The notes under the pieces were generated by a model. That model had not been told where the DNA came from. It worked only from the letters and a program-made list of their open reading frames with translations, and did no database searches. From positions 2,976,001 through 3,040,000 of the forward strand of contig OZ243961.1 in assembly GCA_965214605.1 (NCBI GenBank): DNA of 64,000 nucleotides, in the 5' to 3' direction. The stretch comes from an uncultured Candidatus Binatia bacterium. GTDB lineage: Bacteria; Desulfobacterota; Binatia; Bin18. Below are positions 1 to 64,000 of the stretch, piece by piece. The position numbers and the translations under genes are program-made. Position 1 is the stretch's first letter, and each line of letters opens with the position of its first letter.

Positions 1-2282
1 CAGTACGGGGAGTGTGACAAGAAATCTTGGACCGCTCGGCGTAAGGCCCCACTGCCAAAGCCGTGGACGACGCGGACCGACGACTGGCGGTTCAACATGG
101 CTTGGTCCAAAAACTCGGCCAAACGGGACAGGGCTTCATGCACCCGTAAACCCAGCAGGTTGACTTCTGGCTGAACGCTGCCTGCCCGTTTGACATTGAC
201 ATGGATCGTGCGCTGACGGTTGACCTTGCCGGCCTTGCGCACCTTGTTCAGCGCCATTTCAAAGGTGATCCCGCCACTCTGAATCCGGGCCCGCTGTCCA
301 CTCAGGGCGATCAGCTCCCCCCGGATTTTGCCGTTCTGGGTTTCCACCTGATCGCCGATCTGGGGCGGTGTCAAGCTGTTGTTCGCGGTCGGTCGCTGGG
401 CGCGTTCTTTGCTCGCAATGGCGCTGCGTTGCTCGTCTAAGAACTGGCTTAAGGCCCGCTGGGCCTTGTGACGCTCGGCCTGTGGGCCAGCCACCCGACG
501 GCGTAGGTCGGCGACCAAGGCGCGTCCTTCTTCACGCAGATTGCGCACCAGGGCCTTGGCCTCGGCCAGCTCGTCCTGCCAGATACGGCGTCTGTGCTCC
601 TCAGCCTCGGCCAGCAAGGCTTGGCGTTTTTTGCGCAGGGCGGCCGCTTTCTTCCACTCCTCGGCCACCTGGACGCGCTCCTTGTCCAGCCCGGCCTGTG
701 CGATTTCGAGCTTGCTCATGGCCTCAGACAGTTGGCGCACTTCGGGCGACAAGGACGCCTCGGCTGCGTGACACACGTCCTCGGACAGACCCAGCCGCCG
801 GGCCATCGGCAGACCAAGACTCTGGCCGACGGTGTCGTAGTCTAGGGCATAGTGCGGGGTGAGTGTTTCCAGGTCAAAGTTGACCGACGCGACTTGATAG
901 GCCTCATCGGCTACGGCAAAAAGTTTGAGCGGTGTCAGATGGGTCGAAGCAGCAACAAAGATGCCCCGTTCTTTGAGGTGACTGAGCAAACCACAGGCCA
1001 GCGCGCCGCCCTCAATCGGGTCAGTGCCGGCGCCCGGTTCATCAAATACGATGAGGGCGGGCGGCAGAGCGTCTTGTAAGATCTCCGACACATTGTTGAT
1101 ATGGGCAGAAAACGTCGACAGGCTTTGCTCTAGCGACTGTTCGTCACCGATATCGCTAAACACCCCGCGCAAGAAGGGCAGTTGGCTCTCTTCTTCGGCC
1201 GGAATGAGCAGTCCACTGTGAACCATCAGACATAACAGGCCGAGGGTTTTGAGGGCAGCGGTCTTTCCACCTGTGTTGGGACCGGTGATGATCAGGCCCA
1301 GTTTGCCCTCGGGGATAGACAGATCGATCGGCACGACCGGCTGACCCGAGGCCAACAGCAGTGGGTGACGGGCTTTGTTCAGCCGAAATGTCGCGGCGCC
1401 AAAGCTCGGCTTACTCCCGCCCTGCTTGCGGGCCAAAACGACCTTGGCATGCAACACGTCGACCTCGGTCAGGGTGCTGAAGAGACACTCCAGTTGGGGT
1501 AACTTCTGGCTGACCAGTTCTGTCAACCAGGCTAGCAGACGGTGCTCTTCGGCCTCCACCTCTTTACCGGCTACGGTGAGACGGTTGTTGAGGGCGACCG
1601 CGAACAGCGGCTCGATAAAAACCGTCTCGCCCGACCCGGAACGGTCTTGCACAACCCCTTGGAGTCGGGTGTGAAAATTGGTCCGAACCGGAATGACAAA
1701 GCGATTGTTCCGAATCGTAATATACTGATCGGCAATCACGTCTTTGAGCTGGGACGAACGTAGCTGGGCGCGGAGGCGGCGCTCGATCTCATCCCGCAGG
1801 GTTCGCACGCTGCGGCGTAGGGCGCGCAGGGTCGGACTGGCCTCATCCTTCAGCTGACCGCTGTCGTCTAGGCAGCGCCTGAGCGTATTTTCCAGAGCCG
1901 GCAACCGCGGCAGGCGGGCCGGCAGGTCGGCTAGCAACGGTGCCTGTTTGGTATGACGCTGAAAAAATTGCGCCAGCTGGTGTGACACGGCAAGCGTGGT
2001 TTGGATCTCAAGGAGGCGTGGCCCCTCAAGAACCGCCCCGGCATGGCCAGCCGCTTGCAGGGCTGGTCGGATATCCGCAAACTCGCGCAGGGGCAGGCTG
2101 AGCTGCTCTTCGAGCAGGCGGAAAAACTGCCAGGTTTGCTCACTCTTTTTTTCGATTTGCTCTGGATCTGTGGCGGGACGAATCGCCGCACACGCTTCTC
2201 GGCCGGACGCGGACACCGCGCAGTCGGCCAGCAATTGGAGCAGGGTGTGAAACTCAAGGGCGTGGAGGTCTTTTTCTCGCAT
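1..2282 (-). CDS. mutS2: Endonuclease MutS2 with C-terminal Smr domain (3' end runs off the window)
   Basis: Manual translation from ATG at 2282 (MREKDLHALEFHTLLQLLAD); Walker A ITGPNTGGKT near 1260-1290; Smr-type VVHGFGSGALRRAV near 30-75. Absent from the ORF track because no stop lies inside the window. Confidence 0.93.
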   Translation of the reverse strand, partial: MREKDLHALEFHTLLQLLADCAVSASGREACAAIRPATDPEQIEKKSEQTWQFFRLLEEQLSLPLREFADIRPALQAAGHAGAVLEGPRLLEIQTTLAVSHQLAQFFQRHTKQAPLLADLPARLPRLPALENTLRRCLDDSGQLKDEASPTLRALRRSVRTLRDEIERRLRAQLRSSQLKDVIADQYITIRNNRFVIPVRTNFHTRLQGVVQDRSGSGETVFIEPLFAVALNNRLTVAGKEVEAEEHRLLAWLTELVSQKLPQLECLFSTLTEVDVLHAKVVLARKQGGSKPSFGAATFRLNKARHPLLLASGQPVVPIDLSIPEGKLGLIITGPNTGGKTAALKTLGLLCLMVHSGLLIPAEEESQLPFLRGVFSDIGDEQSLEQSLSTFSAHINNVSEILQDALPPALIVFDEPGAGTDPIEGGALACGLLSHLKERGIFVAASTHLTPLKLFAVADEAYQVASVNFDLETLTPHYALDYDTVGQSLGLPMARRLGLSEDVCHAAEASLSPEVRQLSEAMSKLEIAQAGLDKERVQVAEEWKKAAALRKKRQALLAEAEEHRRRIWQDELAEAKALVRNLREEGRALVADLRRRVAGPQAERHKAQRALSQFLDEQRSAIASKERAQRPTANNSLTPPQIGDQVETQNGKIRGELIALSGQRARIQSGGITFEMALNKVRKAGKVNRQRTIHVNVKRAGSVQPEVNLLGLRVHEALSRLAEFLDQAMLNRQSSVRVVHGFGSGALRRAVQDFLSHSPY

Positions 2283-2358
2283 GAAAACTGTCAACCCTAG
2301 AAGAGGACGGCTGGGAGCGTTGGGCGTCAGAGGCCGTGGTCCTGGGAAATGCGCGAGA

Positions 2359-3552
2359 CTAGGGCACGAACGACACTTTAACCGCCCCTGAGTTTTTTTT
2401 TCTGGCCGCTTGACCGAGTGCCCGCCGGTACTCGTTAAGCGGATATTTGCGGGGGTGAATTGGGGTCAGATCTGCCCGGCGACGGGCAACAAATTCAATC
2501 GCCCGTGCAAAGGTGTCGGCGCGTTTGCCCTGAAAGACCTCGGTTCCATATGTGAGGCTACCGACGATGGACACCTCTTTCATCCACACCGGGGTCCAGT
2601 CTACGCCCTGGGGTAGTGCCGCTAGGCCGAGAACGACCAGGCTGCCTTTGCCACGCACCATACGTAGGGCCTGATTTAGAGTGAGTGAGCTGGTGACGGT
2701 ATCGTAGACGAGTCGCACGCCGCCGGACAGGATCGCTCCACCACCCGACAGCTTGTGGACCGTGGTGTCGGCCAGGGCACCGACCCGTTCCATCACATCA
2801 TCCTTCTGGGCATCAATAATCTCGTCCGCTCCTAGGGCGCCGGCCAACTCGGCTTGGAAGGGATACTTAGCGATACACGCAATCCGACAGCTCGGCTCAA
2901 CCGCCCGGAGGGCTGCAATATTCATCAGTCCAATCGTCCCGGCCCCAATGACCACGACGAGCTCTCGTTTGTGGGGCGGGTTGTTCAGCACGGCCCGCAG
3001 GCAGACCGAGAACGGTTCAAGCAGGGAGGCTTCGTCGTCTCCGATTGTATCCGGTACCGGAAAGAGACGACGGCTATGGGCCACGAAATATTCTCCCCAG
3101 CCACCGCCGGTGTCCGGGCAGGTGCCGATGAGAATACCGGGTTTGAGACACCCCTCGGCCAGATGTTCGCAGATCCCGGGATTCCCGTCCTTGCACTGCG
3201 GACACTGCTTTCTGAAGCCCCGCTCTCGGCAGCCCAAGCTGGGGTCAATGGACACGCGTTGGCCGGGGTGGAGCGTGGCCACCCGCTTCCCAACGGTTTC
3301 AACCTCGCCGAATAACTCATGGCCGGGGATGATGGGAAGTTGAAAATAGGGTTCGGCCGATGGCATGGACTTCCACTGCAGGAAGCCGAGATCGCTGCCG
3401 CAAATGCCAGCGATTTTGCTTTTGACCACGACCCAGTTATCGTTGGGCAGATCCGGGATTGGGACCTCTGTCAGACTCAGATTGGCCAGGCCGGGCAGGT
3501 AAGCGGGAGCCGCTTTGTGCTGTCGTTCAGCAGAGAAGACAAGGGCTTTCAT
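2359..3552 (-). CDS. Zinc-binding (MDR family) alcohol dehydrogenase
   Basis: GICGSD and GHE catalytic-Zn motifs, structural-Zn Cys cluster, GAGTIG Rossmann motif. Confidence 0.9.
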   Translation of the reverse strand: MKALVFSAERQHKAAPAYLPGLANLSLTEVPIPDLPNDNWVVVKSKIAGICGSDLGFLQWKSMPSAEPYFQLPIIPGHELFGEVETVGKRVATLHPGQRVSIDPSLGCRERGFRKQCPQCKDGNPGICEHLAEGCLKPGILIGTCPDTGGGWGEYFVAHSRRLFPVPDTIGDDEASLLEPFSVCLRAVLNNPPHKRELVVVIGAGTIGLMNIAALRAVEPSCRIACIAKYPFQAELAGALGADEIIDAQKDDVMERVGALADTTVHKLSGGGAILSGGVRLVYDTVTSSLTLNQALRMVRGKGSLVVLGLAALPQGVDWTPVWMKEVSIVGSLTYGTEVFQGKRADTFARAIEFVARRRADLTPIHPRKYPLNEYRRALGQAARKKNSGAVKVSFVP

Positions 3553-3705
3553 ATCGCTCCATTCCCCATGCTGGTGTGTTTAGCGGAAGCGGCGCGATGG
3601 TGCAAGCGAAACGGCTGCGGCCTGATTGCGGCCCGGCCCAATTTTTGTCATCATCGGTTGCAGTCAAAACACCCGCCAACAGGATGCGGAGCAGGGGAGG
3701 ACGCG

Positions 3706-4240
3706 GTGGCACGGCTGAGCGCACAGGAATTTGCCGATCTGTTGACACGTCTGGTTGAGCATCTGGGGCGGTACAGCTTCAGGCCAGGCTCATGAAAGGT
3801 AACGCCCTGGTCTCACGCAAGCGTCCGGTCAAGGCGTCGGTCCTGATCAAGCAGCTGTATCAGTTGAGTGGCGGACTCCGACGCGAGCACGCCGCCCGCT
3901 ATGCGGTCGAAATGTTATGGCAGGAGATGCTGTCGAGCACAATGGATGAGAAGCAGTCAAAAACGCCTGGCCGAACGGGTCAACGCCTGCCTGTTCGAGC
4001 GGCTTGAGGTGCTCCCCGACAAGCAGGCGGATTTGTTGGTCGCACTCGGCGCCTACCACCGGGCGCTGGCCACCTTAAGTACCGACGGAGATTGCGTATT
4101 TAGAGATGCTCCTTCGAGCAACCCCTCGCGTGGCGCACTTTTTGCGCGACCATAAAGCCGGGTTGTCCGGTGTCGTTCCTGTCGGCGAGCCGACCGTTGC
4201 CGTGGGGGCTAAGCTTGTGGCGACCGCTCAGGAGCAGCGT
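3706..4240 (+). pseudogene. Frameshifted hypothetical protein
   Basis: GGGGAGG RBS before GTG at 3706; a protein-like sequence can be stitched across several frames (VARLSAQEFADLL / MKGNALVSRKR / LAERVNACL / EIAYLEMLLRATP). Confidence 0.45.
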
Positions 4241-4241
4241 C

Positions 4242-4835
4242 TTAGCTTGGCTGCTCGACCAGCCCTTTTTTGAGACCCCGCAGGGTCAGGACAAACGCCT
4301 CGCGTAGAGCACTTTTCCGGAGGCCTAAGGGGATCGGCATATGGGTCTTATCCTTAGTTGAGGCCCGGTAGGTCAACAGGGTTTTTTCGCCGTCTGGGGA
4401 CGGTGTTAAAACATATTCTCCACGCAGATCGGTCATCTGATTTTCGACCGTTTCGAGCAGCACCCGATTCTCTTGGGGGAAAAAAGTAAAGGCCAAAGTG
4501 CTCTCCTGGGGGCGTCCCAAGACCTGCATTTCAAACGCGACCACCTTGCGATTACCGTGATGGTGGACAAGCTCAGAGCGGCGGACCGAGTCGCTGAACT
4601 CCTGGCTTCGTTCGGGTTCGGTTAGCGCGCGCATGACCCGTGCCACCGGGGCGTCGAGTCGAGAGGTAAACTCGACCCGCAGGACATCGTCTTGTTGGTC
4701 GAGCGTCTCGCTGAGGATCTCGGCAACCGGTCTGTTCCACTCTGCGGCCGCGCTTTTGGCCTGGTAGTAGCGGACGCTGATGAATCCAACGCCGATCACA
4801 CACAGAGTGAGAATTCCCCACAGCCCCGTTTTCAT
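4242..4835 (-). CDS. SRPBCC/START-like (polyketide cyclase fold) protein with N-terminal membrane anchor
   Basis: 197 aa; hydrophobic N-terminus; LDAPVARVMRALTEPE and GEYVLTPSPDGEKTLLTY patterns typical of SRPBCC. Confidence 0.65.
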   Translation of the reverse strand: MKTGLWGILTLCVIGVGFISVRYYQAKSAAAEWNRPVAEILSETLDQQDDVLRVEFTSRLDAPVARVMRALTEPERSQEFSDSVRRSELVHHHGNRKVVAFEMQVLGRPQESTLAFTFFPQENRVLLETVENQMTDLRGEYVLTPSPDGEKTLLTYRASTKDKTHMPIPLGLRKSALREAFVLTLRGLKKGLVEQPS

Positions 4836-4840
4836 CGCTG

Positions 4841-5239
4841 TTACCGTCTTCTGTGCTGGAGGCGTGTGGGAGCGCTGAAATAGATCGGCTCAGTGCCGCG
4901 CAGGTGATCTGTGCTGAGAATGTAATTGCCCCCCATTGACGGACTCCAGACTCGCTCGGCCACTTCCTTATTCCCCCCGGTCAGGGCATAGGCCATGCCT
5001 CCGGTCAATCCGCCGAGCAGGGCATAGCCTAGTTTTGCCGGGATATATACCACATTGGCGGCGACGGTCGCTGTTCCAATACCGGCATCTTTGAGGTACT
5101 GGGATTCGTTTGCACCCGCTGGCGCCGTTCCCAAGTCGGCCTCTTCAAAGTACTGGGATTGTGCGCCCGCCAGATCCGGCCAGGCCAACAGCCCTATAAC
5201 GATTCCGCTACAAACGCAGCGTCGTAGCGTCTTCCTCAT
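4841..5239 (-). CDS. Secreted/membrane hypothetical protein
   Basis: 132 aa; signal-peptide-like N-terminus; GAGGAGG RBS; packed between cinA-like and SRPBCC genes. Confidence 0.7.
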   Translation of the reverse strand: MRKTLRRCVCSGIVIGLLAWPDLAGAQSQYFEEADLGTAPAGANESQYLKDAGIGTATVAANVVYIPAKLGYALLGGLTGGMAYALTGGNKEVAERVWSPSMGGNYILSTDHLRGTEPIYFSAPTRLQHRRR

Positions 5240-5251
5240 GTGTTCCTCCTC

Positions 5252-6001
5252 TCATCCTTCTGTCCTCACCACACAATCCGGAGGTAAGACGTTCATTAAA
5301 TGGTCAAAGGCTCGCTCAACATAAGTTTGGTCTTTGGACTCAAGCGTGACTTTGACCCGATAGTCTGGATCGTTGATTTTTGGATAGGAGCCCAAGAGCA
5401 GATCGGGATAGTGCTCAAGGGTGTCGTTCAGGGATGCCGCGATATTGCTCTCATAGGTATTGGTGTAGATGATTTTGAGATAATAGGGACTCGTTGTAAA
5501 GCGGTCTTTGAGGGCCAGGAATTTCTGCCGTAAGATTTCTGGAATACCGGGCAGGATATAGACATTTTCGATCTTGACGGTTGGAAAACGCAGGTTGTCC
5601 TCTGAGAGCAGCTCCGCGCCTTCCGGAACGTCGGCCATACGCATATAGGCGGCGTTGGGCGTGCGTTTGATCGCGTATTCGAGCAGCTTACTCTCCAAGA
5701 CCGGATGGCGGATGATCTGTCGGCCTAAACCGCTGGCAATCCCTTCCATTGTGATGTCATCGTGGGTTGGACCGATCCCGCCCGAGGTAAAGACGAGGTC
5801 AAACTGCTGGTGGAAGTCACGCACGGTAGCGGCGATCAGATCTAGTTCATCCGGAATGACAACCACTCGACGGAGGCTCACGCCAATCTTGCGAAGCTCC
5901 TGAGCCAGAAAGGTCGAATTGGAATCGGTCGTCTTACCGGACAAGATCTCATTGCCGATGATAACAATGCCCGCAGTGAATTCTTGCCGCGCTTCTTGCA
6001 C
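5252..6001 (-). CDS. CinA N-terminal-like / molybdopterin-binding domain protein
   Basis: IIGNEILSGKTTDSN, TSGGIGPTHDDIT and LPGIP motifs. Confidence 0.9.
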   Translation of the reverse strand: MQEARQEFTAGIVIIGNEILSGKTTDSNSTFLAQELRKIGVSLRRVVVIPDELDLIAATVRDFHQQFDLVFTSGGIGPTHDDITMEGIASGLGRQIIRHPVLESKLLEYAIKRTPNAAYMRMADVPEGAELLSEDNLRFPTVKIENVYILPGIPEILRQKFLALKDRFTTSPYYLKIIYTNTYESNIAASLNDTLEHYPDLLLGSYPKINDPDYRVKVTLESKDQTYVERAFDHLMNVLPPDCVVRTEG

Positions 6002-6007
6002 AGGAGC

Positions 6008-6037
6008 ACTATAGCCTTATTGGGGGGCTAAGGGCAA
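6008..6037 (-). promoter_or_regulatory. Candidate sigma70-type promoter TTGCCC-N18-TATAGT, possibly giving a leaderless mRNA
   Basis: The -10 hexamer TATAGT ends 6 nt upstream of the GTG start at 6001, with no room for an RBS. Confidence 0.35.
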
Positions 6038-6089
6038 GATTGAGCCAGGCCCAAGGGGCGGGTCCCTATTGAAGGAGGCGAATTCAGAG

Positions 6090-7115
6090 TCAGCGAGGGT
6101 CGGCAAAGGCGACATCTAGATCGTCCAGAGCTGTGAGCTCCCGGCTGAGATAGGCTTTGAGCTTTTTTTTCAAACGACTCTCCAGCTGTCGGACCCGCTC
6201 TCTGCTAATGCCGTATTGATCGCCGATTTCTTGGAGGGTGAGGGGCTCTTCGGCCAATAAGCGCTCAGAAAAGATGAGGGCATCCTTGCCTTCGAGAGTC
6301 TGGGCGAAGGTGTCCATTTTCTCCCTTACCAAGGCCCGATACTCAATAGCCGAGACCTCTTCCTCCACGGTGGCGTGGGGGTCGGCCAGAAAATCAAGCA
6401 TGGTCGAAGACTCGTCTTGAGTGTCAATCGGGGTATCGACAGACAGGTCTCGGGACGACAGCCGTTGCTGCATCTCGACCACTTCTTCTTCCTTGACGCC
6501 GAGATTCTGGGCCAGGAGTTTGGGGCCGGGCGAGAAGCCCTCGGCCTCAAGCCGCTTTCTTTCTCGTTCGAGATTAAAGAAGAGTTTGCGCTGGGCCTGG
6601 GTGGTACCAATTTTGACCATCCGCCAGTTGTTCATGACATACCGGATGATATAGGCTCGGATCCACCACACGGCGTAAGAGGGGAAACGCACGCCACGGT
6701 AAGGATCGAAATTGCGCACTGCCTCCATGAGGCCGACATTGCCCTCCTGGATTAAGTCGAGCAGGTTGCGGAAAGCCCGCTGGTAGTTGCGGGCGATCAT
6801 CACGACGAGGCGCAGGTTGGCGGTGACAAGGCGGTAGGCCGCCCGAACGTCGCCGTACTCCTTGTAGCGGACGGCAAGTTCGTGCTCCTCTTCCGGACTG
6901 AGCAGCGGATAGCGGCGAATCTCCAGCATATAACGGTTCAGCGTATCGGTTGGGACTAGCGCTGTGTCGGCGTCCAAGTCGACCTCGGATGAGACTGAGG
7001 GAGCCAAAAGCGTGATGTCGGAGCTTTGGGGCGCGTCGAAAAGCTCCTGGTCCTTGGACGGTGAAGGGGCGGATGGGCCGACTTCGACCGCTGTGTTGTC
7101 AAGTTTGTGGGGCAT
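6090..7115 (-). CDS. rpoH: RNA polymerase sigma factor, sigma-32 (RpoH) family
   Basis: DLIQEGNVGLMEAVRNFDP (region 2), RpoH box QRKLFFNL, region 4 TLQEIGDQYGISRERVRQLE; start 7115 preferred over 7199, which overlaps rpoZ. Confidence 0.9.
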   Translation of the reverse strand: MPHKLDNTAVEVGPSAPSPSKDQELFDAPQSSDITLLAPSVSSEVDLDADTALVPTDTLNRYMLEIRRYPLLSPEEEHELAVRYKEYGDVRAAYRLVTANLRLVVMIARNYQRAFRNLLDLIQEGNVGLMEAVRNFDPYRGVRFPSYAVWWIRAYIIRYVMNNWRMVKIGTTQAQRKLFFNLERERKRLEAEGFSPGPKLLAQNLGVKEEEVVEMQQRLSSRDLSVDTPIDTQDESSTMLDFLADPHATVEEEVSAIEYRALVREKMDTFAQTLEGKDALIFSERLLAEEPLTLQEIGDQYGISRERVRQLESRLKKKLKAYLSRELTALDDLDVAFADPR

Positions 7116-7152
7116 GGTGCTACAGCCTATTGAGGCTTGTTGGAGGGGAGGC

Positions 7153-7356
7153 CTATTCGGATTCTTGGGGCATTTTTTTCCAGACTTTTCCGGTCGCAAT
7201 CTCGCGCAGCGCGGTGACGATTTCCTTATTGTCAGGGGAGGCCACTAGGGGCAACGTCCCTTTCAGGAGTTCTTTGGCCCGTTGGGCTGCTACGACGACC
7301 AATTCAAAGCGGTTGGGAATTTTGTACAGACAGTCTTCAACGGTAATCCGGGCCAT
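7153..7356 (-). CDS. rpoZ: RNA polymerase omega subunit
   Basis: [10 protein letters not shown]...[16 protein letters not shown]...ALREIA. Confidence 0.95.
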
Positions 7357-7535
7357 GGCTCTTCCTCCTCAACGGACGCGTATTCATACATAGCGAAAAG
7401 AAGCTGGGAAAGAAACCTCTGTCGCTCGTACGAGACCCAAGCGCGCTCCGGACCGACCTTGACAAGCCGCCAACGACACGCTACTTCCGGTCCCCTAAAG
7501 GGCTCCCCACCGGCTCGGAAAATCTGGAGAAAGCC

Positions 7536-8006
7536 ATGGGTTTTTGGGAACGTCTCATTGGATCAGACTCCATGCAGAGTAAAGACACGCGAGATCTTGT
7601 GTCGGATCTGCTACTCAGCTGCACCGAAGAGCAGCAGCTCGCCCAGCAGGTGCGCGAGCATGCCAAGCGCGCTCCCCACCGCGCCGGGGCCCAACAGCTC
7701 CAAGCGGTTGCCGAACAACAGGACCGAGTCGTCCAGCTTCTTGAGGACGCCCTGAGTGCGCTGGGCGAGACAGTCAGCCCTGAACCAAAACCTGCCACAG
7801 GCGGCCAGAACCACTGGACTCGAGTTGTCCACGATCTTGCAGATAATCAGGCACTTATGAAACGCTATGGCGAGCAGCTGGCCTATTGGGATCCAGAGAT
7901 GCCCGACATAGTTGAGCTCTTTCGGACCCTGGAACGGGACAAGAGCCAGATCGGCGCTGCGCTACGCGATATTGCGCTGCGAGCTGACCCCCACGCCCTA
8001 GATTAG
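7536..8006 (+). CDS. Hypothetical protein, possibly ferritin-like four-helix bundle
   Basis: 156 aa helical ORF with GGAGA RBS; fold assignment is a guess. Confidence 0.55.
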   Translation: MGFWERLIGSDSMQSKDTRDLVSDLLLSCTEEQQLAQQVREHAKRAPHRAGAQQLQAVAEQQDRVVQLLEDALSALGETVSPEPKPATGGQNHWTRVVHDLADNQALMKRYGEQLAYWDPEMPDIVELFRTLERDKSQIGAALRDIALRADPHALD

Positions 8007-8066
8007 CTGGCCGAGCTGCGGGTTCCACTCTACTACTACACGAAGGAAGTGGTGCCTGCGCGTCTC

Positions 8067-8756
8067 TTATTCCTCTTCATCCCCTATCTGTAGGTCGCCG
8101 GGATAACGGCGTGGAGCAAAATGCCCCTGGACAGAGGCCGCAGAGGGGGGGGACCAGGCTTGACCTCCCTGTCCATGACGGGCCGCGCCTTGCCCACGGG
8201 AGCGAGGGTGGTGGGCGGGGTCGCGTTGGTCACGTCGCCACTGTTTTTGTCGGTCTTGCCCGCCGGAGGCGGGTTTGAGGCGATTGCTGACAAAACCGAT
8301 CCGTTCCTCAAGGCGACGCAGAGTGGCGGTCATTGGCGACAGGTGTTCTGTCAGGTTACGTCGGATGAGGTCGGCGACAACCGGTAAGAAGGTTTCTGGC
8401 GGTTCTTCAGGACTGTCGCCATTGTTCGCCGCTCGGTTGGTCTGCTCGTGGGCCTCGTGCTGCATTGCCTCTAGCCGGTCCTTCATGGACTGCCATTCTG
8501 CCTGCATGGTTTGCAGCTGTGTGTGGAGGATGGACACACTTGCGGTGATTTTTTCTTCCAACGCGTCTACCCGGGTCATGAGTTGAGCGAACGACTGTTC
8601 GAGAGCAGGCGCCACCGCTGGGCTCAGCTTCGTTGCGGTGGACCGTTTCGTCGTCCGACTGCGTGGTTTTGCCGCGGCGGCTGCTGTTTTTGTTGAGCTT
8701 GCGGTTTTGCTTGTGGATTTTCCACGCTTTGGTGTCGAATCGGCAGCTTTTGCCAT
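8067..8756 (-). CDS. Hypothetical protein with K/T/A-rich N-terminal tail and coiled coil
   Basis: 229 aa; AAGGAG RBS; low-complexity basic N-terminus. Confidence 0.65.
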   Translation of the reverse strand: MAKAADSTPKRGKSTSKTASSTKTAAAAAKPRSRTTKRSTATKLSPAVAPALEQSFAQLMTRVDALEEKITASVSILHTQLQTMQAEWQSMKDRLEAMQHEAHEQTNRAANNGDSPEEPPETFLPVVADLIRRNLTEHLSPMTATLRRLEERIGFVSNRLKPASGGQDRQKQWRRDQRDPAHHPRSRGQGAARHGQGGQAWSPPSAASVQGHFAPRRYPGDLQIGDEEE

Positions 8757-8858
8757 GACACTCCTTTCTCGGCCTGAAACGCTACATGGAGACGCTTCAG
8801 GGTGACGGACCGGCGGTCTGCAAATGGCCGGGGCACACAGTCCGGAGCAGCGAGCCGC

Positions 8859-9071
8859 TTAGAGCAGGCCGGTCGTATACTCCAATAATTCTCCCAACTT
8901 CCGAATTTTACTTGCCCGCACCGGCCACTCTTCTTCAGGAGCGGACGTAAATTCTTCGAGTTGATCGTGCAAACTCTGTTCAATAAGCGTAAGACAGCTA
9001 CTGAGCGCCAGGTGTTCTTGGCGTCGGTGCCGGGCTTGGCGAAGGCTGCGTATGGAGATGATTTCCGCCAT
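8859..9071 (-). CDS. Small hypothetical protein
   Basis: 70 aa (MAEIISIRSLRQ...) directly downstream of the trmJ-like gene. Confidence 0.6.
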   Translation of the reverse strand: MAEIISIRSLRQARHRRQEHLALSSCLTLIEQSLHDQLEEFTSAPEEEWPVRASKIRKLGELLEYTTGLL

Positions 9072-9086
9072 GCTGTGTCTTGTGTT

Positions 9087-9926
9087 CTAGGTACGGGCTT
9101 GACCGTGTTTCGGCCCCTCTTCTTTGTCCTCTGACTGCGTGTCGCTTGCTGGGGGTTCCAAGGGCTGTAACCTCCAGCCGCGCGTGGCATACCAGCGGAT
9201 CTGGTGCGCCAGACCCAGAAGAATACGAACGTCGCGGTCTTCCAGCCCCGCCCGTCCGAGCATGCGTCGGAGCGCCAACATGATGTGGTCTGGGTTATCG
9301 CGGTGCAGGAACCCAACTGTGAGGAGTGCCTGCTGCAACTTGTCGTACATGAACTCTTGACGTTCTGCAAGCGCAAGTTCACGTCCTGTTGCGCGGCTGG
9401 GCTCAGCTCGATCGGCGGGGGGGCTCTTGGCTACGGCGTCCTGGCTGGCCAGAAAGATTTCATAGCAACAGACGAGTACGGCCTGGGCGACGTTGAGCGA
9501 GCGAAAGTGGGCTGCGGTTGGGATGGTTACTAGGCCGTGGCAGTAGCGTAGGTCGGTGTTGGTCAGGCCCGTATCCTCGGGACCAAACACCAGGGCGCTG
9601 CGATTCAGGTCCAAAGTGGACACAAACTCGGCCGCCAGACTGCGTGGCGAGCGGCTCTCCTCACGGTAGAGCCCTGGGCGACAGGTGGTGCCGATAACCC
9701 GCCGACAATCGGCGCTGGCTTCGCGCAGGGACGGGTAGATACGCAGCCGGTCCAGCACGCCTTGGGCGTGGACCGCCATGGTGTCCGCCTCATGCCGGCA
9801 AAATGCGGTCGGCCCAACGAGACGTAGGTCCTGAACTCCAAAGTTGTCCATGGCGCGGGCCACCGCGCCAATATTGCCCGAATATTTCGGGCGAACGAGA
9901 ATGATGCACAGCCTGGTCAAGCTCAT
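9087..9926 (-). CDS. trmJ: SPOUT RNA methyltransferase, TrmJ/LasT family
   Basis: GNIGAVARAMDNFG, LVFGPEDTGL and SLNVAQAV motifs. Confidence 0.88.
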   Translation of the reverse strand: MSLTRLCIILVRPKYSGNIGAVARAMDNFGVQDLRLVGPTAFCRHEADTMAVHAQGVLDRLRIYPSLREASADCRRVIGTTCRPGLYREESRSPRSLAAEFVSTLDLNRSALVFGPEDTGLTNTDLRYCHGLVTIPTAAHFRSLNVAQAVLVCCYEIFLASQDAVAKSPPADRAEPSRATGRELALAERQEFMYDKLQQALLTVGFLHRDNPDHIMLALRRMLGRAGLEDRDVRILLGLAHQIRWYATRGWRLQPLEPPASDTQSEDKEEGPKHGQART

Positions 9927-10012
9927 AGGCGAGGTCTCACGCAAGCGGCGAGGCGGACAAAAAAGAGTCGTGCGGAAAACAGCGGGGCCTCTCTTCCGCT
10001 TGGAGCGGGTGG

Positions 10013-10330
10013 CTAGCGCTTTGCAGCCGCTGTCTGAGCCGCGCGTTCGGCTTTACGGCCCTGCTCAAACCAGCGCCTAATCGTTTTGCGTTCCAGGTAG
10101 CGACCCTTGTGGCGGCGGCGGTTTTCCCTGTGAACAATATCGGCCTCAAGCAGTTCTTCGAGATAGCGATGGAGGGGATACGTCGTGTCTCCTTCGCCCA
10201 TGTCCTGGAGCAGCTTACGGAGCCGCTCAAGCCACTCGCCGTCAAGCTGGAGTTCAACACGCAGCGGGCGTCCGATGGCAAGTACTCTGGAGCGAATCGG
10301 CTTCTGCACGGATTTAGTACTCTGTTTCAC
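10013..10330 (-). CDS. Basic hypothetical protein
   Basis: 105 aa ORF, same strand as and upstream of trmJ. Confidence 0.55.
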   Translation of the reverse strand: MKQSTKSVQKPIRSRVLAIGRPLRVELQLDGEWLERLRKLLQDMGEGDTTYPLHRYLEELLEADIVHRENRRRHKGRYLERKTIRRWFEQGRKAERAAQTAAAKR

Positions 10331-10498
10331 AGGTCTCGTAGTATTTCCTCATTCCGTACAATTTTGCAAGGCCGGTGGCCGTGATGGCTGAGAAGTCGGT
10401 GGCGAGAAGCGACGGAGGACGATGCATGACACGGGGCTTGCCTTTTTTCACAAATGCTGTGTATAGCATCTGAGAATCTCCGTTGGAGGTGTGCTGTC

Positions 10499-11362
10499 AT
10501 GAAACTCAAACATATGGTGGCCAGCCTTGGCGCTGTTGTCTTCATTGTCAGTGCCAGTGGAGGAGCGAGGGCGCAGTTTTTTCCCTGGTTCGACAGCGTC
10601 ATTGAAAAGATTCAAACCCGCGAAACCCTGAAAGTTGGTATCGGCCTGTTCGAGCCTTGGTCGATGTGCAACACCGACGGCGAACTGATCGGCTTTGAAA
10701 TCGATATTGCCGAAAAAATCGCCGAGGATATGGAGGTCGATCTTGAGCTGCGCCGGACCTACTGGCCGGATATCATCCCCGATCTGATTGACGAGGAGTT
10801 CGATGTCATTATCAGTGGTATGACGATAACGCCCACCCGCAATCTGCGGGTCAATTTCACCTCGCCGACCGCAGAGTCCGGTCTTTGGGTTGTGGCGAAT
10901 AAGACAAAGCTCCAAGACGTGACCGAGCTGGAAGATTTGAACACCCCGAGCGTTGTGGTTGCGGCCCGCGAGGGAGCCACGTCACAGATTTTTGTCGAGA
11001 CGAGTCTTCCCCTCGCTAGGGTATTGCTCTTTGATACGGAAGACGACCTATTGGGGGCGGTTCTCAGAGGTGACGCGCATGCCTCTGTTGTGTACGGGCC
11101 GACTCCGGCAAGGTGGATCGAAGAAAATCCAACCGTTCTGTATCGCCCGTTTGAGGAGCTCTTTTCCCGGGGACCGGAAGCGATTGGGCTGCGGAAAGGT
11201 GATCCGGACGGATTGAATTTTTTCAATAGCTGGATTGCGGTTCACCGGGCGAGTGGCTGGCTTGGCGAGCGCCGCCAGTACTGGTTCGAGACAAGTGAGT
11301 GGGCCGCCCAGGTCGCTACAGACGCCCAGAGCCTTGCGCAGTGCGCTGAATCGTTTGAATAA
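10499..11362 (+). CDS. ABC transporter substrate-binding protein, family 3 (polar amino acid type)
   Basis: Signal peptide; GELIGFEIDIAEKIA and DVIISGMTITPTR motifs; GGAGG RBS. Confidence 0.9.
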   Translation: MKLKHMVASLGAVVFIVSASGGARAQFFPWFDSVIEKIQTRETLKVGIGLFEPWSMCNTDGELIGFEIDIAEKIAEDMEVDLELRRTYWPDIIPDLIDEEFDVIISGMTITPTRNLRVNFTSPTAESGLWVVANKTKLQDVTELEDLNTPSVVVAAREGATSQIFVETSLPLARVLLFDTEDDLLGAVLRGDAHASVVYGPTPARWIEENPTVLYRPFEELFSRGPEAIGLRKGDPDGLNFFNSWIAVHRASGWLGERRQYWFETSEWAAQVATDAQSLAQCAESFE

Positions 11363-11447
11363 GGGAGAATCGTTTCTCTCTCCCAGAGGTCGTTGCCCCT
11401 AAGCTGCCCCCACCGGTACGCCTACGGGCCGGGATAAGGCAGGAGCC

Positions 11448-12467
11448 GTGGAAAATCCGCCTCTTGATCAGGCGATCGCCTGCCATGTCAAGGGTCAGCT
11501 CGACCAGGCCCTGCTGCTCTACCTGCAGGCACTTCACCTGAACCCGCGCGACCGGGTCGCCACCGACCTAGTCGCGACCGTATGCCGAACCCACTTTGAG
11601 TTGGCTCTGACCCTGATGAAACTGGGGCGCGAGACCGAAGCGATCCAGAGCTTTCAGCGCGTGCTCGCCATACAACCCGACGAGCCGGTCGTCCACGCCT
11701 CTCTCAGTCGGCTGTTCATCGCCCGCAATGACCCACAACAGGCCACTATGCACCTGCGCCACTACCTGCGTCTGGTGCCCGAGGATCATATCGGGGCTCG
11801 AATGCTGCTGGCCTATACGGGCGCAGAGCCTCTCCCGGACCGACCGGCTCCAGCCTACATTCGGCGCTTCTACGACAACTACGCCGCCTCCTACGACCAC
11901 AAGCTCGTTGATGGTCTTCACTACCAATGTCCGCAGCTCATCCTGGCCGCGCTGCGGAAGCACTGTCGAGGAAAAGTCGCCATTCTTGACCTCGGTTGTG
12001 GGACCGGCTTGTGCGGTCAAGCCGTGCGGCCGCTGACAAAGCGTCTGGATGGAGTGGACTTATCACCCCAGATGGTGGCCAAAGCCAAGCAACGTCGGAT
12101 CTATAACCGGCTGGAGGTTGGTGACCTCTACCCATTCCTGGAGAAGAAAGCCGGCCGTTATGACGTGATCGTTGCCGCCGGCGTCTTTGAGCACATCGGA
12201 GATCCCACTCGAATTTTCCGTGCCGCACTCAACACGTTGAAAGACCGGGGCCTGTTTGTTTTTACTGCGCAGGACAATCCGACTCAGGAGCTGAGCGTGA
12301 ACAGCTCGGCGTTCTACACGCACGGCCGACGCTACCTGGCAGAGCGGGCGGCGGATTGTGGCTTTCGTATCACTTCGCTTGAGCCGGCTGTGATGTGGAT
12401 TGAAAACGATACCCCCGTCCAGGGGCTGTGCGTTGTACTCCGCAAGCCCGAGCGCGGGGAGCTCTGA
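11448..12467 (+). CDS. TPR-repeat SAM-dependent methyltransferase
   Basis: N-terminal TPR-like helices; YDNYAASYD and ILDLGCGTGLCG motifs. Confidence 0.88.
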   Translation: MENPPLDQAIACHVKGQLDQALLLYLQALHLNPRDRVATDLVATVCRTHFELALTLMKLGRETEAIQSFQRVLAIQPDEPVVHASLSRLFIARNDPQQATMHLRHYLRLVPEDHIGARMLLAYTGAEPLPDRPAPAYIRRFYDNYAASYDHKLVDGLHYQCPQLILAALRKHCRGKVAILDLGCGTGLCGQAVRPLTKRLDGVDLSPQMVAKAKQRRIYNRLEVGDLYPFLEKKAGRYDVIVAAGVFEHIGDPTRIFRAALNTLKDRGLFVFTAQDNPTQELSVNSSAFYTHGRRYLAERAADCGFRITSLEPAVMWIENDTPVQGLCVVLRKPERGEL

Positions 12468-12487
12468 GGGGCTGAGGCGAAGGGCGG

Positions 12488-12913
12488 GTGATGGCGCGGA
12501 TTCTGCTGCTTGATATTGACGGCGTGGTCAAGGTCCTCGAAGGTGCTCCGTGGTCGATTCCGGGCTCAGACTGGAAGCGGGACGTCCGGGCCTTTCTCGC
12601 CTGGTGTCAGCAGAGCTTTGACGTGGTGCTGGTGTTGTCCTCATGGCAAGCCCAAATCCACCAAGAGCTGGAGACGATCGGGTTTTGTCTTCCCTCTTTA
12701 GCCTGGAAACGAGCTAAGACGGACGGCTTGGCCGGGCTGTGCCGGCCGGGCAATCAGGTTATCTGGGTCGAAGACGGCTGGGAAGCGGCAGACCGGAGGG
12801 CCGCCGAGGCCTTGGGTATTTGCCTTATCGAAACCGAGTTCAATGAGCGGCTGTCCGTGACCCAAGACAAGATACAGCGGGCAATGGAACCAACACCGGG
12901 GCCAAGCGGGTGA
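12488..12913 (+). CDS. Minimal HAD-superfamily domain protein
   Basis: LLLDIDGVV (motif I), LSSW, WVED (motif IV). Confidence 0.65.
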   Translation: MMARILLLDIDGVVKVLEGAPWSIPGSDWKRDVRAFLAWCQQSFDVVLVLSSWQAQIHQELETIGFCLPSLAWKRAKTDGLAGLCRPGNQVIWVEDGWEAADRRAAEALGICLIETEFNERLSVTQDKIQRAMEPTPGPSG

Positions 12914-12960
12914 GGCAGTGGGGGGAGAATGGCAGCGCCGTTTTCCCCCCTACTCAGCGT

Positions 12961-13827
12961 TTACACATCCAAGCGATAGCCGTCCCCATCCCGAAGGAGC
13001 TTGCCCGCGGTTGGGCCGGCAAAATGGGTGCCGATAATCAGGGTCGGTGTCCCGGCATATTCGGCAAACACCCGCCGACGGGTGGCCACTGCAGCGTCAT
13101 TATCCACGTCAAAGGGGCTAACCAGACCCGGGTCGTGGAACTGGATCGGGTGGTGAATAAAATCCCCGGTGATCATGGCCGACTCCCCTCTGGATTCAAC
13201 GACGACAGAACAGTGGCCGGGGGTGTGGCCGGGGGTGGCGATCAGGCGTACGCCCTCGCACACCGGGCTTGGTCCTTCGACCGCTTTTGTCAGACCGGCG
13301 TCCATCACCGGCTGCACCGAGTCGGCCCACACCCGTCGCTGAACCTGCAAAAATTCATCTTCGGCGTTTGGATCAATACTGCCAAACAGATCAAGTTCTT
13401 TTTGGTCCATGAGGTAGGACGCGTTGGGGAATGTTGGGACCCATTTGCCGTCGGCTAGCCGTGTATTCCAGCCCACATGGTCAAGGTGGAGATGGGTGCA
13501 CAAGACATAGTCGATACTCTCAGGCGGATAGCCTGTGGCCGTCATGTCTTCCAGATACGAGGTGGCCAGATTGCTCATGATGTCCAGAGGAGCACGGTTC
13601 CGATCGTTCCCGATACAGGTATCGACCACGAGTTTGGCGCTGGGCGTATCAACGATTAACGAATGAATACTCAGGCTCAGCTTGCCCTCGGGTGTCACGA
13701 AATGGGGTGACAGCCACGGGACTGTTTTCACCACCCCCGGCGTTGCGGCCGGGATGACGTCTGAAAATTCCGGATACTCGATTTCAGTAATTTTGGTGAT
13801 GGTCACATCACCGACCTTCCACTTCAT
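12961..13827 (-). CDS. MBL-fold metallo-hydrolase
   Basis: THLHLDHVG, TPGHTPGH and GDFIHH motifs. Confidence 0.92.
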   Translation of the reverse strand: MKWKVGDVTITKITEIEYPEFSDVIPAATPGVVKTVPWLSPHFVTPEGKLSLSIHSLIVDTPSAKLVVDTCIGNDRNRAPLDIMSNLATSYLEDMTATGYPPESIDYVLCTHLHLDHVGWNTRLADGKWVPTFPNASYLMDQKELDLFGSIDPNAEDEFLQVQRRVWADSVQPVMDAGLTKAVEGPSPVCEGVRLIATPGHTPGHCSVVVESRGESAMITGDFIHHPIQFHDPGLVSPFDVDNDAAVATRRRVFAEYAGTPTLIIGTHFAGPTAGKLLRDGDGYRLDV

Positions 13828-13886
13828 AGAACTCTCCCTCCTGTGTTGCGTTGTCCAGGTGTGTATAGTCTGCTGCGGCCCGCCCT

Positions 13887-14411
13887 TTATAGGGGGCCGG
13901 GCCGGACCGGGTTGGTGCCATCCCAGCCTTTGGCCGCATTTTCGACGATCATGAATAGTTTCTTGAACACCTCGTTGTTGTCCCACAGCTCTGTGTAGTG
14001 GCCGATGGTTTTGACCGTGTCAAAGTACACCAGTTCAGCACCACTGACCGTGCACTCAAACGCGGCTTCATACCCGAGCGCCCGATACTGATCATAGGCC
14101 GCTCTATAGTCTTGCGGCATCAGGCCAAAATGATGGACGCCAACCCGCCCGGCGTCCAAAAATTCTTTATACACCGAGGGGGTCTGGTCGTGTTGAAAGA
14201 TCAGCTCAATCTGCAGGTCGCCGCTGTTGCCAAGGGCCAGGGTCACATCTACATTTGACGGCTGGCCCAGATAGCGTTGGTTCTCCAGCGGGCAGTGTTC
14301 ATACAGAAAGAATGGTCCGACCTTCAACACGTCCACCCAATACTTGAGGGCCGCATCCATGTCGCTGACCACATAGGCCAGCTGTCGAACGGTATACAGG
14401 GGTTGTGTCAT
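13887..14411 (-). CDS. VOC/glyoxalase family protein
   Basis: QLAYVVSDMDAA, LQIELI and GVHHFG motifs. Confidence 0.88.
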   Translation of the reverse strand: MTQPLYTVRQLAYVVSDMDAALKYWVDVLKVGPFFLYEHCPLENQRYLGQPSNVDVTLALGNSGDLQIELIFQHDQTPSVYKEFLDAGRVGVHHFGLMPQDYRAAYDQYRALGYEAAFECTVSGAELVYFDTVKTIGHYTELWDNNEVFKKLFMIVENAAKGWDGTNPVRPGPL

Positions 14412-14552
14412 AGCCGAGTCCCTCCTTGTGTCACAACACATGCAAAAGCCGGGTCAAAAAGCCCGCTCTCTTTCAACCGGGCTTCTTAGCACACCAGCCG
14501 CTGGTACGGCTACGGGCAGGATGGGACAAGGAGCAGTGGGAGCAATTGAGCT

Positions 14553-15633
14553 TCAGACCTCAAGGCAAAAGTCGTGCTCAATGCGCAGCGACACCGTCCC
14601 GCCTTGAAAAGCTTTCGCCTGCGTCTTGACGAGAGCCGAAGCCTCCCTGGAGTCCATGAGACGGACGGCCCGCCCCAACCCCACGTCCAATGTCCGAAGT
14701 AGTCTGTGCCGGACTTCTGCCTTGCGGAATCGTCGTCCTCCGATCCGAATAACCACACCGGCTCGCTTCGCGAGGAGGGCACGCAACCCCTTCCAGGACT
14801 GCTCAAGAAAGGTCCAGTAAGCGTCTTTGCGGCTGTAACGGTCGTCCCGGATGGAATATCGGGAATCCGGAGTGGCTCCAAGAAATCACAAACGGAGCCA
14901 CTGATCCTCACGGTAGTTCGTCGTATCTAAGGTGCGGTGGCGAGGTAATCACATCTGTGACACGGTCCCGCAGTTCTGGAAAGGCATCCGCGGCGCGCAT
15001 CTGCCCAGACTATGCGGCCGCCTATTATCACGGGGGACGTACGAAATCGATAGGTCAGCATACGCCCAAAGGATCTCGAAAACGTCGCGGTGTGGTGGCA
15101 CGTAGCCCTCCCGACGCCACCAGCGTACCGAATAGCTCGGCTTGGTACTGATGGTCCGCGGCATCCGATTGCTGAAGTAATTGGGGGATCGGTGAGATTC
15201 ACCATGGAGAGCTCCAAGACACAGCGCAGCCAGAAATCGGTCCTCCCGGCGATGGCTCCAGTCCGGAACAGATCGAGGATAGCGGACTTGTTGGAGGATC
15301 GTAGGGTGGAAACACAACGCGAAAAACTCGTCAAGCGCTCCGCACTAGTTGCCGTCATCTGGTTCACGACAGACCTGCTAGAGCGCAACGAGTCGCGTGC
15401 GAGCGGCCTCAAAGGTCGGCGGATCGCACTTAGCAGCTGAAACGCACACCGCAACAGGATGGATATCACACCCTCCCGCGTTACGGTCCTGCAAGAGGGA
15501 CTCAAACACCGTTGTCCCGCGCCCAGAGAACGGATCGAAGACGACGCCCCTATACGGACTTGTCTCGACATACGTTTTCACAAAGGTCTCAGGGAACATG
15601 GCAAAATAGGAGCGAATGAAAGCGGTGTCTCAT
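14553..15633 (-). pseudogene. DNA amino-methyltransferase (N4-C/N6-A type) relic
   Basis: Stitched across frames: MRHRFHS..YFAMFPETFV, FDPFSGRGTT (SAM-binding motif I), RMPRTISTKPSYSVRWW, VITSPPHLD (degenerate SPPY motif IV near 14930-14952); several frameshifts and stops. Confidence 0.85.
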
Positions 15634-16290
15634 GGTGTTGCTCTCGTGCGATTCTATAGGCCGTTACCCACGGCATGGCCCCTTCCAGGCAATCATAGGC
15701 TTCAACGATGACGCCAGCCTCCAAGAGCTGCTTGGCTTCCTCCACCTTGCGGGGAACACGCAGCCTGTGCAGCACGTTTCCCACCGTTCGCACGTCGTCA
15801 AGAAATTCTTCATCCGATCGGGCGAATGGGATGATCATAATATGGGAGGAAGTCCGTCACCAGAGACCTTCCAGACCAGCGGCTTTTGAACGCGCCGGGG
15901 TGGCCTTTCAGAGACTTCTTCTGCCAATGCTGTCCTGTTGCAACCTGCGCGGCGGCCAACAGAAAACCAGGCAGTTGGTCCAGATGTGGGCGAGCGGCAA
16001 AAACGTCGACTCGGTCGTCTTTCGGCTGAGTTGGCGAGCCAGTCTAGGCCACGATATACCTACCTCGGATTGCCTGCCAGATTTCTTTCAGCTTGGCAAG
16101 AAAAGGTAAGTGATCCGGCCTTGGAAATCCGAAAGACCAAGAACTGCCTCCCCCATTTCTCAGCTGCGAGAGCCGCGGTTGCGAAGTACTGGAAATACTG
16201 TCGTAATTTTCTGTGACGTCGCCAATGTTGGAGCAGACAGGCGGTTTCATGCCTGACACGCCAGTTAGCTGGATGTGGTTGACGTGTTGT
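15630..16290 (-). pseudogene. Restriction endonuclease-like (PD-(D/E)xK) relic upstream of the MTase
   Basis: Stitched SWSFGFPRPD...PKDDRVDVFAARP...AAQVATGQHWQKKS...IIPFARSD; D..D..Q..K arrangement; in-frame stop and frameshifts. Confidence 0.55.
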
Positions 16291-16576
16291 CACTAGTCCA
16301 CCTGAAGGCGGAGTGCGGTGATAAGCGAAGTCGGATCTGGTGGGCTGTGGCCAAGAGCCCTTGGCCTTCGCCCAAGGTCAGGTTGTTGTTTGTCTTTCTT
16401 CGGCTTGGGAATTGGGATGATGAACGCAACACGGCGGCTGTTGATAATCCGTTGCGTTGACTGGCCCTACTCGTCACGCTCCCTAATGTTGCGCTGGCTC
16501 TTCATAGGGAGAGGTGAGGATCAGCTGTCCTCAAAGAAGCGATTCGCCATGTTCCCTGGGCCACGGCCACCCTTGC

Positions 16577-18667
16577 TCAATTAAAAGTCCTGCCCTCTTC
16601 GGCCAACTTCTTGAGCAACGGGGCGGGCTGCCATGAGGCCGGGTCTTGCTCGGATAATTCGCACACCCGCTTGTACACTTTGTCCAGACCGATCCTGTCT
16701 GCATAAAACATCGGGCCGCCCAAGTAGGCCGGAAAGCCGTAGCCATAGACATAGATGATATCAATATCGCTGGCGCGCTGGGCGATCCCTTCTTCCAAAA
16801 TCCTGGCTCCTTCGTTGACGAGCGCGTACATTGTCCGCTCGATAATTTCTGCACGGCTGATAGTGCGCCGCTCAATCCCTTTCTCTTTGGCGTAGTTGAT
16901 AATCAGCTGTTCAATCTCGGGGTCGGGATGTGGGGTGCGGTCGCCTGGTCCGTATCTGTAATATCCAGCCCCAGTCTTCTGACCAAAACGGCCTTTTTCG
17001 TAAATCAGATCGGGAATCGCACAGTAACGCGCCCCTTCAGGCAGACGCTCGGGTAGTCCCTGTTCCCGACGGATACGCCAGCCCACGTCAAGTCCGGCTA
17101 AGTCGCCCATGGCCAGCGGGCCCATAGCCAGGCCCAAGTCGTACACCGCGCCGTCGATATCTTGGGGTAGGCAGCCCTCTTCGAGCAGGAACTGAGCTTG
17201 GCCGGCATAATAGTGCATCATGCGGTTGCCCACAAAACCGTCGCACACGCCAACCACCACCCCGATTTTATTGATGGCCTTGGCCATGGCTTGAGCCGTG
17301 GCCAGGGTTTCGAAGCTCGTCTTTTGGCCCCGCACGATTTCGAGCAAACGCATGACATTGGCCGGGCTGAAAAAATGGGTGCCAATGACTTTTTCAGGTC
17401 GTGTGGAGACTGAGGCGATTTCGTTAACGTCCAGCGTGGACGTGTTGGTGGCCAGGATACAGTCCGGCTTAGTGGCCGTATCAAGCCGGGCAAACACGTC
17501 CTTTTTTACCTCCATGTTCTCGAACACCGCTTCGACAACAAGATCCACCTCAGCGATATCGGTATAGTCCAGCGTCGGTGTGATCAGCCTCATCCGCTGC
17601 TCGACTTGCTCGGAAGTGAAACGGCCTCTCTTGGCACTGCGGTCGTAGTTCGCACGCACGACGGCCAGTCCCTTGTCCAGAAATTCTTGGCCAGTCTCAA
17701 GAATCGTCACCGGAATGCCCGCGTTGGCAAAATTCATAGCGATACCGCCACCCATCGTGCCCGCACCAATGACCGCGACCTTTTTGATTGCCAGGGGCTT
17801 GGTCTCCTTGGGCATATCGTTGACTTTTGCGGCGGCGCGTTCGGCGAAAAAAATGTGTCGTTGGGCGGCGGATTGCTCGCTGGCCAGCACCTGTCTGAAC
17901 AGTTCCTGCTCCTTGGCTAGCCCTTCGTCAAAGGGGAGGCGACAGGCGGCCTCGACACAATCGATGCACCGTTGGGGAGCCTCAAAGCCGCGCCGCTCAA
18001 CGTTTGCCCGTTGGCGTGCGGCGTCAAAGATGGCGAGGTCTACCTCTGTGACCTTGTCGTTCAGATCCCGCACTCTTTTGAGCGCGGCACCGTCGGCAAC
18101 GAGTTGACGGGCAAACACCTTGGCCCCTTCAAGCAGCTCGCCTTCATCAACAAGCTGGTCAATCACCCCGGCCGCGTGAGCCTGGCTGGCTGTCATCGGC
18201 ACGCCGCTGGTAATGACAGCTAGCGCGGCTTCGGGACCGATCAGGCGTGGCAAGCGCTGGGTGCCGCCCCCGCCCGGCAGGAGCCCTAGGGTGACTTCGG
18301 GGAGGCCGACCCGGGCCGACGGCACTGCAACTCGATAGTGGCAGCACAGCGCGGTTTCGAGGCCCCCGCCTAAGGCCGTGCCGTGGATGGCGGCCACCGC
18401 GGGCTTGGGTAAATTTTCGATCATCTCCATGGTTCCCAGAAAACTCGGCGGCTGCAGCGGCTTGCCAAACTCGGTGATGTCCGCACCGGCAATAAAGGTC
18501 CGGCCGGAGCAGATAAGCACCGTGGCCACTGTGGTATCGCTCCCGGCTTGGCGAAAACTGTCGAGCAAGCCCTGACGGACGTGCTGGCTCAGCGCGTTCA
18601 CCGGGGGGTTGTTGACGGTAATGATGCCGATATCACCATCTCTGGTGTAGGAGACTGACTGAGTCAT
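16577..18667 (-). CDS. Fused enoyl-CoA hydratase / 3-hydroxyacyl-CoA dehydrogenase
   Basis: NNPPVNAL, GGGLETAL, GAGTMGGGIA, ATNTSTL and HFFSPAN motifs. Confidence 0.95.
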   Translation of the reverse strand: MTQSVSYTRDGDIGIITVNNPPVNALSQHVRQGLLDSFRQAGSDTTVATVLICSGRTFIAGADITEFGKPLQPPSFLGTMEMIENLPKPAVAAIHGTALGGGLETALCCHYRVAVPSARVGLPEVTLGLLPGGGGTQRLPRLIGPEAALAVITSGVPMTASQAHAAGVIDQLVDEGELLEGAKVFARQLVADGAALKRVRDLNDKVTEVDLAIFDAARQRANVERRGFEAPQRCIDCVEAACRLPFDEGLAKEQELFRQVLASEQSAAQRHIFFAERAAAKVNDMPKETKPLAIKKVAVIGAGTMGGGIAMNFANAGIPVTILETGQEFLDKGLAVVRANYDRSAKRGRFTSEQVEQRMRLITPTLDYTDIAEVDLVVEAVFENMEVKKDVFARLDTATKPDCILATNTSTLDVNEIASVSTRPEKVIGTHFFSPANVMRLLEIVRGQKTSFETLATAQAMAKAINKIGVVVGVCDGFVGNRMMHYYAGQAQFLLEEGCLPQDIDGAVYDLGLAMGPLAMGDLAGLDVGWRIRREQGLPERLPEGARYCAIPDLIYEKGRFGQKTGAGYYRYGPGDRTPHPDPEIEQLIINYAKEKGIERRTISRAEIIERTMYALVNEGARILEEGIAQRASDIDIIYVYGYGFPAYLGGPMFYADRIGLDKVYKRVCELSEQDPASWQPAPLLKKLAEEGRTFN

Positions 18668-18847
18668 GCGGGGAGACCTTTCTGTATGGCGTGACACGGG
18701 CGTGACATGGATGTTAAAAAGAACGAAAGTTCGTAATAATACTCTCCCGTAGGGTATCTTCGTCAGGCGTGTCGTGTCTATCCCCTGGAGGCTCCCCCTG
18801 TCAAAAGTCGCCACGGTTCGCTATAGAACAGGGGAGAGAGGATCACT

Positions 18848-20506
18848 ATGAAACGTATGTATCGTCGCATCTTGCTCGTGTATCCCGAATTTCCCCTGAC
18901 CTACTGGGGCATGCAGTACGTCCTGCCCATATTCAACAAGAAATCTTTTATGCCGCCGCTAGGCTTAATCACCATCGCTGCCCTGACGCCGGATGAATAC
19001 GAATTTCGGCTGGTTGACCTCAACTGTGGGTCGTTGACCGATGATGACCTGGAGTGGGCTGATATGGTATGTTTGTCGGCCATGATTTCACAAAAAGCCT
19101 CGCTGTTTGAGGTCGGCGATCGTTGTAAGGCGGCGGGCAAGCTGGTGGTCTTTGGGGGGCCGTTTCCGACCGCCTGCCCCGAGGAGTGTCAGCCCCACGC
19201 CGATGTCATGGTGCTGAATGAAGGCGAGGTCACCTGGCCGGCTTTTCTTGCCGACCTAGAGGCCGGGACCTACCAGGCAGTCTACACCAATTCCGAAAAG
19301 CCCGACGTCACCCAAAGCCCGACGCCCCGCTTTGATCTGCTCGATATCAATCAGTACGGCTCGCTGCCGATTCAGTTCTCGCGTGGCTGTCCGTTCCGGT
19401 GCGAGTTCTGCGACATCATCGTGATGTTTGGCCGTCGGCCCCGGACAAAAACGCCGGCCCAGGTGACGGCCGAGTTAGAGGCCCTGTACCAGGCCGGCTA
19501 CCGGGGCAGTGTCTTTATTGTTGACGACAATTTCATCGGCAATAAGAGGGAAGTCAAAAAGCTGCTGCCCGAGCTAGCGGCCTGGAACGAGGCCCACGAT
19601 TACCCCTTTACCTACATCACCGAAGCCACCGTCGATCTGGCCAACGATGACGAACTGATCGCCCAGATGGTGGCGTCGAATTTTAAAACGGTCTTTCTCG
19701 GTCTTGAGACCCCGTCGATCGAAAGTCTCAAGGAGACCAAGAAGTACCAGAATATTAAGCGCTCGCTGGTCGATTCGGTCAAAGCCATTCAGCACGCCGG
19801 CCTGATGGTCACCGGAGGCTTTATTCTGGGTTTTGACAATGATGGAGAGGACATTTTCGATCGCCAGATCGACTTCATCAGACAAAGTGCCGTGCCCAAC
19901 GCCATGGTCGGGCTGTTAGTCGCCCTGCCCAGCACGCCTCTGTACACACGTCTGGAACAGGCCGGTCGGCTGCTTGATGCGGATTCCGACCGGTTTACCA
20001 CCCACGGCGGCTTCACCAATATTGTCCCGGTCCTGCCGCGTAAGGCCCTGCTCGAAGGCTATCGCAAGATCTTACAAACGATTTACACGCCAAGTGAGTT
20101 CTTTGGGCGCCTGCTCGACACCATGTGCCGTCAACCCGGTCCAACCTCATCGCTCGCCCGAGCGCAAAACGGCCTGCGGCATATGTGGCGTATCCTGGGC
20201 AGTACGGTCGTCCGGCCAGCAGACAGCACCTCACACCAGGATGGTCTGCTGGCCCGTCTGCGGGTGATACAGCAGGCTTTTCGACAACTGCCCGAGGAGT
20301 ATAAACGGGAGAGCCTACGGTTCATCTGGACGCTGCTGAAAAAACGGCCTGACCAAGTCCCCAACTCCCTGCACTCCCTGTTTATTGGCGTCCATCTGTA
20401 TCGGTTCACCTTCGAGCACGTGCTGCCCGAACTCGACGCCCGTCTGGCCCAGTTGCCTAGCCCCGATGAGGCAGAGGTATGGGAGGCCAGCGAGGCGACC
20501 TCCTGA
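18848..20506 (+). CDS. B12-binding radical SAM protein (HpnP/DUF4070-like)
   Basis: N-terminal B12-binding region (PPLGLITIAAL, GGP); CPFRCEFC radical SAM motif; DDNFIGN. Confidence 0.9.
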   Translation: MKRMYRRILLVYPEFPLTYWGMQYVLPIFNKKSFMPPLGLITIAALTPDEYEFRLVDLNCGSLTDDDLEWADMVCLSAMISQKASLFEVGDRCKAAGKLVVFGGPFPTACPEECQPHADVMVLNEGEVTWPAFLADLEAGTYQAVYTNSEKPDVTQSPTPRFDLLDINQYGSLPIQFSRGCPFRCEFCDIIVMFGRRPRTKTPAQVTAELEALYQAGYRGSVFIVDDNFIGNKREVKKLLPELAAWNEAHDYPFTYITEATVDLANDDELIAQMVASNFKTVFLGLETPSIESLKETKKYQNIKRSLVDSVKAIQHAGLMVTGGFILGFDNDGEDIFDRQIDFIRQSAVPNAMVGLLVALPSTPLYTRLEQAGRLLDADSDRFTTHGGFTNIVPVLPRKALLEGYRKILQTIYTPSEFFGRLLDTMCRQPGPTSSLARAQNGLRHMWRILGSTVVRPADSTSHQDGLLARLRVIQQAFRQLPEEYKRESLRFIWTLLKKRPDQVPNSLHSLFIGVHLYRFTFEHVLPELDARLAQLPSPDEAEVWEASEATS

Positions 20507-20685
20507 TGTTGGACGGCCGGTCCCTCTCAGGTGAGGAGCGAAAATCGGTCTGAGGCTGTCGGTGCGAGACCTCCAACCATGCGGCCGCCGGCCGGCGATT
20601 GATGCGCTGCTGGTCCAGGGGACTTCCCAACACCCTCAGACTATGCCACATTTTTGCCAAGCCTAACAATGGAAGGAGAGCAGCG

Positions 20686-21063
20686 ATGATTGCATATGTC
20701 ACGCTAGGCACAAACGATATGGATCGGGCGACGAATTTCTATAACGCCCTGCTGGCCGAACTCGACTCTGACGTCAAGGTGATCATGGACGCCGGTCGCA
20801 TTAAACTGTGGGGTAAACCCGGCGTGCCCAACCTGGCCGTGGCCACCCCGTTTGACGGGAATGCCGCCTCCGTCGGTAACGGGGTCATGGTTGCCCTGGC
20901 CGCTGACAGCCCCGAGAAGGTTGACGCCATTCACAAAAAGGCGCTGGAATTGGGCGGCTCTGACGAAGGAGCACCGGGTCGGCGTGGGGGAGATCAGGGT
21001 CCTTACATCGGCTATTTCCGCGATTTGGACGGCAATAAACTCAACGCCATCTGCATGGGCTAA
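20686..21063 (+). CDS. VOC/glyoxalase family protein
   Basis: MIAYVTLGTND, GNGVMVAL and YFRDLDGNKL motifs. Confidence 0.9.
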   Translation: MIAYVTLGTNDMDRATNFYNALLAELDSDVKVIMDAGRIKLWGKPGVPNLAVATPFDGNAASVGNGVMVALAADSPEKVDAIHKKALELGGSDEGAPGRRGGDQGPYIGYFRDLDGNKLNAICMG

Positions 21064-21171
21064 GGTCGGTCTGCGCTCGCCCGTCTGGATAGACGGGCGA
21101 TGTCGTCCCCCCCTCTTCTATCCGTTCGAAAACGCCTACCGCGCTCTGTTCACTCAAAACACGGAGGTGCC

Positions 21172-22233
21172 ATGGCGCGCATTCTGACCTGTACCTGGGC
21201 TCCGACCACCCTGGCTATTCCCCAACTCACGACCGGTCAGGCCTCCAAGCTCGGCCTCGCCGAACTCCACGGGCCACAGCTGACCGAGCGTATGCTGGGT
21301 CCTGCCCAGGCCGCCGAAGCGCTCGGCATCGACTACCTTTTGGTCGCCCAGCGTTGGTGGGGCAGCGGGCAGGAAATCGAGGGGCCAACTTATGACTGTT
21401 TGGCCATGACCGCCTTTTACGCCGCCCAGACCAAACGCCTGCGTCTCATTACGGCCATCCATCCCGGTTTTTTCCTGCCCGCGCCGATCGCGAAATGGGG
21501 GGCTACGCTTGATCGGCTGACGGACGGCCGCTGGTCGATTAACCTCACCTCAGGCTGGCACGAGGCCGAGTTCGGCATGTACGGAGCAGAGCTTATTGAA
21601 CACGATGAGCGCTACGCTCGAACGAACGAGTTCGCTGAAATTTTGCGCGGTGCTTGGACGCACGAAGAGTTTGACTACGCCGGGCGTTTTTACCAGGTTC
21701 GCGGCCTGCGCTTGGAACCACGACCAATGTCGCCTCACCTTGAGGTCTTCCAGGGCGGACAATCTGCGGCAGCTATGACGCTGGCGGCCCGACATTCGGA
21801 CTGGATGTTTCTGAACGGCGGCCGGCCGGACAAGATTGGACACATTATTGAGACGGTCCGCAAACGGACGGCTGAGACAGGACGCCGGGTACGGTTTGCC
21901 CTGTACGCCCTTCCCCTGTGCCGCGAGACCGACAGTGAGGCACAGGCGGCTGTTCAGGCCATGGTCGATGCCCAAGACACGGCCGTGCTGGCCCGTCGCA
22001 GGCAAAAGGTCAGCGGTGCGCAGGGGATGTGGCAGCCGAGTGACGATCCCCTGAGCCACTTAGATAGCAACGAGGGTTTGGCCAGCCGCTTGATCGGCAG
22101 CCCGGACACCATCTTGGGGCGGATGCGCGAGTTTCACGAACTGGGGGTCGATTGTTTTCATCTGACGCTGCACGACCGGCTGTTCAATCAGGCGGTGCTG
22201 CCAGCGCTGCAGCAGGCCGCCTGGGCGCAATGA
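21172..22233 (+). CDS. LLM-class flavin-dependent monooxygenase (SsuD/SfnG-like)
   Basis: LLVAQRWWG, ATLDRLTDGRWSINLTSGW, HDERY and FQGGQS motifs. Confidence 0.9.
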   Translation: MARILTCTWAPTTLAIPQLTTGQASKLGLAELHGPQLTERMLGPAQAAEALGIDYLLVAQRWWGSGQEIEGPTYDCLAMTAFYAAQTKRLRLITAIHPGFFLPAPIAKWGATLDRLTDGRWSINLTSGWHEAEFGMYGAELIEHDERYARTNEFAEILRGAWTHEEFDYAGRFYQVRGLRLEPRPMSPHLEVFQGGQSAAAMTLAARHSDWMFLNGGRPDKIGHIIETVRKRTAETGRRVRFALYALPLCRETDSEAQAAVQAMVDAQDTAVLARRRQKVSGAQGMWQPSDDPLSHLDSNEGLASRLIGSPDTILGRMREFHELGVDCFHLTLHDRLFNQAVLPALQQAAWAQ

Positions 22234-24047
22234 AACATATCACCTGTGCACAGGATATCCGGGCCGTGCTCAGACGGCTGCTCAGCAGCGCGCTGCTGAG
22301 CGTCCTCATGGCCCCTCGTCCAGCGCTTGCCGTAGACGAAGCGCGCCTTCTCGGTGCGGACCAAGACCACAAGAATTGGCTTACCTACGGGCATGGCTAC
22401 GCGAACCAGCGCTATAGCGGCCTCAGCCAGATTGATACCACAAACGTCCGACGCCTCGTGCCCAAGTGGATCTACCAGACGGGCGTGTTGGGAACCTTCC
22501 CAACTAACCCGATTGTTGCTGACGGGGTCATGTATCTGACTACGCCAGGCAACCATGTGGTTGCTCTCGACGCGGCCAGCGGAGCCCTGCGCTGGCGTTA
22601 CACCCATCGGATGGCCGTTGAGACGCTGTGTTGCGGCTCGCATAACCGGGGGCTGGCACTCGGCTATGGACGGCTGTACATGATCACCGCTGACGCCCGC
22701 CTCCTTGCGCTAGACGCAGCGAGTGGGGCGCTCGTATGGGACACGACGGTTGTCGATCCGATGACCGGAAATGCGGACGATTTGGCCGCCCTCAAAACGG
22801 TCGGGACTCCGACGTCCGACAGCTTTGCCCAGTGGACCCGGTTTGCCGGTAATATGGCGCCGGTGGTGTACAACGGCAAGGTCTTTGTCGGGGTGAGTGG
22901 GACCGGCTACAGCGCCGTCTTAGGCGAGGCCGAGGCGGGTGGACCGTCCGTGCTTGGGCGGGCCGGCACTCGGCGTGGTCTGCGCGCGTTTTTGTCCGCC
23001 TATGACGCTGCGTACGGACATTTGGTCTGGCGCTGGTACTCCACGGCTGCCGAGGGTTGGGAGGGCGAGTTCGTCGGGCGAACCGTGTTTGGTGACGTCT
23101 TAGAGCGCGATCTGGCCGCCGAGCGTGCCAGTGCCGATACCTACCGCGGGGCGTGGAAGACTGGTGGGGGCTCGATTTATTCCTCGCCGTCCATCGACCC
23201 CGAACTGGGACTGATTTATTTCGGGACTGGGAACGCCTCGCCGGGGTATGCCGACGCCAAGCGGCCGGGCGATAATCTGTACACCGCCTCGCTGATCGCC
23301 CTGGACGTCAAAACCGGCCAACTGCGCTGGTATCACCAGATCGTACCGCACGACATCTGGGGCTACGATGTGGCCAATCCGCCCGTCTTGTTCGATTTTG
23401 TGTCCAAGGGGACGACGGTGCGGGCCGTGGCCGAAGCATCGAAATCAGGCTGGGTCTATCTCTTCGATCGGGCGACAGGTGAGGTGTTGCGGCGCTCTGA
23501 GGCGTTTGTCCCGCAAAACGATTCGATGTTCCGCCGCCCGACTCCCGCCGGCCTTGTGATTGCGCCGGGTGCGGGTGGAGGGGCGAATTGGCCGCCGACA
23601 TCCTACAGTCCCGAAACGGGTTGGCTCTACGTGTCGGCAAGCCACAATCCCACCTGTTATACGCTTGAGCCAGGCGCCGATGGCCATCCGGATGGGGTGG
23701 TGATCTCGTTTGACGAACAGGTCGAACGCTGGGGAACACTCAGCGCAATCGATCCCCGGAGTGGAAAAATCGCCTGGCAGGTCAGAACCGAGCTGCCACT
23801 GCTGAGCGGCTCGGTAGCAACGGCAGGCGGCCTCCTCTTTCACGGACAGTCCAACGGCGAGTTTGTCGCCCGCAGTGCCAAAGACGGGACCAAGCTCTGG
23901 TCCTTTACCACCGGGGCCGGGGTGAATGCGCCGCCGGTCAGCTATGGGGTGGGAGGAAAACAATTTGTGGCGGTCGCGTCCGGCGGCCACCGTCTGTTCA
24001 ATTTTCCGTTAGGCGACGCGGTGATCGCGTTTGGGCTCCCGGATTAA
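22230..24047 (+). CDS. PQQ-dependent dehydrogenase (beta-propeller)
   Basis: NWLTYGHGYANQRYSGL, vicinal CC (LCCG), Trp-docking repeats, PHDIWGYD, GGANW; ATGA overlap with the upstream gene. Confidence 0.9.
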   Translation: MKHITCAQDIRAVLRRLLSSALLSVLMAPRPALAVDEARLLGADQDHKNWLTYGHGYANQRYSGLSQIDTTNVRRLVPKWIYQTGVLGTFPTNPIVADGVMYLTTPGNHVVALDAASGALRWRYTHRMAVETLCCGSHNRGLALGYGRLYMITADARLLALDAASGALVWDTTVVDPMTGNADDLAALKTVGTPTSDSFAQWTRFAGNMAPVVYNGKVFVGVSGTGYSAVLGEAEAGGPSVLGRAGTRRGLRAFLSAYDAAYGHLVWRWYSTAAEGWEGEFVGRTVFGDVLERDLAAERASADTYRGAWKTGGGSIYSSPSIDPELGLIYFGTGNASPGYADAKRPGDNLYTASLIALDVKTGQLRWYHQIVPHDIWGYDVANPPVLFDFVSKGTTVRAVAEASKSGWVYLFDRATGEVLRRSEAFVPQNDSMFRRPTPAGLVIAPGAGGGANWPPTSYSPETGWLYVSASHNPTCYTLEPGADGHPDGVVISFDEQVERWGTLSAIDPRSGKIAWQVRTELPLLSGSVATAGGLLFHGQSNGEFVARSAKDGTKLWSFTTGAGVNAPPVSYGVGGKQFVAVASGGHRLFNFPLGDAVIAFGLPD

Positions 24048-24598
24048 ATCTCTTCCACCCCGCTTGGCCCGGCAGGACAAGATACTTGTCGCTCTAGCTC
24101 GAACACGTGCTCATCCATCACGCCGATCGCGCGTAAACTGTCGGCGAGTCGGATAAGATACTCGGCGTTTGAGCCGCTCGGTCCTGTTGCGTGACGAATT
24201 TGACGGGCGATATCCAACACGGGCGCGGGACCCAAATACTCCGGATTGTCCTCCTCGGCAACGTACATGCACGCGTTGCCGAGCGGCTCGGATGCGCCGC
24301 AGTAAAATTGTACCCAGTGGCGTCGGAATCCCCCTTGTTCCCGCTGATCGAGGTAGGATAAGACCGAGTCGAATGAACCCTCAGCGATGTGGTAGGCGAC
24401 TCCCCAACACACCGCCGTAGTATCGGCGACGAGGGTCACCACCCGTCCAGGCGAGCCGGGAACGCCACGGTGATCGGTCGAGCCCTGATAGAAACGCCGC
24501 GCCCAGCCACGGATATAGCCGATTTGTCGCTGGGTAAATAAAAAGCCTGGGTTCCAGATCAGGGAGCCGTAGCCAAAAATCCACGTCGTATCCTGCAT
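24044..24598 (-). CDS. chaC: Glutathione-specific gamma-glutamylcyclotransferase
   Basis: WIFGYGSLIW, STDHRG...PGRVVTL, RE and GPSGSNAEY motifs. Confidence 0.92.
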   Translation of the reverse strand: MQDTTWIFGYGSLIWNPGFLFTQRQIGYIRGWARRFYQGSTDHRGVPGSPGRVVTLVADTTAVCWGVAYHIAEGSFDSVLSYLDQREQGGFRRHWVQFYCGASEPLGNACMYVAEEDNPEYLGPAPVLDIARQIRHATGPSGSNAEYLIRLADSLRAIGVMDEHVFELERQVSCPAGPSGVEEI

Positions 24599-25000
24599 GC
24601 TCGCCCCGTCACTGCCGGTGTTCGTCTCCGCGCACAGCCTCGCTCTTCACCTCTGCCACTATCATAGATTCAGCCAAACGACATCTTATCTCTATGCAAT
24701 TCGTGAGCTTTCTGACACAGTCATAGGGCCGTGTAGAACACGCACGAAGAAAGGCCGCTAGACACTAGGGCTTTAGCCCTGATGAAGAGGCGCTGAAGCA
24801 GGCTGGTGCCCCGGAGGACAAAGCCGGTAGAGCCGCCGCGGGACCGGCGGAGTATAAAGACTGCTCGGCGAGTGGGGAGCGCAGGCTGTCGATCTTGGAG
24901 TGGCAAGCCGCCTGCCTGACGGTGATGACCGCAGTGCCCCGCCTCTCATCTGCGGCTGGGCGCCTTGTCCTGGGGCTGTGGAGCAGCAGAGGAGAGGAGT

Positions 25001-25555
25001 ATGTCTCCAGATCAGGTGTTCAAAAAGCCGTATCTGCGTACAGCTATGATTCCCGGCTCGTTTCCCTTGGTCGGACCGGATGATGATCCGCCAGAGGTCT
25101 TAGGGGTCGACCACCTTGATATCACGGTGACCGATCTGTCCCGTTCCCTGCCGTTTTATGAAAAGATTCTGGGTGCCTTGGGGTTTCGCAAGATGATCCA
25201 CCCGCACTACAACGGGTTTCACAACGCCTACCTCATTATTGGCATCAAGGAGGCGGCGGCGGAAGAGAGAGCCGTCGGTCATAATCGTTTTCGAGCCGGC
25301 CTGCACCATCTGGCACTCAAGGCCAAACACCGCCAAGACGTTGATCGCTTCTACGATTTTCTGGTGGTCGAGGGGGTGACTGTCTTAGATCCGCCGGCTT
25401 CTTACCCAGAGTATGGGCCGCAGTATTATGCGGTCTTTTTTGCCGATCCGGATGGTATCAAACTGGAGCTGGTGCACTATCCGGTCCAGTGGGGCTACTG
25501 GTCCACAACACAGCTGGAAGGCGCGGACGAGCGGCCGCGGAGTGAGCCTGACTAA
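25001..25555 (+). CDS. VOC family protein
   Basis: DHLDITVTDL, GLHHLAL and YYAVFFADPDGIKLELVH motifs. Confidence 0.88.
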   Translation: MSPDQVFKKPYLRTAMIPGSFPLVGPDDDPPEVLGVDHLDITVTDLSRSLPFYEKILGALGFRKMIHPHYNGFHNAYLIIGIKEAAAEERAVGHNRFRAGLHHLALKAKHRQDVDRFYDFLVVEGVTVLDPPASYPEYGPQYYAVFFADPDGIKLELVHYPVQWGYWSTTQLEGADERPRSEPD

Positions 25556-25579
25556 AGTTCGAGCAAAAGGAGGAGGACG

Positions 25580-26341
25580 ATGCCGAACCTAGAAGACTAT
25601 GCCAACAAGTATCAAGATATCCGCATGCAGCGTCGCAATGGGATCTTGGAGATGACCCTCCATAACAACGGTGGCCCCATGGTGTGGAACGAAAGCATCC
25701 ACCGGGAGTTCGCCTATGCGTGTAGCGACATTGGCGCCGATCCAGAAAATAAGGTGGTCATTATGACAGGGACCGGCGATGCCTTTTGTAGCGATATTGA
25801 TTTCTCCAGCTTTAGCGGTGATCTGGGCACCCCGCAGGGCTGGGACAAGATTTATTGGGAAGGCAAGCGCCTGCTGGTCAACCTGTTGGACATTGAGGTG
25901 CCGATGATTGCCGCGGTCAACGGTCCGGCTCTGATCCATGCCGAAATCGCCGTGTTGTGCGATATTGTCCTGGCCTCGGACACGGCCGCCTTCCAAGACG
26001 CGCCGCATTTTCCGAACGGCGTCGTGCCGGGCGACGGAGTGCATCTGGTCTGGCCGCTGCTGCTCGGGGCAAATCGGGGACGCTATTTCCTACTGACGGG
26101 CCAGAAGTTGTCGGCCCAGGAAGCGCTCAATCTTGGAGTTGTCAATGAAGTCCTCCCCAAAGATGCTCTCCTGGCCCGAGCCTGGGAGCTGGCCGAGCAA
26201 CTGGCTGAAAAACCGCCTCTGACCCTGCGCTACGCGCGGGTTGCCATGACCCAAGAACTCAAGCGTTTGATCAGAGACGGGCTAGGCTATGGGCTGGCCT
26301 TAGAAGGTCTGGCGGCCATGGACCGTCAGCCAGGCAGCTAA
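25580..26341 (+). CDS. Crotonase/enoyl-CoA hydratase family protein (6-oxocamphor hydrolase-like)
   Basis: [25 protein letters not shown] and [11 protein letters not shown] motifs. Confidence 0.88.
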
Positions 26342-26389
26342 GCCGACCGACGTGCGGCTGAGCCGGAAAAACGCGGTGGCTATGGAGAG

Positions 26390-26800
26390 AGCCTAGAGGA
26401 TTCTCAAGCGCATGTCGTCAGCTGTTAGAAACCGCGGTGGCTCGGTCGATATCGGTACGGACAAACTTCCCAAGGCAGCGGTTCTCTCCGGGGCCGGCCT
26501 TGCTGGTGGGTTCGGGGACAGTGTCTGCTCGTACCCGTGTTTTTACTCAACCGCGCTAAGGGGGAACGAGGTATTCCTGTGGATGCGGTATCGCGTCGGT
26601 ATCCTGTGGAATTCGGCGCAACGAAATTGGTAGAAAGGGGGCGATCCCGCTTCGGTCGGCCATAATCCATGACTCGACCTCCATGACCGCAATCCGGAGG
26701 AAGAAGTGGGGGGCTGTGGTCCTTTCATCTCATCCATGAGTTGGATGAGTTGTGGTAGACACGGTTCGGGAGAATCTCGCCCCTTCAGGTCAGACTGTGA
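26390..26800 (-). pseudogene. DUF4276-like (Toprim-type) protein relic
   Basis: Stitched DSPEPCLPQLIQ..FFLRIAVMEVESWIMADRSGIA..RIPQDTDAIPHPQEYL..LGKFVR..AVSNS; multiple frameshifts; N-terminus missing. Confidence 0.6.
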
Positions 26801-26927
26801 GCCTTGCTCTACAGAGAGTTTTTTCCTTGGGAGCATGCCTGTAAGCCGCTGATTTTCCGCCCTGGAAAGCGAGAGGAGCAGGATGAGCCGCCATGGAGCG
26901 TGGTCCCATCCCGGCCGGGCAGACCCG

Positions 26928-28367
26928 TTACCGCAAATCGCTCGTCTCCCACCGCCTCGCCCGCTCGATTTTCCACAGCCGCTCCTGCTCGGCTATCCAG
27001 CGCCGTTTCTTGGCCGCTTGCTCTCGAATCTGCCTCCCCATCCGTCCCGCCTCAGTACTCCTCTCGCTGGGGTCACGGAGGTTGAGCTCTCGTTCCACAA
27101 TGCCACGTTTCCACCAGACCGCTTGCAGATGTTGTTTCGCAATATTGAAGGATGGGAAAAGAACCCCCAGGCGACGAAATCGTTCCTCTCTGTCCTTGGT
27201 CGAGATCTCGACATCGCTGCGCCATCTGGTGACCACGGGTCTAAAGATCAGCTCGGCGTAGCGAGCTACCAAGGCACTCATATAGGCGTCGATCAAGCCG
27301 CCTTGTCGGATCACTGCCTCAAAACCGGGCAAGGTTTGTCTCGCGATGTGTGAAAAGACGTGGCTGACGGCGACGAGGGATTCGTGAGCTCTGGCCGTAG
27401 CGTAGGCGGTGTCGTACTCCTGTTGAGCCAGGATTGCAGCAAAGGATTGCCAGTCGTGAGCCCCTCTCAGTGACGAGGCCGCGACCATGTCGGCTGGCGG
27501 CTTGCGCGGGTAAGGCGGCGGCAGTCTCTCACTGTCCCGAAAAATGACAACGGGTGGAATGTCCAACAGGGCTCGGCTGTGCTCCCACGCGACCCGCTCA
27601 GCATTCTTTTCATCCTCCTCCAGGATGGACTGAAAAGTCTGCCGTACGTCTCTGATGTCTGGCTTGTCCAAGCGAGTCCAGCCCCGGCGTATGCTTTCCG
27701 CGGCCAGATATCTCGCGAGCACCGTTTCCTCTTGGCCGACAAGAACGTGGTAACGCCTGACGATCATCTCAGCCGTCCACACTCCAAGGCCAATATCGCA
27801 CAGCACGGGCAGACTAGTGAGGGCTATGAGAGCGATCAGCGTGTGGACAACAAGTTTGTGATTGGCCAGGCGTGTCCTGCCGTGTCTCGTTCCCAAATAG
27901 GACACACTCACGATCAGACAGGTCAGCAGGCCACACACAAACAGCCAGACCGACCAAGGGCGGAAATCTTTTAGCCCGATCTGAAACTGCAGCAAGCCGT
28001 GCTCAATAGGGCGCAAGCCCTCCGGGTCTAGGCTGTAGGACAGACCGCTGCACACGAAGAGTCCGGCCGACAGCGTCACGAACGCGATAAAGAGGAGCAA
28101 AAGAGCCGGGGCGGCGACTTGTCCCAGCTGACCGCCGCGGCGTGCTTTCGACCAGGCTCCGAAGTTAAGCAGTAAGACCACACAGACCGGCCAGGTCCAG
28201 ACCAAAAAGAAACCGCTCAGAGCGACAGCCAAGCTCACCCCACACGCGGGCAATGCGGTCCTACCAAGCCATTTCCGAGCATGATTCGTCTTGGACAAAA
28301 TTCTCCTGTCGCTCAGAGCGGTGTGGACACCTCGGGCTCTTCCCAGGCTCAGAGCCGCACGCGACAT
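26928..28367 (-). CDS. Orphan membrane protein (about five TM segments, then a soluble domain)
   Basis: Uninterrupted 479 aa ORF; hydrophobic first ~200 aa; no family recognised. Confidence 0.6.
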   Translation of the reverse strand: MSRAALSLGRARGVHTALSDRRILSKTNHARKWLGRTALPACGVSLAVALSGFFLVWTWPVCVVLLLNFGAWSKARRGGQLGQVAAPALLLLFIAFVTLSAGLFVCSGLSYSLDPEGLRPIEHGLLQFQIGLKDFRPWSVWLFVCGLLTCLIVSVSYLGTRHGRTRLANHKLVVHTLIALIALTSLPVLCDIGLGVWTAEMIVRRYHVLVGQEETVLARYLAAESIRRGWTRLDKPDIRDVRQTFQSILEEDEKNAERVAWEHSRALLDIPPVVIFRDSERLPPPYPRKPPADMVAASSLRGAHDWQSFAAILAQQEYDTAYATARAHESLVAVSHVFSHIARQTLPGFEAVIRQGGLIDAYMSALVARYAELIFRPVVTRWRSDVEISTKDREERFRRLGVLFPSFNIAKQHLQAVWWKRGIVERELNLRDPSERSTEAGRMGRQIREQAAKKRRWIAEQERLWKIERARRWETSDLR

Positions 28368-28500
28368 ATCCTTTCTGACGACTCAGCGATTGGACACGTC
28401 CAAGCATAACGCTCAAGTCCCAACAGTTGCAACAATCCGCCGACCCGCCTATAAGGCCGAGAGAACACGCCTGGCAGCGCAGGCTGCAAAGGAGGAGCGC

Positions 28501-30222
28501 ATGGCGACGGCGATAAAAATCGACTGTAATGTGGACGTTCCAATGCCAGACGGGGTCGTGCTGCGCGCCGATATCTATCGACCTGACGATACTGCCCGCC
28601 ACCCGGTCTTGCTGGCACGCCTGCCGTATAACAAAGACCTGTCTCTTATCACCCTCTCCTTACTCAGTCCGGTCCGTGCCGCAAAACATGGCTATGTGGT
28701 CGTGCTGCAAGACACCCGTGGACGCTTTAAGTCAGAGGGAAATTTTATCCCGTTTGCCGATGAGGCCCGGGATGGGGCGGATACAATTGCCTGGTGCGCG
28801 GATCAGGCGTGGTCAAGCGGTCAGGTGGGGATGTTCGGTGCCTCCTACTATGGGGCGACGCAGTGGCTGGCCGCGACCGCCAACCCGCCGGCCCTCAAAG
28901 CCATGGTGCCAACGATTACCTCGTCCGGTTACCACGAGGGCTGGACCTACCAAGGTGGAGCGTTTCAGCAAGGGTTCATTCAGTTTTGGACCGCCGGCTT
29001 GGCAGTTGAAACGCTGGGACGCTTAAATCGCGCGCCGGGCGATGCGCGGAGCAAGCTGTACGGGACGATTTTTGGCATGCACGATGCCTATCAGCGGCTC
29101 CCCCTCAACGACTTTTCGCCGGCCAGCGTGCCGGGCCTGATGGACCACTATCGGGAGTGGCTCAGCCATCCGTCTCAGGATGACTACTGGGAAAAATGGC
29201 GCATTGAGTCGAAGTACGCCGACATGGATGTTCCGGCGCTCCACATCGCGGGCTGGTACGATATTTTTCTGGAGGGCTCCTTGCGGAACTATGTCGGCAT
29301 GCGCCGGCAGGCCAAAAGCGCCCAAACCCGCCAACGGCAGCGGCTGTTTGTTGGACCGTGGCTGCACGGTCTGTTCGATCGGGTCGTCGGTGAGGTTGAT
29401 TTCGGACCGAGCGTGCTGCTCGACGCGGTCAACCTGGGCGGGATGCATCTCAAGTGGTTTGATCACTGCCTGCGTGGCGAGCCCGATTCGAGCGCGCCGG
29501 TACGGATTTTTGTCATGGGCGCAAACACGTGGCGCAATGAGAACGAGTGGCCGCTCGCCCGTGCCATCCCGACCCGCTACTATCTGGCCGGCCAGGGGCG
29601 GGCCAACAGCCTGCGCGGTGATGGGCGTTTGCTAAGCCAGCTGGCCGCTGACCAGACCAGCGACACCTTTCTGTACGATCCCACGCGACCCGTGCCCTCG
29701 TGGGGCGGGTGCACCCTCTTTCCGGGCGCTCAGAGTGCCGGACCGTGCGACCAGCGTCCAGTCGAGGAGCGCGACGACGTGTTGGTCTACACCTCCGCTC
29801 CACTGAGCCAGCCGACCGAAGTCACCGGCCCGATTGAAGCGGTCATCTTTGCCGCCACAGACGGACGCGATACCGACTTCACCGCCAAACTCGTCGCCGT
29901 GGCCGCGGATGGACGAGCCATCAATTTGTGCGACGGCATTATGCGGGCGCGCTACCGTAGCGGTTTGTCCCGGCCGGAACTGCTGGAGCCCGGCCAAGTC
30001 TACGAGTACCGAATCCAGCTCGGCTCAACCAGCTTTGTCTTTGCCCCGGGCGAGTGTATCCGGCTGGAGGTGTCAAGCAGTAATTTCCCGCGTTTTGATC
30101 GCAACCTTAACACTGGCGGGGCCCTCGGTCTTGAGTCCGAAGGGCGAGCCGCGGTGCAGCGGGTATTCCACGGCGGGGCATGGCCCTCACACCTTGTGTT
30201 GCCGATTGTTCCGCCCGCCTAG
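28501..30222 (+). CDS. CocE/NonD family serine hydrolase
   Basis: LRADIYRP, QDTRGRFKSEG, GASYYG nucleophile, GWYD and SSSNFPRFDRN motifs; AAAGGAGG RBS. Confidence 0.94.
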   Translation: MATAIKIDCNVDVPMPDGVVLRADIYRPDDTARHPVLLARLPYNKDLSLITLSLLSPVRAAKHGYVVVLQDTRGRFKSEGNFIPFADEARDGADTIAWCADQAWSSGQVGMFGASYYGATQWLAATANPPALKAMVPTITSSGYHEGWTYQGGAFQQGFIQFWTAGLAVETLGRLNRAPGDARSKLYGTIFGMHDAYQRLPLNDFSPASVPGLMDHYREWLSHPSQDDYWEKWRIESKYADMDVPALHIAGWYDIFLEGSLRNYVGMRRQAKSAQTRQRQRLFVGPWLHGLFDRVVGEVDFGPSVLLDAVNLGGMHLKWFDHCLRGEPDSSAPVRIFVMGANTWRNENEWPLARAIPTRYYLAGQGRANSLRGDGRLLSQLAADQTSDTFLYDPTRPVPSWGGCTLFPGAQSAGPCDQRPVEERDDVLVYTSAPLSQPTEVTGPIEAVIFAATDGRDTDFTAKLVAVAADGRAINLCDGIMRARYRSGLSRPELLEPGQVYEYRIQLGSTSFVFAPGECIRLEVSSSNFPRFDRNLNTGGALGLESEGRAAVQRVFHGGAWPSHLVLPIVPPA

Positions 30223-30268
30223 GCGGGCGACACGCTCAGCCTAAAACAGACCTGAGAAAGGGACAAGC

Positions 30269-31267
30269 ATGAACCCCAAAGTGTGTATCTCGTTTGTCGG
30301 ATCGTCCGGGCTGGGCGGCTTCCCGGCCTATTCGCCGGAACTGGCCGCTGAGCTCCAGCGTGAGTTTCCCGCCGCCCGCATCACCCTCATCCAAGACCCA
30401 AGCCAACGCCAGACCGAGCTGGCCGACACCGACGTGCTGTTTGCCGTCCGTTTTAGTCCGCGCGATCTCCAAGGTGCCCGGCAGCTCAAGTGGCTCCACC
30501 TCGCCTCGGCCGGGGCAACCCATGTCTTGTTTCCAGAGATGATCGCCAGCGACGTGATCATCACTAACTCCCGAGGCCTCCACGGTATTCCGATTGCCGA
30601 ACACATCCTGGGCGTGATGATTATGCTGGCCCGCCAGATACACGTGGCCTACCGGTATCAACTCAAAGGCAAATGGCCGCGGCGCGAGATGTTTGAGCTG
30701 TATCCGACCTTTTCCGAGCTGTATGGCGGCACGGCTGGGATTATCGGACTGGGCGGGATTGGCATGGCGGTTGCCGAGCGGGTCAAAGCGATGGGGATGC
30801 GGGTGATTGCCACCAAGCGCAGGGTTGAGGCCGTACCGCCGTGTGTGGATGAGGTGTTGGGCACTGAGGGCTTAGCGCGCCTCTTGCAAGAGTCTGATTT
30901 TGTGATCATCGCCGCCCCGCTCACGCCCCAGACGACCGGCTTGATCGGTGAGCAAGAGCTGCGGCTAATGAAGCCCACCGCCCACATCATCAATGTCGGG
31001 CGTGGTCCGATTATTCAGGAGCAGGTGCTGATTCGAGCCCTAAAAGAGGGCTGGATTGCCGGAGCCGGCCTTGATGTGACCGACCCCGAGCCGCCCCAGC
31101 CGGACAGCGAGCTGTTTCGGCTGCCCAATGTGGTACTGACTCCCCATGACTCGGGTTTACGCTCTGAGTACTGGAAGCACGCGACCGAGGTCTTCAAGCC
31201 CAATCTGGCCAAGTTTCTGCGGGGTGAGGCGCTAGACAACGTGGTCGATAAACACGGCGGTTACTAA
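30269..31267 (+). CDS. D-2-hydroxyacid dehydrogenase
   Basis: GLGGIG, INVGRG, AGLDV..PEP and LTPH motifs. Confidence 0.92.
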   Translation: MNPKVCISFVGSSGLGGFPAYSPELAAELQREFPAARITLIQDPSQRQTELADTDVLFAVRFSPRDLQGARQLKWLHLASAGATHVLFPEMIASDVIITNSRGLHGIPIAEHILGVMIMLARQIHVAYRYQLKGKWPRREMFELYPTFSELYGGTAGIIGLGGIGMAVAERVKAMGMRVIATKRRVEAVPPCVDEVLGTEGLARLLQESDFVIIAAPLTPQTTGLIGEQELRLMKPTAHIINVGRGPIIQEQVLIRALKEGWIAGAGLDVTDPEPPQPDSELFRLPNVVLTPHDSGLRSEYWKHATEVFKPNLAKFLRGEALDNVVDKHGGY

Positions 31268-31326
31268 CGCCCTCTTCTCTGCCGACGATGGGGGAGAAGC
31301 CCGTGTCCTCCCTCCGTGCTGATCCC

Positions 31327-32190
31327 TTACTGCACAAAGGCGTCCCGTCCACGGCTATAGGCAAAGATATTCTGGGCCGAGTTCCGGTTCACGAGTTCCC
31401 GGCCATACATCGGGTGATACAGGCTGCGGACCTCGTGCTCGAGTTCGCACAAGAGTTTGCCCGTCTTGGGACTCACAATAGCCTGAAATCGGTACTGATA
31501 GTCGTTGGATTCCTCGCTGATCAGCTTTTGGCGCTTTAAGAAAGCGTGGGGGCCCGAAAAATCGGCCACATAGATGGCAATATGATGCCCGTCGTACTCG
31601 GGCAGGGGCTCGGCGGTTTCCCGGAAGCGTAAAACCTGGGAGCAACCCATAGCGACCTCGGTCACTGTGCCCCGGCCGTCTTTGACCACTGTCGCCGGGG
31701 CGCGCATGACCGTGCGGTAGAAGACTGCAATGCCTCGGGCAGTTTTGGGTTTAACGAGTACCTCCACGTAAGGCATGCCGAGGCTCATGTCCCCAAACCG
31801 CGGGTCAGGAGCGTGACAGCGGATCTGATTTCCCCACGGGCAGCTCACCTCAACGTAGTCTTCTTGGGCCGTCCAGCTAAAGGCCGTTCCGGCTAATTTG
31901 TCTTCAAGCCTTGTGAGCCGCCGTTGCAGGGCGTCGAGGTCGGAGACAACTAGACCGATGCAGCCGGTCAGGACCTGGGGGTCGCGGGTGGGTAGATGAA
32001 ACTGTTGAGCGCCAACATTGACCCACATGTTTTCCGGCCCAACCATCATATACGGATCACGGGTCAGGCCGAGTCCTGAGACGTAGAAGCGGAGGGCCAT
32101 CTCTTGGTCGGGAATCGTCACATTGACGTGTTCCATGCCGAGGATGTTGCCGACGTCTTGCGTCTTGCGGTCGTATTTGGGCTGAGCCAT
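31327..32190 (-). CDS. VOC-like (glyoxalase fold) protein
   Basis: MEHVNVTIPD, QFHLP and YDGHHIAIYV motifs; AAAGGAGG RBS. Confidence 0.75.
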   Translation of the reverse strand: MAQPKYDRKTQDVGNILGMEHVNVTIPDQEMALRFYVSGLGLTRDPYMMVGPENMWVNVGAQQFHLPTRDPQVLTGCIGLVVSDLDALQRRLTRLEDKLAGTAFSWTAQEDYVEVSCPWGNQIRCHAPDPRFGDMSLGMPYVEVLVKPKTARGIAVFYRTVMRAPATVVKDGRGTVTEVAMGCSQVLRFRETAEPLPEYDGHHIAIYVADFSGPHAFLKRQKLISEESNDYQYRFQAIVSPKTGKLLCELEHEVRSLYHPMYGRELVNRNSAQNIFAYSRGRDAFVQ

Positions 32191-32318
32191 GTTTTGCCTC
32201 CTTTGCTCAGACTCTTTAGCGCTGATTATTTCCTTGCCCGCGTTCTTTTGCAAGCTTGGCGGCACGATGGTAGACTGACCCGGATTGAAGCGCCCATGGA
32301 AAAGAGGAGGATGCCCCC

Positions 32319-33515
32319 ATGTCGGCACTCGACCATATTCGTATTCTCGATTTGACCCACTACGAAGCCGGGCCGGCCTGTACCGAACTGTTGGCCTTTT
32401 TAGGGGCGGATGTCATTAAGCTTGAGCCGCCGGGCAAGGGGGAGCCGGGCCGCAGCTTCGTGCGCGATAAGCCGGATGTGGACTCCTATCTTTTTGTGCT
32501 GCTGAACGCCAGCAAACGCAGCGTCACCCTTGATCTCAAATCCGAGCAGGGCAAAGACTTGTTCCGTGCCCTCGTCAAGCAGGTCGACGTTGTGATCGAA
32601 AATTTTTCGCTGGGTACCATGGAGGAGTTGGGGCTTGGCTACCAGAGCCTGCGCGAGATCAATCCCTGCCTCGTCTACGCGACGATTAAGGGCTATGGCA
32701 CCTACGGTCCGTGGAGTAGTTATAAGAGCTTTAACTCTGCCGCCCTGGCAACCGGCGGCGCGATCAGCATCACCGGCTTGCCGGACGGACCGCCGATCAA
32801 ACCCGGTCCGACCATTGCTGACACCGGAACCGGCCTCCACTGCGCGGTGGGCATTTTGTCAGCCTTACTGCAGCGCAACAAAACCGGCCGTGGGCAACAC
32901 GTTGAAGTGGCCATGCAAGACGCCATGGTCAACTACGGACGGGTTCCCATGCGACACCATCTCCAGACCGGGGCGGTCGTGCAGCGCAGCGGCAACCGTC
33001 TGAGCCATGCCGCACCGACCGATACCTATGCCTGTCATCCTGGCGGGCCTAACGACTACATCTACCTTATGGCCACTACTTCGGCCATGTGGGACGCCCT
33101 GCTGCGGGTTATTGAGCGGGAAGATCTGATTGACGATCCGCGCTATACCGGCCGGGCCGAACGCAACGCGCGCTTTGACGAAGTGTACGAGTTTATCAGC
33201 GCCTGGACCCGGCAGCACGACAAGTTCACAGTCATGCACAAAATGGGCGAGGTCGGTATTCCGTGTGGCGCCGTATTTGATTCCCGGGATATCCTCAGTG
33301 ACCCTCACCTGCGCGAACGCGGCATGGTAGCAACGATTGAGCACCCGACGCGGGGCGAGATCACCATGCCGACCTGCGCCGTCCAACTAGACGACTCGCC
33401 GCTTAACCTCAAACCCGCCCCACTCTTGGGGGAGCACAACGGCGAAGTGTATCATGATCTGCTGGGCCTGAGTGCCGAAGCGGTCAAGGAGCTGGAGGTG
33501 GAAGGGGTCATCTGA
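32319..33515 (+). CDS. Class III CoA-transferase (CaiB/BaiF, formyl-CoA transferase-like)
   Basis: ILDLTHYEAGP, LGADVIKLE, NASKRSVTLDLK and ENF motifs; catalytic Asp in TIADTGTG. Confidence 0.93.
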   Translation: MSALDHIRILDLTHYEAGPACTELLAFLGADVIKLEPPGKGEPGRSFVRDKPDVDSYLFVLLNASKRSVTLDLKSEQGKDLFRALVKQVDVVIENFSLGTMEELGLGYQSLREINPCLVYATIKGYGTYGPWSSYKSFNSAALATGGAISITGLPDGPPIKPGPTIADTGTGLHCAVGILSALLQRNKTGRGQHVEVAMQDAMVNYGRVPMRHHLQTGAVVQRSGNRLSHAAPTDTYACHPGGPNDYIYLMATTSAMWDALLRVIEREDLIDDPRYTGRAERNARFDEVYEFISAWTRQHDKFTVMHKMGEVGIPCGAVFDSRDILSDPHLRERGMVATIEHPTRGEITMPTCAVQLDDSPLNLKPAPLLGEHNGEVYHDLLGLSAEAVKELEVEGVI

Positions 33516-33516
33516 G

Positions 33517-33895
33517 TGTCCTGCCTGTCTGGAGAATAGTGATTATCTCTCGCACTGTGAGTTTGAGCAGTGCCATGAGCGTCGGATATTAAGAGGGCCG
33601 AGTTAATAGAGGAGTGGGCTCTGTAAGCCTGCCGGTCCGGACCGAGACGCAGGGGGACCCCCACGCCCACACCATAACTTGGCTCGGCGTATACCATGGC
33701 GCCACAACCTCCGGTGTTCATCTCGCCGACAACGTCCCCCTATGCCTTGACCTCGACGACGAACCGTGGCCGGATGCTCTGATCCGAACCGGACAAGGGC
33801 GGCCATTCTTTAGTTGCCGCGGACGATGACAGTGAAGGCGCGCCCGAACTGATTGTTGAAATTGCCGCTGGCAGCGCAGGCTACGACCTGGACGA
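33517..33895 (+). pseudogene. Uma2 (DUF820) family endonuclease relic
   Basis: Stitched LENSDYLSHCEFEQ..IKRAELIE..PVR..GDPHAHTITWLGVY..LDLDDEPWPDAL..EGAPELIVEIAAGSAGYDL; frameshifted and truncated. Confidence 0.8.
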
Positions 33896-34123
33896 CTCTG
33901 GTCAAGGGGTTGGAGTGTCCTGCTCGTGTCCGCCCTGTTTGCCCCGGCGGCGGCTGGCAATCGCCCAGAGGGGTTCGTCGATATCCCTGTTTTCCCTGGA
34001 CGCCTTTTTGGGGGATTCTACGGCTACTTCCTGTGGTGGGAGCGTCTCTTTCGCCGGCGGTACGCCTAGGTGCAGGGGCAATCGGTGGCGGTGATTGATT
34101 GCTCTATGGACACTCTTCCGTTC

Positions 34124-34160
34124 AAGACGGGCGGCCGACGTGGCGGGCAGCCGTCTTTTC
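34124..34160 (+). terminator. Candidate intrinsic terminator
   Basis: AAGACGG...CCGTCTT inverted repeat followed by T-rich sequence. Confidence 0.4.
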
Positions 34161-34249
34161 TGTGCCTCTCTCCCTGTTTCCCGGTGCGGTCCTCGGGATG
34201 AGGCTGATGGTGATTTTGCCGAGTTCGGAATTCGCTAGGGGAAAAGCCC

Positions 34250-34713
34250 GTGAGCCGGAGAGTATTTTATAGTTTTCACTGTAAACCCGATAACAGGCAT
34301 ACGGCGTAGGTGCGCAATATCGGTGGGATTGAGGGCAATAGCCCCGCTACGGATAATGAATGGGAAACCGTCAAGAGGGGCGGCGATCAAACGCTGGATT
34401 GATAAGGAAATGAAAGGCCGGTCGTGCTGGGTCGTGTTGAGCGGGGCTCACACCGCTAAGTGGATCAACTCCAAGATTCGCAAGGCGTGGGAGGACGGCA
34501 CGGGCGTTGCAGGGATTAATATCCACAGTTTGGAAGATGAGAACGGGAAAGCTTCTTCAATTTTAATCAGGATGGAATCCGTTCGATTTGCTCCCATCAC
34601 TGTCTGCAATCATGCCACGTTATAACCCGCCCTCCCGGACCGGCCAAGACCGGTATACCTGGATCGTAAAGAACTCAGCGGATGTCGTCGAAGAGGTGAT
34701 TCAGATAGGCTAG
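34250..34713 (+). pseudogene. TIR-domain protein relic (MTH538/DUF1863, Thoeris ThsB-like)
   Basis: VSRRVFYSFHCKPDN..*VRNIGGIEGNSPATDNEWETVKRG / AAIKRWIDKEMKGRSCWVVL.G..TAKWINSKIRKAWEDGTGVAGINIH; internal stop and frameshifts. Confidence 0.85.
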
Positions 34714-34999
34714 GATGCCCAATAAAAAGTGGCCGAGCACCGTGGCCGGGTCTCTGAGCCATGTTTGACACAATGCACGGGTATCAGCCAGACAAATGGC
34801 TTGTCGAAAAAGCAGGAAGGGCCATCAGCATAAGCCGGACCGCTGGAAGCACGATGTTACGCAGTCGATAGACATGGACGAGGCTTGGCGCATAGGCTTT
34901 GCGCCGGAGGTCTACCGGACCACGCTGGCCCCGGCCACCTAGGTGGCCGGGGCCACGTTGACGGCGACAAAGGAGCTACGGGACATCGGCCGCACCACG

Positions 35000-35394
35000 C
35001 TGATGGACGATCGCGGTGATTGACACCCCTCTTTCGTATATGTACCTGAAAGAGCACCGGGCACTCCAGCGTCACCTCTCGAAGGCCTTTCAGCCAAGTC
35101 CCGGTGAAACGGTACGAGTCGCAGGACTACCGCCGAAACTGCCTATTCTTCCCCGAGCGCAACGTGACCATGTCGGCCCTAACCGAGGCGACCATCATCG
35201 TGAAAGCGGAAGAGACGTCGGGCACCCTGATTCGGGCACGTGCGGCTCTGCAACAAAGGCGCAAGCTCTTCATCCTCGACAACTGTTTCCACAATCCACA
35301 GCTTAACTAGCCGGCCCGGTTTGCCGAGCAGGGTGCCATCCGGATCAAGGACTACGATGACCTCCGAACGCATCTTTCCCACAGCGCCTCACTG
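35000..35394 (+). pseudogene. DprA/Smf (SLOG) family C-terminal relic
   Basis: TIAVIDTPLS..KEHRALQ..SQVPVKRY..FFPERNVTMSALTEATIIVKAEETSGTLIRARAALQQRRKLFIL; stop at 35308-35310. Confidence 0.85.
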
Positions 35395-36015
35395 AGGTCG
35401 ACGAGCTGATACGGCCAGATCATTCTGCTGACCGAAGCCGACGCCTGCTACTTCATCGGCGAGTACACGGCACGTATGCCCATAGCGCTACCAACGACGT
35501 GATCTCGAATTCCAAGAAGGAGATGAATCGGCGCGGGCTGCCGGAGCGGCAGTATAAAGAACAAGCGATTCAAACCGTCGCAGACGTCCTTCGGAAAGCC
35601 CTCAATCCGGATGCTCTCCACCGTCTGACCTTCGCGCCAATTCCGCCCTCGAAGGCACGGAACGATCCGCTCTATGACAGCCGTCTCACCTGGATGCTTC
35701 ATGCTATTCGCCCCAAGCCGACTCGGGACACTCGCGGACTCATTACTCAGACAGCAAGCACGGAGTCTGTTCATCCCCAAGGCCATTCCTGAACAGTTTG
35801 AGGCAATGTATCGAATTGACCAAGCATTGGTGGAACCAGCGCCCGATTACATCGCCGTGGTCGACGACATGTTGACGGCAGGGGCGCATTGCCGAGCGGC
35901 AAAATCAATTCTTTCGGCTCGTTTTCCGAAGGCAGTCATTGTAGGGCTCTTCATCGCCCGGTGGGTGCCGGCTAGGGACGAATTCGGCGAGCACGACAAC
36001 TGTGCCGAATATTGA
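35376..36015 (+). pseudogene. Phosphoribosyltransferase (PRTase)-domain relic
   Basis: RLTEVDELIRPDH, PIPPSKARNDPLYDSRL and PRPP loop IAVVDDMLTAGAH; two or more frameshifts; overlaps the DprA relic. Confidence 0.82.
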
Positions 36016-36412
36016 GGAGTCTGTGCCTCCTTCCGGAGTCAGGGAGGGGGCGTCGGAGGAGTTAATATAGGCAATTCGTGTCCCCTCAAGCAGGTCGGGA
36101 TCCTGCGCACGATGACCGTGAGCACTGCAGGTGTTCAGGGCTTGCGGGTTGACCTAGAGACAACGACTCCGCTCCGAAAAGGGGCGTGCCATAAGGGGTA
36201 CGGTATTGGCAAATATTAAGGAACACCATCATCCGCAATGGAATGGCTGGCTCAAGGCCGCATTTGAATAGAATGGGGCGCTGCCGATCACCGAGCGTGA
36301 CATTGAGGCCCAAGTGCCAAGAGGGCAGGGAGCGAAAACAAGGCAGGAGGCCGCCGTCATTTGGCCGAGGAACGGAATATGGTTCGCCACGGCCGCGTCT
36401 TGGAGGAGCGTG

Positions 36413-37874
36413 GAATCGGACCGAACTCGAACAGCTAGGTCCGCAGTGTCGCTACGTCGTCACAAAAACCTTGTACGAACGGGGCTTTCCGGTCTGGTTG
36501 CACGAGCAATCGGCGCCTAGGCTGAACAAATGGATAGCGCGCGCGGCGCCCCGTGCCGGGAGCATTAACGACGACCGGACCGGTGGCAGGGTGGCCAACC
36601 AACTTCATCTCGGCCCGCAGGAGGGAATCGCTGACTTCATCGACCGCCTGTCTGCGGCAAGACCAACCGAAATACGTGTCCAGCGTAGCTACAACAGCGA
36701 CGCGGACTAGGCGAGAAAGCGGGCGAAATCCCCGGACAACCTGCTGTGCGACGTGGTGGGGCAGGCGTTTGATACGTACTTGAAGGATGAAAAGTGGGCA
36801 TGGGTGGCAAAGGAGCTGGGGGACGTCCTCCCGAAGACGGGAACGGAGCAGTCTGAACGAGGCGAAGGAACTGAGGAATGCCTTCCCGGAGACGGAACGC
36901 GGGGAGGGGACGCGCCCGGCAGCGGCGCCTGCCGGAGCAGGATACAGAAGACTGGGAAGCCGTTCTGTACTTCCTGCTCCATCTCGTGCCTGTTGATGCG
37001 GTCAGCCGTTTGAAGCATCAGCTGCGCAAATGGTCCATCCTGGAAAAGAAGGCGTCACCGGAGGCAGAAGAACAGCGGTCACCGGAGGTCACCGCCATTG
37101 GACGACTACTTAGTCTCTATCTCGACATGCACGACGCCAAGTTCGAGGGCAGTGAAGGTGTGGCTACAGCCGAAGAACTCAAGGAACTGTTCCAATCCGA
37201 AGACGCCTTTGCCCGAGCATGTCCCGGACAGCTGGGGGCCAGGACGCTGGCCACTACGTGCCCTGGCGCGGGCTGTGGGAGATTTTGCGTTTCGGCAGTC
37301 TGAAGCCGTTGATGCCGATTTTCAGGCAGCATCGCATTACAGACGAGGATGTGAAGAAGCTGACCAAGACGGAAACGCCCGAGAATGGCAAGGCCTCCTC
37401 CTCCCGCATCGCCAGAGACCAGGAGAAGCGCGAAGCGCTGCACGACCAATAGGTGAAAAAGAAAAAAAGTTTTCCCAGGAGGACAAGACCGCTTATTGCG
37501 AGGCGCTGGCCGAGGTGGTCGCGCATCGGCATTTGGCCGCCCATGTTCGCCTCAACAATCACGCCCGTTTGCATAGCCTGCTGATGGGAGTGCTTGGGCA
37601 GTTGGTTGATTATGCTGGGCTGTGGGAGCGTGATCTGTGTTTTTCGACGCTGGCGCTCATCTCACTGCAAAAGAAGAGGCCTCAGGACAATTTCTTCATC
37701 GGAGAAGAGCGCGAGGCTCTGGGCAACGGCCGGATCGTTGATGCCCTGAAAAAATTAAAGAAGAGAGGCGATAAAGGGGACGCCTCTGTACAGGCGATTT
37801 TCTGTCAATTGAAGCGCCTGTTCGGCGCTAATTTTCTCGACAGTAAAAAAGGTCTGGTCAGCATTCGCAACGAT
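36413..37874 (+). pseudogene. cas13a: Type VI-A CRISPR effector Cas13a fragment (central region to start of HEPN2)
   Basis: Colinear motifs resemble Rhodobacter capsulatus-type Cas13a as I recall it: LYERGF..WL, TEIRVQRSYNSD, WEAVLYFLLHLVPVDAVSRLKHQLRKW, LYLDMHDAKFEG, RGLWEILRFG, VRLNNHARLHSLLMGVLGQLVDYAGLWERD, ending at IRND; 2 nonsense codons and at least 3 frameshifts. Confidence 0.88.
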
Positions 37875-38072
37875 TCTTCTTTCCTGAGACGTCAGAGAAG
37901 AGGAAGACAAAGCGGACATGTCCGGAAAAGGGGACGAAAAAACTGGAGAAATGAGAGAGGCGCCCTTCGGGAGAAGACGCTCCCCTGATCCACAGAGGAG
38001 GGCCGATACGGGACGACAACACAACTGTCCCGCGCATTTGCTCAGCCTTACCTAACATGCTAGCACGAAACC

Positions 38073-38354
38073 ATGGGTCGAGCAAAACAACGACAGCAAC
38101 GCATCCAGCACCTCGAAGAGCAAGCTGCACGGATACAAGCCGAAACGCGCCGCCTCAAAGCCCTCGTCAGTCAGGAAGAGCGGGAGCGGGAGACGCGGCG
38201 AAAAATTCTCGTTGGCTCTATGGTCCTCGCCCTCGTCGAGCGCGGCGAATGGCCCGAACAACGCTTCAAAACCACCCGTGCTCGGGCCCTGTTTGAACCG
38301 CCGCCTCAAACGGCGCCGCCCGTTACCGCTCCAGAGAGGACAATAGATGACTGA
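38073..38354 (+). CDS. Plasmid mobilisation accessory protein (RSF1010 MobC/TraD-like)
   Basis: Coiled coil followed by RETRRKILVGSMVLALVERGEWPE. Confidence 0.7.
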   Translation: MGRAKQRQQRIQHLEEQAARIQAETRRLKALVSQEERERETRRKILVGSMVLALVERGEWPEQRFKTTRARALFEPPPQTAPPVTAPERTIDD

Positions 38355-38712
38355 ATACGAAATCGCAGCCTTAGCACTGGCTGAGAGCCGAGTGGGGATT
38401 ATGCAGGGCCAACTCGCCGTCGCGCAGGCTCAAGTCTGGGTCACCGCCGGGCTTGGCCTCCTGCAGTGCCTGTTGATTGCGGGCGGTTTATGGCTGATGT
38501 GGGGTGGGAGCAAGCAGCGGGATCAGCAGCTGGCGCAGCAGGCCGGGCAGTTCGCCGAACTGATCCGCCGCGGCGAACGCCAGGGCAAGGCGCTTGAACG
38601 TCAAGGCGAGGCGCTCGAACGTCAAGGCGAGGCGCTCGAACGCCAAGGCGAAGTCTTAGCCGAGCTGTTGCGCCGGACCACTCCGAAAACCCGGGAAGAG
38701 AAAGCAAAATGA
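38347..38712 (+). CDS. Single-TM coiled-coil hypothetical protein
   Basis: 121 aa; AGAGGA RBS; one TM helix; ERQGEAL heptad repeats. Confidence 0.65.
   Translation: MTEYEIAALALAESRVGIMQGQLAVAQAQVWVTAGLGLLQCLLIAGGLWLMWGGSKQRDQQLAQQAGQFAELIRRGERQGKALERQGEALERQGEALERQGEVLAELLRRTTPKTREEKAK
38575..38658 (+). repeat. Four tandem ~21-nt coding repeats (GAACGTCAAGGCGAGGCGCTC)
   Basis: Directly visible; encodes ERQG(K/E)AL repeats. Confidence 0.9.
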
Positions 38713-38773
38713 GCGTGGAAAAAACCGCCAGTCAGACGCCAGGCCGAAGCGGAGGCAAGGAAGGCCCATCCGC

Positions 38774-39030
38774 ATGAGCGCGCTGGCCTTTGACGCTCAT
38801 AAAGCGTCCTGGCCCTCAGGTAGGCGGGCTTCGCCGAGCCGCAAGCTAAGGCCGTAGTCATCAACCACCATGGGCGAAGCCCTTGACGACAACGTCGCCA
38901 CCAAGGCCGCTCTCACCGAGTTCCGCGCCGTCCTCGAAGCCGAGATGGTCCAGGGGTTCAAAGCGCTCTACAAACCCGTGTGGGCCATGGCCGCTGGCAT
39001 CGTGTCACCCTGGTCAAGCTCATTCAATAG
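38774..39030 (+). pseudogene. DUF1640/CCDC90-like relic, inverted paralogue of 39494-39865
   Basis: ATGAGCGCGCTGGCCTTTGAC start identical to the intact copy; shared MGEALDDNVATKA; stop and frameshifts. Confidence 0.8.
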
Positions 39031-39246
39031 CGAGCACGGCCGGAAGGCCCTGTTATCTGGTGAGGGATTTCGGAGTGGGTTGGATCGAGATCGGGCCGTG
39101 ACGGTCCAATCGGCATGCCGTAGGGGACTGCGCCCCTACGGCACCGAAATATACGACCTCTTATTAGAGATACCCCTCCAATAAAGGGGGGATTACCCCC
39201 CGACCTGCAAGTCTGGAAACTGTGAGGCGCGGAACTATGTAGGCGG

Positions 39247-39470
39247 GTGGCGCGGCCGGCCTACCTGCACCAGCTCAGTGACAGCAGGATGAAGCAGCTC
39301 AAGCATTTCAAGCAGAATTTGCTCCTAGCGATCCGGGGTCTGGAAACGGCAGGCGTGATCAAGTCGTTTGAGTTCCGGGACGACCTGGTCCACGTCCGGA
39401 CTGTGCCGAGCCAGAGCCAGCAGTGCCACTTGATCGCGTGCCAGCCACCTCAGCTCGGCGGCGGAAATAG
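39247..39470 (+). pseudogene. TrfA-family plasmid replication initiator, C-terminal fragment
   Basis: LHQLSDSRMKQLKHFKQNL...LETAGVIKSFEFRDDLVHV resembles the C-terminus of TrfA-type Rep proteins. Confidence 0.6.
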
Positions 39471-39493
39471 GCCCGGCATTGAGGGACGCTGTC

Positions 39494-39865
39494 CTAAGAG
39501 ATAAGCTTGAGCAGCGTGACGGTCAGGCCGACGATGCCGACAGCCATGAGCCAGAGCTGTTTGTAGAGCGCTTTGAACTCCTGGGCCATCTCGGTCCGCA
39601 CAGCCGCGATGTCAGCTCCGAGGTCGGCCTTCAGGGCGCCCATCTCGGTCCGCACAGCCGCGATGTCAGCTCCGAGGTCGGCCTTCAGAACGGCCATCTT
39701 GGCTTCGAGAGCGGCGCGGGTCTCGGTGAGGTCGGCCTTGGTGGCGACGTTGTCGTCAAGGGCTTCGCCCATGGTGTTGACCACGGCCTCGGCTTGGCCC
39801 TCCGCGAAGCCGGCCTGTTTGAGGGCGATGACGGCTTTATGGGTGTCAAAGGCCAGCGCGCTCAT
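39494..39865 (-). CDS. DUF1640/CCDC90-like coiled-coil protein with C-terminal TM helix
   Basis: AFDTHKAVIALKQAGFAEGQAEAVV, VATKADL, C-terminal hydrophobic helix; AAAGGAG RBS. Confidence 0.85.
   Translation of the reverse strand: MSALAFDTHKAVIALKQAGFAEGQAEAVVNTMGEALDDNVATKADLTETRAALEAKMAVLKADLGADIAAVRTEMGALKADLGADIAAVRTEMAQEFKALYKQLWLMAVGIVGLTVTLLKLIS
39586..39688. repeat. Tandem duplication with 54-nt period inside the DUF1640 gene
   Basis: CCATCTCGGTCCGCACAGCCGCGATGTCAGCTCCGAGGTCGGCCTTCAG occurs at 39586 and 39640. Confidence 0.9.
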
Positions 39866-39891
39866 GGCTGGGGGACTCCTTTCTCGCGATC

Positions 39892-40129
39892 CTAGCGGAG
39901 CGGGAGTTCAAACAGTGCCCGATCCCTGTCGCATTTCAGGGCGGCCTTGAGCCGTTCTTCGGGCCACTCGCCGCGCTCGACCATTCCCAGGATCATCGCC
40001 CCAACTAAAATCTTGCCTTGCGGTGTGTCGTGCTTGTGCTCCTACTGACTGGCGAGCGCCTTGAGGTAGTGTATCTTGGTTTGTCTCCGCCCGGCTTACT
40101 CGTCAAGCTACTGGATCCGCTGCCGCCAC
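39892..40129 (-). pseudogene. Second, degenerate MobC-like gene (inverted paralogue of 38073-38354)
   Basis: RQRIQ*LDE*A..LKALASQ*E..KILVGAMILGMVERGEWPEERLKAA..RALFELP; several stops. Confidence 0.75.
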
Positions 40130-40261
40130 CTCCTAGCACGGTGCGGGGGGGTGAGCAAGAGCGGATGAGGCATCAGTCATCGCACCCTGGTGGGCTCTGC
40201 TCTTCCTCCCTCAGTATGGAGTGAGGTGTTTTGTCGGAAAAAGGTTGATGAGGGTTTTTGG

Positions 40262-40407
40262 AAACCTTAGCATAGATGATCGGGTTGATGGTCGGGATAT
40301 GGGAGGTGGTATATCGCTCCAAGGTGGTAGCCAACCAGTCCGCCCAGTGTGGGTCGTCCTCAAAGATATCCAGCAGGATATTGGGAGTCCACGAGCAGAG
40401 AGAGCAT
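40262..40407 (-). pseudogene. PIN-domain (VapC) toxin relic
   Basis: LLVDS/NILLDIFEDDPHWADW...INPIIYAKVS; frameshifted and truncated. Confidence 0.75.
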
Positions 40408-40630
40408 GCCTCGCCCTGGGTCAACGCGAGGATCTTGTCGGCGGTCATCTTGACGTGGCGGCACCCCGGAACTTGTAAAAACGCTCTCCGGGCTTCGTCT
40501 GCCCGCTCTTCCTTACGATATACACCTGCTCGCTGTCCTCAATAAAATCCACTTCGCTGTAAGGCGTGATGCCGAGTTTTTCCCAAATCGGCAGCGGGAT
40601 GGCAACTTCCCCGTTCACGGCAACCTTCAT
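40404..40630 (-). pseudogene. AbrB/MazE-type antitoxin relic
   Basis: MKVAVNGEVAIPLPIWEKLGITPYSEVDF...FRGAAT/MTADKILALT; frameshift near 40447. Confidence 0.75.
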
Positions 40631-40689
40631 ACATACCAACTCCTCTCCTGCCACAGGGTATTACTCACCCTTGTCAGTACGACGGAGCA

Positions 40690-40990
40690 GGCCCGTCGAC
40701 CAGGGCCTGCACGAGGTGCGTCCCATCGCCAAGGAGATTCCAATTGAATAGCAGACCAAAGCCGTTTTCCGTGTCGCCGCCCGCCGCAGCAGAGTGCCTT
40801 CTTGGGGGGACCGTCGTTAAAGACGATCTCAATGCGCTCAGCGTTGCACGCCTAGCCGGAGATGAGACCGATGCCGCTCTGGAAAGCATCGCATGAGGCC
40901 CGGTCTTCTCCAGGGCAGCTCGAGCCCAGACGTGGGAGGCAGCACAGAGGAGCAGCAGACATAGGACAGTGGTCGTGGGCAGCCGCAAGC
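40690..40990 (-). pseudogene. Relic of a secreted protein carrying an SFQSGIG...NGFGLLFNWNLLGDG domain
   Basis: AFQSGIGLISG*ACNAERIEI..GDTENGFGLLFNWNLLGDGTHLVQALVDG; paralogous to 41705-42090. Confidence 0.65.
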
Positions 40991-41704
40991 GAGACGGCGG
41001 CGTGATCTGAGTGCATGAGCCCTTCCAGGGGAGAAGAGGCAGATAGGCGCGGCCGCGCCTTAAGGGTGCACCACATAAGCCGCTTATCTCCGTGCTGCTA
41101 GGTGGGGTGCCAAAGGGACGCAGTAGGCTGAAGCCGAGCCTTGTCCAGGAAGACGGATATCGGCGGCCTCTTCTTCAACTTGCTGCGGGTAACATCGAAG
41201 AGGCTGCTCTCCGCGAGTTTTACGATATCCCCTTCCGGTAATGCGAAGAAGGCCAATTTGTGCCTACCCCCGAGCATCACAAAGAGACCGGGCGGAAAAC
41301 TCTGAATGCTGTTGTCGGAAGCTCGTGCAGGAGCAGCTGTATACCACCACAGCGCTCCTGGTTTCGCCAGCACAGCGGTAAAGACGGGCGCGGATGCGGC
41401 AAGAGTCTGAGAGGGAGCACGATGGCGGCGTTCCCTCTACCGCCCTCTTCCCGCTCTTATCTTCTTCGAATCAGGGGGATTCCAATACGGCTCCAGAGGG
41501 CAAGGGAGATGCAGAAACCTTGCTGAAATGGGCCTTCACGGCCTCCGCGCTTGTGTTCAGCGTCGCCAGATACGCCCCCACCCCGCCCAGATCACCCGGT
41601 TGCTCGGCCGGCGGTCGTACCGCTTCCCAACAGGGTATGGCCCACTTCTCCGGGGTGGTTCATTCTGGCGGGGGACGGAAGAGGCGATGCGGTGGTTCCG
41701 ATCA

Positions 41705-44265
41705 TCAGGGAATAATCACGAAGTTCTGGAGGGCCTCTTCCCATGCAAGCGTGGTGGCCTCCCCTGGGCGGGGGAAGTCCGGGACGTTCACCGTCCGGCG
41801 CACTCCCCGCAGGAAGGTCTCCCCAAGCGTCGTTATCCGCACCGTGGTCCGGGCAAACTCCACCCCATCGGCCAGCGCCCGCACCGAATACGTGCCAGGG
41901 CCCAACTCGTTCCAGTTCAGCAGCAGGCTGAAGTTGGTGTGGCTAGCACCGCAAACCCTCCGGGTGTCTCCCCGGGGTGTGCCATAGGCCGCCTGCACCG
42001 GGAGGCCTCCCAGTTCCACGACGATATCCCACCCCGAGAGGAGCCCAATCCCGCTCTGGAACGATCCTAGGGACGGGTTTTCCAGACGAGCGTGGGGCGG
42101 CGGGACAACATTCTGAGGAGAAGACGGCCACGTCATCGATATACCAACCATCTGCCGTCTGAGCCGTGGCGGACCATAGAACAAAAACGAGGCGTATGCG
42201 TTCCCCAACGACATGACTTAAGTCAACAGCAGTCTATGTCCAGGTGGGCTGAGTACCGAGGATGGTTCTGAGATGTTCCTCCGCCCACCAGCTTCCACCC
42301 TTACGTTGCCGTGCAACCCACACGCTGCCCTCATCGTCACGGGCAAAGCCGTACCGATGCCAGAAGGTCAGGGTGGCGACATTGACCCCGGTCAGGTCGA
42401 TGACTAGAGACACAAGATGAACGGCCTGATCAGGCGGATGATTCCCACGCGGGCTGTCCGTCCAGGCTCATCTCCCACTTCGGGCGGACGCCGTGCTTAA
42501 CGCCCAGGGCCGCTCCCCCGACCACCACCCACGGGGGCCGCTCTCCATATCATCGGCAAACAACACCTCATCAGCTCCGGCCTGTGTCCCCGTCCACCCT
42601 CCGATGGTGGGGGCCAGTCCGAGCGGAAGAACGGGAATTCCTCTGCACCGTATAGCTGACGCTCCCCGCACTACGGCCGCTGGCTCTTGACGTGACGCGA
42701 AGCCACGCCGGGTGGCTCACGGTCGCCCACTCGCAATCCCTCCCGCCTCGCCCTGGACGCGGGCGCGGTCAGGACTCGGGCCGAGGAAATCGGCGGACGC
42801 AGACAGAAAAGCGATCCCACTCCTGCACGTGGTCCGGGCGGCGCGAATAGTCACCCGGTAGCCGCTGGCGGTGGCGGCGACGATGGAGAGCTGGACGGCG
42901 TTTTCCGAGTCCCTCAAGCTCTCGCCTTGCGTCTACGTCGCCCCGTCATCGTTCGGGTCGCCATTGTTGTCCACGTCAACGACTTGGGCCTGCCGGTCGG
43001 CCAACCTCGTGTCTACTTTATGGAGGAGAATCCCTTCCTCGGGGATGGCCTCATCGTAGCCGGCAAACAGACGGGCCTCGACTGTGTAGAAGTCAGGCGG
43101 CGCCTCCCCAATCGGGATCTCGGCCATCAGGTAGTCCGCCGCCCCGGGCTGGGCCAGGCGTTCGAGCGTGAGGGGCGTGTTGGGCAAGGCGACATACTGC
43201 CGGTCCGCCGGAAGCCAATCCAGAAAGTCTGTGTGGTAGGCGATGGTGTGTAATGCTACGCTACCATACTCGGGATGAGGCAATGTCAATGCCCCGCTTC
43301 CCATGACATCCCACTGAGAGTCGTACGTCTCCTCATACAGACCCGAAGAATGCAGCAAGCCCAAAGCGTGGCCTATCTCGTGCGCCCAGACATCCTGATG
43401 ATGAGCGTTTGGAGGTATCCATCCATGTCACGCCCTAGAATCTCGTGAGCCCATCCGACGTCATGAAGCAGGAGTCTCCAAAGCCGAAGTTCACAAGAGG
43501 GGGATCAAAATCCCGGTTAAAACCCAGCAAAATCAGGGAAGAAGACATCTGCATCTGCGGCGGCCGCGCAATCTGTGGCTATTTTGTTGATATCATAATC
43601 ATAGTAGCCTTCGTCTCTCTCTAGGGGAGCAAGGTGAGAAGTAGCGTCGTACAATTGTGGCTGGGGCAGGTCGTACCAGCCCACCACGAGGCTACCACTC
43701 CAGTCGACGAGCCCGGCGGAGACCTCTCGCCAATAATGGACCAGGATAGGCCGTCCCCATCAGCCGCTCATCATGGCTGACCAGATGCGGGGTGATATCT
43801 GTCGCATCCGCAAAACGGCACAGAAGGGCCCCCCACGCCTGGAAACCAGTCACGCCGCCCGGAGAGACGAGGCCGCTGGGAGGGGCTCCGCCCGGAGACG
43901 ATTCACGGGCCAAGCGCCTGCTCGGTAAGGCCGTCGCCGGTGCGAGAGAGTTGACGCGCAAGCGCGGAGGACCGGCAGGCTCTAGCTCCGCCCACCGTGA
44001 CCCGTTGGCGGTTCACAGCCACCGGGCCGCCGAGTGGCTGCAGGAGGGCCACGTCAAGGAACAGTTCGCGCTTCTCGCCCGAGTCTTCGGTCAGGACGTT
44101 AGGTCATGGCAGAGGGGTGGCCGGATTCAGACGGACAATCCGTAACAATTATGCTGACCTAGCCGCTGAGGAACTGCTGCTGGGCGGGCGGAGCGGAGAG
44201 CCGCCCCGTGCTCAGCAGGAACAGGACCACCTCGCTCTTCTCTTTTCGCCAAACCAGCCCCGCAT
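41705..44265 (-). pseudogene. Large secreted zinc metalloprotease (M6/InhA-like) relic with C-terminal SFQSGIG domain
   Basis: AAGGAGAGG RBS before ATG 44265; LCRFAD; WAHEIGHALGLLHS (HExxH) near 43350-43390; YDSQWDVMG; LENPSLGSFQSGIGLLSGW; many frameshifts. Confidence 0.75.
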
Positions 44266-44939
44266 CTTTTCCTCTCCTTATTTGCAAAGCGCAGGAGGGA
44301 CAATGCTGCCCTCGCTTGGCTTTTAGCCCCTCTCTCCCCGCCAGTCCACTCCTCCTTGCTGTGGCCGCCGCCCCCGGCGGGGGCGGACGGGCTTGGGGGT
44401 GGGCCGCATCTACCTCCTTTTCCCGTGCGGGGGAGCAGCGACGGCTGAGCCGCCGGGCGGGCGGCTCTGGACCAGAGACAGCGGGCTTGAGACACGAATC
44501 CCTGCTGGGTAAAAGAGGTTCATTGGAAATGCTCTTTCAGGGAAGGCTGCGGCCAACCCTCAGGACTCCGACAGCTCGACTCTATGACTGATCGTCTTAT
44601 CGCTTACGGCATCCCGTGACGGTACGGGAGCCCTCGACTGGTGGTAGGCCCTCCAGAACTCCGTGCCAGCCCTGCTCTGGTAGTGCGGTCTGAGACTGTA
44701 AGTGGCTGGGGCGGAGAGCTGGAGTGGGTGGGCGGCTCCGTTTTCTCTTTGGAGATACCAGGGCGGCGTTGGTGCCCCCTGTCCGACCAAACGGGGGAGC
44801 TGTGAGATCCCCAACCAAGCTCCCGCAGCGGGGGGCAATCAGCGTGTAGCGGGTCAGCGGCCTCGTTCTGACGGGCGTGTTGCTTTGATTCGCTCGCGGA
44901 GCTCTTCAACCACGACTCGTAAACTTTCCAGGGATATCT

Positions 44940-45236
44940 CTACTCTTTCTGGTCGGCCAGGGCATCCATTTTCTCAGCCAGCTCAAAGTCAAGCTGACTG
45001 ATGCCGCCTACATCGTGGGTAGCCAGATCGACTCTGACGGTGTTGTAGACGTTGAACCATTCGGGGTGATGGTTCATGGCTTCGGCGACCAGAGCAACGC
45101 TGGCCATAAAGCCGAAAGCCCCGACAAAATCTTGAAACTTGTACTCACGGTGGAGCTTGCCCTCAATCACCGCCCAGCCGGGACGATCCGCCAGGGCAGT
45201 TTGAATCTCGGTGTCTGAAAGTCTGCGTCGTGCCAT
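44940..45236 (-). CDS. phhB: Pterin-4-alpha-carbinolamine dehydratase
   Basis: AEAMNHHPEWFNVYN and THDVGGISQLD motifs. Confidence 0.95.
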   Translation of the reverse strand: MARRRLSDTEIQTALADRPGWAVIEGKLHREYKFQDFVGAFGFMASVALVAEAMNHHPEWFNVYNTVRVDLATHDVGGISQLDFELAEKMDALADQKE

Positions 45237-45333
45237 AACTGCCTCCTTTTGGGTATCGGGACTCTAACCTGACATAATCTTGACAGCCAGACAATAAGAG
45301 TGCCAGACTAGACAGTTGGAAAAGGAGGGGAAC

Positions 45334-46425
45334 ATGGCCCAAGCAGTCTCCCTACAGTCCCCGCGCCTTGAAGCCCAGCAGGACGACCTGATCGAAGACT
45401 TATTTGCCCGGGGTGTGACCGACGGACTGCCGGTCGTGCCGCCGACCGAAGAGCGGGTAGACGCCATGCTCAGCACGGTGGAGCGCGGGTCCCAAGAGAT
45501 ACTCGGAATGGTCGGACCCAACTACGGTCCGGCGACCCTAGAAAAAGTCGCGATTAACGCGGTCATGGCCGGCTGCCATTCGAGTTACTTCCCGGTGGTC
45601 GTGGCCGCGGTGGAGGCCATGTGCGAGGAACAGTTTGCCCTACACGCCATTAATGTAACGACCTTCTCGGCCACCCCGCTGACGATTATTAACGGCCCGA
45701 TCCGCCGTCAGATCGGGGTCAACTGCGGCCATAACGCCCTCGGCCACGGCTTTCGGGCCAACGCCACAATTGGCCGGGCGATTCGTCTGATTATTCTGAA
45801 TATCGGCGGCGCCAAGCCGCAGGAGATCTGTAAAGCGACCCTCGGTCATCCCGCCCAGTTCACATTCTGTGTGGGCGAAGACGAAGAGGAGAGCCCCTGG
45901 GAGCCACTGCACGTTGAGCGCGGCTTTCGGCCTGACCAGAGTACTGTCACCCTATTTGGTGGCCACTCACCATTTCAGATCAGTGACCACGCCAGCCGGA
46001 CGGCCGAGCAACTCGCCCTGTCCCTAGGCTGGACGATGACCTCGGTCTGGAATCATAAAAACTTTCCGGTCTTTTCCGATACAGCGCTCATCCTGGGACC
46101 GGAGCACGCTAAGACCTTTGCCCAAGACGGCTGGTCAAAGAACGATATTCGGCAGTTTCTCTTTGACAAGATTCGGCGTCCGTACCGAGAACTCCGAGCT
46201 GGTGTCAACGGGGGAGAGGGGGCTGGCGTCAGCATGCTCAGAGGGGTCAATGCCAGCACCGAACCACCGACCGACGACACCCTCTACCCCAAGTTTCCCA
46301 AGCCCGAGAGCATTCTCATCCTTGTCGCCGGTGGCACGGCCGGCCGTTTTTCCGCGGCCGTGCCCGGCCTCGTTCGCGGCAGCTCGGGCAGCACCATCAC
46401 CACAAAAGAAATTCAGCCCGCATAA
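45334..46425 (+). CDS. Conserved protein normally partnered with UGSC-family (seleno)proteins
   Basis: TDGLPVVPPTEERV, EKVAINAVMAGC, RANATIGRA and ESPWEPLHVERGF motifs; AAGGAGG RBS. Confidence 0.85.
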   Translation: MAQAVSLQSPRLEAQQDDLIEDLFARGVTDGLPVVPPTEERVDAMLSTVERGSQEILGMVGPNYGPATLEKVAINAVMAGCHSSYFPVVVAAVEAMCEEQFALHAINVTTFSATPLTIINGPIRRQIGVNCGHNALGHGFRANATIGRAIRLIILNIGGAKPQEICKATLGHPAQFTFCVGEDEEESPWEPLHVERGFRPDQSTVTLFGGHSPFQISDHASRTAEQLALSLGWTMTSVWNHKNFPVFSDTALILGPEHAKTFAQDGWSKNDIRQFLFDKIRRPYRELRAGVNGGEGAGVSMLRGVNASTEPPTDDTLYPKFPKPESILILVAGGTAGRFSAAVPGLVRGSSGSTITTKEIQPA

Positions 46426-46435
46426 GGAGGATCGT

Positions 46436-46978
46436 ATGACACGTTTACTAGACCCGACCTCTCAGGTCGAACGCAACGCCATAGAGCTTGCCCCGCGACT
46501 AGAGACCTTGGCCGGGACAACGATCGGCCTGCTCGATATTAACAAGGCCAAAGGCGAATTTTTCCTGGACCGTTTGGAAGAAGTCCTGCGCCAGCAGTAC
46601 GGGGTCAAGGAGGTCTTACGCCGCCGCAAAGTCACCCCGGGCCGAACCGTTCCGGTTGAGGTCAAACAGGAGTTGCAAGAGAGGTGCGACGCGGTCATTG
46701 AAGCCCTCAGCGATTGAGGAGCCTGCATTTCGTGCAGTTCGCACGATGTCGTGGGTTTTGAAGAAAACGGAATTCCGACCGCTAATGTTGCAACCACCGA
46801 GTTTCTGACCGCCGCCCACGCCCAGTGTTCCGCTCTGGGTCTCCCCCGGTACGAGCCAGTCCTGGTTCCCCATCCGATTCAGCCCAAGCTGCCCGAAGAG
46901 GTCCGTGCGCTCGTGGACGGGGTGGTTGACCAGATTGTGGCCAAGCTGCTGAGAGCCAAAGAGCGGCAGGCAGCGTAA
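46436..46978 (+). CDS. UGSC-family selenoprotein (in-frame TGA 46715-46717 = Sec; D-U-G-A-C-I-S-C)
   Basis: ORF-track pieces 46118-46717 and 46751-46978 are in the same frame, separated only by TGA; TAAGGAGG RBS; SECIS-like hairpin follows. Confidence 0.88.
46718..46759 (+). promoter_or_regulatory. Candidate bacterial SECIS element
   Basis: Stem (T)CGTGC/GCACG(A) with loop AGTTC (G at second position, followed by T) starting 19 nt after the UGA; lower stem GCAT/ATGT. Confidence 0.7.
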
Positions 46979-47000
46979 TACCGCCGTATAAGAGAGACCG

Positions 47001-47906
47001 GTGCCGACCATCATTGCCACTGACCTCGCCTTCCCCGAGGGGCCGGTGTGGACGGCCGACGGCAGTCTGTACATCACCGAGATCGGGGCCGGGCAGCTCC
47101 GCAAGATTGATGCAGACGGCCAATCATCCGTGTTTGCCAAACCGGGCGGTGGACCAAATGGGGCTGCACGCGGTCCGGACGGCGCCCTGTATGTGACCAA
47201 CAACGGCGGGTTCTCGTGGCACAACGGTCTACCGGTCGGACCGGCTGCGGACTATGAGACCGGTCGGATTGAACGGATTGATCAGACCGGCGCGGTCCAA
47301 CGGCTGTATACCGAGTGTGATGGGACGCGCCTGAGTGCCCCCAACGATCTGGTCTTTGACGCCGAGGGGAATTTCTACTTCACCGACCCGATCCAGCGCG
47401 ACCCTGCGGTCCGTGAGCCTCTCAACCGGCCGACCTCGCGGCCTGGACAGGTCTACTATGCCAGCCCCGACGGGAGCTTCATCCGTCGGGTGGCCGGCCC
47501 CCTCCAGCATCCAAACGGTATTGGCATCAGCCCGGACGGTACAACGCTCCTGGTTGCCGAGACCTTTGCCGCCGCGGTGTGCGCGTTTCCCATTCTCGGA
47601 CCCGGCCAGTTGGGCCAGCGGCGGCCGTTTGGCAGCCTGCCCCAGGGCTATCATCCGGACGGTTTTTGTCTGGATGAGGACGGCTATGCGTTGGTGTGTG
47701 GAGTGCTAGGCGGTGGCATTGTCGTCTTTGATCCAAACGGCAAACAGGCCGAGGTGCTGGCCTGTGAGGATAGAGCCGTCACCAACGTTGCGTTTGGCGG
47801 ACCCGAGTATACAACGCTCTACATTACCGAGTCCGGCCTGGGCCGAGTGGTGACACGACCCTGGCGACGGCGGGGACTCGTATTGTTCTCTGATCGAACG
47901 GCCTGA
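47001..47906 (+). CDS. SMP-30/gluconolactonase/LRE family protein
   Basis: FPEGPVW, PNDLVFD, PNGIGISPDG and PDGFCLD motifs. Confidence 0.92.
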   Translation: MPTIIATDLAFPEGPVWTADGSLYITEIGAGQLRKIDADGQSSVFAKPGGGPNGAARGPDGALYVTNNGGFSWHNGLPVGPAADYETGRIERIDQTGAVQRLYTECDGTRLSAPNDLVFDAEGNFYFTDPIQRDPAVREPLNRPTSRPGQVYYASPDGSFIRRVAGPLQHPNGIGISPDGTTLLVAETFAAAVCAFPILGPGQLGQRRPFGSLPQGYHPDGFCLDEDGYALVCGVLGGGIVVFDPNGKQAEVLACEDRAVTNVAFGGPEYTTLYITESGLGRVVTRPWRRRGLVLFSDRTA

Positions 47907-47914
47907 GCTTGACG

Positions 47915-48316
47915 TCAGCCCCGGACCCGCTTCATTTCTTCGGTCAGCGGAGCAATGGTCTTGGCGTCAAAATAGTCGTTCCAGCTGCAGATCTTGCCCT
48001 CGCTATTAAATTCAAACCGACCGACCACCGGCAGCTTAACGGTGACATTGCCAACGGCCCAGGTTTCGAGCCGTTCGTTCATCACGGTGTTGCCGGATGA
48101 GGTGGTGTGCTTGATGTCCATCTTCTCCAAGATGTTCTTGTCGCCCTCAATAAAGCTGTCCAACACCTGGCGCACCCCGGCGTGGCCGGTCACCGGCTCC
48201 CAGGGTATATTGTGATAGCTGACGTCCTCAGACAGATATTGTACGCTCTTGGCTAGCTCACCGTCCTCCAGAGACAGACAGAAATCCGTCACCTTTTTTT
48301 CATTCTCTGCGCTCAT
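47915..48316 (-). CDS. Limonene-1,2-epoxide hydrolase / NTF2-like protein
   Basis: YHNIPWEPVTG, VMNER and GKICSWNDYFD motifs. Confidence 0.88.
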   Translation of the reverse strand: MSAENEKKVTDFCLSLEDGELAKSVQYLSEDVSYHNIPWEPVTGHAGVRQVLDSFIEGDKNILEKMDIKHTTSSGNTVMNERLETWAVGNVTVKLPVVGRFEFNSEGKICSWNDYFDAKTIAPLTEEMKRVRG

Positions 48317-48344
48317 ACGATCCTCCTTGTTCTATGTCTCATCC

Positions 48345-49082
48345 TCACGGAGAGGTCTCACCACTGCCCTTCTCCTGGACCTGACGCAGGGTGCCGTAGG
48401 TGCCGGTCTGGGAGCCGATCCACACCTGTCCCCCCTCGTACAGTTCTTTCTTCCAGATCGGAACGGTCTCTTTGAGGGTGTTGATGGCATAGTGGCAGGC
48501 CTCAAACGCCGCGTGGCGGTGGCTTGAGGAGACCGCAATCGCCACGCTGGCCTGGCCAATATCGACCCTGCCGAGGCGGTGAATCAGGGCAATTTTGAGA
48601 ACCGGCCAGCGCTCCAAGACCTGCTGGCCAATTTTGGTCATTTCTTTTTCAGCCATACCCGGATAGCATTCGTACTCTAGACGAATGACCCGGCGGCCCT
48701 CATTGGTATTGCGGGTTGTGCCCACAAAGCTGGCCAGTGCGCCCGCGCCCGGGTCAGCCACAAAGTCGCTCAGCTCCTGCATATCGATTGGGTCTTGGGT
48801 GATCTTAGATAAGATGCGGGTATGGTCTTGCAGCATAGCGCCTCCACTCACTGGTGGGATAAAGGCAAGCTCGTCATTGTCTTGAAGACGGTGATCCTTG
48901 TCAACGTAGTTCTGGGCTACGGCAAAGGCGATCGAACGCTCAAGTTCGGCCAGCTCAGGTTGCTCTTGGGTCAGCAGCTCCCACACCCGCCCCACGCTTG
49001 TCCCGTCGGGAAGCTCGCGGGTTTCTTGGGTTTTGCCAAGCCGTTCGCGCAGCGAGGCAAAATAGCGCAGTTTAATGCGCAT
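48345..49082 (-). CDS. Fused molybdopterin synthase MoaD-MoaE (MoaX-like)
   Basis: MoaD part (YFASLRE...IPPVSGG) runs in frame into MoaE part (FVGTTRN, HRLG, HRHAAF, VPIWKKE). Confidence 0.93.
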   Translation of the reverse strand: MRIKLRYFASLRERLGKTQETRELPDGTSVGRVWELLTQEQPELAELERSIAFAVAQNYVDKDHRLQDNDELAFIPPVSGGAMLQDHTRILSKITQDPIDMQELSDFVADPGAGALASFVGTTRNTNEGRRVIRLEYECYPGMAEKEMTKIGQQVLERWPVLKIALIHRLGRVDIGQASVAIAVSSSHRHAAFEACHYAINTLKETVPIWKKELYEGGQVWIGSQTGTYGTLRQVQEKGSGETSP

Positions 49083-49590
49083 GGCGCTCTCCCCGGAGGA
49101 CAAACAGCATATGGCCGAGCTCGGGCAAGACGAGCTTGGTCATCGCCAACTCAACCGCGCCGGTCGAGCCCGGCAACGAAATAATGACTTTTCCCTGGGC
49201 CACGCCGGCAGTGGCTCTGGTCAGCATGGCGGCCGAACCAATATCCTCATAACTCAGCATCCGAAACATTTCGCCAAAGCCGGGAATTTCTTTTTCCAAC
49301 AGGCCCTGAATCGCCTCAAAGGTGGTATCGCGCGGCGCAATACCGGTCCCGCCGTTGGTCACAATGACGTCTACGTCGGGCCGGGCCAGCAACACCTCGA
49401 CCGCCGCCGTGATCTGGTCTGGCTCATCTTTAAGAATCTGGTAGGAGACCACCGGCTGCTCGTGCTCAGCCAACAGGGTTTTGATGCGTTGACCACTGGT
49501 GTCGGTGGTGACGTCACGGGTATCGCTGAGGGTGATAATCGCGCAGCGGGCCGTGCGGTGGGCCTTGTTTTTATGTTCGTGAACCGCCAT
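49072..49590 (-). CDS. moaB: Molybdenum cofactor biosynthesis protein MoaB/MogA
   Basis: TLSDTR, NGGTGIAPRDTT, IPGFGE and LPGS motifs. Confidence 0.9.
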   Translation of the reverse strand: MAVHEHKNKAHRTARCAIITLSDTRDVTTDTSGQRIKTLLAEHEQPVVSYQILKDEPDQITAAVEVLLARPDVDVIVTNGGTGIAPRDTTFEAIQGLLEKEIPGFGEMFRMLSYEDIGSAAMLTRATAGVAQGKVIISLPGSTGAVELAMTKLVLPELGHMLFVLRGERHAH

Positions 49591-49685
49591 AGCAGTATCC
49601 TGTTGGTTAAGAGTAGTCAGCCCCGGAGAGCACCCTCATCCTATAGCGTTCGCCAACACTCTCGCAACCCTGTGGAGGAAGACCC

Positions 49686-50036
49686 GTGGCCCTTATGATT
49701 AGAAAACTCGATCAGCAGCGACACGAACTCAAAGCCCTACGCTATCTGCTGGAATACCATCCCGACAGCCTCCAAGATCGTGAGGCGCTCCCCAAGCGAG
49801 CCGATTTTCAGATTGCTGACTGTCAGCAGATCTACGACGTCCTTGTGGCGAGCAAGACCCAGCACGAAGCCATCCAAGCCATTCAAGCCCTAGAGGATCT
49901 GGAAGACACCGAAGTCGAGTCGTTTTTACGGCTTGGCGGACAGTTCTATCATGCCTATCCCGGTCTGGTAAAAAACCGTGGCCAGGAGTTCCGAGACGGA
50001 ACACTGCAGCTGATCAATCCCGGTGAAGACGAGTAG
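49686..50036 (+). CDS. Hypothetical protein
   Basis: 116 aa ORF with GGAGG RBS, filling the gap between oppositely oriented genes. Confidence 0.6.
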   Translation: MALMIRKLDQQRHELKALRYLLEYHPDSLQDREALPKRADFQIADCQQIYDVLVASKTQHEAIQAIQALEDLEDTEVESFLRLGGQFYHAYPGLVKNRGQEFRDGTLQLINPGEDE

Positions 50037-50054
50037 GCGCCAGTCCCCCTCCCC

Positions 50055-50978
50055 CTACGACACCGGGATATACGATCCCTCAGGTGCCAAGCCGGCACAT
50101 TCTTTGGGGTGTAGAATCTCGGCCAGCAGCTCGACACTTTCCACAATGCGCGGACCCGGCCGGTTAAAATAGGCGTTCCCATCGGCAATATACACCCGCC
50201 CGGCCTCAACCGCCGGCAGTCGCTGCCAGTCGGGATGGGCTCTCAGCGCTGCCAGCTCGGCCTGTGACTGGGCAATCTTAAAGCCGCACGGCATGACGAC
50301 AATCACCTCCGGCTGTGCCTCAAGCAGGGCGTCCCAGCTCAGCGCCGGGCTGTCAGTGCCGGCTGCGGCCAAGTGGTATGTCCCGCCGGCAATCTCGACC
50401 ATCTCAGGAATCCAGTTCCCGGCGGCCATCAGCGGGTCGAGCCACTCCAGACCCGCTACCCGTGGGCGTTCGAGATGACGGGTCTGCTGCTCGACTTTCC
50501 AGACCCGCTTCTTGAGCGTGGGCAAGAGGTCCCCAGCGTGATTGTCCTGACCAAGGGCTTGGGCTAGGCGCTCCATATCGTACCAGATATCCCCCAAGCG
50601 TTGCGGGCTGAGCGACACAAGGGTGACATCTGAGGACAGCAAAGACCCCACCGCCCCCTCCACCTCGGAGAGCGATACGGCACACACCTCACACTGGTCT
50701 TGGGTGACAATCAGGTCTGGCTTGAGATCCTGGAGGAGGGCGGTTTTCATCCGATAGACACTCAGGCCGTCCTGGACGAGTTGTCGGACACGGGTGTCAA
50801 TCTCACGGCTCGTCCCGGTTGGGTCGAGCTTGGGCTCGGTCAGAACCGGCAAACCCACCACATCCGCCGGGTAATCGCACTCGTGCGACACGCCGACCAA
50901 ACGCTCACGAAACCCGAGGGCGCACACCATTTCGGTGCTGCTCGGGAGCAGGGAGACAATCCGTTTGGGCTCAGACAT
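50055..50978 (-). CDS. Cobalamin/Fe-siderophore ABC substrate-binding protein (BtuF-like)
   Basis: RIVSLLPSSTE, GVSHECDYP, TQDQCEVCAV and YFNRPGPRIV motifs. Confidence 0.88.
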   Translation of the reverse strand: MSEPKRIVSLLPSSTEMVCALGFRERLVGVSHECDYPADVVGLPVLTEPKLDPTGTSREIDTRVRQLVQDGLSVYRMKTALLQDLKPDLIVTQDQCEVCAVSLSEVEGAVGSLLSSDVTLVSLSPQRLGDIWYDMERLAQALGQDNHAGDLLPTLKKRVWKVEQQTRHLERPRVAGLEWLDPLMAAGNWIPEMVEIAGGTYHLAAAGTDSPALSWDALLEAQPEVIVVMPCGFKIAQSQAELAALRAHPDWQRLPAVEAGRVYIADGNAYFNRPGPRIVESVELLAEILHPKECAGLAPEGSYIPVS

Positions 50979-51086
50979 GCGCCGTCCTCTCTGCTGACAT
51001 TTCAATCGGGTTCAGTCTACCATTGCCCCGCCTGGGCCGCAATGAAGCCCTTGCCCTCGCTGTGCAGACTCGCTACAAAAATCCTA

Positions 51087-52403
51087 ATGCAAGCACGTAA
51101 GGTCTACATTGAAACCTACGGCTGTCAGATGAATATTGCCGATACCGAACTGCTCGTCGGGCTGTTGAAACCGCACGGGTATGAGCCGACCGAGCAGGCC
51201 GAGCAGGCCGATGTGATTCTGCTCAACACCTGCGCCATTCGAGAGCACGCCGAGGAGCGTGTGCTCGGACGCCTGACCGACCTGGTACGCCACAAAACTC
51301 GTCGCCCCAACGTCCGTTTGGGCCTGACCGGCTGCATGGCCCAACACCACCGGGAGCGGCTGCTCGATAAAGCGCCCTTCCTCGACCTTGTCCTCGGTCC
51401 CGATGCGTATCGGAATCTACCAACCCTCTTAAGCCAGGAGGACCCCGACGATCCCCTGGTCTCGGTACGCCTCGACCGGGATGAAACCTACGCCGATGTG
51501 TCTCCGGTCCGGGCTGAGGGCATTCGGGCTTGGGTGACGGTCATGCGCGGATGTGACAAATTCTGCACCTTCTGCATCGTCCCCTACGTCAGAGGGCGTG
51601 AGCGCAGCGTACCGGCCCACGCCCTCCTGAGGCAGGTCCGAGACTTGGCCGAGCAGGGCTATAAGGAAGTGGTGTATCTGGGCCAGACCGTCAACGCCTA
51701 TCACCACGGCCCGTGTGACTTTGGTACGTTGCTGCGGCAGACAGCCGCCATTGACGGCGTTGAGCGTATTCGCTTCACCTCGCCCCATCCCTCGGACATG
51801 AACGAGGCGACCATTGAAGCCATGGCCAGCTGCCCCAAAGTCGCTCCCTACCTGCACCTGCCGCTCCAATCGGCCTCCAATCGCGTGCTGGCACGGATGG
51901 AGCGCGGCTATACCATCGAAGCCTACACTGCCCTCGTTGAGCGGTTGCGGGCAGCCGTCCCCGACCTTGCCCTTTCCACCGATATTATTGTCGGCTTTCC
52001 GGGTGAAGACGAGGACGATTTCCAGGCCACCTACGACTTTATGGAGTCCATTCAGTACGACACGGCTTTTATGTTTAAGTATTCGGTCCGCCAGGGGACC
52101 AAAGCCTCGAAGTGGGGCGATACCCTGTCAGAAGAAGAAAAGGGCGCGCGATTACAGAAGATTATCCGCCTTCAGGAACGCGTTTCCGCTGCGCTCAATC
52201 AGCGGCAGGTGGGCCGTCCCGTCGAAGTTTTGGTCGAGGGGACGGCAAAACGCCAAAAAGACTGGCTGGCTGGAAAGAACAAACAGTTCAAAACCGTGGT
52301 CTTTCCGGCAAATGGCGCCCGGCCGGGCCAGCTCGTGCAGGTCACCGTTGCCTCAGCCACCGCCCACACGCTGGTGGGAGCGGCACATGAGGGAGCACGA
52401 TGA
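51087..52403 (+). CDS. miaB: tRNA 2-methylthio-N6-isopentenyl adenosine(37) methylthiotransferase
   Basis: TYGCQMN, NTCAIRE, GCMAQ, CDKFCTFCIVPYVRGRE motifs; C-terminal TRAM domain. Confidence 0.96.
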   Translation: MQARKVYIETYGCQMNIADTELLVGLLKPHGYEPTEQAEQADVILLNTCAIREHAEERVLGRLTDLVRHKTRRPNVRLGLTGCMAQHHRERLLDKAPFLDLVLGPDAYRNLPTLLSQEDPDDPLVSVRLDRDETYADVSPVRAEGIRAWVTVMRGCDKFCTFCIVPYVRGRERSVPAHALLRQVRDLAEQGYKEVVYLGQTVNAYHHGPCDFGTLLRQTAAIDGVERIRFTSPHPSDMNEATIEAMASCPKVAPYLHLPLQSASNRVLARMERGYTIEAYTALVERLRAAVPDLALSTDIIVGFPGEDEDDFQATYDFMESIQYDTAFMFKYSVRQGTKASKWGDTLSEEEKGARLQKIIRLQERVSAALNQRQVGRPVEVLVEGTAKRQKDWLAGKNKQFKTVVFPANGARPGQLVQVTVASATAHTLVGAAHEGAR

Positions 52404-52487
52404 TTGAGAAGCGGCTGACAAGGGGTGATTGAGCCCTGTCGGAAACGGGGCAGTCCGGCTCTGAGGACCGCGTAGGAGCTCGTCACA

Positions 52488-52841
52488 CTAGTCCAACAAC
52501 TCCTCGACCATCTCCCCCGGTCGCGCTAAGACCGCCCGCTCACCGCGAATAATAATCGGCCGCTGCATGAGCTCCGGGTGTTCGAGCAAGACCCTGACTA
52601 CTGCCTCAGGGGTCGTGTAGTCGGCCTCGTTGAGCCCTAGCTCCTTAAAGCGTTTGTCCTTGCGCACCAAATCGGCGGCTGGGTTGGGCAGGAGCGTTAG
52701 GAAACGCTCAAAATCGGTCTGACTCAAAGGATTTTTCAGATATTCGGTAACGTCGACCTCGACGCCGCGCTGTTGCAGAATTCCGAGCGCTTTTCGGGAC
52801 TGGCCTCAGCCGGGGTTGTGATACATCTCAAGTTTTTCCAT
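52488..52841 (-). CDS. arsC: ArsC/Spx-family arsenate reductase selenoprotein (TGA 52808-52806 = Sec)
   Basis: Upstream extension MEKLEMYHNPG-U-GQSRKAL...EYLKNP joins in frame to ORF 52488-52727 (HPELMQRPII..LARP); U sits at the catalytic Cys of HNPxCSxSR; AGGAGG RBS. Confidence 0.87.
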
Positions 52842-52911
52842 GCAGATACCCTCCTGTAGAGAATGTTGGAGCCAGCTTATCTGGACCGGGCTCACTCTGC
52901 CAACCCCGCTC

Positions 52912-54096
52912 CTAGGGCTCTCTTGTCACCACTAGGCCGCTGCCCCGGAGCATGGGCGAGCCGTCAATCGCGCAGGCCGCGGCGGCGTTTGGCACCTGGC
53001 GTTTGTCGGCCCGCCCGGTCACCTGCAAAACCGCCTCGGCAATGTGTCCCATGCCGTGCAGGCGTCCCTCGCTCAGGCTGCCCCCAAAGGTATTCACCGG
53101 CAGCTCGCCCTCTAGCTTGATGCGGCCGTCCTGGATAAAGGCGTGGGCTTCCCCCTGCGGACAAAATCCGGCCGCTTCCAGCCAATAGAGGGCTGACGGA
53201 CTAAACCCGTCGTACAGCTGGGCGGTACGCATATCCGTGGGCCCGAGGCCGGACGAAGCCCACAGTTTTTTAGCCAACGAGCCCCCACACGCCATGTAGT
53301 CATCCTGCGAATAGTGAAACAAGGTCCGTCGCCGGCTCGTGTTCTGACCGTAGCCGGCCACATAGGCGGGTGGGCTGGGCAGGTCTCTGGCCCGGTCGGC
53401 CGTGGTCAGAACAAGGGCCACGCAGCCCTCGACCGGAATATCGCAGTCAAACAAACACAGCGGTTCGGCAATGGGACGGGCCGAGAAGTACTCTTGGCGG
53501 CTCATCGGCGTGGTATAAAAATAGGCGTGGGGGTTGAGGTTGGCATTCCGGCGACTGTTCGTCACAAAGGTGGCCAAGTCCTCCCGGCTGGCCCCGTACA
53601 GATGCATGTAGCGCTGCCAGGCCATGGCGTGCCACTGAAAAATGCCCGTACAGCCATAGGGGGCGATAAACTGGGCATCGCCCGCCGCCCGATCGCTCTT
53701 CCACGCCCCATAGCGGCCACGCGGGTTGTGCATCGCCCGCCACACCAGAACGTACTCACACGCCCCGGCTAGCAGGGCATGAACCGCCTCAATGATCGGA
53801 CTGGCAATCATGCCGGTTTCGACCTGGGCGTACCAGCGAATATCCGGGGCTAGCACCAAGTGATTCATGATGTATTCAACACTGACAATATCCTGACCGT
53901 CCTTGTGGCCAGCGCCCAGAAACGGCGCTTCGGGAAACGTTGCCAGCCCGTCCACCTGCTCCGGTCTGACCCCGGCGTCAGCCAGGGCAGCCCGACAGCC
54001 GTCAAGGGCCAGGAGGCCAAGCGGTTTTTCCGAGTGTCGGGTCAGCTTAGAATAGCCCACCCCAACAATGGCGGTTTTGCCTCTTCCGGTCCACAT
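52912..54096 (-). CDS. Thiolase-family protein (SCP2/Ltp2-like)
   Basis: AIVGVG, LFDCD, QLYDGFS and NTFGGSLSEGRLHG motifs. Confidence 0.88.
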   Translation of the reverse strand: MWTGRGKTAIVGVGYSKLTRHSEKPLGLLALDGCRAALADAGVRPEQVDGLATFPEAPFLGAGHKDGQDIVSVEYIMNHLVLAPDIRWYAQVETGMIASPIIEAVHALLAGACEYVLVWRAMHNPRGRYGAWKSDRAAGDAQFIAPYGCTGIFQWHAMAWQRYMHLYGASREDLATFVTNSRRNANLNPHAYFYTTPMSRQEYFSARPIAEPLCLFDCDIPVEGCVALVLTTADRARDLPSPPAYVAGYGQNTSRRRTLFHYSQDDYMACGGSLAKKLWASSGLGPTDMRTAQLYDGFSPSALYWLEAAGFCPQGEAHAFIQDGRIKLEGELPVNTFGGSLSEGRLHGMGHIAEAVLQVTGRADKRQVPNAAAACAIDGSPMLRGSGLVVTREP

Positions 54097-54144
54097 ACGC
54101 GCCTCCGTCCGTGGTGCTGCTCCCTCTCGCAAGAGGGCATTGGG

Positions 54145-54561
54145 TCACACTATCCGAAACTGTGGGAGGCTGATCTCCGCGTCGACGTCTTCAAAAAAGA
54201 CCTCAACCGATCTGCCAATTTGTACCTTATCCCGGTCGGCCAGCGGCAGGTTGGCGACCATAAACAGGCGTTCTTGCTCTTCCAACTCGACCAGGATGTT
54301 CAGATAGGGAATGTGGTCTTCAAAGCCGGCAATGTTCGGCTGGTGCATGACCGTGAAGCTGTAGACCGTGCCCCGGCCGCTCACTGGCTCGAAATCCAGC
54401 TGCTGCGACTGGCAGGCGTCACACGCCACCCGTGGGGGATGGTTAAAATAGCCACATGCCGTGCAGTGCTGGAGTACCAGGCGGTGGTGTTTGGCCGCGT
54501 CCCAGAACGGCTTGGAGAGCGTATCAACTGCGGGCAGCGGTTTGGGCCGTTTTTCCGACAT
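54145..54561 (-). CDS. DUF35 Zn-ribbon/OB-fold protein (thiolase partner)
   Basis: PFWDAA, CTACG..HPPRVACDAC and SGRGTVYSFT motifs. Confidence 0.92.
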   Translation of the reverse strand: MSEKRPKPLPAVDTLSKPFWDAAKHHRLVLQHCTACGYFNHPPRVACDACQSQQLDFEPVSGRGTVYSFTVMHQPNIAGFEDHIPYLNILVELEEQERLFMVANLPLADRDKVQIGRSVEVFFEDVDAEISLPQFRIV

Positions 54562-54577
54562 ACCGGACTCCTGTGAC

Positions 54578-57500
54578 TCAGGGTGAGACCGAAATTATAC
54601 TTGAGCGGCTGCTTTTGTGAATCTTCACCTGCATCGGCATTGCTGCGGCGACTTCTTCGACATGCGTAATAATGCCAACCATCCGGCCTTCTTCGCCGCG
54701 CAACTCTTGGAGTGTTTCCGTCACCATTTGCACGCCCTCTCGGTCCAGCGTGCCAAACCCCTCATCCAGAATCAGGCATTCGGTGGAGGTCTTTGCCGCA
54801 CGCCCAGTTGCAACGGTCCGAAAACCTTGCGAGAGAGCGAGCGCAATGGCGAGCGAAGCCAAAAAGGTTTCTCCGCCCGACAGGGAACGGGTCGGCCGGG
54901 CTCGCTGCCGATTTTCGTGGTCAATAATTTGGAGATCAATCGCCCGACCGCGATAGGCAATATCAAACGCATACCGTCCGTGGGTGAGCCGTTGCAGGTG
55001 GCCGGACGCATCGCGCATGAGGGCCTCTATAGCCCCCCGCGAAAGAAAGTCGGTGAACTCCGAGCCCAGCAGCTTACGCAGGTCTGACGCCATGCGTTGC
55101 TCGGTTTCGGCGGTGCGCAGTTTTTCTTCTTCCTGCTCTTTCTCCTTCCAGCGACGTTTGGCCTCGGCCTGTTCCGCCTCTAAACGCCCGCGGTATTCTT
55201 GAAGAGAGAGCCTTTGCCCTCGCACCGTTTCCAGCTGGGGCTTGATATTTGCCCCGTCCTCACCGGCGTCAGCCACGCGTTGCCGGGCAATCGCCTCCCG
55301 CAGCTTTTCCCGTTCCCGTGCGAGCTGGCTTTGAGCCTGTTGCTGTCTGTCCCGCACTTCTTCCAACACGCGCGTTCGGGCTTGCAGGTCGACCTGCAGC
55401 TCGGCGGCCCGACGTTCGGCCCGCCCGTGATTCGCCCGCACGGCGTCTTCACGCTGCGATAACTCTAGGAACCGGCCCTGCTTACGTGACAGCCCGTTGA
55501 GTTCCCTTCCGAGGTCTTCAGCCCGTGGGAAAGACGCGTCTGCGGCCAGACCGAGACATTCTCGGACTGCTCGTGCCTCACGCTCGGCTCGTTGCAACGC
55601 CGCCTTGCGTTCGGACGCGAGCAGGCTGAGAGCCCCCTCGGCTTGGATTTGCCGTGTGGTGAGCTGGTTGAGAGCCGTTTCTGCCCGATGTCGGCCTGCC
55701 TCTGACTCCTTCCTGTGTTGCTCAGCCTGCATCACACGGGTCCGGCGTTGGATAATGCTGTCTTCGGGGTCTGTGTGCGGTGCGTGAAACACGGCAATTT
55801 CGGCCCTGAGCTCCGTGAACTGACGCGTAGCGGTGTTCAGCCTTTCTGTTGACCCTCGCAGCGCTTCGGCGAGCTTTGCCTCTTCTTGTTGGGCGCGTTC
55901 ACGGTGGCGTGACAGCTTCCCCTTTTCTTGTTCGGCAGACACCGCCTGGAGCTCGACATCTTTGAGGGTTGCGCCAAGTTCGTTTTGTTGTGCCTGTAAA
56001 GCCTGCAGGGCTTTGGCAGGAGACGCATGGCCGGGGAAACGTGCCATGAATCGGTCCTGGCCTGCTTGGTAGACGCGGGCGCATTCTTGCAGTTCCTGCT
56101 CTGCAGCCGTAAGCCCCGCCCGTTGTCTGACAACCGTTGCATGGGCTTCTTGCGCTGCTCTCCGTTTTTGCTCCGTGGTCTGTTGGGTGCCTTCCAACTG
56201 CGCCTGCAGTTCCTGCAGACTGTTCCCCGCGTCTTGAGCAGCAGGAATTGTGCCGACGGGTGCCTGACATACCGGACAGGCGTCGCCAATGTGAAGCGTC
56301 TCCCGCAGATGGGCGGCTTCGTGCTGGCGCTGGGCGTCTTCAAGTGCGGTGCGGGCCGCCTGCTCCTGCCCTTGCGCTTGGGCGAGATCGTCCCCGGCGT
56401 GCCGGGCTGTGTGTTCGGCTCTGGCAAGCGCCCTACGGGTGGTCTCACACGTGGCTTGGAGCCGCTCTTCTGCCTCGGCCGCCCCGCGGAGTTCTCGGCC
56501 CAGAGATTCCGCTTCCGCCATCAATTGGCGCTTCTGGCGCTCGTCTTCTCTGGCTCGTTCACGCGTTGCCGTGAGCCTCCGGACCACCTGCTCGTGGAGA
56601 GCCTCTTGGCGCTTCACCTGATCCCGCGTGTGTTGGATGGCCGCTTGTTCGCGGCGCAACGAGTCGATCTGAGCGTGCAGTTCCCGCAGTTCCCGGTCCA
56701 GCTCTTTCCAGCGTTTTGCCGCGCTCAGCTTTTCCGTGAGCATGGCCACGTCGCCGGCTTCGGCAATGAGCTGTTCATAGGCGGCCGTGTGGGTCTGAGA
56801 CTGAGCGCGCGCCTGCTCAACCTCCCGTGTATGTCGCGCGATCCGTTGTGTCAGCGCCTCAACTTCTCCCTGAGCACGGGTATGTTCAGCACTTTTCTGT
56901 TCGGCTTCCTTGTGAGCGACCGCCCAGTCACCAAGATGAACAACGGCCCGTTTGACGACCTCGTGCCGCGCTGTATCATAGCCGAGTGCCTGTCGTTCTT
57001 GACCGATCTGGGCTAATTCACGGGTCAGTCCAGCAACCCGGACTACCACCTCATCGGCCTTTTTTTTTGCTCCCTCTCTCTCTTGCGTACGTATCTGGAC
57101 GTCTCCCTGAAGCTCGGCAGCCCGACTTCGGACCCCTACGACGTGATCGACCTGTTGGGCCACACTTTGCAGGACTTGCTCTTGCTGAGAGAGATGCTCA
57201 AGGCGTTGGTCAAGCTGGGCCAACTCTTCTTGCCGGAGTGTCAGGGACGCCTGGCTCAACCCGGCGTATTGGGCCAAGGTTTCCCGCCGCGTTTCCGCCC
57301 GGGCTTTGGCCTGGTCGGCCACGAGTTTGGCCTGGTCGGCCACGCGCGCGTACACGCCGAGTTCCAAGATTTTGGCGAGCAACTCGCGGCGCTTTTTCGG
57401 CTCGCTGGTCAGAAACTCGGCATAGCGCCCTTGTGGGAGAATGACCGTTTTGGTGAAGCTCTCAAAATCAAGGCCCAATAACTCTTCAACGCGTTTTGTG

Positions 57501-57859
57501 AGGAGAGTGGATCCGGATTGATCCTGTATCCACTCTTGCCCCTCACGTTCGCTTAACCCGGAGTCCGTAATCTGGCCTGTGCGGCGAACCGCTCGAAACC
57601 ACTGCCGACCAACCGTGAAGTCAAGCACGACCTCACACGTCTGCGCCCCGGCTGAAATCACGCCTCTTGAATCCGCGCCGTAGCGTGCCGTGCGACCATA
57701 CAGGCACCACACAATCGCGTCGATCAGCGCAGACTTCCCGCTGGCCATCGGGCCGGTAATGGCGAAGAGGTCGAGCTGTGAGAAGTCTACTTCATGGACC
57801 TGATTGCCTGTCTCCCGAAAGGACATGAAATTTTTGAGGCTGAGTTTTTGGGGACGCAT
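54578..57859 (-). CDS. sbcC: SbcC/Rad50 SMC-family ATPase
   Basis: Walker A GPMASGKS, Q-loop LPQGRY, zinc hook CPVC, signature LSGGE, Walker B LDEGFGTLD, ITH. Confidence 0.95.
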   Translation of the reverse strand: MRPQKLSLKNFMSFRETGNQVHEVDFSQLDLFAITGPMASGKSALIDAIVWCLYGRTARYGADSRGVISAGAQTCEVVLDFTVGRQWFRAVRRTGQITDSGLSEREGQEWIQDQSGSTLLTKRVEELLGLDFESFTKTVILPQGRYAEFLTSEPKKRRELLAKILELGVYARVADQAKLVADQAKARAETRRETLAQYAGLSQASLTLRQEELAQLDQRLEHLSQQEQVLQSVAQQVDHVVGVRSRAAELQGDVQIRTQEREGAKKKADEVVVRVAGLTRELAQIGQERQALGYDTARHEVVKRAVVHLGDWAVAHKEAEQKSAEHTRAQGEVEALTQRIARHTREVEQARAQSQTHTAAYEQLIAEAGDVAMLTEKLSAAKRWKELDRELRELHAQIDSLRREQAAIQHTRDQVKRQEALHEQVVRRLTATRERAREDERQKRQLMAEAESLGRELRGAAEAEERLQATCETTRRALARAEHTARHAGDDLAQAQGQEQAARTALEDAQRQHEAAHLRETLHIGDACPVCQAPVGTIPAAQDAGNSLQELQAQLEGTQQTTEQKRRAAQEAHATVVRQRAGLTAAEQELQECARVYQAGQDRFMARFPGHASPAKALQALQAQQNELGATLKDVELQAVSAEQEKGKLSRHRERAQQEEAKLAEALRGSTERLNTATRQFTELRAEIAVFHAPHTDPEDSIIQRRTRVMQAEQHRKESEAGRHRAETALNQLTTRQIQAEGALSLLASERKAALQRAEREARAVRECLGLAADASFPRAEDLGRELNGLSRKQGRFLELSQREDAVRANHGRAERRAAELQVDLQARTRVLEEVRDRQQQAQSQLAREREKLREAIARQRVADAGEDGANIKPQLETVRGQRLSLQEYRGRLEAEQAEAKRRWKEKEQEEEKLRTAETEQRMASDLRKLLGSEFTDFLSRGAIEALMRDASGHLQRLTHGRYAFDIAYRGRAIDLQIIDHENRQRARPTRSLSGGETFLASLAIALALSQGFRTVATGRAAKTSTECLILDEGFGTLDREGVQMVTETLQELRGEEGRMVGIITHVEEVAAAMPMQVKIHKSSRSSIISVSP

Positions 57860-57996
57860 GGTACTAACCGTCAACTCCTTTGGAAATCTCTGCCCTGCCG
57901 CCTCACCCGCCGGTGGCAGAGGTGGCCGGTGAGGGGACATGCACGCTCACTGCCATACCCCTCTCCCCCAAGGGAGGAGAAGGCGACGTGCGGCCA

Positions 57997-59172
57997 TCAG
58001 GGCTCATCGCGTGCGGTGCTGACCTCTTGATAGAGTCGCTCAAATAAGGCCACGAGCTGAGGTTCGGGAGGAGCGTTGCGTTTTGATTTATAGTAACCGG
58101 TAAAAAGTTCGGCCGCTGGACGCTCCTTCGGATTGTGCAGTGTTTCGCTGCCCGTGTCTCTTACGGGCGTCTCTTCAAACCGCAGCGACACCACGCCGGG
58201 CAGAGCACGGATGCGTTCAATCAGTTCAGAAGTTTGGCCTTCCGGCTTTAAGACGACCTCGACCCAGGCGTTCGTGAACTCTTCGGCCTCAGACAGGATG
58301 GCCTCGGCCGTCCCTGTCCGACGCAGCAACGCCTTGCCGTGTGTCAGCGCAATCGGCGAGACGTCCGCGGGTTTGTCCGGATGCGCCTCAATCAGATACA
58401 CACTCTTTTGTTGGCCCCGCTCACCAAAGTCCATTTGCAGGATCGAGCCGGCATAGTGCGTCTGCGCACTTGTCCTGGGCACTTTTTGTGGCTTATGCAT
58501 GTGTCCCAAGGCCACATAGTGCACCTGACCGGGTAAAACCCCAGGATCAATAGGGAAGATGCTTGAGCGCCACTCCCCGCCGCCAAACTCCGTGCCGGCA
58601 ATATGGGCGTGAGCCAGCACGATGGATACTGCATTGCGATCCTTCTGGTGCATTGCTCCTTTCAAGGCGTCCAGATAGTTCTTAACCTCACTCTGATAGG
58701 AACTCAGACGTTCGGTCTCGCTTTTGTCCGTTCCTTCGGCCGCGGTCAGAACGTGGTGGGGATGGAGGTAGGGCAGACAACCCACCAGCGCGCGCTCTCC
58801 CCCCTCCCGTTGAGGAATGGAAACAATGAGATCCAAAGGGTCTACGCTGAGGTCGGCCATCATATACACGCGGAGCAAATCGCCCAGAGGTTTGAGAGTG
58901 CGCAGGCGGGCGGCGTCATCGTGATTGCCCGGAATGACAACCGAGACGATATTCTCGCGGGCGAGTTGGGCCAGGGTCTGAGCCACGAGTTCCTCAGCAG
59001 CAAGGGGCGGCCGCCGCTCATGGAAGATGTCGCCGGTGACCAGAACGGCATCGACCTGTTCGCGCCTGGCAATATCAATAAGCTCGGCAAACACGGCCTG
59101 GTGTTCATCCATCCGGGAGCGACTGCGAATGGTCCGGCCAACGTGCCAGTCTGAGGTATGGAGAAACTTCAT
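57997..59172 (-). CDS. sbcD: SbcD/Mre11 nuclease
   Basis: HTSDWHVG, TGD, PGNHD, AH and LGHMH phosphoesterase motifs. Confidence 0.95.
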   Translation of the reverse strand: MKFLHTSDWHVGRTIRSRSRMDEHQAVFAELIDIARREQVDAVLVTGDIFHERRPPLAAEELVAQTLAQLARENIVSVVIPGNHDDAARLRTLKPLGDLLRVYMMADLSVDPLDLIVSIPQREGGERALVGCLPYLHPHHVLTAAEGTDKSETERLSSYQSEVKNYLDALKGAMHQKDRNAVSIVLAHAHIAGTEFGGGEWRSSIFPIDPGVLPGQVHYVALGHMHKPQKVPRTSAQTHYAGSILQMDFGERGQQKSVYLIEAHPDKPADVSPIALTHGKALLRRTGTAEAILSEAEEFTNAWVEVVLKPEGQTSELIERIRALPGVVSLRFEETPVRDTGSETLHNPKERPAAELFTGYYKSKRNAPPEPQLVALFERLYQEVSTARDEP

Positions 59173-59182
59173 GGCCGGCTTC

Positions 59183-60913
59183 CTAATACTCACTTTCCCG
59201 GACCCGGGCCAGTTTCAGACTCGGCTTGGGCAGCTTCTGCTCCTCAACCCGGGTCGCCCAGGCCGGCTTGGGAAAGCGGACCGGGACAGGCGTTGGGATA
59301 TCCGGCTGCGAGACGATCATCCGGCCTGAGGTCAAAATGACTGCCCGCTGACGGAGTGTGGCGGGCAGGAAGCCGTACTCGGCGCGTTCGGCCTCGGCCG
59401 CGTCTAAGCGTCCGACAATCCGAAACGCCGGGTTGGCCACAATCCGGCGCTCCACCTCAGACGCCGTTTGCTGCGCGCCGATCAGGATCGTGCCGCTCGA
59501 CCGGCCCCGCTCGGCAATTTCCAGCAGTCGCTCGCGAATCGGCGACCAGCCGTCGCGCGGGGCATAGCGGTTGAGCTCATCGACCACAATGAAACACAGC
59601 GGTTCGGCCGAGCCGGTGTCCTCTTTTTCCTGCTGAATCTGCTGCAGAACCGAGCCGACCACAAAACCCTTGCCAATTTCAGACAGCCCGGTCAGGCTGA
59701 CCACCGTCACCTGCTTTTTGCGCCAGTTGATGCTGTGGGCGTTCGGGTCGGCGTCGGCCGGATCGCGAATGATATGGGCGACCTTGTCTTCGGCACTGTA
59801 CATCCGTCGTTGAAAAGCCCCGATTGTGCCCTGGGCGTGATTGGTGCTCGCAGCGAGAGCTTCCATGGCTCGCAGCAGGGTCGGAAAGTCCCGGATCTCG
59901 TGCTCCTCCGGGACCGCTCCGGCGTCTTGCTCAGCGTTTGCCCCTTGCCCTCTCCCCTTTTTTTCGGCTTTGTCGATCGGCAGAAATACGCTTGGTCCCG
60001 GCCCGTCGTGTTTGTCCGCAGTCTCGGCCGCCTCACTCAGGCGACGTTCCATCTGGTAGATCAGGCTCGATAACAGTGAGGCTTCGTCTCCGCTGTCGGT
60101 AAACAGATAGCGCAGCAAACGCTCACGGCAAAAGTCGCGGACGGTCCAAAAGTAGGGCGTGACCTCATCGGCCGGGCGGGAGCCGACCCGAGGCATAATC
60201 GAGCTGCGGGCCTGCTCTGTTGGCGGCACATAGAACTGGACCGAATCAAACGGCGCGGCCGGCAGACCCATGGTCTCGTACTCGCTTTCGTCTTCGAGAC
60301 CGATGGCGTTGCTAGGTTTATCAAGGAAGAGCAAATCCTCGCCCTTGACGTTAAAGATAATCGCGTGGGTGTTCTTGGCGTCGTTCAGCTGACCGCAGTG
60401 CAGTAAACTGTGGAGCAGAAAGGTTGCGTAGGTTGTTTTGGTTGCAATACCCGACACGCCGCTGATGTTCATGTGGGCGCCTTTGCGGCCGTTCAGAAAA
60501 TCGAGATTGCCGTACACCACCTCTTGTCCGGACAAAGACAGCCCGATTGGAAACTTGTACTCCATTTTGTCCATAAAGAGGGCTTGAGCGTACTCTTCTC
60601 CACGGACCACCCGGACCGTATTGCCCGGCAGCGGCGGATAGTAATACTCGGGCTCCAAGCGGGTGACTTTGACATGAGCGGCAATTGACAGCTCGACCGG
60701 CAGACCCTGCTCAGCCTCAACCACGTCCGAGTCAAACATCGAGCCCTGATGGCGCGAACGGATCATATCGACCATGCCAAACAGCTTGAGGGCCCCCTGC
60801 GGCGATTGGGTTTCGACCACCACCGCCTCGTCAACCTGCACGGCTTCGCCCTCCTCCAACAAGACCCAGAATTCCAGCGGGGTGGCGTCCTGCGTCCCAA
60901 TCACTTTGCCCAT
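59183..60913 (-). CDS. herA: HerA-family (DUF87) ATPase/helicase
   Basis: N-terminal HAS-barrel-like region (GKVIG...), HMNISGVSGIATKT Walker A variant, FNVKGED, VVDELNRYAP, ERGRS, GAQQ. Confidence 0.85.
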   Translation of the reverse strand: MGKVIGTQDATPLEFWVLLEEGEAVQVDEAVVVETQSPQGALKLFGMVDMIRSRHQGSMFDSDVVEAEQGLPVELSIAAHVKVTRLEPEYYYPPLPGNTVRVVRGEEYAQALFMDKMEYKFPIGLSLSGQEVVYGNLDFLNGRKGAHMNISGVSGIATKTTYATFLLHSLLHCGQLNDAKNTHAIIFNVKGEDLLFLDKPSNAIGLEDESEYETMGLPAAPFDSVQFYVPPTEQARSSIMPRVGSRPADEVTPYFWTVRDFCRERLLRYLFTDSGDEASLLSSLIYQMERRLSEAAETADKHDGPGPSVFLPIDKAEKKGRGQGANAEQDAGAVPEEHEIRDFPTLLRAMEALAASTNHAQGTIGAFQRRMYSAEDKVAHIIRDPADADPNAHSINWRKKQVTVVSLTGLSEIGKGFVVGSVLQQIQQEKEDTGSAEPLCFIVVDELNRYAPRDGWSPIRERLLEIAERGRSSGTILIGAQQTASEVERRIVANPAFRIVGRLDAAEAERAEYGFLPATLRQRAVILTSGRMIVSQPDIPTPVPVRFPKPAWATRVEEQKLPKPSLKLARVRESEY

Positions 60914-60929
60914 GGTTTATCCTTCACTC

Positions 60930-61907
60930 TCAGCCCTGCTGGTTGCGCAGCAGGGCTTTTTCAATGCCGCGTCGGATAAGCTGCGGCTCGCCGAGCCGGC
61001 GTCGCAGCTGACGCTCTAAACCGCCGACCGGCAGCAGGTTTTGCGGTGCACGGGGATCTTTGGGCGCCCGCGAGGCTAGGCGAAAGACTTTAATGCTCGC
61101 CTGGTCGAGTAGCCCGATTGCCTTCCGGGGGCCGAGCGAAGCTTTGACTTCGAGCCGTACGAGGCCGGCAAACGTATGCTCAATCAGGCGCGGCTGGGTC
61201 AGGCGCAGATAGCACGAGAACACATCGTAGCTCTCCCGCTTGCTCCCGCCCTGAATCCGAAAGAGGGGGGTGCGCTCGCCCGGCTGGAGCTGTTCTAGGA
61301 TCTGGGTGCGCTGGTTTGACAGATACATGCGATGGATCGACTTGATCACCCCGACGACCGATGAGCTCCCGCCGATATAGGTCAGATTGCCGTCGGCCAA
61401 AATCAGTTTGTCTGGTCCCGACAGCTGCTCGGCAATGGCCGATTCGGCCTGGCGCATTTCGGTCATCAGCGCCTCACTCAGTTTGTCCTGCGTCGTCGCC
61501 TTTGAGCTGAGGCTGGCGTAGCCAAGGGGAGGGCCACTGCCGGCCGGAACAAAAAAGGGGTCCGGCCCGGATTGGCCGCCGCCGGTGATAAACAGGCGTT
61601 TGACGTGGATGGGCCCTATGGTGACCTGGTGATCAACCATCACGGCTCCGCTGGCCAGCGAACAGAATAGCCCCAGAAAACGGTTCTCGCCCTGGCTCAC
61701 AACCGCTCGGGCGTCGGTGCGCATGACCCCGTCCACGACCGCGGTCATGGCCGGTAGACTAGGCGGCTGGGGACGCTGCGCTTTCCACGGGACGTCTTCG
61801 ACCGGATCCTCTAGGGCTTGGACCGTAGTTTCTGCGCTATTGGCCTCGCGCGGAACCGAAATCTGGCCCGCATAATCGCCGCCCCACGGGTCTAAGGCGA
61901 TACGCAT
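60930..61907 (-). CDS. nurA: NurA-family nuclease
   Basis: AVVDGVMR, E in MRQAE, LADGNL, GVIKS, PRAPQNLLPVGGLE; directly upstream of herA. Confidence 0.78.
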   Translation of the reverse strand: MRIALDPWGGDYAGQISVPREANSAETTVQALEDPVEDVPWKAQRPQPPSLPAMTAVVDGVMRTDARAVVSQGENRFLGLFCSLASGAVMVDHQVTIGPIHVKRLFITGGGQSGPDPFFVPAGSGPPLGYASLSSKATTQDKLSEALMTEMRQAESAIAEQLSGPDKLILADGNLTYIGGSSSVVGVIKSIHRMYLSNQRTQILEQLQPGERTPLFRIQGGSKRESYDVFSCYLRLTQPRLIEHTFAGLVRLEVKASLGPRKAIGLLDQASIKVFRLASRAPKDPRAPQNLLPVGGLERQLRRRLGEPQLIRRGIEKALLRNQQG

Positions 61908-62016
61908 CCCTTTTTCCTCCGCTGACCCAAATAGAGAACGTCACCCATGAGCCCAGGATCTCCCCCCATTCTCCAGGACAGGTCACGTTTTCGGTCCGGG
62001 GGGAGGCGGATCGACT

Positions 62017-62448
62017 TCAGGGCCGGACCTGGCAGCTCAGCATGGCCGTGCCAACAATCACCCGGTCACCGTTCTGGTTTTCTATTACTACGTCACAGTC
62101 AACAGAGCCGACGCCGTCTTCGAGTTTTTTCTCCGTCACCATGCCCCAACAACTCAGTCTATCGCCGTGCGCGACCGGAGTCCGAAAGCTGGTGTGCAGC
62201 ATGGTGATACGCCAGCCAATAAAATGATTTTTCAGGACCTTGGCCAGAAAGGAGGCACACAACGGACCCGGCACGATCGGCCTGGCAAAGCCGACCTGGC
62301 GCGCCCGTTCGGGATTGATGAAGCGCTGGTCCGTCACCTGCGCCGCCACCGCGTAGCGGCGTACAAGGTCGGTTGTCGGAACCCAGCTGACGGGGCCGAT
62401 CTCATCGCCAAATTCAACCGTATCAAAGGGCAGAGGGGACGTATCCAT
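62017..62448 (-). CDS. MaoC-like (hotdog fold) dehydratase
   Basis: RYAVAAQ..FINPERARQVGF.RPIVPG and SFRTPVAHGD patterns. Confidence 0.85.
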   Translation of the reverse strand: MDTSPLPFDTVEFGDEIGPVSWVPTTDLVRRYAVAAQVTDQRFINPERARQVGFARPIVPGPLCASFLAKVLKNHFIGWRITMLHTSFRTPVAHGDRLSCWGMVTEKKLEDGVGSVDCDVVIENQNGDRVIVGTAMLSCQVRP

Positions 62449-62468
62449 AGCGTGCGGCAGTGTGGTGG

Positions 62469-62939
62469 TTAGATCTTTTTGTGCGGCGAGCGGACCATCT
62501 GGCGTTCGCGTAAAATCATCACCGTCCTGCCGCTCTCCTCTTTGACTCGCAGTTCGCGCACAATGACGCCAAGCGGGCCGCTGCGACCGGTCTTCTCGTA
62601 GACGTCGGCGAGGCGTGCCGTGATCGTATACGTCCGGCCGGCATAGATTTCATCGTAAAACTCGAACTCTTGGCCGGCGTACAGGCTGGCCAGACCCGGA
62701 GCGAGCGGAATTTCCGGGACAATCTTATTCCCCCGCAGATGCATACAGTAGGTCGGGGGAGCGATGACGTTTGGGTAGCCGGCTCGACGGGCGGCCTCGG
62801 GGTCGAGGTAGAGCGGGTTGAGGTCATCCACGGCCTCGGCAAATCCCCGGATGTCGTCTGCGGTTACCGCAAATTTGCCGACCTCACTCTCTTTGTGCAT
62901 GAGATCTTCAGGGACCTTGATCATTGCCATAGGGTACAC
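62469..62939 (-). CDS. MaoC dehydratase N-terminal-type (hotdog fold) protein
   Basis: IRGFAEAVDDLNPLY, IAPPTY, YAGQEFEF and EKTGRSG motifs. Confidence 0.88.
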   Translation of the reverse strand: MYPMAMIKVPEDLMHKESEVGKFAVTADDIRGFAEAVDDLNPLYLDPEAARRAGYPNVIAPPTYCMHLRGNKIVPEIPLAPGLASLYAGQEFEFYDEIYAGRTYTITARLADVYEKTGRSGPLGVIVRELRVKEESGRTVMILRERQMVRSPHKKI

Positions 62940-62991
62940 TCAGCGAGCCGCCACGCAAGGAGCGGCTCTCCAGCCTCAGAGAAGGACAACT

Positions 62992-63279
62992 CTACTCGGC
63001 GATTTTCTCGTAAAACTCCAGTTCTGGAGCGCCGTCGAGCAGGGCGCCTAGGTTCACCCCGAGTTCGCCCAGATGTTTCCGATGGGCCTCAAAGGCGGCG
63101 TCATCCGTATACTCTTCGTAGAACAGAAAGACCCGAGGATCTTTCTTGGATTTACAGAACGTGTAGGCGTGGTTCCCGGGTTCTTTGCGCACCTCGGCAA
63201 CGACCTTATCCCGCATCGTGGCCTCGAACTCTCCCTCTTTCCCCTCTTTGATTTTCAGTTTGGCGGTTAAGGTGACCAT
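62992..63279 (-). CDS. Antibiotic biosynthesis monooxygenase (ABM) family protein
   Basis: EPGNHAY and FLFYEEYTDDAAFEAH motifs; AAGGAGG RBS. Confidence 0.9.
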   Translation of the reverse strand: MVTLTAKLKIKEGKEGEFEATMRDKVVAEVRKEPGNHAYTFCKSKKDPRVFLFYEEYTDDAAFEAHRKHLGELGVNLGALLDGAPELEFYEKIAE

Positions 63280-63420
63280 AGCCTTCCTCCTTTTTTCGGA
63301 CGAGATACGCTCCTTTTTGCCTGACTAGGGGGGCTTTGGCAACTCCTGCACGCGTGTCGGCGGCTAGCAGGAGCCGATCAATTGGCGTACCATTGCGGCC
63401 ACGAAAGGAGCGAACAGACT

Positions 63421-64000
63421 ATGAAAGCTGCCGTTTTGTACGAGCCTGGTACCCCCCTGGTTATTGAAGATTTGCAACTCGATCCGCCAAAAGCCGGAGA
63501 GGTCAAGGTCCGGGTCGCCGCCAACGGGGCCTGCCACAGCGATCTGCACGTGATGACCGGTGACATGCGCCAACCCCTCCCCATAGTCTTAGGACACGAG
63601 GGGGCGGGGGTGGTTGAAGAAGTCGGGGCCGGGGTGACGTCGGTCAAAGAGGGCGACCATGTGGTCCTGTCTTTTAACCCGGTGTGCGGCACTTGCCTGT
63701 ACTGTACCCAGGGTAGCCCGCACCTGTGCGAAACTCGGCCCACGACCGCCGGCGTACTGATCGACGGCACGATCCGTTTACATAAAAATGGGGCGGATAT
63801 TCACCACTTTGCCTTTACCGCGTCTTTTGCCGAAGAGACAGTCGTGCACGAGAGCTGCGCGATTAAAATCCGAGACGACGTGCCCCTGGACCGGGCTTGT
63901 TTTGTTGGCTGCGGAACCATGACCGGGGTTGGGGCGGCGATTAACACCGCCCAGGTGCAGCCGGGCAGCACGGTCGCCGTTATCGGCTGCGGCGGGGTTG
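63421..64000 (+). CDS. Zn-dependent alcohol dehydrogenase (runs off the window end)
   Basis: MKAAVLYE..., GACHSD, LGHEGAG, CGTCLYC and GCGGV motifs; AAAGGAG RBS. Confidence 0.92.
   Translation, partial: MKAAVLYEPGTPLVIEDLQLDPPKAGEVKVRVAANGACHSDLHVMTGDMRQPLPIVLGHEGAGVVEEVGAGVTSVKEGDHVVLSFNPVCGTCLYCTQGSPHLCETRPTTAGVLIDGTIRLHKNGADIHHFAFTASFAEETVVHESCAIKIRDDVPLDRACFVGCGTMTGVGAAINTAQVQPGSTVAVIGCGGV

Follow-up and report, generated by a model that had tools for sequence, protein, structure and literature searches.

The closest described system is that of Rhodobacter capsulatus, whose Cas13a-crRNA complex has been solved (PDB 7OS0; Commun Biol 2022, PMC8776769). As presented in that account, the protein (RcCas13a) has a catalytic tetrad formed by R464/H469 and R1052/H1057, and mutation of any of these residues leaves no activity in E. 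coli. The same account locates R1085, N1089 and H1113, the residues for pre-crRNA processing, in HEPN2, after the HEPN2 histidine (PMC8776769). RcCas13a (7os0_A) is also the best solved-structure match of a broken gene described here, in a 64,000-nucleotide stretch of DNA from an uncultured Candidatus Binatia bacterium (hereafter the window, to which all positions refer unless another locus is named). Judging from sequence comparison, the plus strand of the window at 36414–37874 almost certainly carries a non-functional remnant, or pseudogene, of the type VI-A effector gene cas13a. Two of the four pieces into which the gene has fallen match the structure individually, piece 2 at residues 765–863 (E = 1.8e-7) and piece 4 at residues 961–1018 (E = 4e-10). 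An earlier note on this DNA, made from the letters alone, had likened its motifs to those of the R. capsulatus protein; the resemblance is real, and the alignment with 7os0_A displays HLRLHRLMMDVIGRLIDYAGAYERD.

Identity and anatomy of the cas13a remnant

The remnant encodes approximately 453 colinear Cas13a residues. They match positions 612–1090 of the 1192 positions of the NCBIfam model NF038188 (cas13A_C2c2) in a profile search, and residues 567–1029 of P0001, the intact 1176-residue Cas13a of a genome of the same genus (G006), in tblastn. The five ORFs from which the earlier note had stitched the gene together (36243–36710, 36753–37013, 36878–37303, 37219–37452 and 37098–37988) are all found in the window, including the motifs quoted for them. 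NF038188 is the sole NCBIfam model matched by four of these ORFs, and the order of the matches is colinear (Table 1). ORF 36753–37013 alone has no NCBIfam match; with read-through of the TAG, its first ~29 codons extend piece 1, so that the match covers NF038188 612–746. A frameshift-aware search by tblastn likewise returned four colinear Cas13a pieces. Chance similarity to Cas13a is excluded because of the E values and the colinearity of the pieces. The whole-protein cut-off of NF038188 is 150 bits, and every piece of the remnant lies below it (best 87.4 bits), with a simple sum of ~205 bits. No piece has a Cas13a match in Pfam-A, and PF28192 and PF28350, the precomputed families of the relatives, also gave no match there.

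The lesions of the remnant comprise two TAG stops, three frameshifts and an abrupt cut at both ends. The TAG at 36708–36710, inside piece 1, is aligned with a proline of the relatives, and the TAG at 37450–37452, which terminates piece 3 in frame, is aligned with a tryptophan. At least three frameshifts had been claimed, and three were found by tblastn with P0001, the first of them on a poorly conserved loop (P0001 ~714–725). Between the lesions, piece 2 contains the motifs WEAVLYFLLHLVPVD...HQLRKW and DAKFEG, and piece 3 contains YVPWRGLWEILRFG. Similarity to Cas13a sets in abruptly at 36414 and breaks off just as abruptly after I-R-N-D at 37874, and the sequence beyond is unrelated.

In the relatives, the IRND position is followed by L-A/M-H-F-N-M-L (RNDLAH or RNDLMH), and the 3′ cut has therefore removed the HEPN2 histidine; of the R-X4-H motif of HEPN2, the arginine is kept (37866–37868) but the histidine is gone. 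An alignment of 17 relatives shows that R458/H463 in HEPN1 and R1027/H1032 in HEPN2 (P0001 numbering) are invariant. Among these four catalytic residues the remnant retains only the equivalent of R1027, and the region equivalent to R458/H463 is absent altogether. The equivalents of P0001 residues 1–566 and 1030–1176 are missing, and with them the crRNA-recognition lobe (NTD and Helical-1) and the pre-crRNA processing site. Neither the first 566 nor the last 147 residues were found by profile search and tblastn anywhere in the genome (4.37 Mb, 99.99% complete). No other Cas13a pieces were found in that genome, the sole further tblastn rows having E values of 0.78 and 0.93. The surviving part begins late in Helical-2, takes in HEPN1-II and the linker and reaches as far as the catalytic arginine of HEPN2, and no uninterrupted reading frame runs through it.

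The remnant also has no adjacent array with the 36-nt repeat of its clade. No CRISPR array was found in the window by TRF and repeat scans, for the 36-nt repeats of two related genomes (G006 and G035) the longest match anywhere in the window's genome does not exceed 14 nt, and a degenerate type VI-A repeat core has 0 matches there at up to 3 mismatches. Other CRISPR-Cas systems are present in this genome, with eight Cas1 matches (four near full length), none of which lies near the remnant. The remnant is derived from the Cas13a family and lacks every functional feature of it, and cas13a pseudogene fragment should be its proper annotation. In its essentials the first reading of the locus was correct in both observation and interpretation: a Cas13a gene, turned pseudogene, that is interrupted by the two TAG stops, limited to 36414–37874, broken within the HEPN2 R-X4-H motif and deprived of its N-terminal half.

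Table 1. Features of the cas13a remnant and of the island around it (window coordinates)
Feature	Position	Strand, frame	Evidence or remarks
Genome-specific 10.9-kb island with remnant and other broken genes	33897..44809		Flanks conserved in congeners to 33896 and from 44810
Thoeris ThsB TIR-like fragment, middle of profile only	34323..34625	+	PADLOC ThsB E 2.1e-19, profile 46-107 of 164; PF08937 E 3.7e-10
ShosA C-terminal fragment (DprA-like antitoxin of ShosTA)	35104..35310	+	PADLOC E 2.9e-19, profile 210-268 of 303; TIGR00732 dprA E 6.1e-11
ShosT (phosphoribosyltransferase-like toxin of ShosTA), two frames, 35499-35792 and 35674-36015	35499..36015	+	PADLOC 46-125 (E 1.2e-9) and 154-213 (E 2e-13) of 237
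Cas13a piece 1	36414..36839	+, frame 3	P0001 567-713, tblastn 57.8% identity over 147 aa; NF038188 612-709 (E 6.7e-7), 612-746 with one TAG read through
Frameshift 1 zone, frame 3 to frame 2	36840..36931	+	Gap between tblastn pieces; exact indel not placeable
Cas13a piece 2	36932..37231 (tblastn to 37288)	+, frame 2	P0001 726-825, 63.9% identity; NF038188 773-872, E 9.9e-19
Frameshift 2, frame 2 to frame 1	~37204-37240	+	
Cas13a piece 3	37237..37452 (tblastn 37204-37464)	+, frame 1	P0001 811-893, 56.3% identity; NF038188 886-940, E 1.6e-5
Frameshift 3, frame 1 to frame 3	37455-37469	+	A-rich (A5/A7) run
Cas13a piece 4 (linker and first part of HEPN2)	37458..37874	+, frame 3	P0001 895-1029, 59.0% identity, BLASTP E 2e-50; NF038188 944-1090, E 6.3e-25
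Broken copy of multi-copy large secreted metalloprotease-like gene	41705..43850	-	66-72% DNA matches to many congener places; longest frame 169 aa

Lesions in other assemblies and the question of recoding

The window's genome is in 9 contigs, one of them of 4.31 Mb, which suggests long reads, and frameshift 3 falls in an A5/A7 run, a typical error site. Both observations would fit a gene that is intact in the organism and owes its stops and frameshifts to errors of long-read assembly. However, in four public runs, which come from three studies, the contigs carry the same letters over 35900–38400, without any indel and with no more than two substitutions (37396 T>C and 37572 C>T), and one run of a second study (X5) by itself spans 36340–38400 with all the lesions and both junctions. 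As far as contigs can tell, the lesions are not assembly errors, because the contigs of three other studies repeat the stretch without indels. Besides, two of the lesions are substitutions to TAG, and the complete loss of both ends of the protein also argues against such errors. The other long genes of the window are intact; since frames of up to 1120 residues are found elsewhere in it, the assembly is not generally frameshifted. These results largely refute assembly error as an explanation, and we regard it as exceedingly improbable. The earlier note had proposed to confirm the lesions with reads; they are reproduced in the Logan contigs of the four runs, one of which may be the source sample of the window. 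Because contigs can mask what raw reads would show, intact variants that are rare in the population may have escaped notice.

It is scarcely credible, too, that the remnant is still used, either as a gene recoded by TAG read-through and programmed frameshifts or as an exapted fragment, for example the 296-residue frame 37098–37988 or a regulatory RNA. The in-frame stops are indeed TAG in both cases, and the cas13a of G033, a family mate, is likewise interrupted by a single TAG, but TAG terminates 385 of the 1205 open frames of at least 400 codons in the genome. TAG is therefore an ordinary terminator here, and we reject TAG recoding on this stop-codon usage. Recoding would also require three frameshifts in different directions, and a HEPN pair would be impossible even with everything read through. 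No Rfam family was matched in 33000–45500, and the neighbors of the remnant are likewise fragments.

Relatives of the remnant

Among 61 related genomes, counting that of the window itself, five have a match to NF038188 at E ≤ 0.001, and in three of them the score exceeds the cut-off: G006 with 788 bits, G035 with 784 bits and G033 with 834 bits and one TAG inside the gene. A single-protein search of genome contigs confirmed no relative. The alignment of the 17 relatives, used against genome contigs, found 35 loci from Candidatus Binatia, Nitrospirales, many Alphaproteobacteria (Rhodovulum, Thalassospira, Parvibaculum and Thalassobaculaceae), Spirochaetaceae and others. The clade is large: 336 proteins were found at E ≤ 1e-5 among 8000 scored candidates, and they are named Cas13a wherever their sources give a name. 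The best identity of an intact relative is 67% over piece 4 (among 121 matches in a large protein collection) and ~60% over the whole remnant (among 120 proteins), and no closer one was found in these searches.

The earlier note had also suggested a tree of the stitched protein. A quick maximum-likelihood tree (LG+G4) was constructed from 34 rows, namely 33 Cas13a proteins and the remnant with X at the breaks, over 445 columns within the span of the remnant. It omits L044, L045, L046 and one half each of the split L018 and L042, as well as L005 and L007, which are duplicates of L018 and L032. The remnant is placed inside an 11-row Binatia/Nitrospirales clade (plus one Gammaproteobacteria row) with an SH-aLRT support of 98, and this clade is nested among alphaproteobacterial sequences. 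Its nearest relative is P0001 of G006, with 64.1% amino acid identity over 437 columns, and its identity to the Nitrospirales proteins is 61–62%. The host was suspected from the start not to be alphaproteobacterial, and indeed it belongs to Candidatus Binatia: its family mates G033 and G035 have Cas13a loci with blast results identical to those of two of the Binatia loci.

Intact, array-bearing relatives had been anticipated in sister genomes, and they exist. In G006, the array beside cas13a comprises at least 29 repeats, each 36 nt long and spaced at 66 nt (one at 65), and 29 exact repeat cores were counted in it. In G035, nine exact repeat cores are located by cas13a, in groups of three and six, with ~66-nt spacing. 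The accompanying suggestion that such relatives could form an uncharacterised subclade holds only in the biochemical sense, since the NCBI Cas13a model already recognises the clade (780–834 bits). Beside the G006 gene, none of five frames tested matched a Cas family. One 1164-residue frame directly upstream of it (L009 13705–17199, minus strand) has no NCBIfam match at E ≤ 1e-5. None of the sister cas13a loci shows synteny with the window in tblastx beyond the gene itself.

Broken cas13a genes are present in four of the eight loci assigned to Binatia, six of which were assigned by record title and two, G006 and the window's genome (G000), by kinship; a fifth remnant is found in G002. At L045 (3851–4673; Binatia), cas13a has been reduced to residues 1–45, 233–413 and 944–973. 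At L042 (Binatia), one frameshift separates 894 from 366 residues, and at L018 (identical with L005; G033, Binatia), one TAG splits the gene into 355 and 829 residues. Such single lesions in long-read MAGs (G033/L018 and L042) may be assembly errors. The G002 remnant, a second Cas13a fossil in the genus, retains residues 1–69 only (L012, G002:C1:4095500-4115400, 9816–10034, minus strand; 59% identity to P0001, E = 3e-21), and its locus is not syntenic with the window. In the literature searched, we found no publication that describes Cas13a from Binatia, and none on fossil Cas13a genes.

A lineage-specific island of decayed genes

We compared the surroundings of the remnant with the seven other genomes of the genus by a DNA search with 31300–47900. 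Both flanks were found in all seven at 76–85% identity (83–85% up to 33896 and from 44810), whereas the stretch between them is absent from all seven. The flanks are separated by 84 bp in G005, by 45 bp in G002, and by 0.9–2.6 kb in G003, G004, G006 and G007. On these genome comparisons, the 10.9-kb island either was gained by this lineage alone or has been retained by it alone. The site is bounded by a CoA-transferase gene, which ends at 33515, and a pterin dehydratase gene (44940–45236), and no frame of at least 150 residues occurs between these two genes, with the exception of remnant-derived and overlapping frames. In G004, the same site (L058, G004:C4:955500-958500, 688–2533) contains an HSDR_N-like gene and a Uma2-family putative restriction endonuclease gene; with different cargo there, the site behaves as a variable hotspot. 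The GC content of the remnant (0.579) equals that of the genome (0.584), and its composition therefore offers no hint that it is of recent foreign origin.

Decay in the island has affected at least three defence systems together. Besides the broken cas13a, there is a ThsB without its full TIR-like domain, the fragment covering only 46–107 of the 164 profile positions, and no intact pair of ShosT and ShosA remains, ShosA being reduced and ShosT split. A second ShosTA is found in the same genome (L048, G000:C1:877000-883000, 1927–3519), in which ShosA is intact (300 residues, 306 bits). ShosT is also split there (2756–3280 and 3217–3519), near the same profile position (~140–155 of 237) and with a different frame offset. 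It may be that the copies at L048 and in the window are both pseudogenes, or that such a split is characteristic of this ShosT lineage.

The remaining content of the island is varied. The broken metalloprotease-like gene at 41705–43850 is not a transposase; its intact 1187-residue homologue in G004 has InhA-like MAM, BACON and M10 matches. Window positions 38096–39003 and 39531–40123 are inverted, diverged copies (70–92% identity) of one small module, which contains a CCDC90-like/DUF1640-type coiled-coil gene (39494–39865 on the minus strand, with the plus-strand copy at 38870–39184). Beside the inverted modules is a membrane protein with ALERQGE repeats (38347–38712), which has paralogues elsewhere in the genome. 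The region 40173–40654 (minus strand) contains a small AbrB-family gene (40445–40654; TIGR01439 E = 7.8e-5, below the cut-off) and, overlapping it, a 91-residue frame (40173–40448) with no family match; the two may be a toxin-antitoxin pair. A resemblance of 38073–38354 to TraD finds no support from Pfam, PADLOC or NCBIfam. No tRNA is found in the window.

Proposed history of the locus

The ancestral gene encoded a crRNA-guided protein of ~1180 residues. By analogy with RcCas13a, for which this has been shown rather than for the present gene, pairing with a target RNA would have brought the two HEPN domains together to cut target and bystander RNA. We infer that a defence island with cas13a (probably together with its array), ShosTA and a Thoeris component entered a variable site between housekeeping genes in this lineage. 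Deletion or replacement has removed the crRNA-binding N-terminal half with HEPN1, and likewise the HEPN2 histidine, the pre-crRNA processing residues and the C-terminus, and the remaining 1.46 kb has accumulated two stops and three frameshifts. The island as a whole appears to be no longer selected, or selected against, and to be decaying by deletions and point lesions. The death of cas13a may have come before or after its arrival, and the cuts at its ends may go back to a single event or to more than one. Possible reasons for the decay are the cost of a collateral RNase, self-targeting or simple disuse.

Horizontal arrival, which the earlier note thought probable, is supported, short of proof, by the absence of the 10.9-kb island from all seven congeners. 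Alternatively, cas13a could have been ancestral to the genus at this site and lost elsewhere, rather than having arrived with an island. Cas13a or its remains occur in three of the eight genomes of the genus (intact in G006, the remnant in the window's genome and residues 1–69 in G002), the remnant groups with Binatia sequences in the tree, and its GC content matches that of the genome. However, the three loci are not syntenic, and where the island is missing the flanks lie only 45–84 bp apart in two congeners and enclose different cargo of 1–2.6 kb in the others. Moreover, the remnant is no closer to the G006 protein (64%) than to the Nitrospirales proteins (61–62%). We consider ancestral presence with loss elsewhere to be unlikely, and it is less parsimonious than a single gain.

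Significance of the remnant

As a single locus, the remnant is of little weight. It cannot act, being the dead copy of an effector that is well known, and as a pseudogene it is ordinary; the family is a known one, and its intact members are already caught by standard models. Its value lies in annotation and in pointing to type VI-A systems of alphaproteobacterial character that circulate in Candidatus Binatia and Nitrospirales, of which the intact, array-bearing copies in sister genomes are open to testing. It also provides a documented case of several defence systems decaying in one island, which bears on the turnover of costly defence genes. It is possible, if rather doubtful, that the Binatia/Nitrospirales branch represents a distinct and biochemically unstudied type VI-A sub-lineage, in phyla not previously linked with Cas13a, that has been gained and destroyed unusually often. 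If this is true, the pattern would suggest that collateral-RNase immunity carries a strong cost in these slow-growing bacteria, and fossils of this kind would be a record of past RNA-targeting defence.

Comparison with known Cas13a systems

RcCas13a (7os0_A) is the best structure match not only of the remnant but also of the intact P0001 (E = 5.6e-98). RcCas13a and the remnant belong to the same alphaproteobacterial-type radiation in the tree, in which Rhodovulum stands in for Rhodobacter, and the order of their motifs is the same. The divergence is large, with 36% identity between the remnant and the Rhodovulum Cas13a. RcCas13a, as described in PMC8776769, is intact and active, whereas the remnant has the equivalent of R1052 only. 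Measured by the residues given in that description, the remnant has lost its crRNA-recognition lobe and every processing residue, and of the four catalytic residues all but one. The Leptotrichia-type Cas13a structures (for example 5xwp, 5xwy and 9mvs) are of the same family, and piece 4 matches them at E = 4.9e-7, but they are much more distant than RcCas13a, and P0001 aligns with them in the HEPN2 region only (E ~1e-20).

Closer at hand, the cas13a genes of L018/G033, L042, L045 and G002 share with the remnant both their clade and their kind of decay, although their loci are independent, bear different lesions and in no case show synteny with the window. The G006 gene for P0001 resembles the remnant with 73–74% DNA identity; unlike the remnant, it is intact, adjoined by an array and situated at another, non-syntenic locus.
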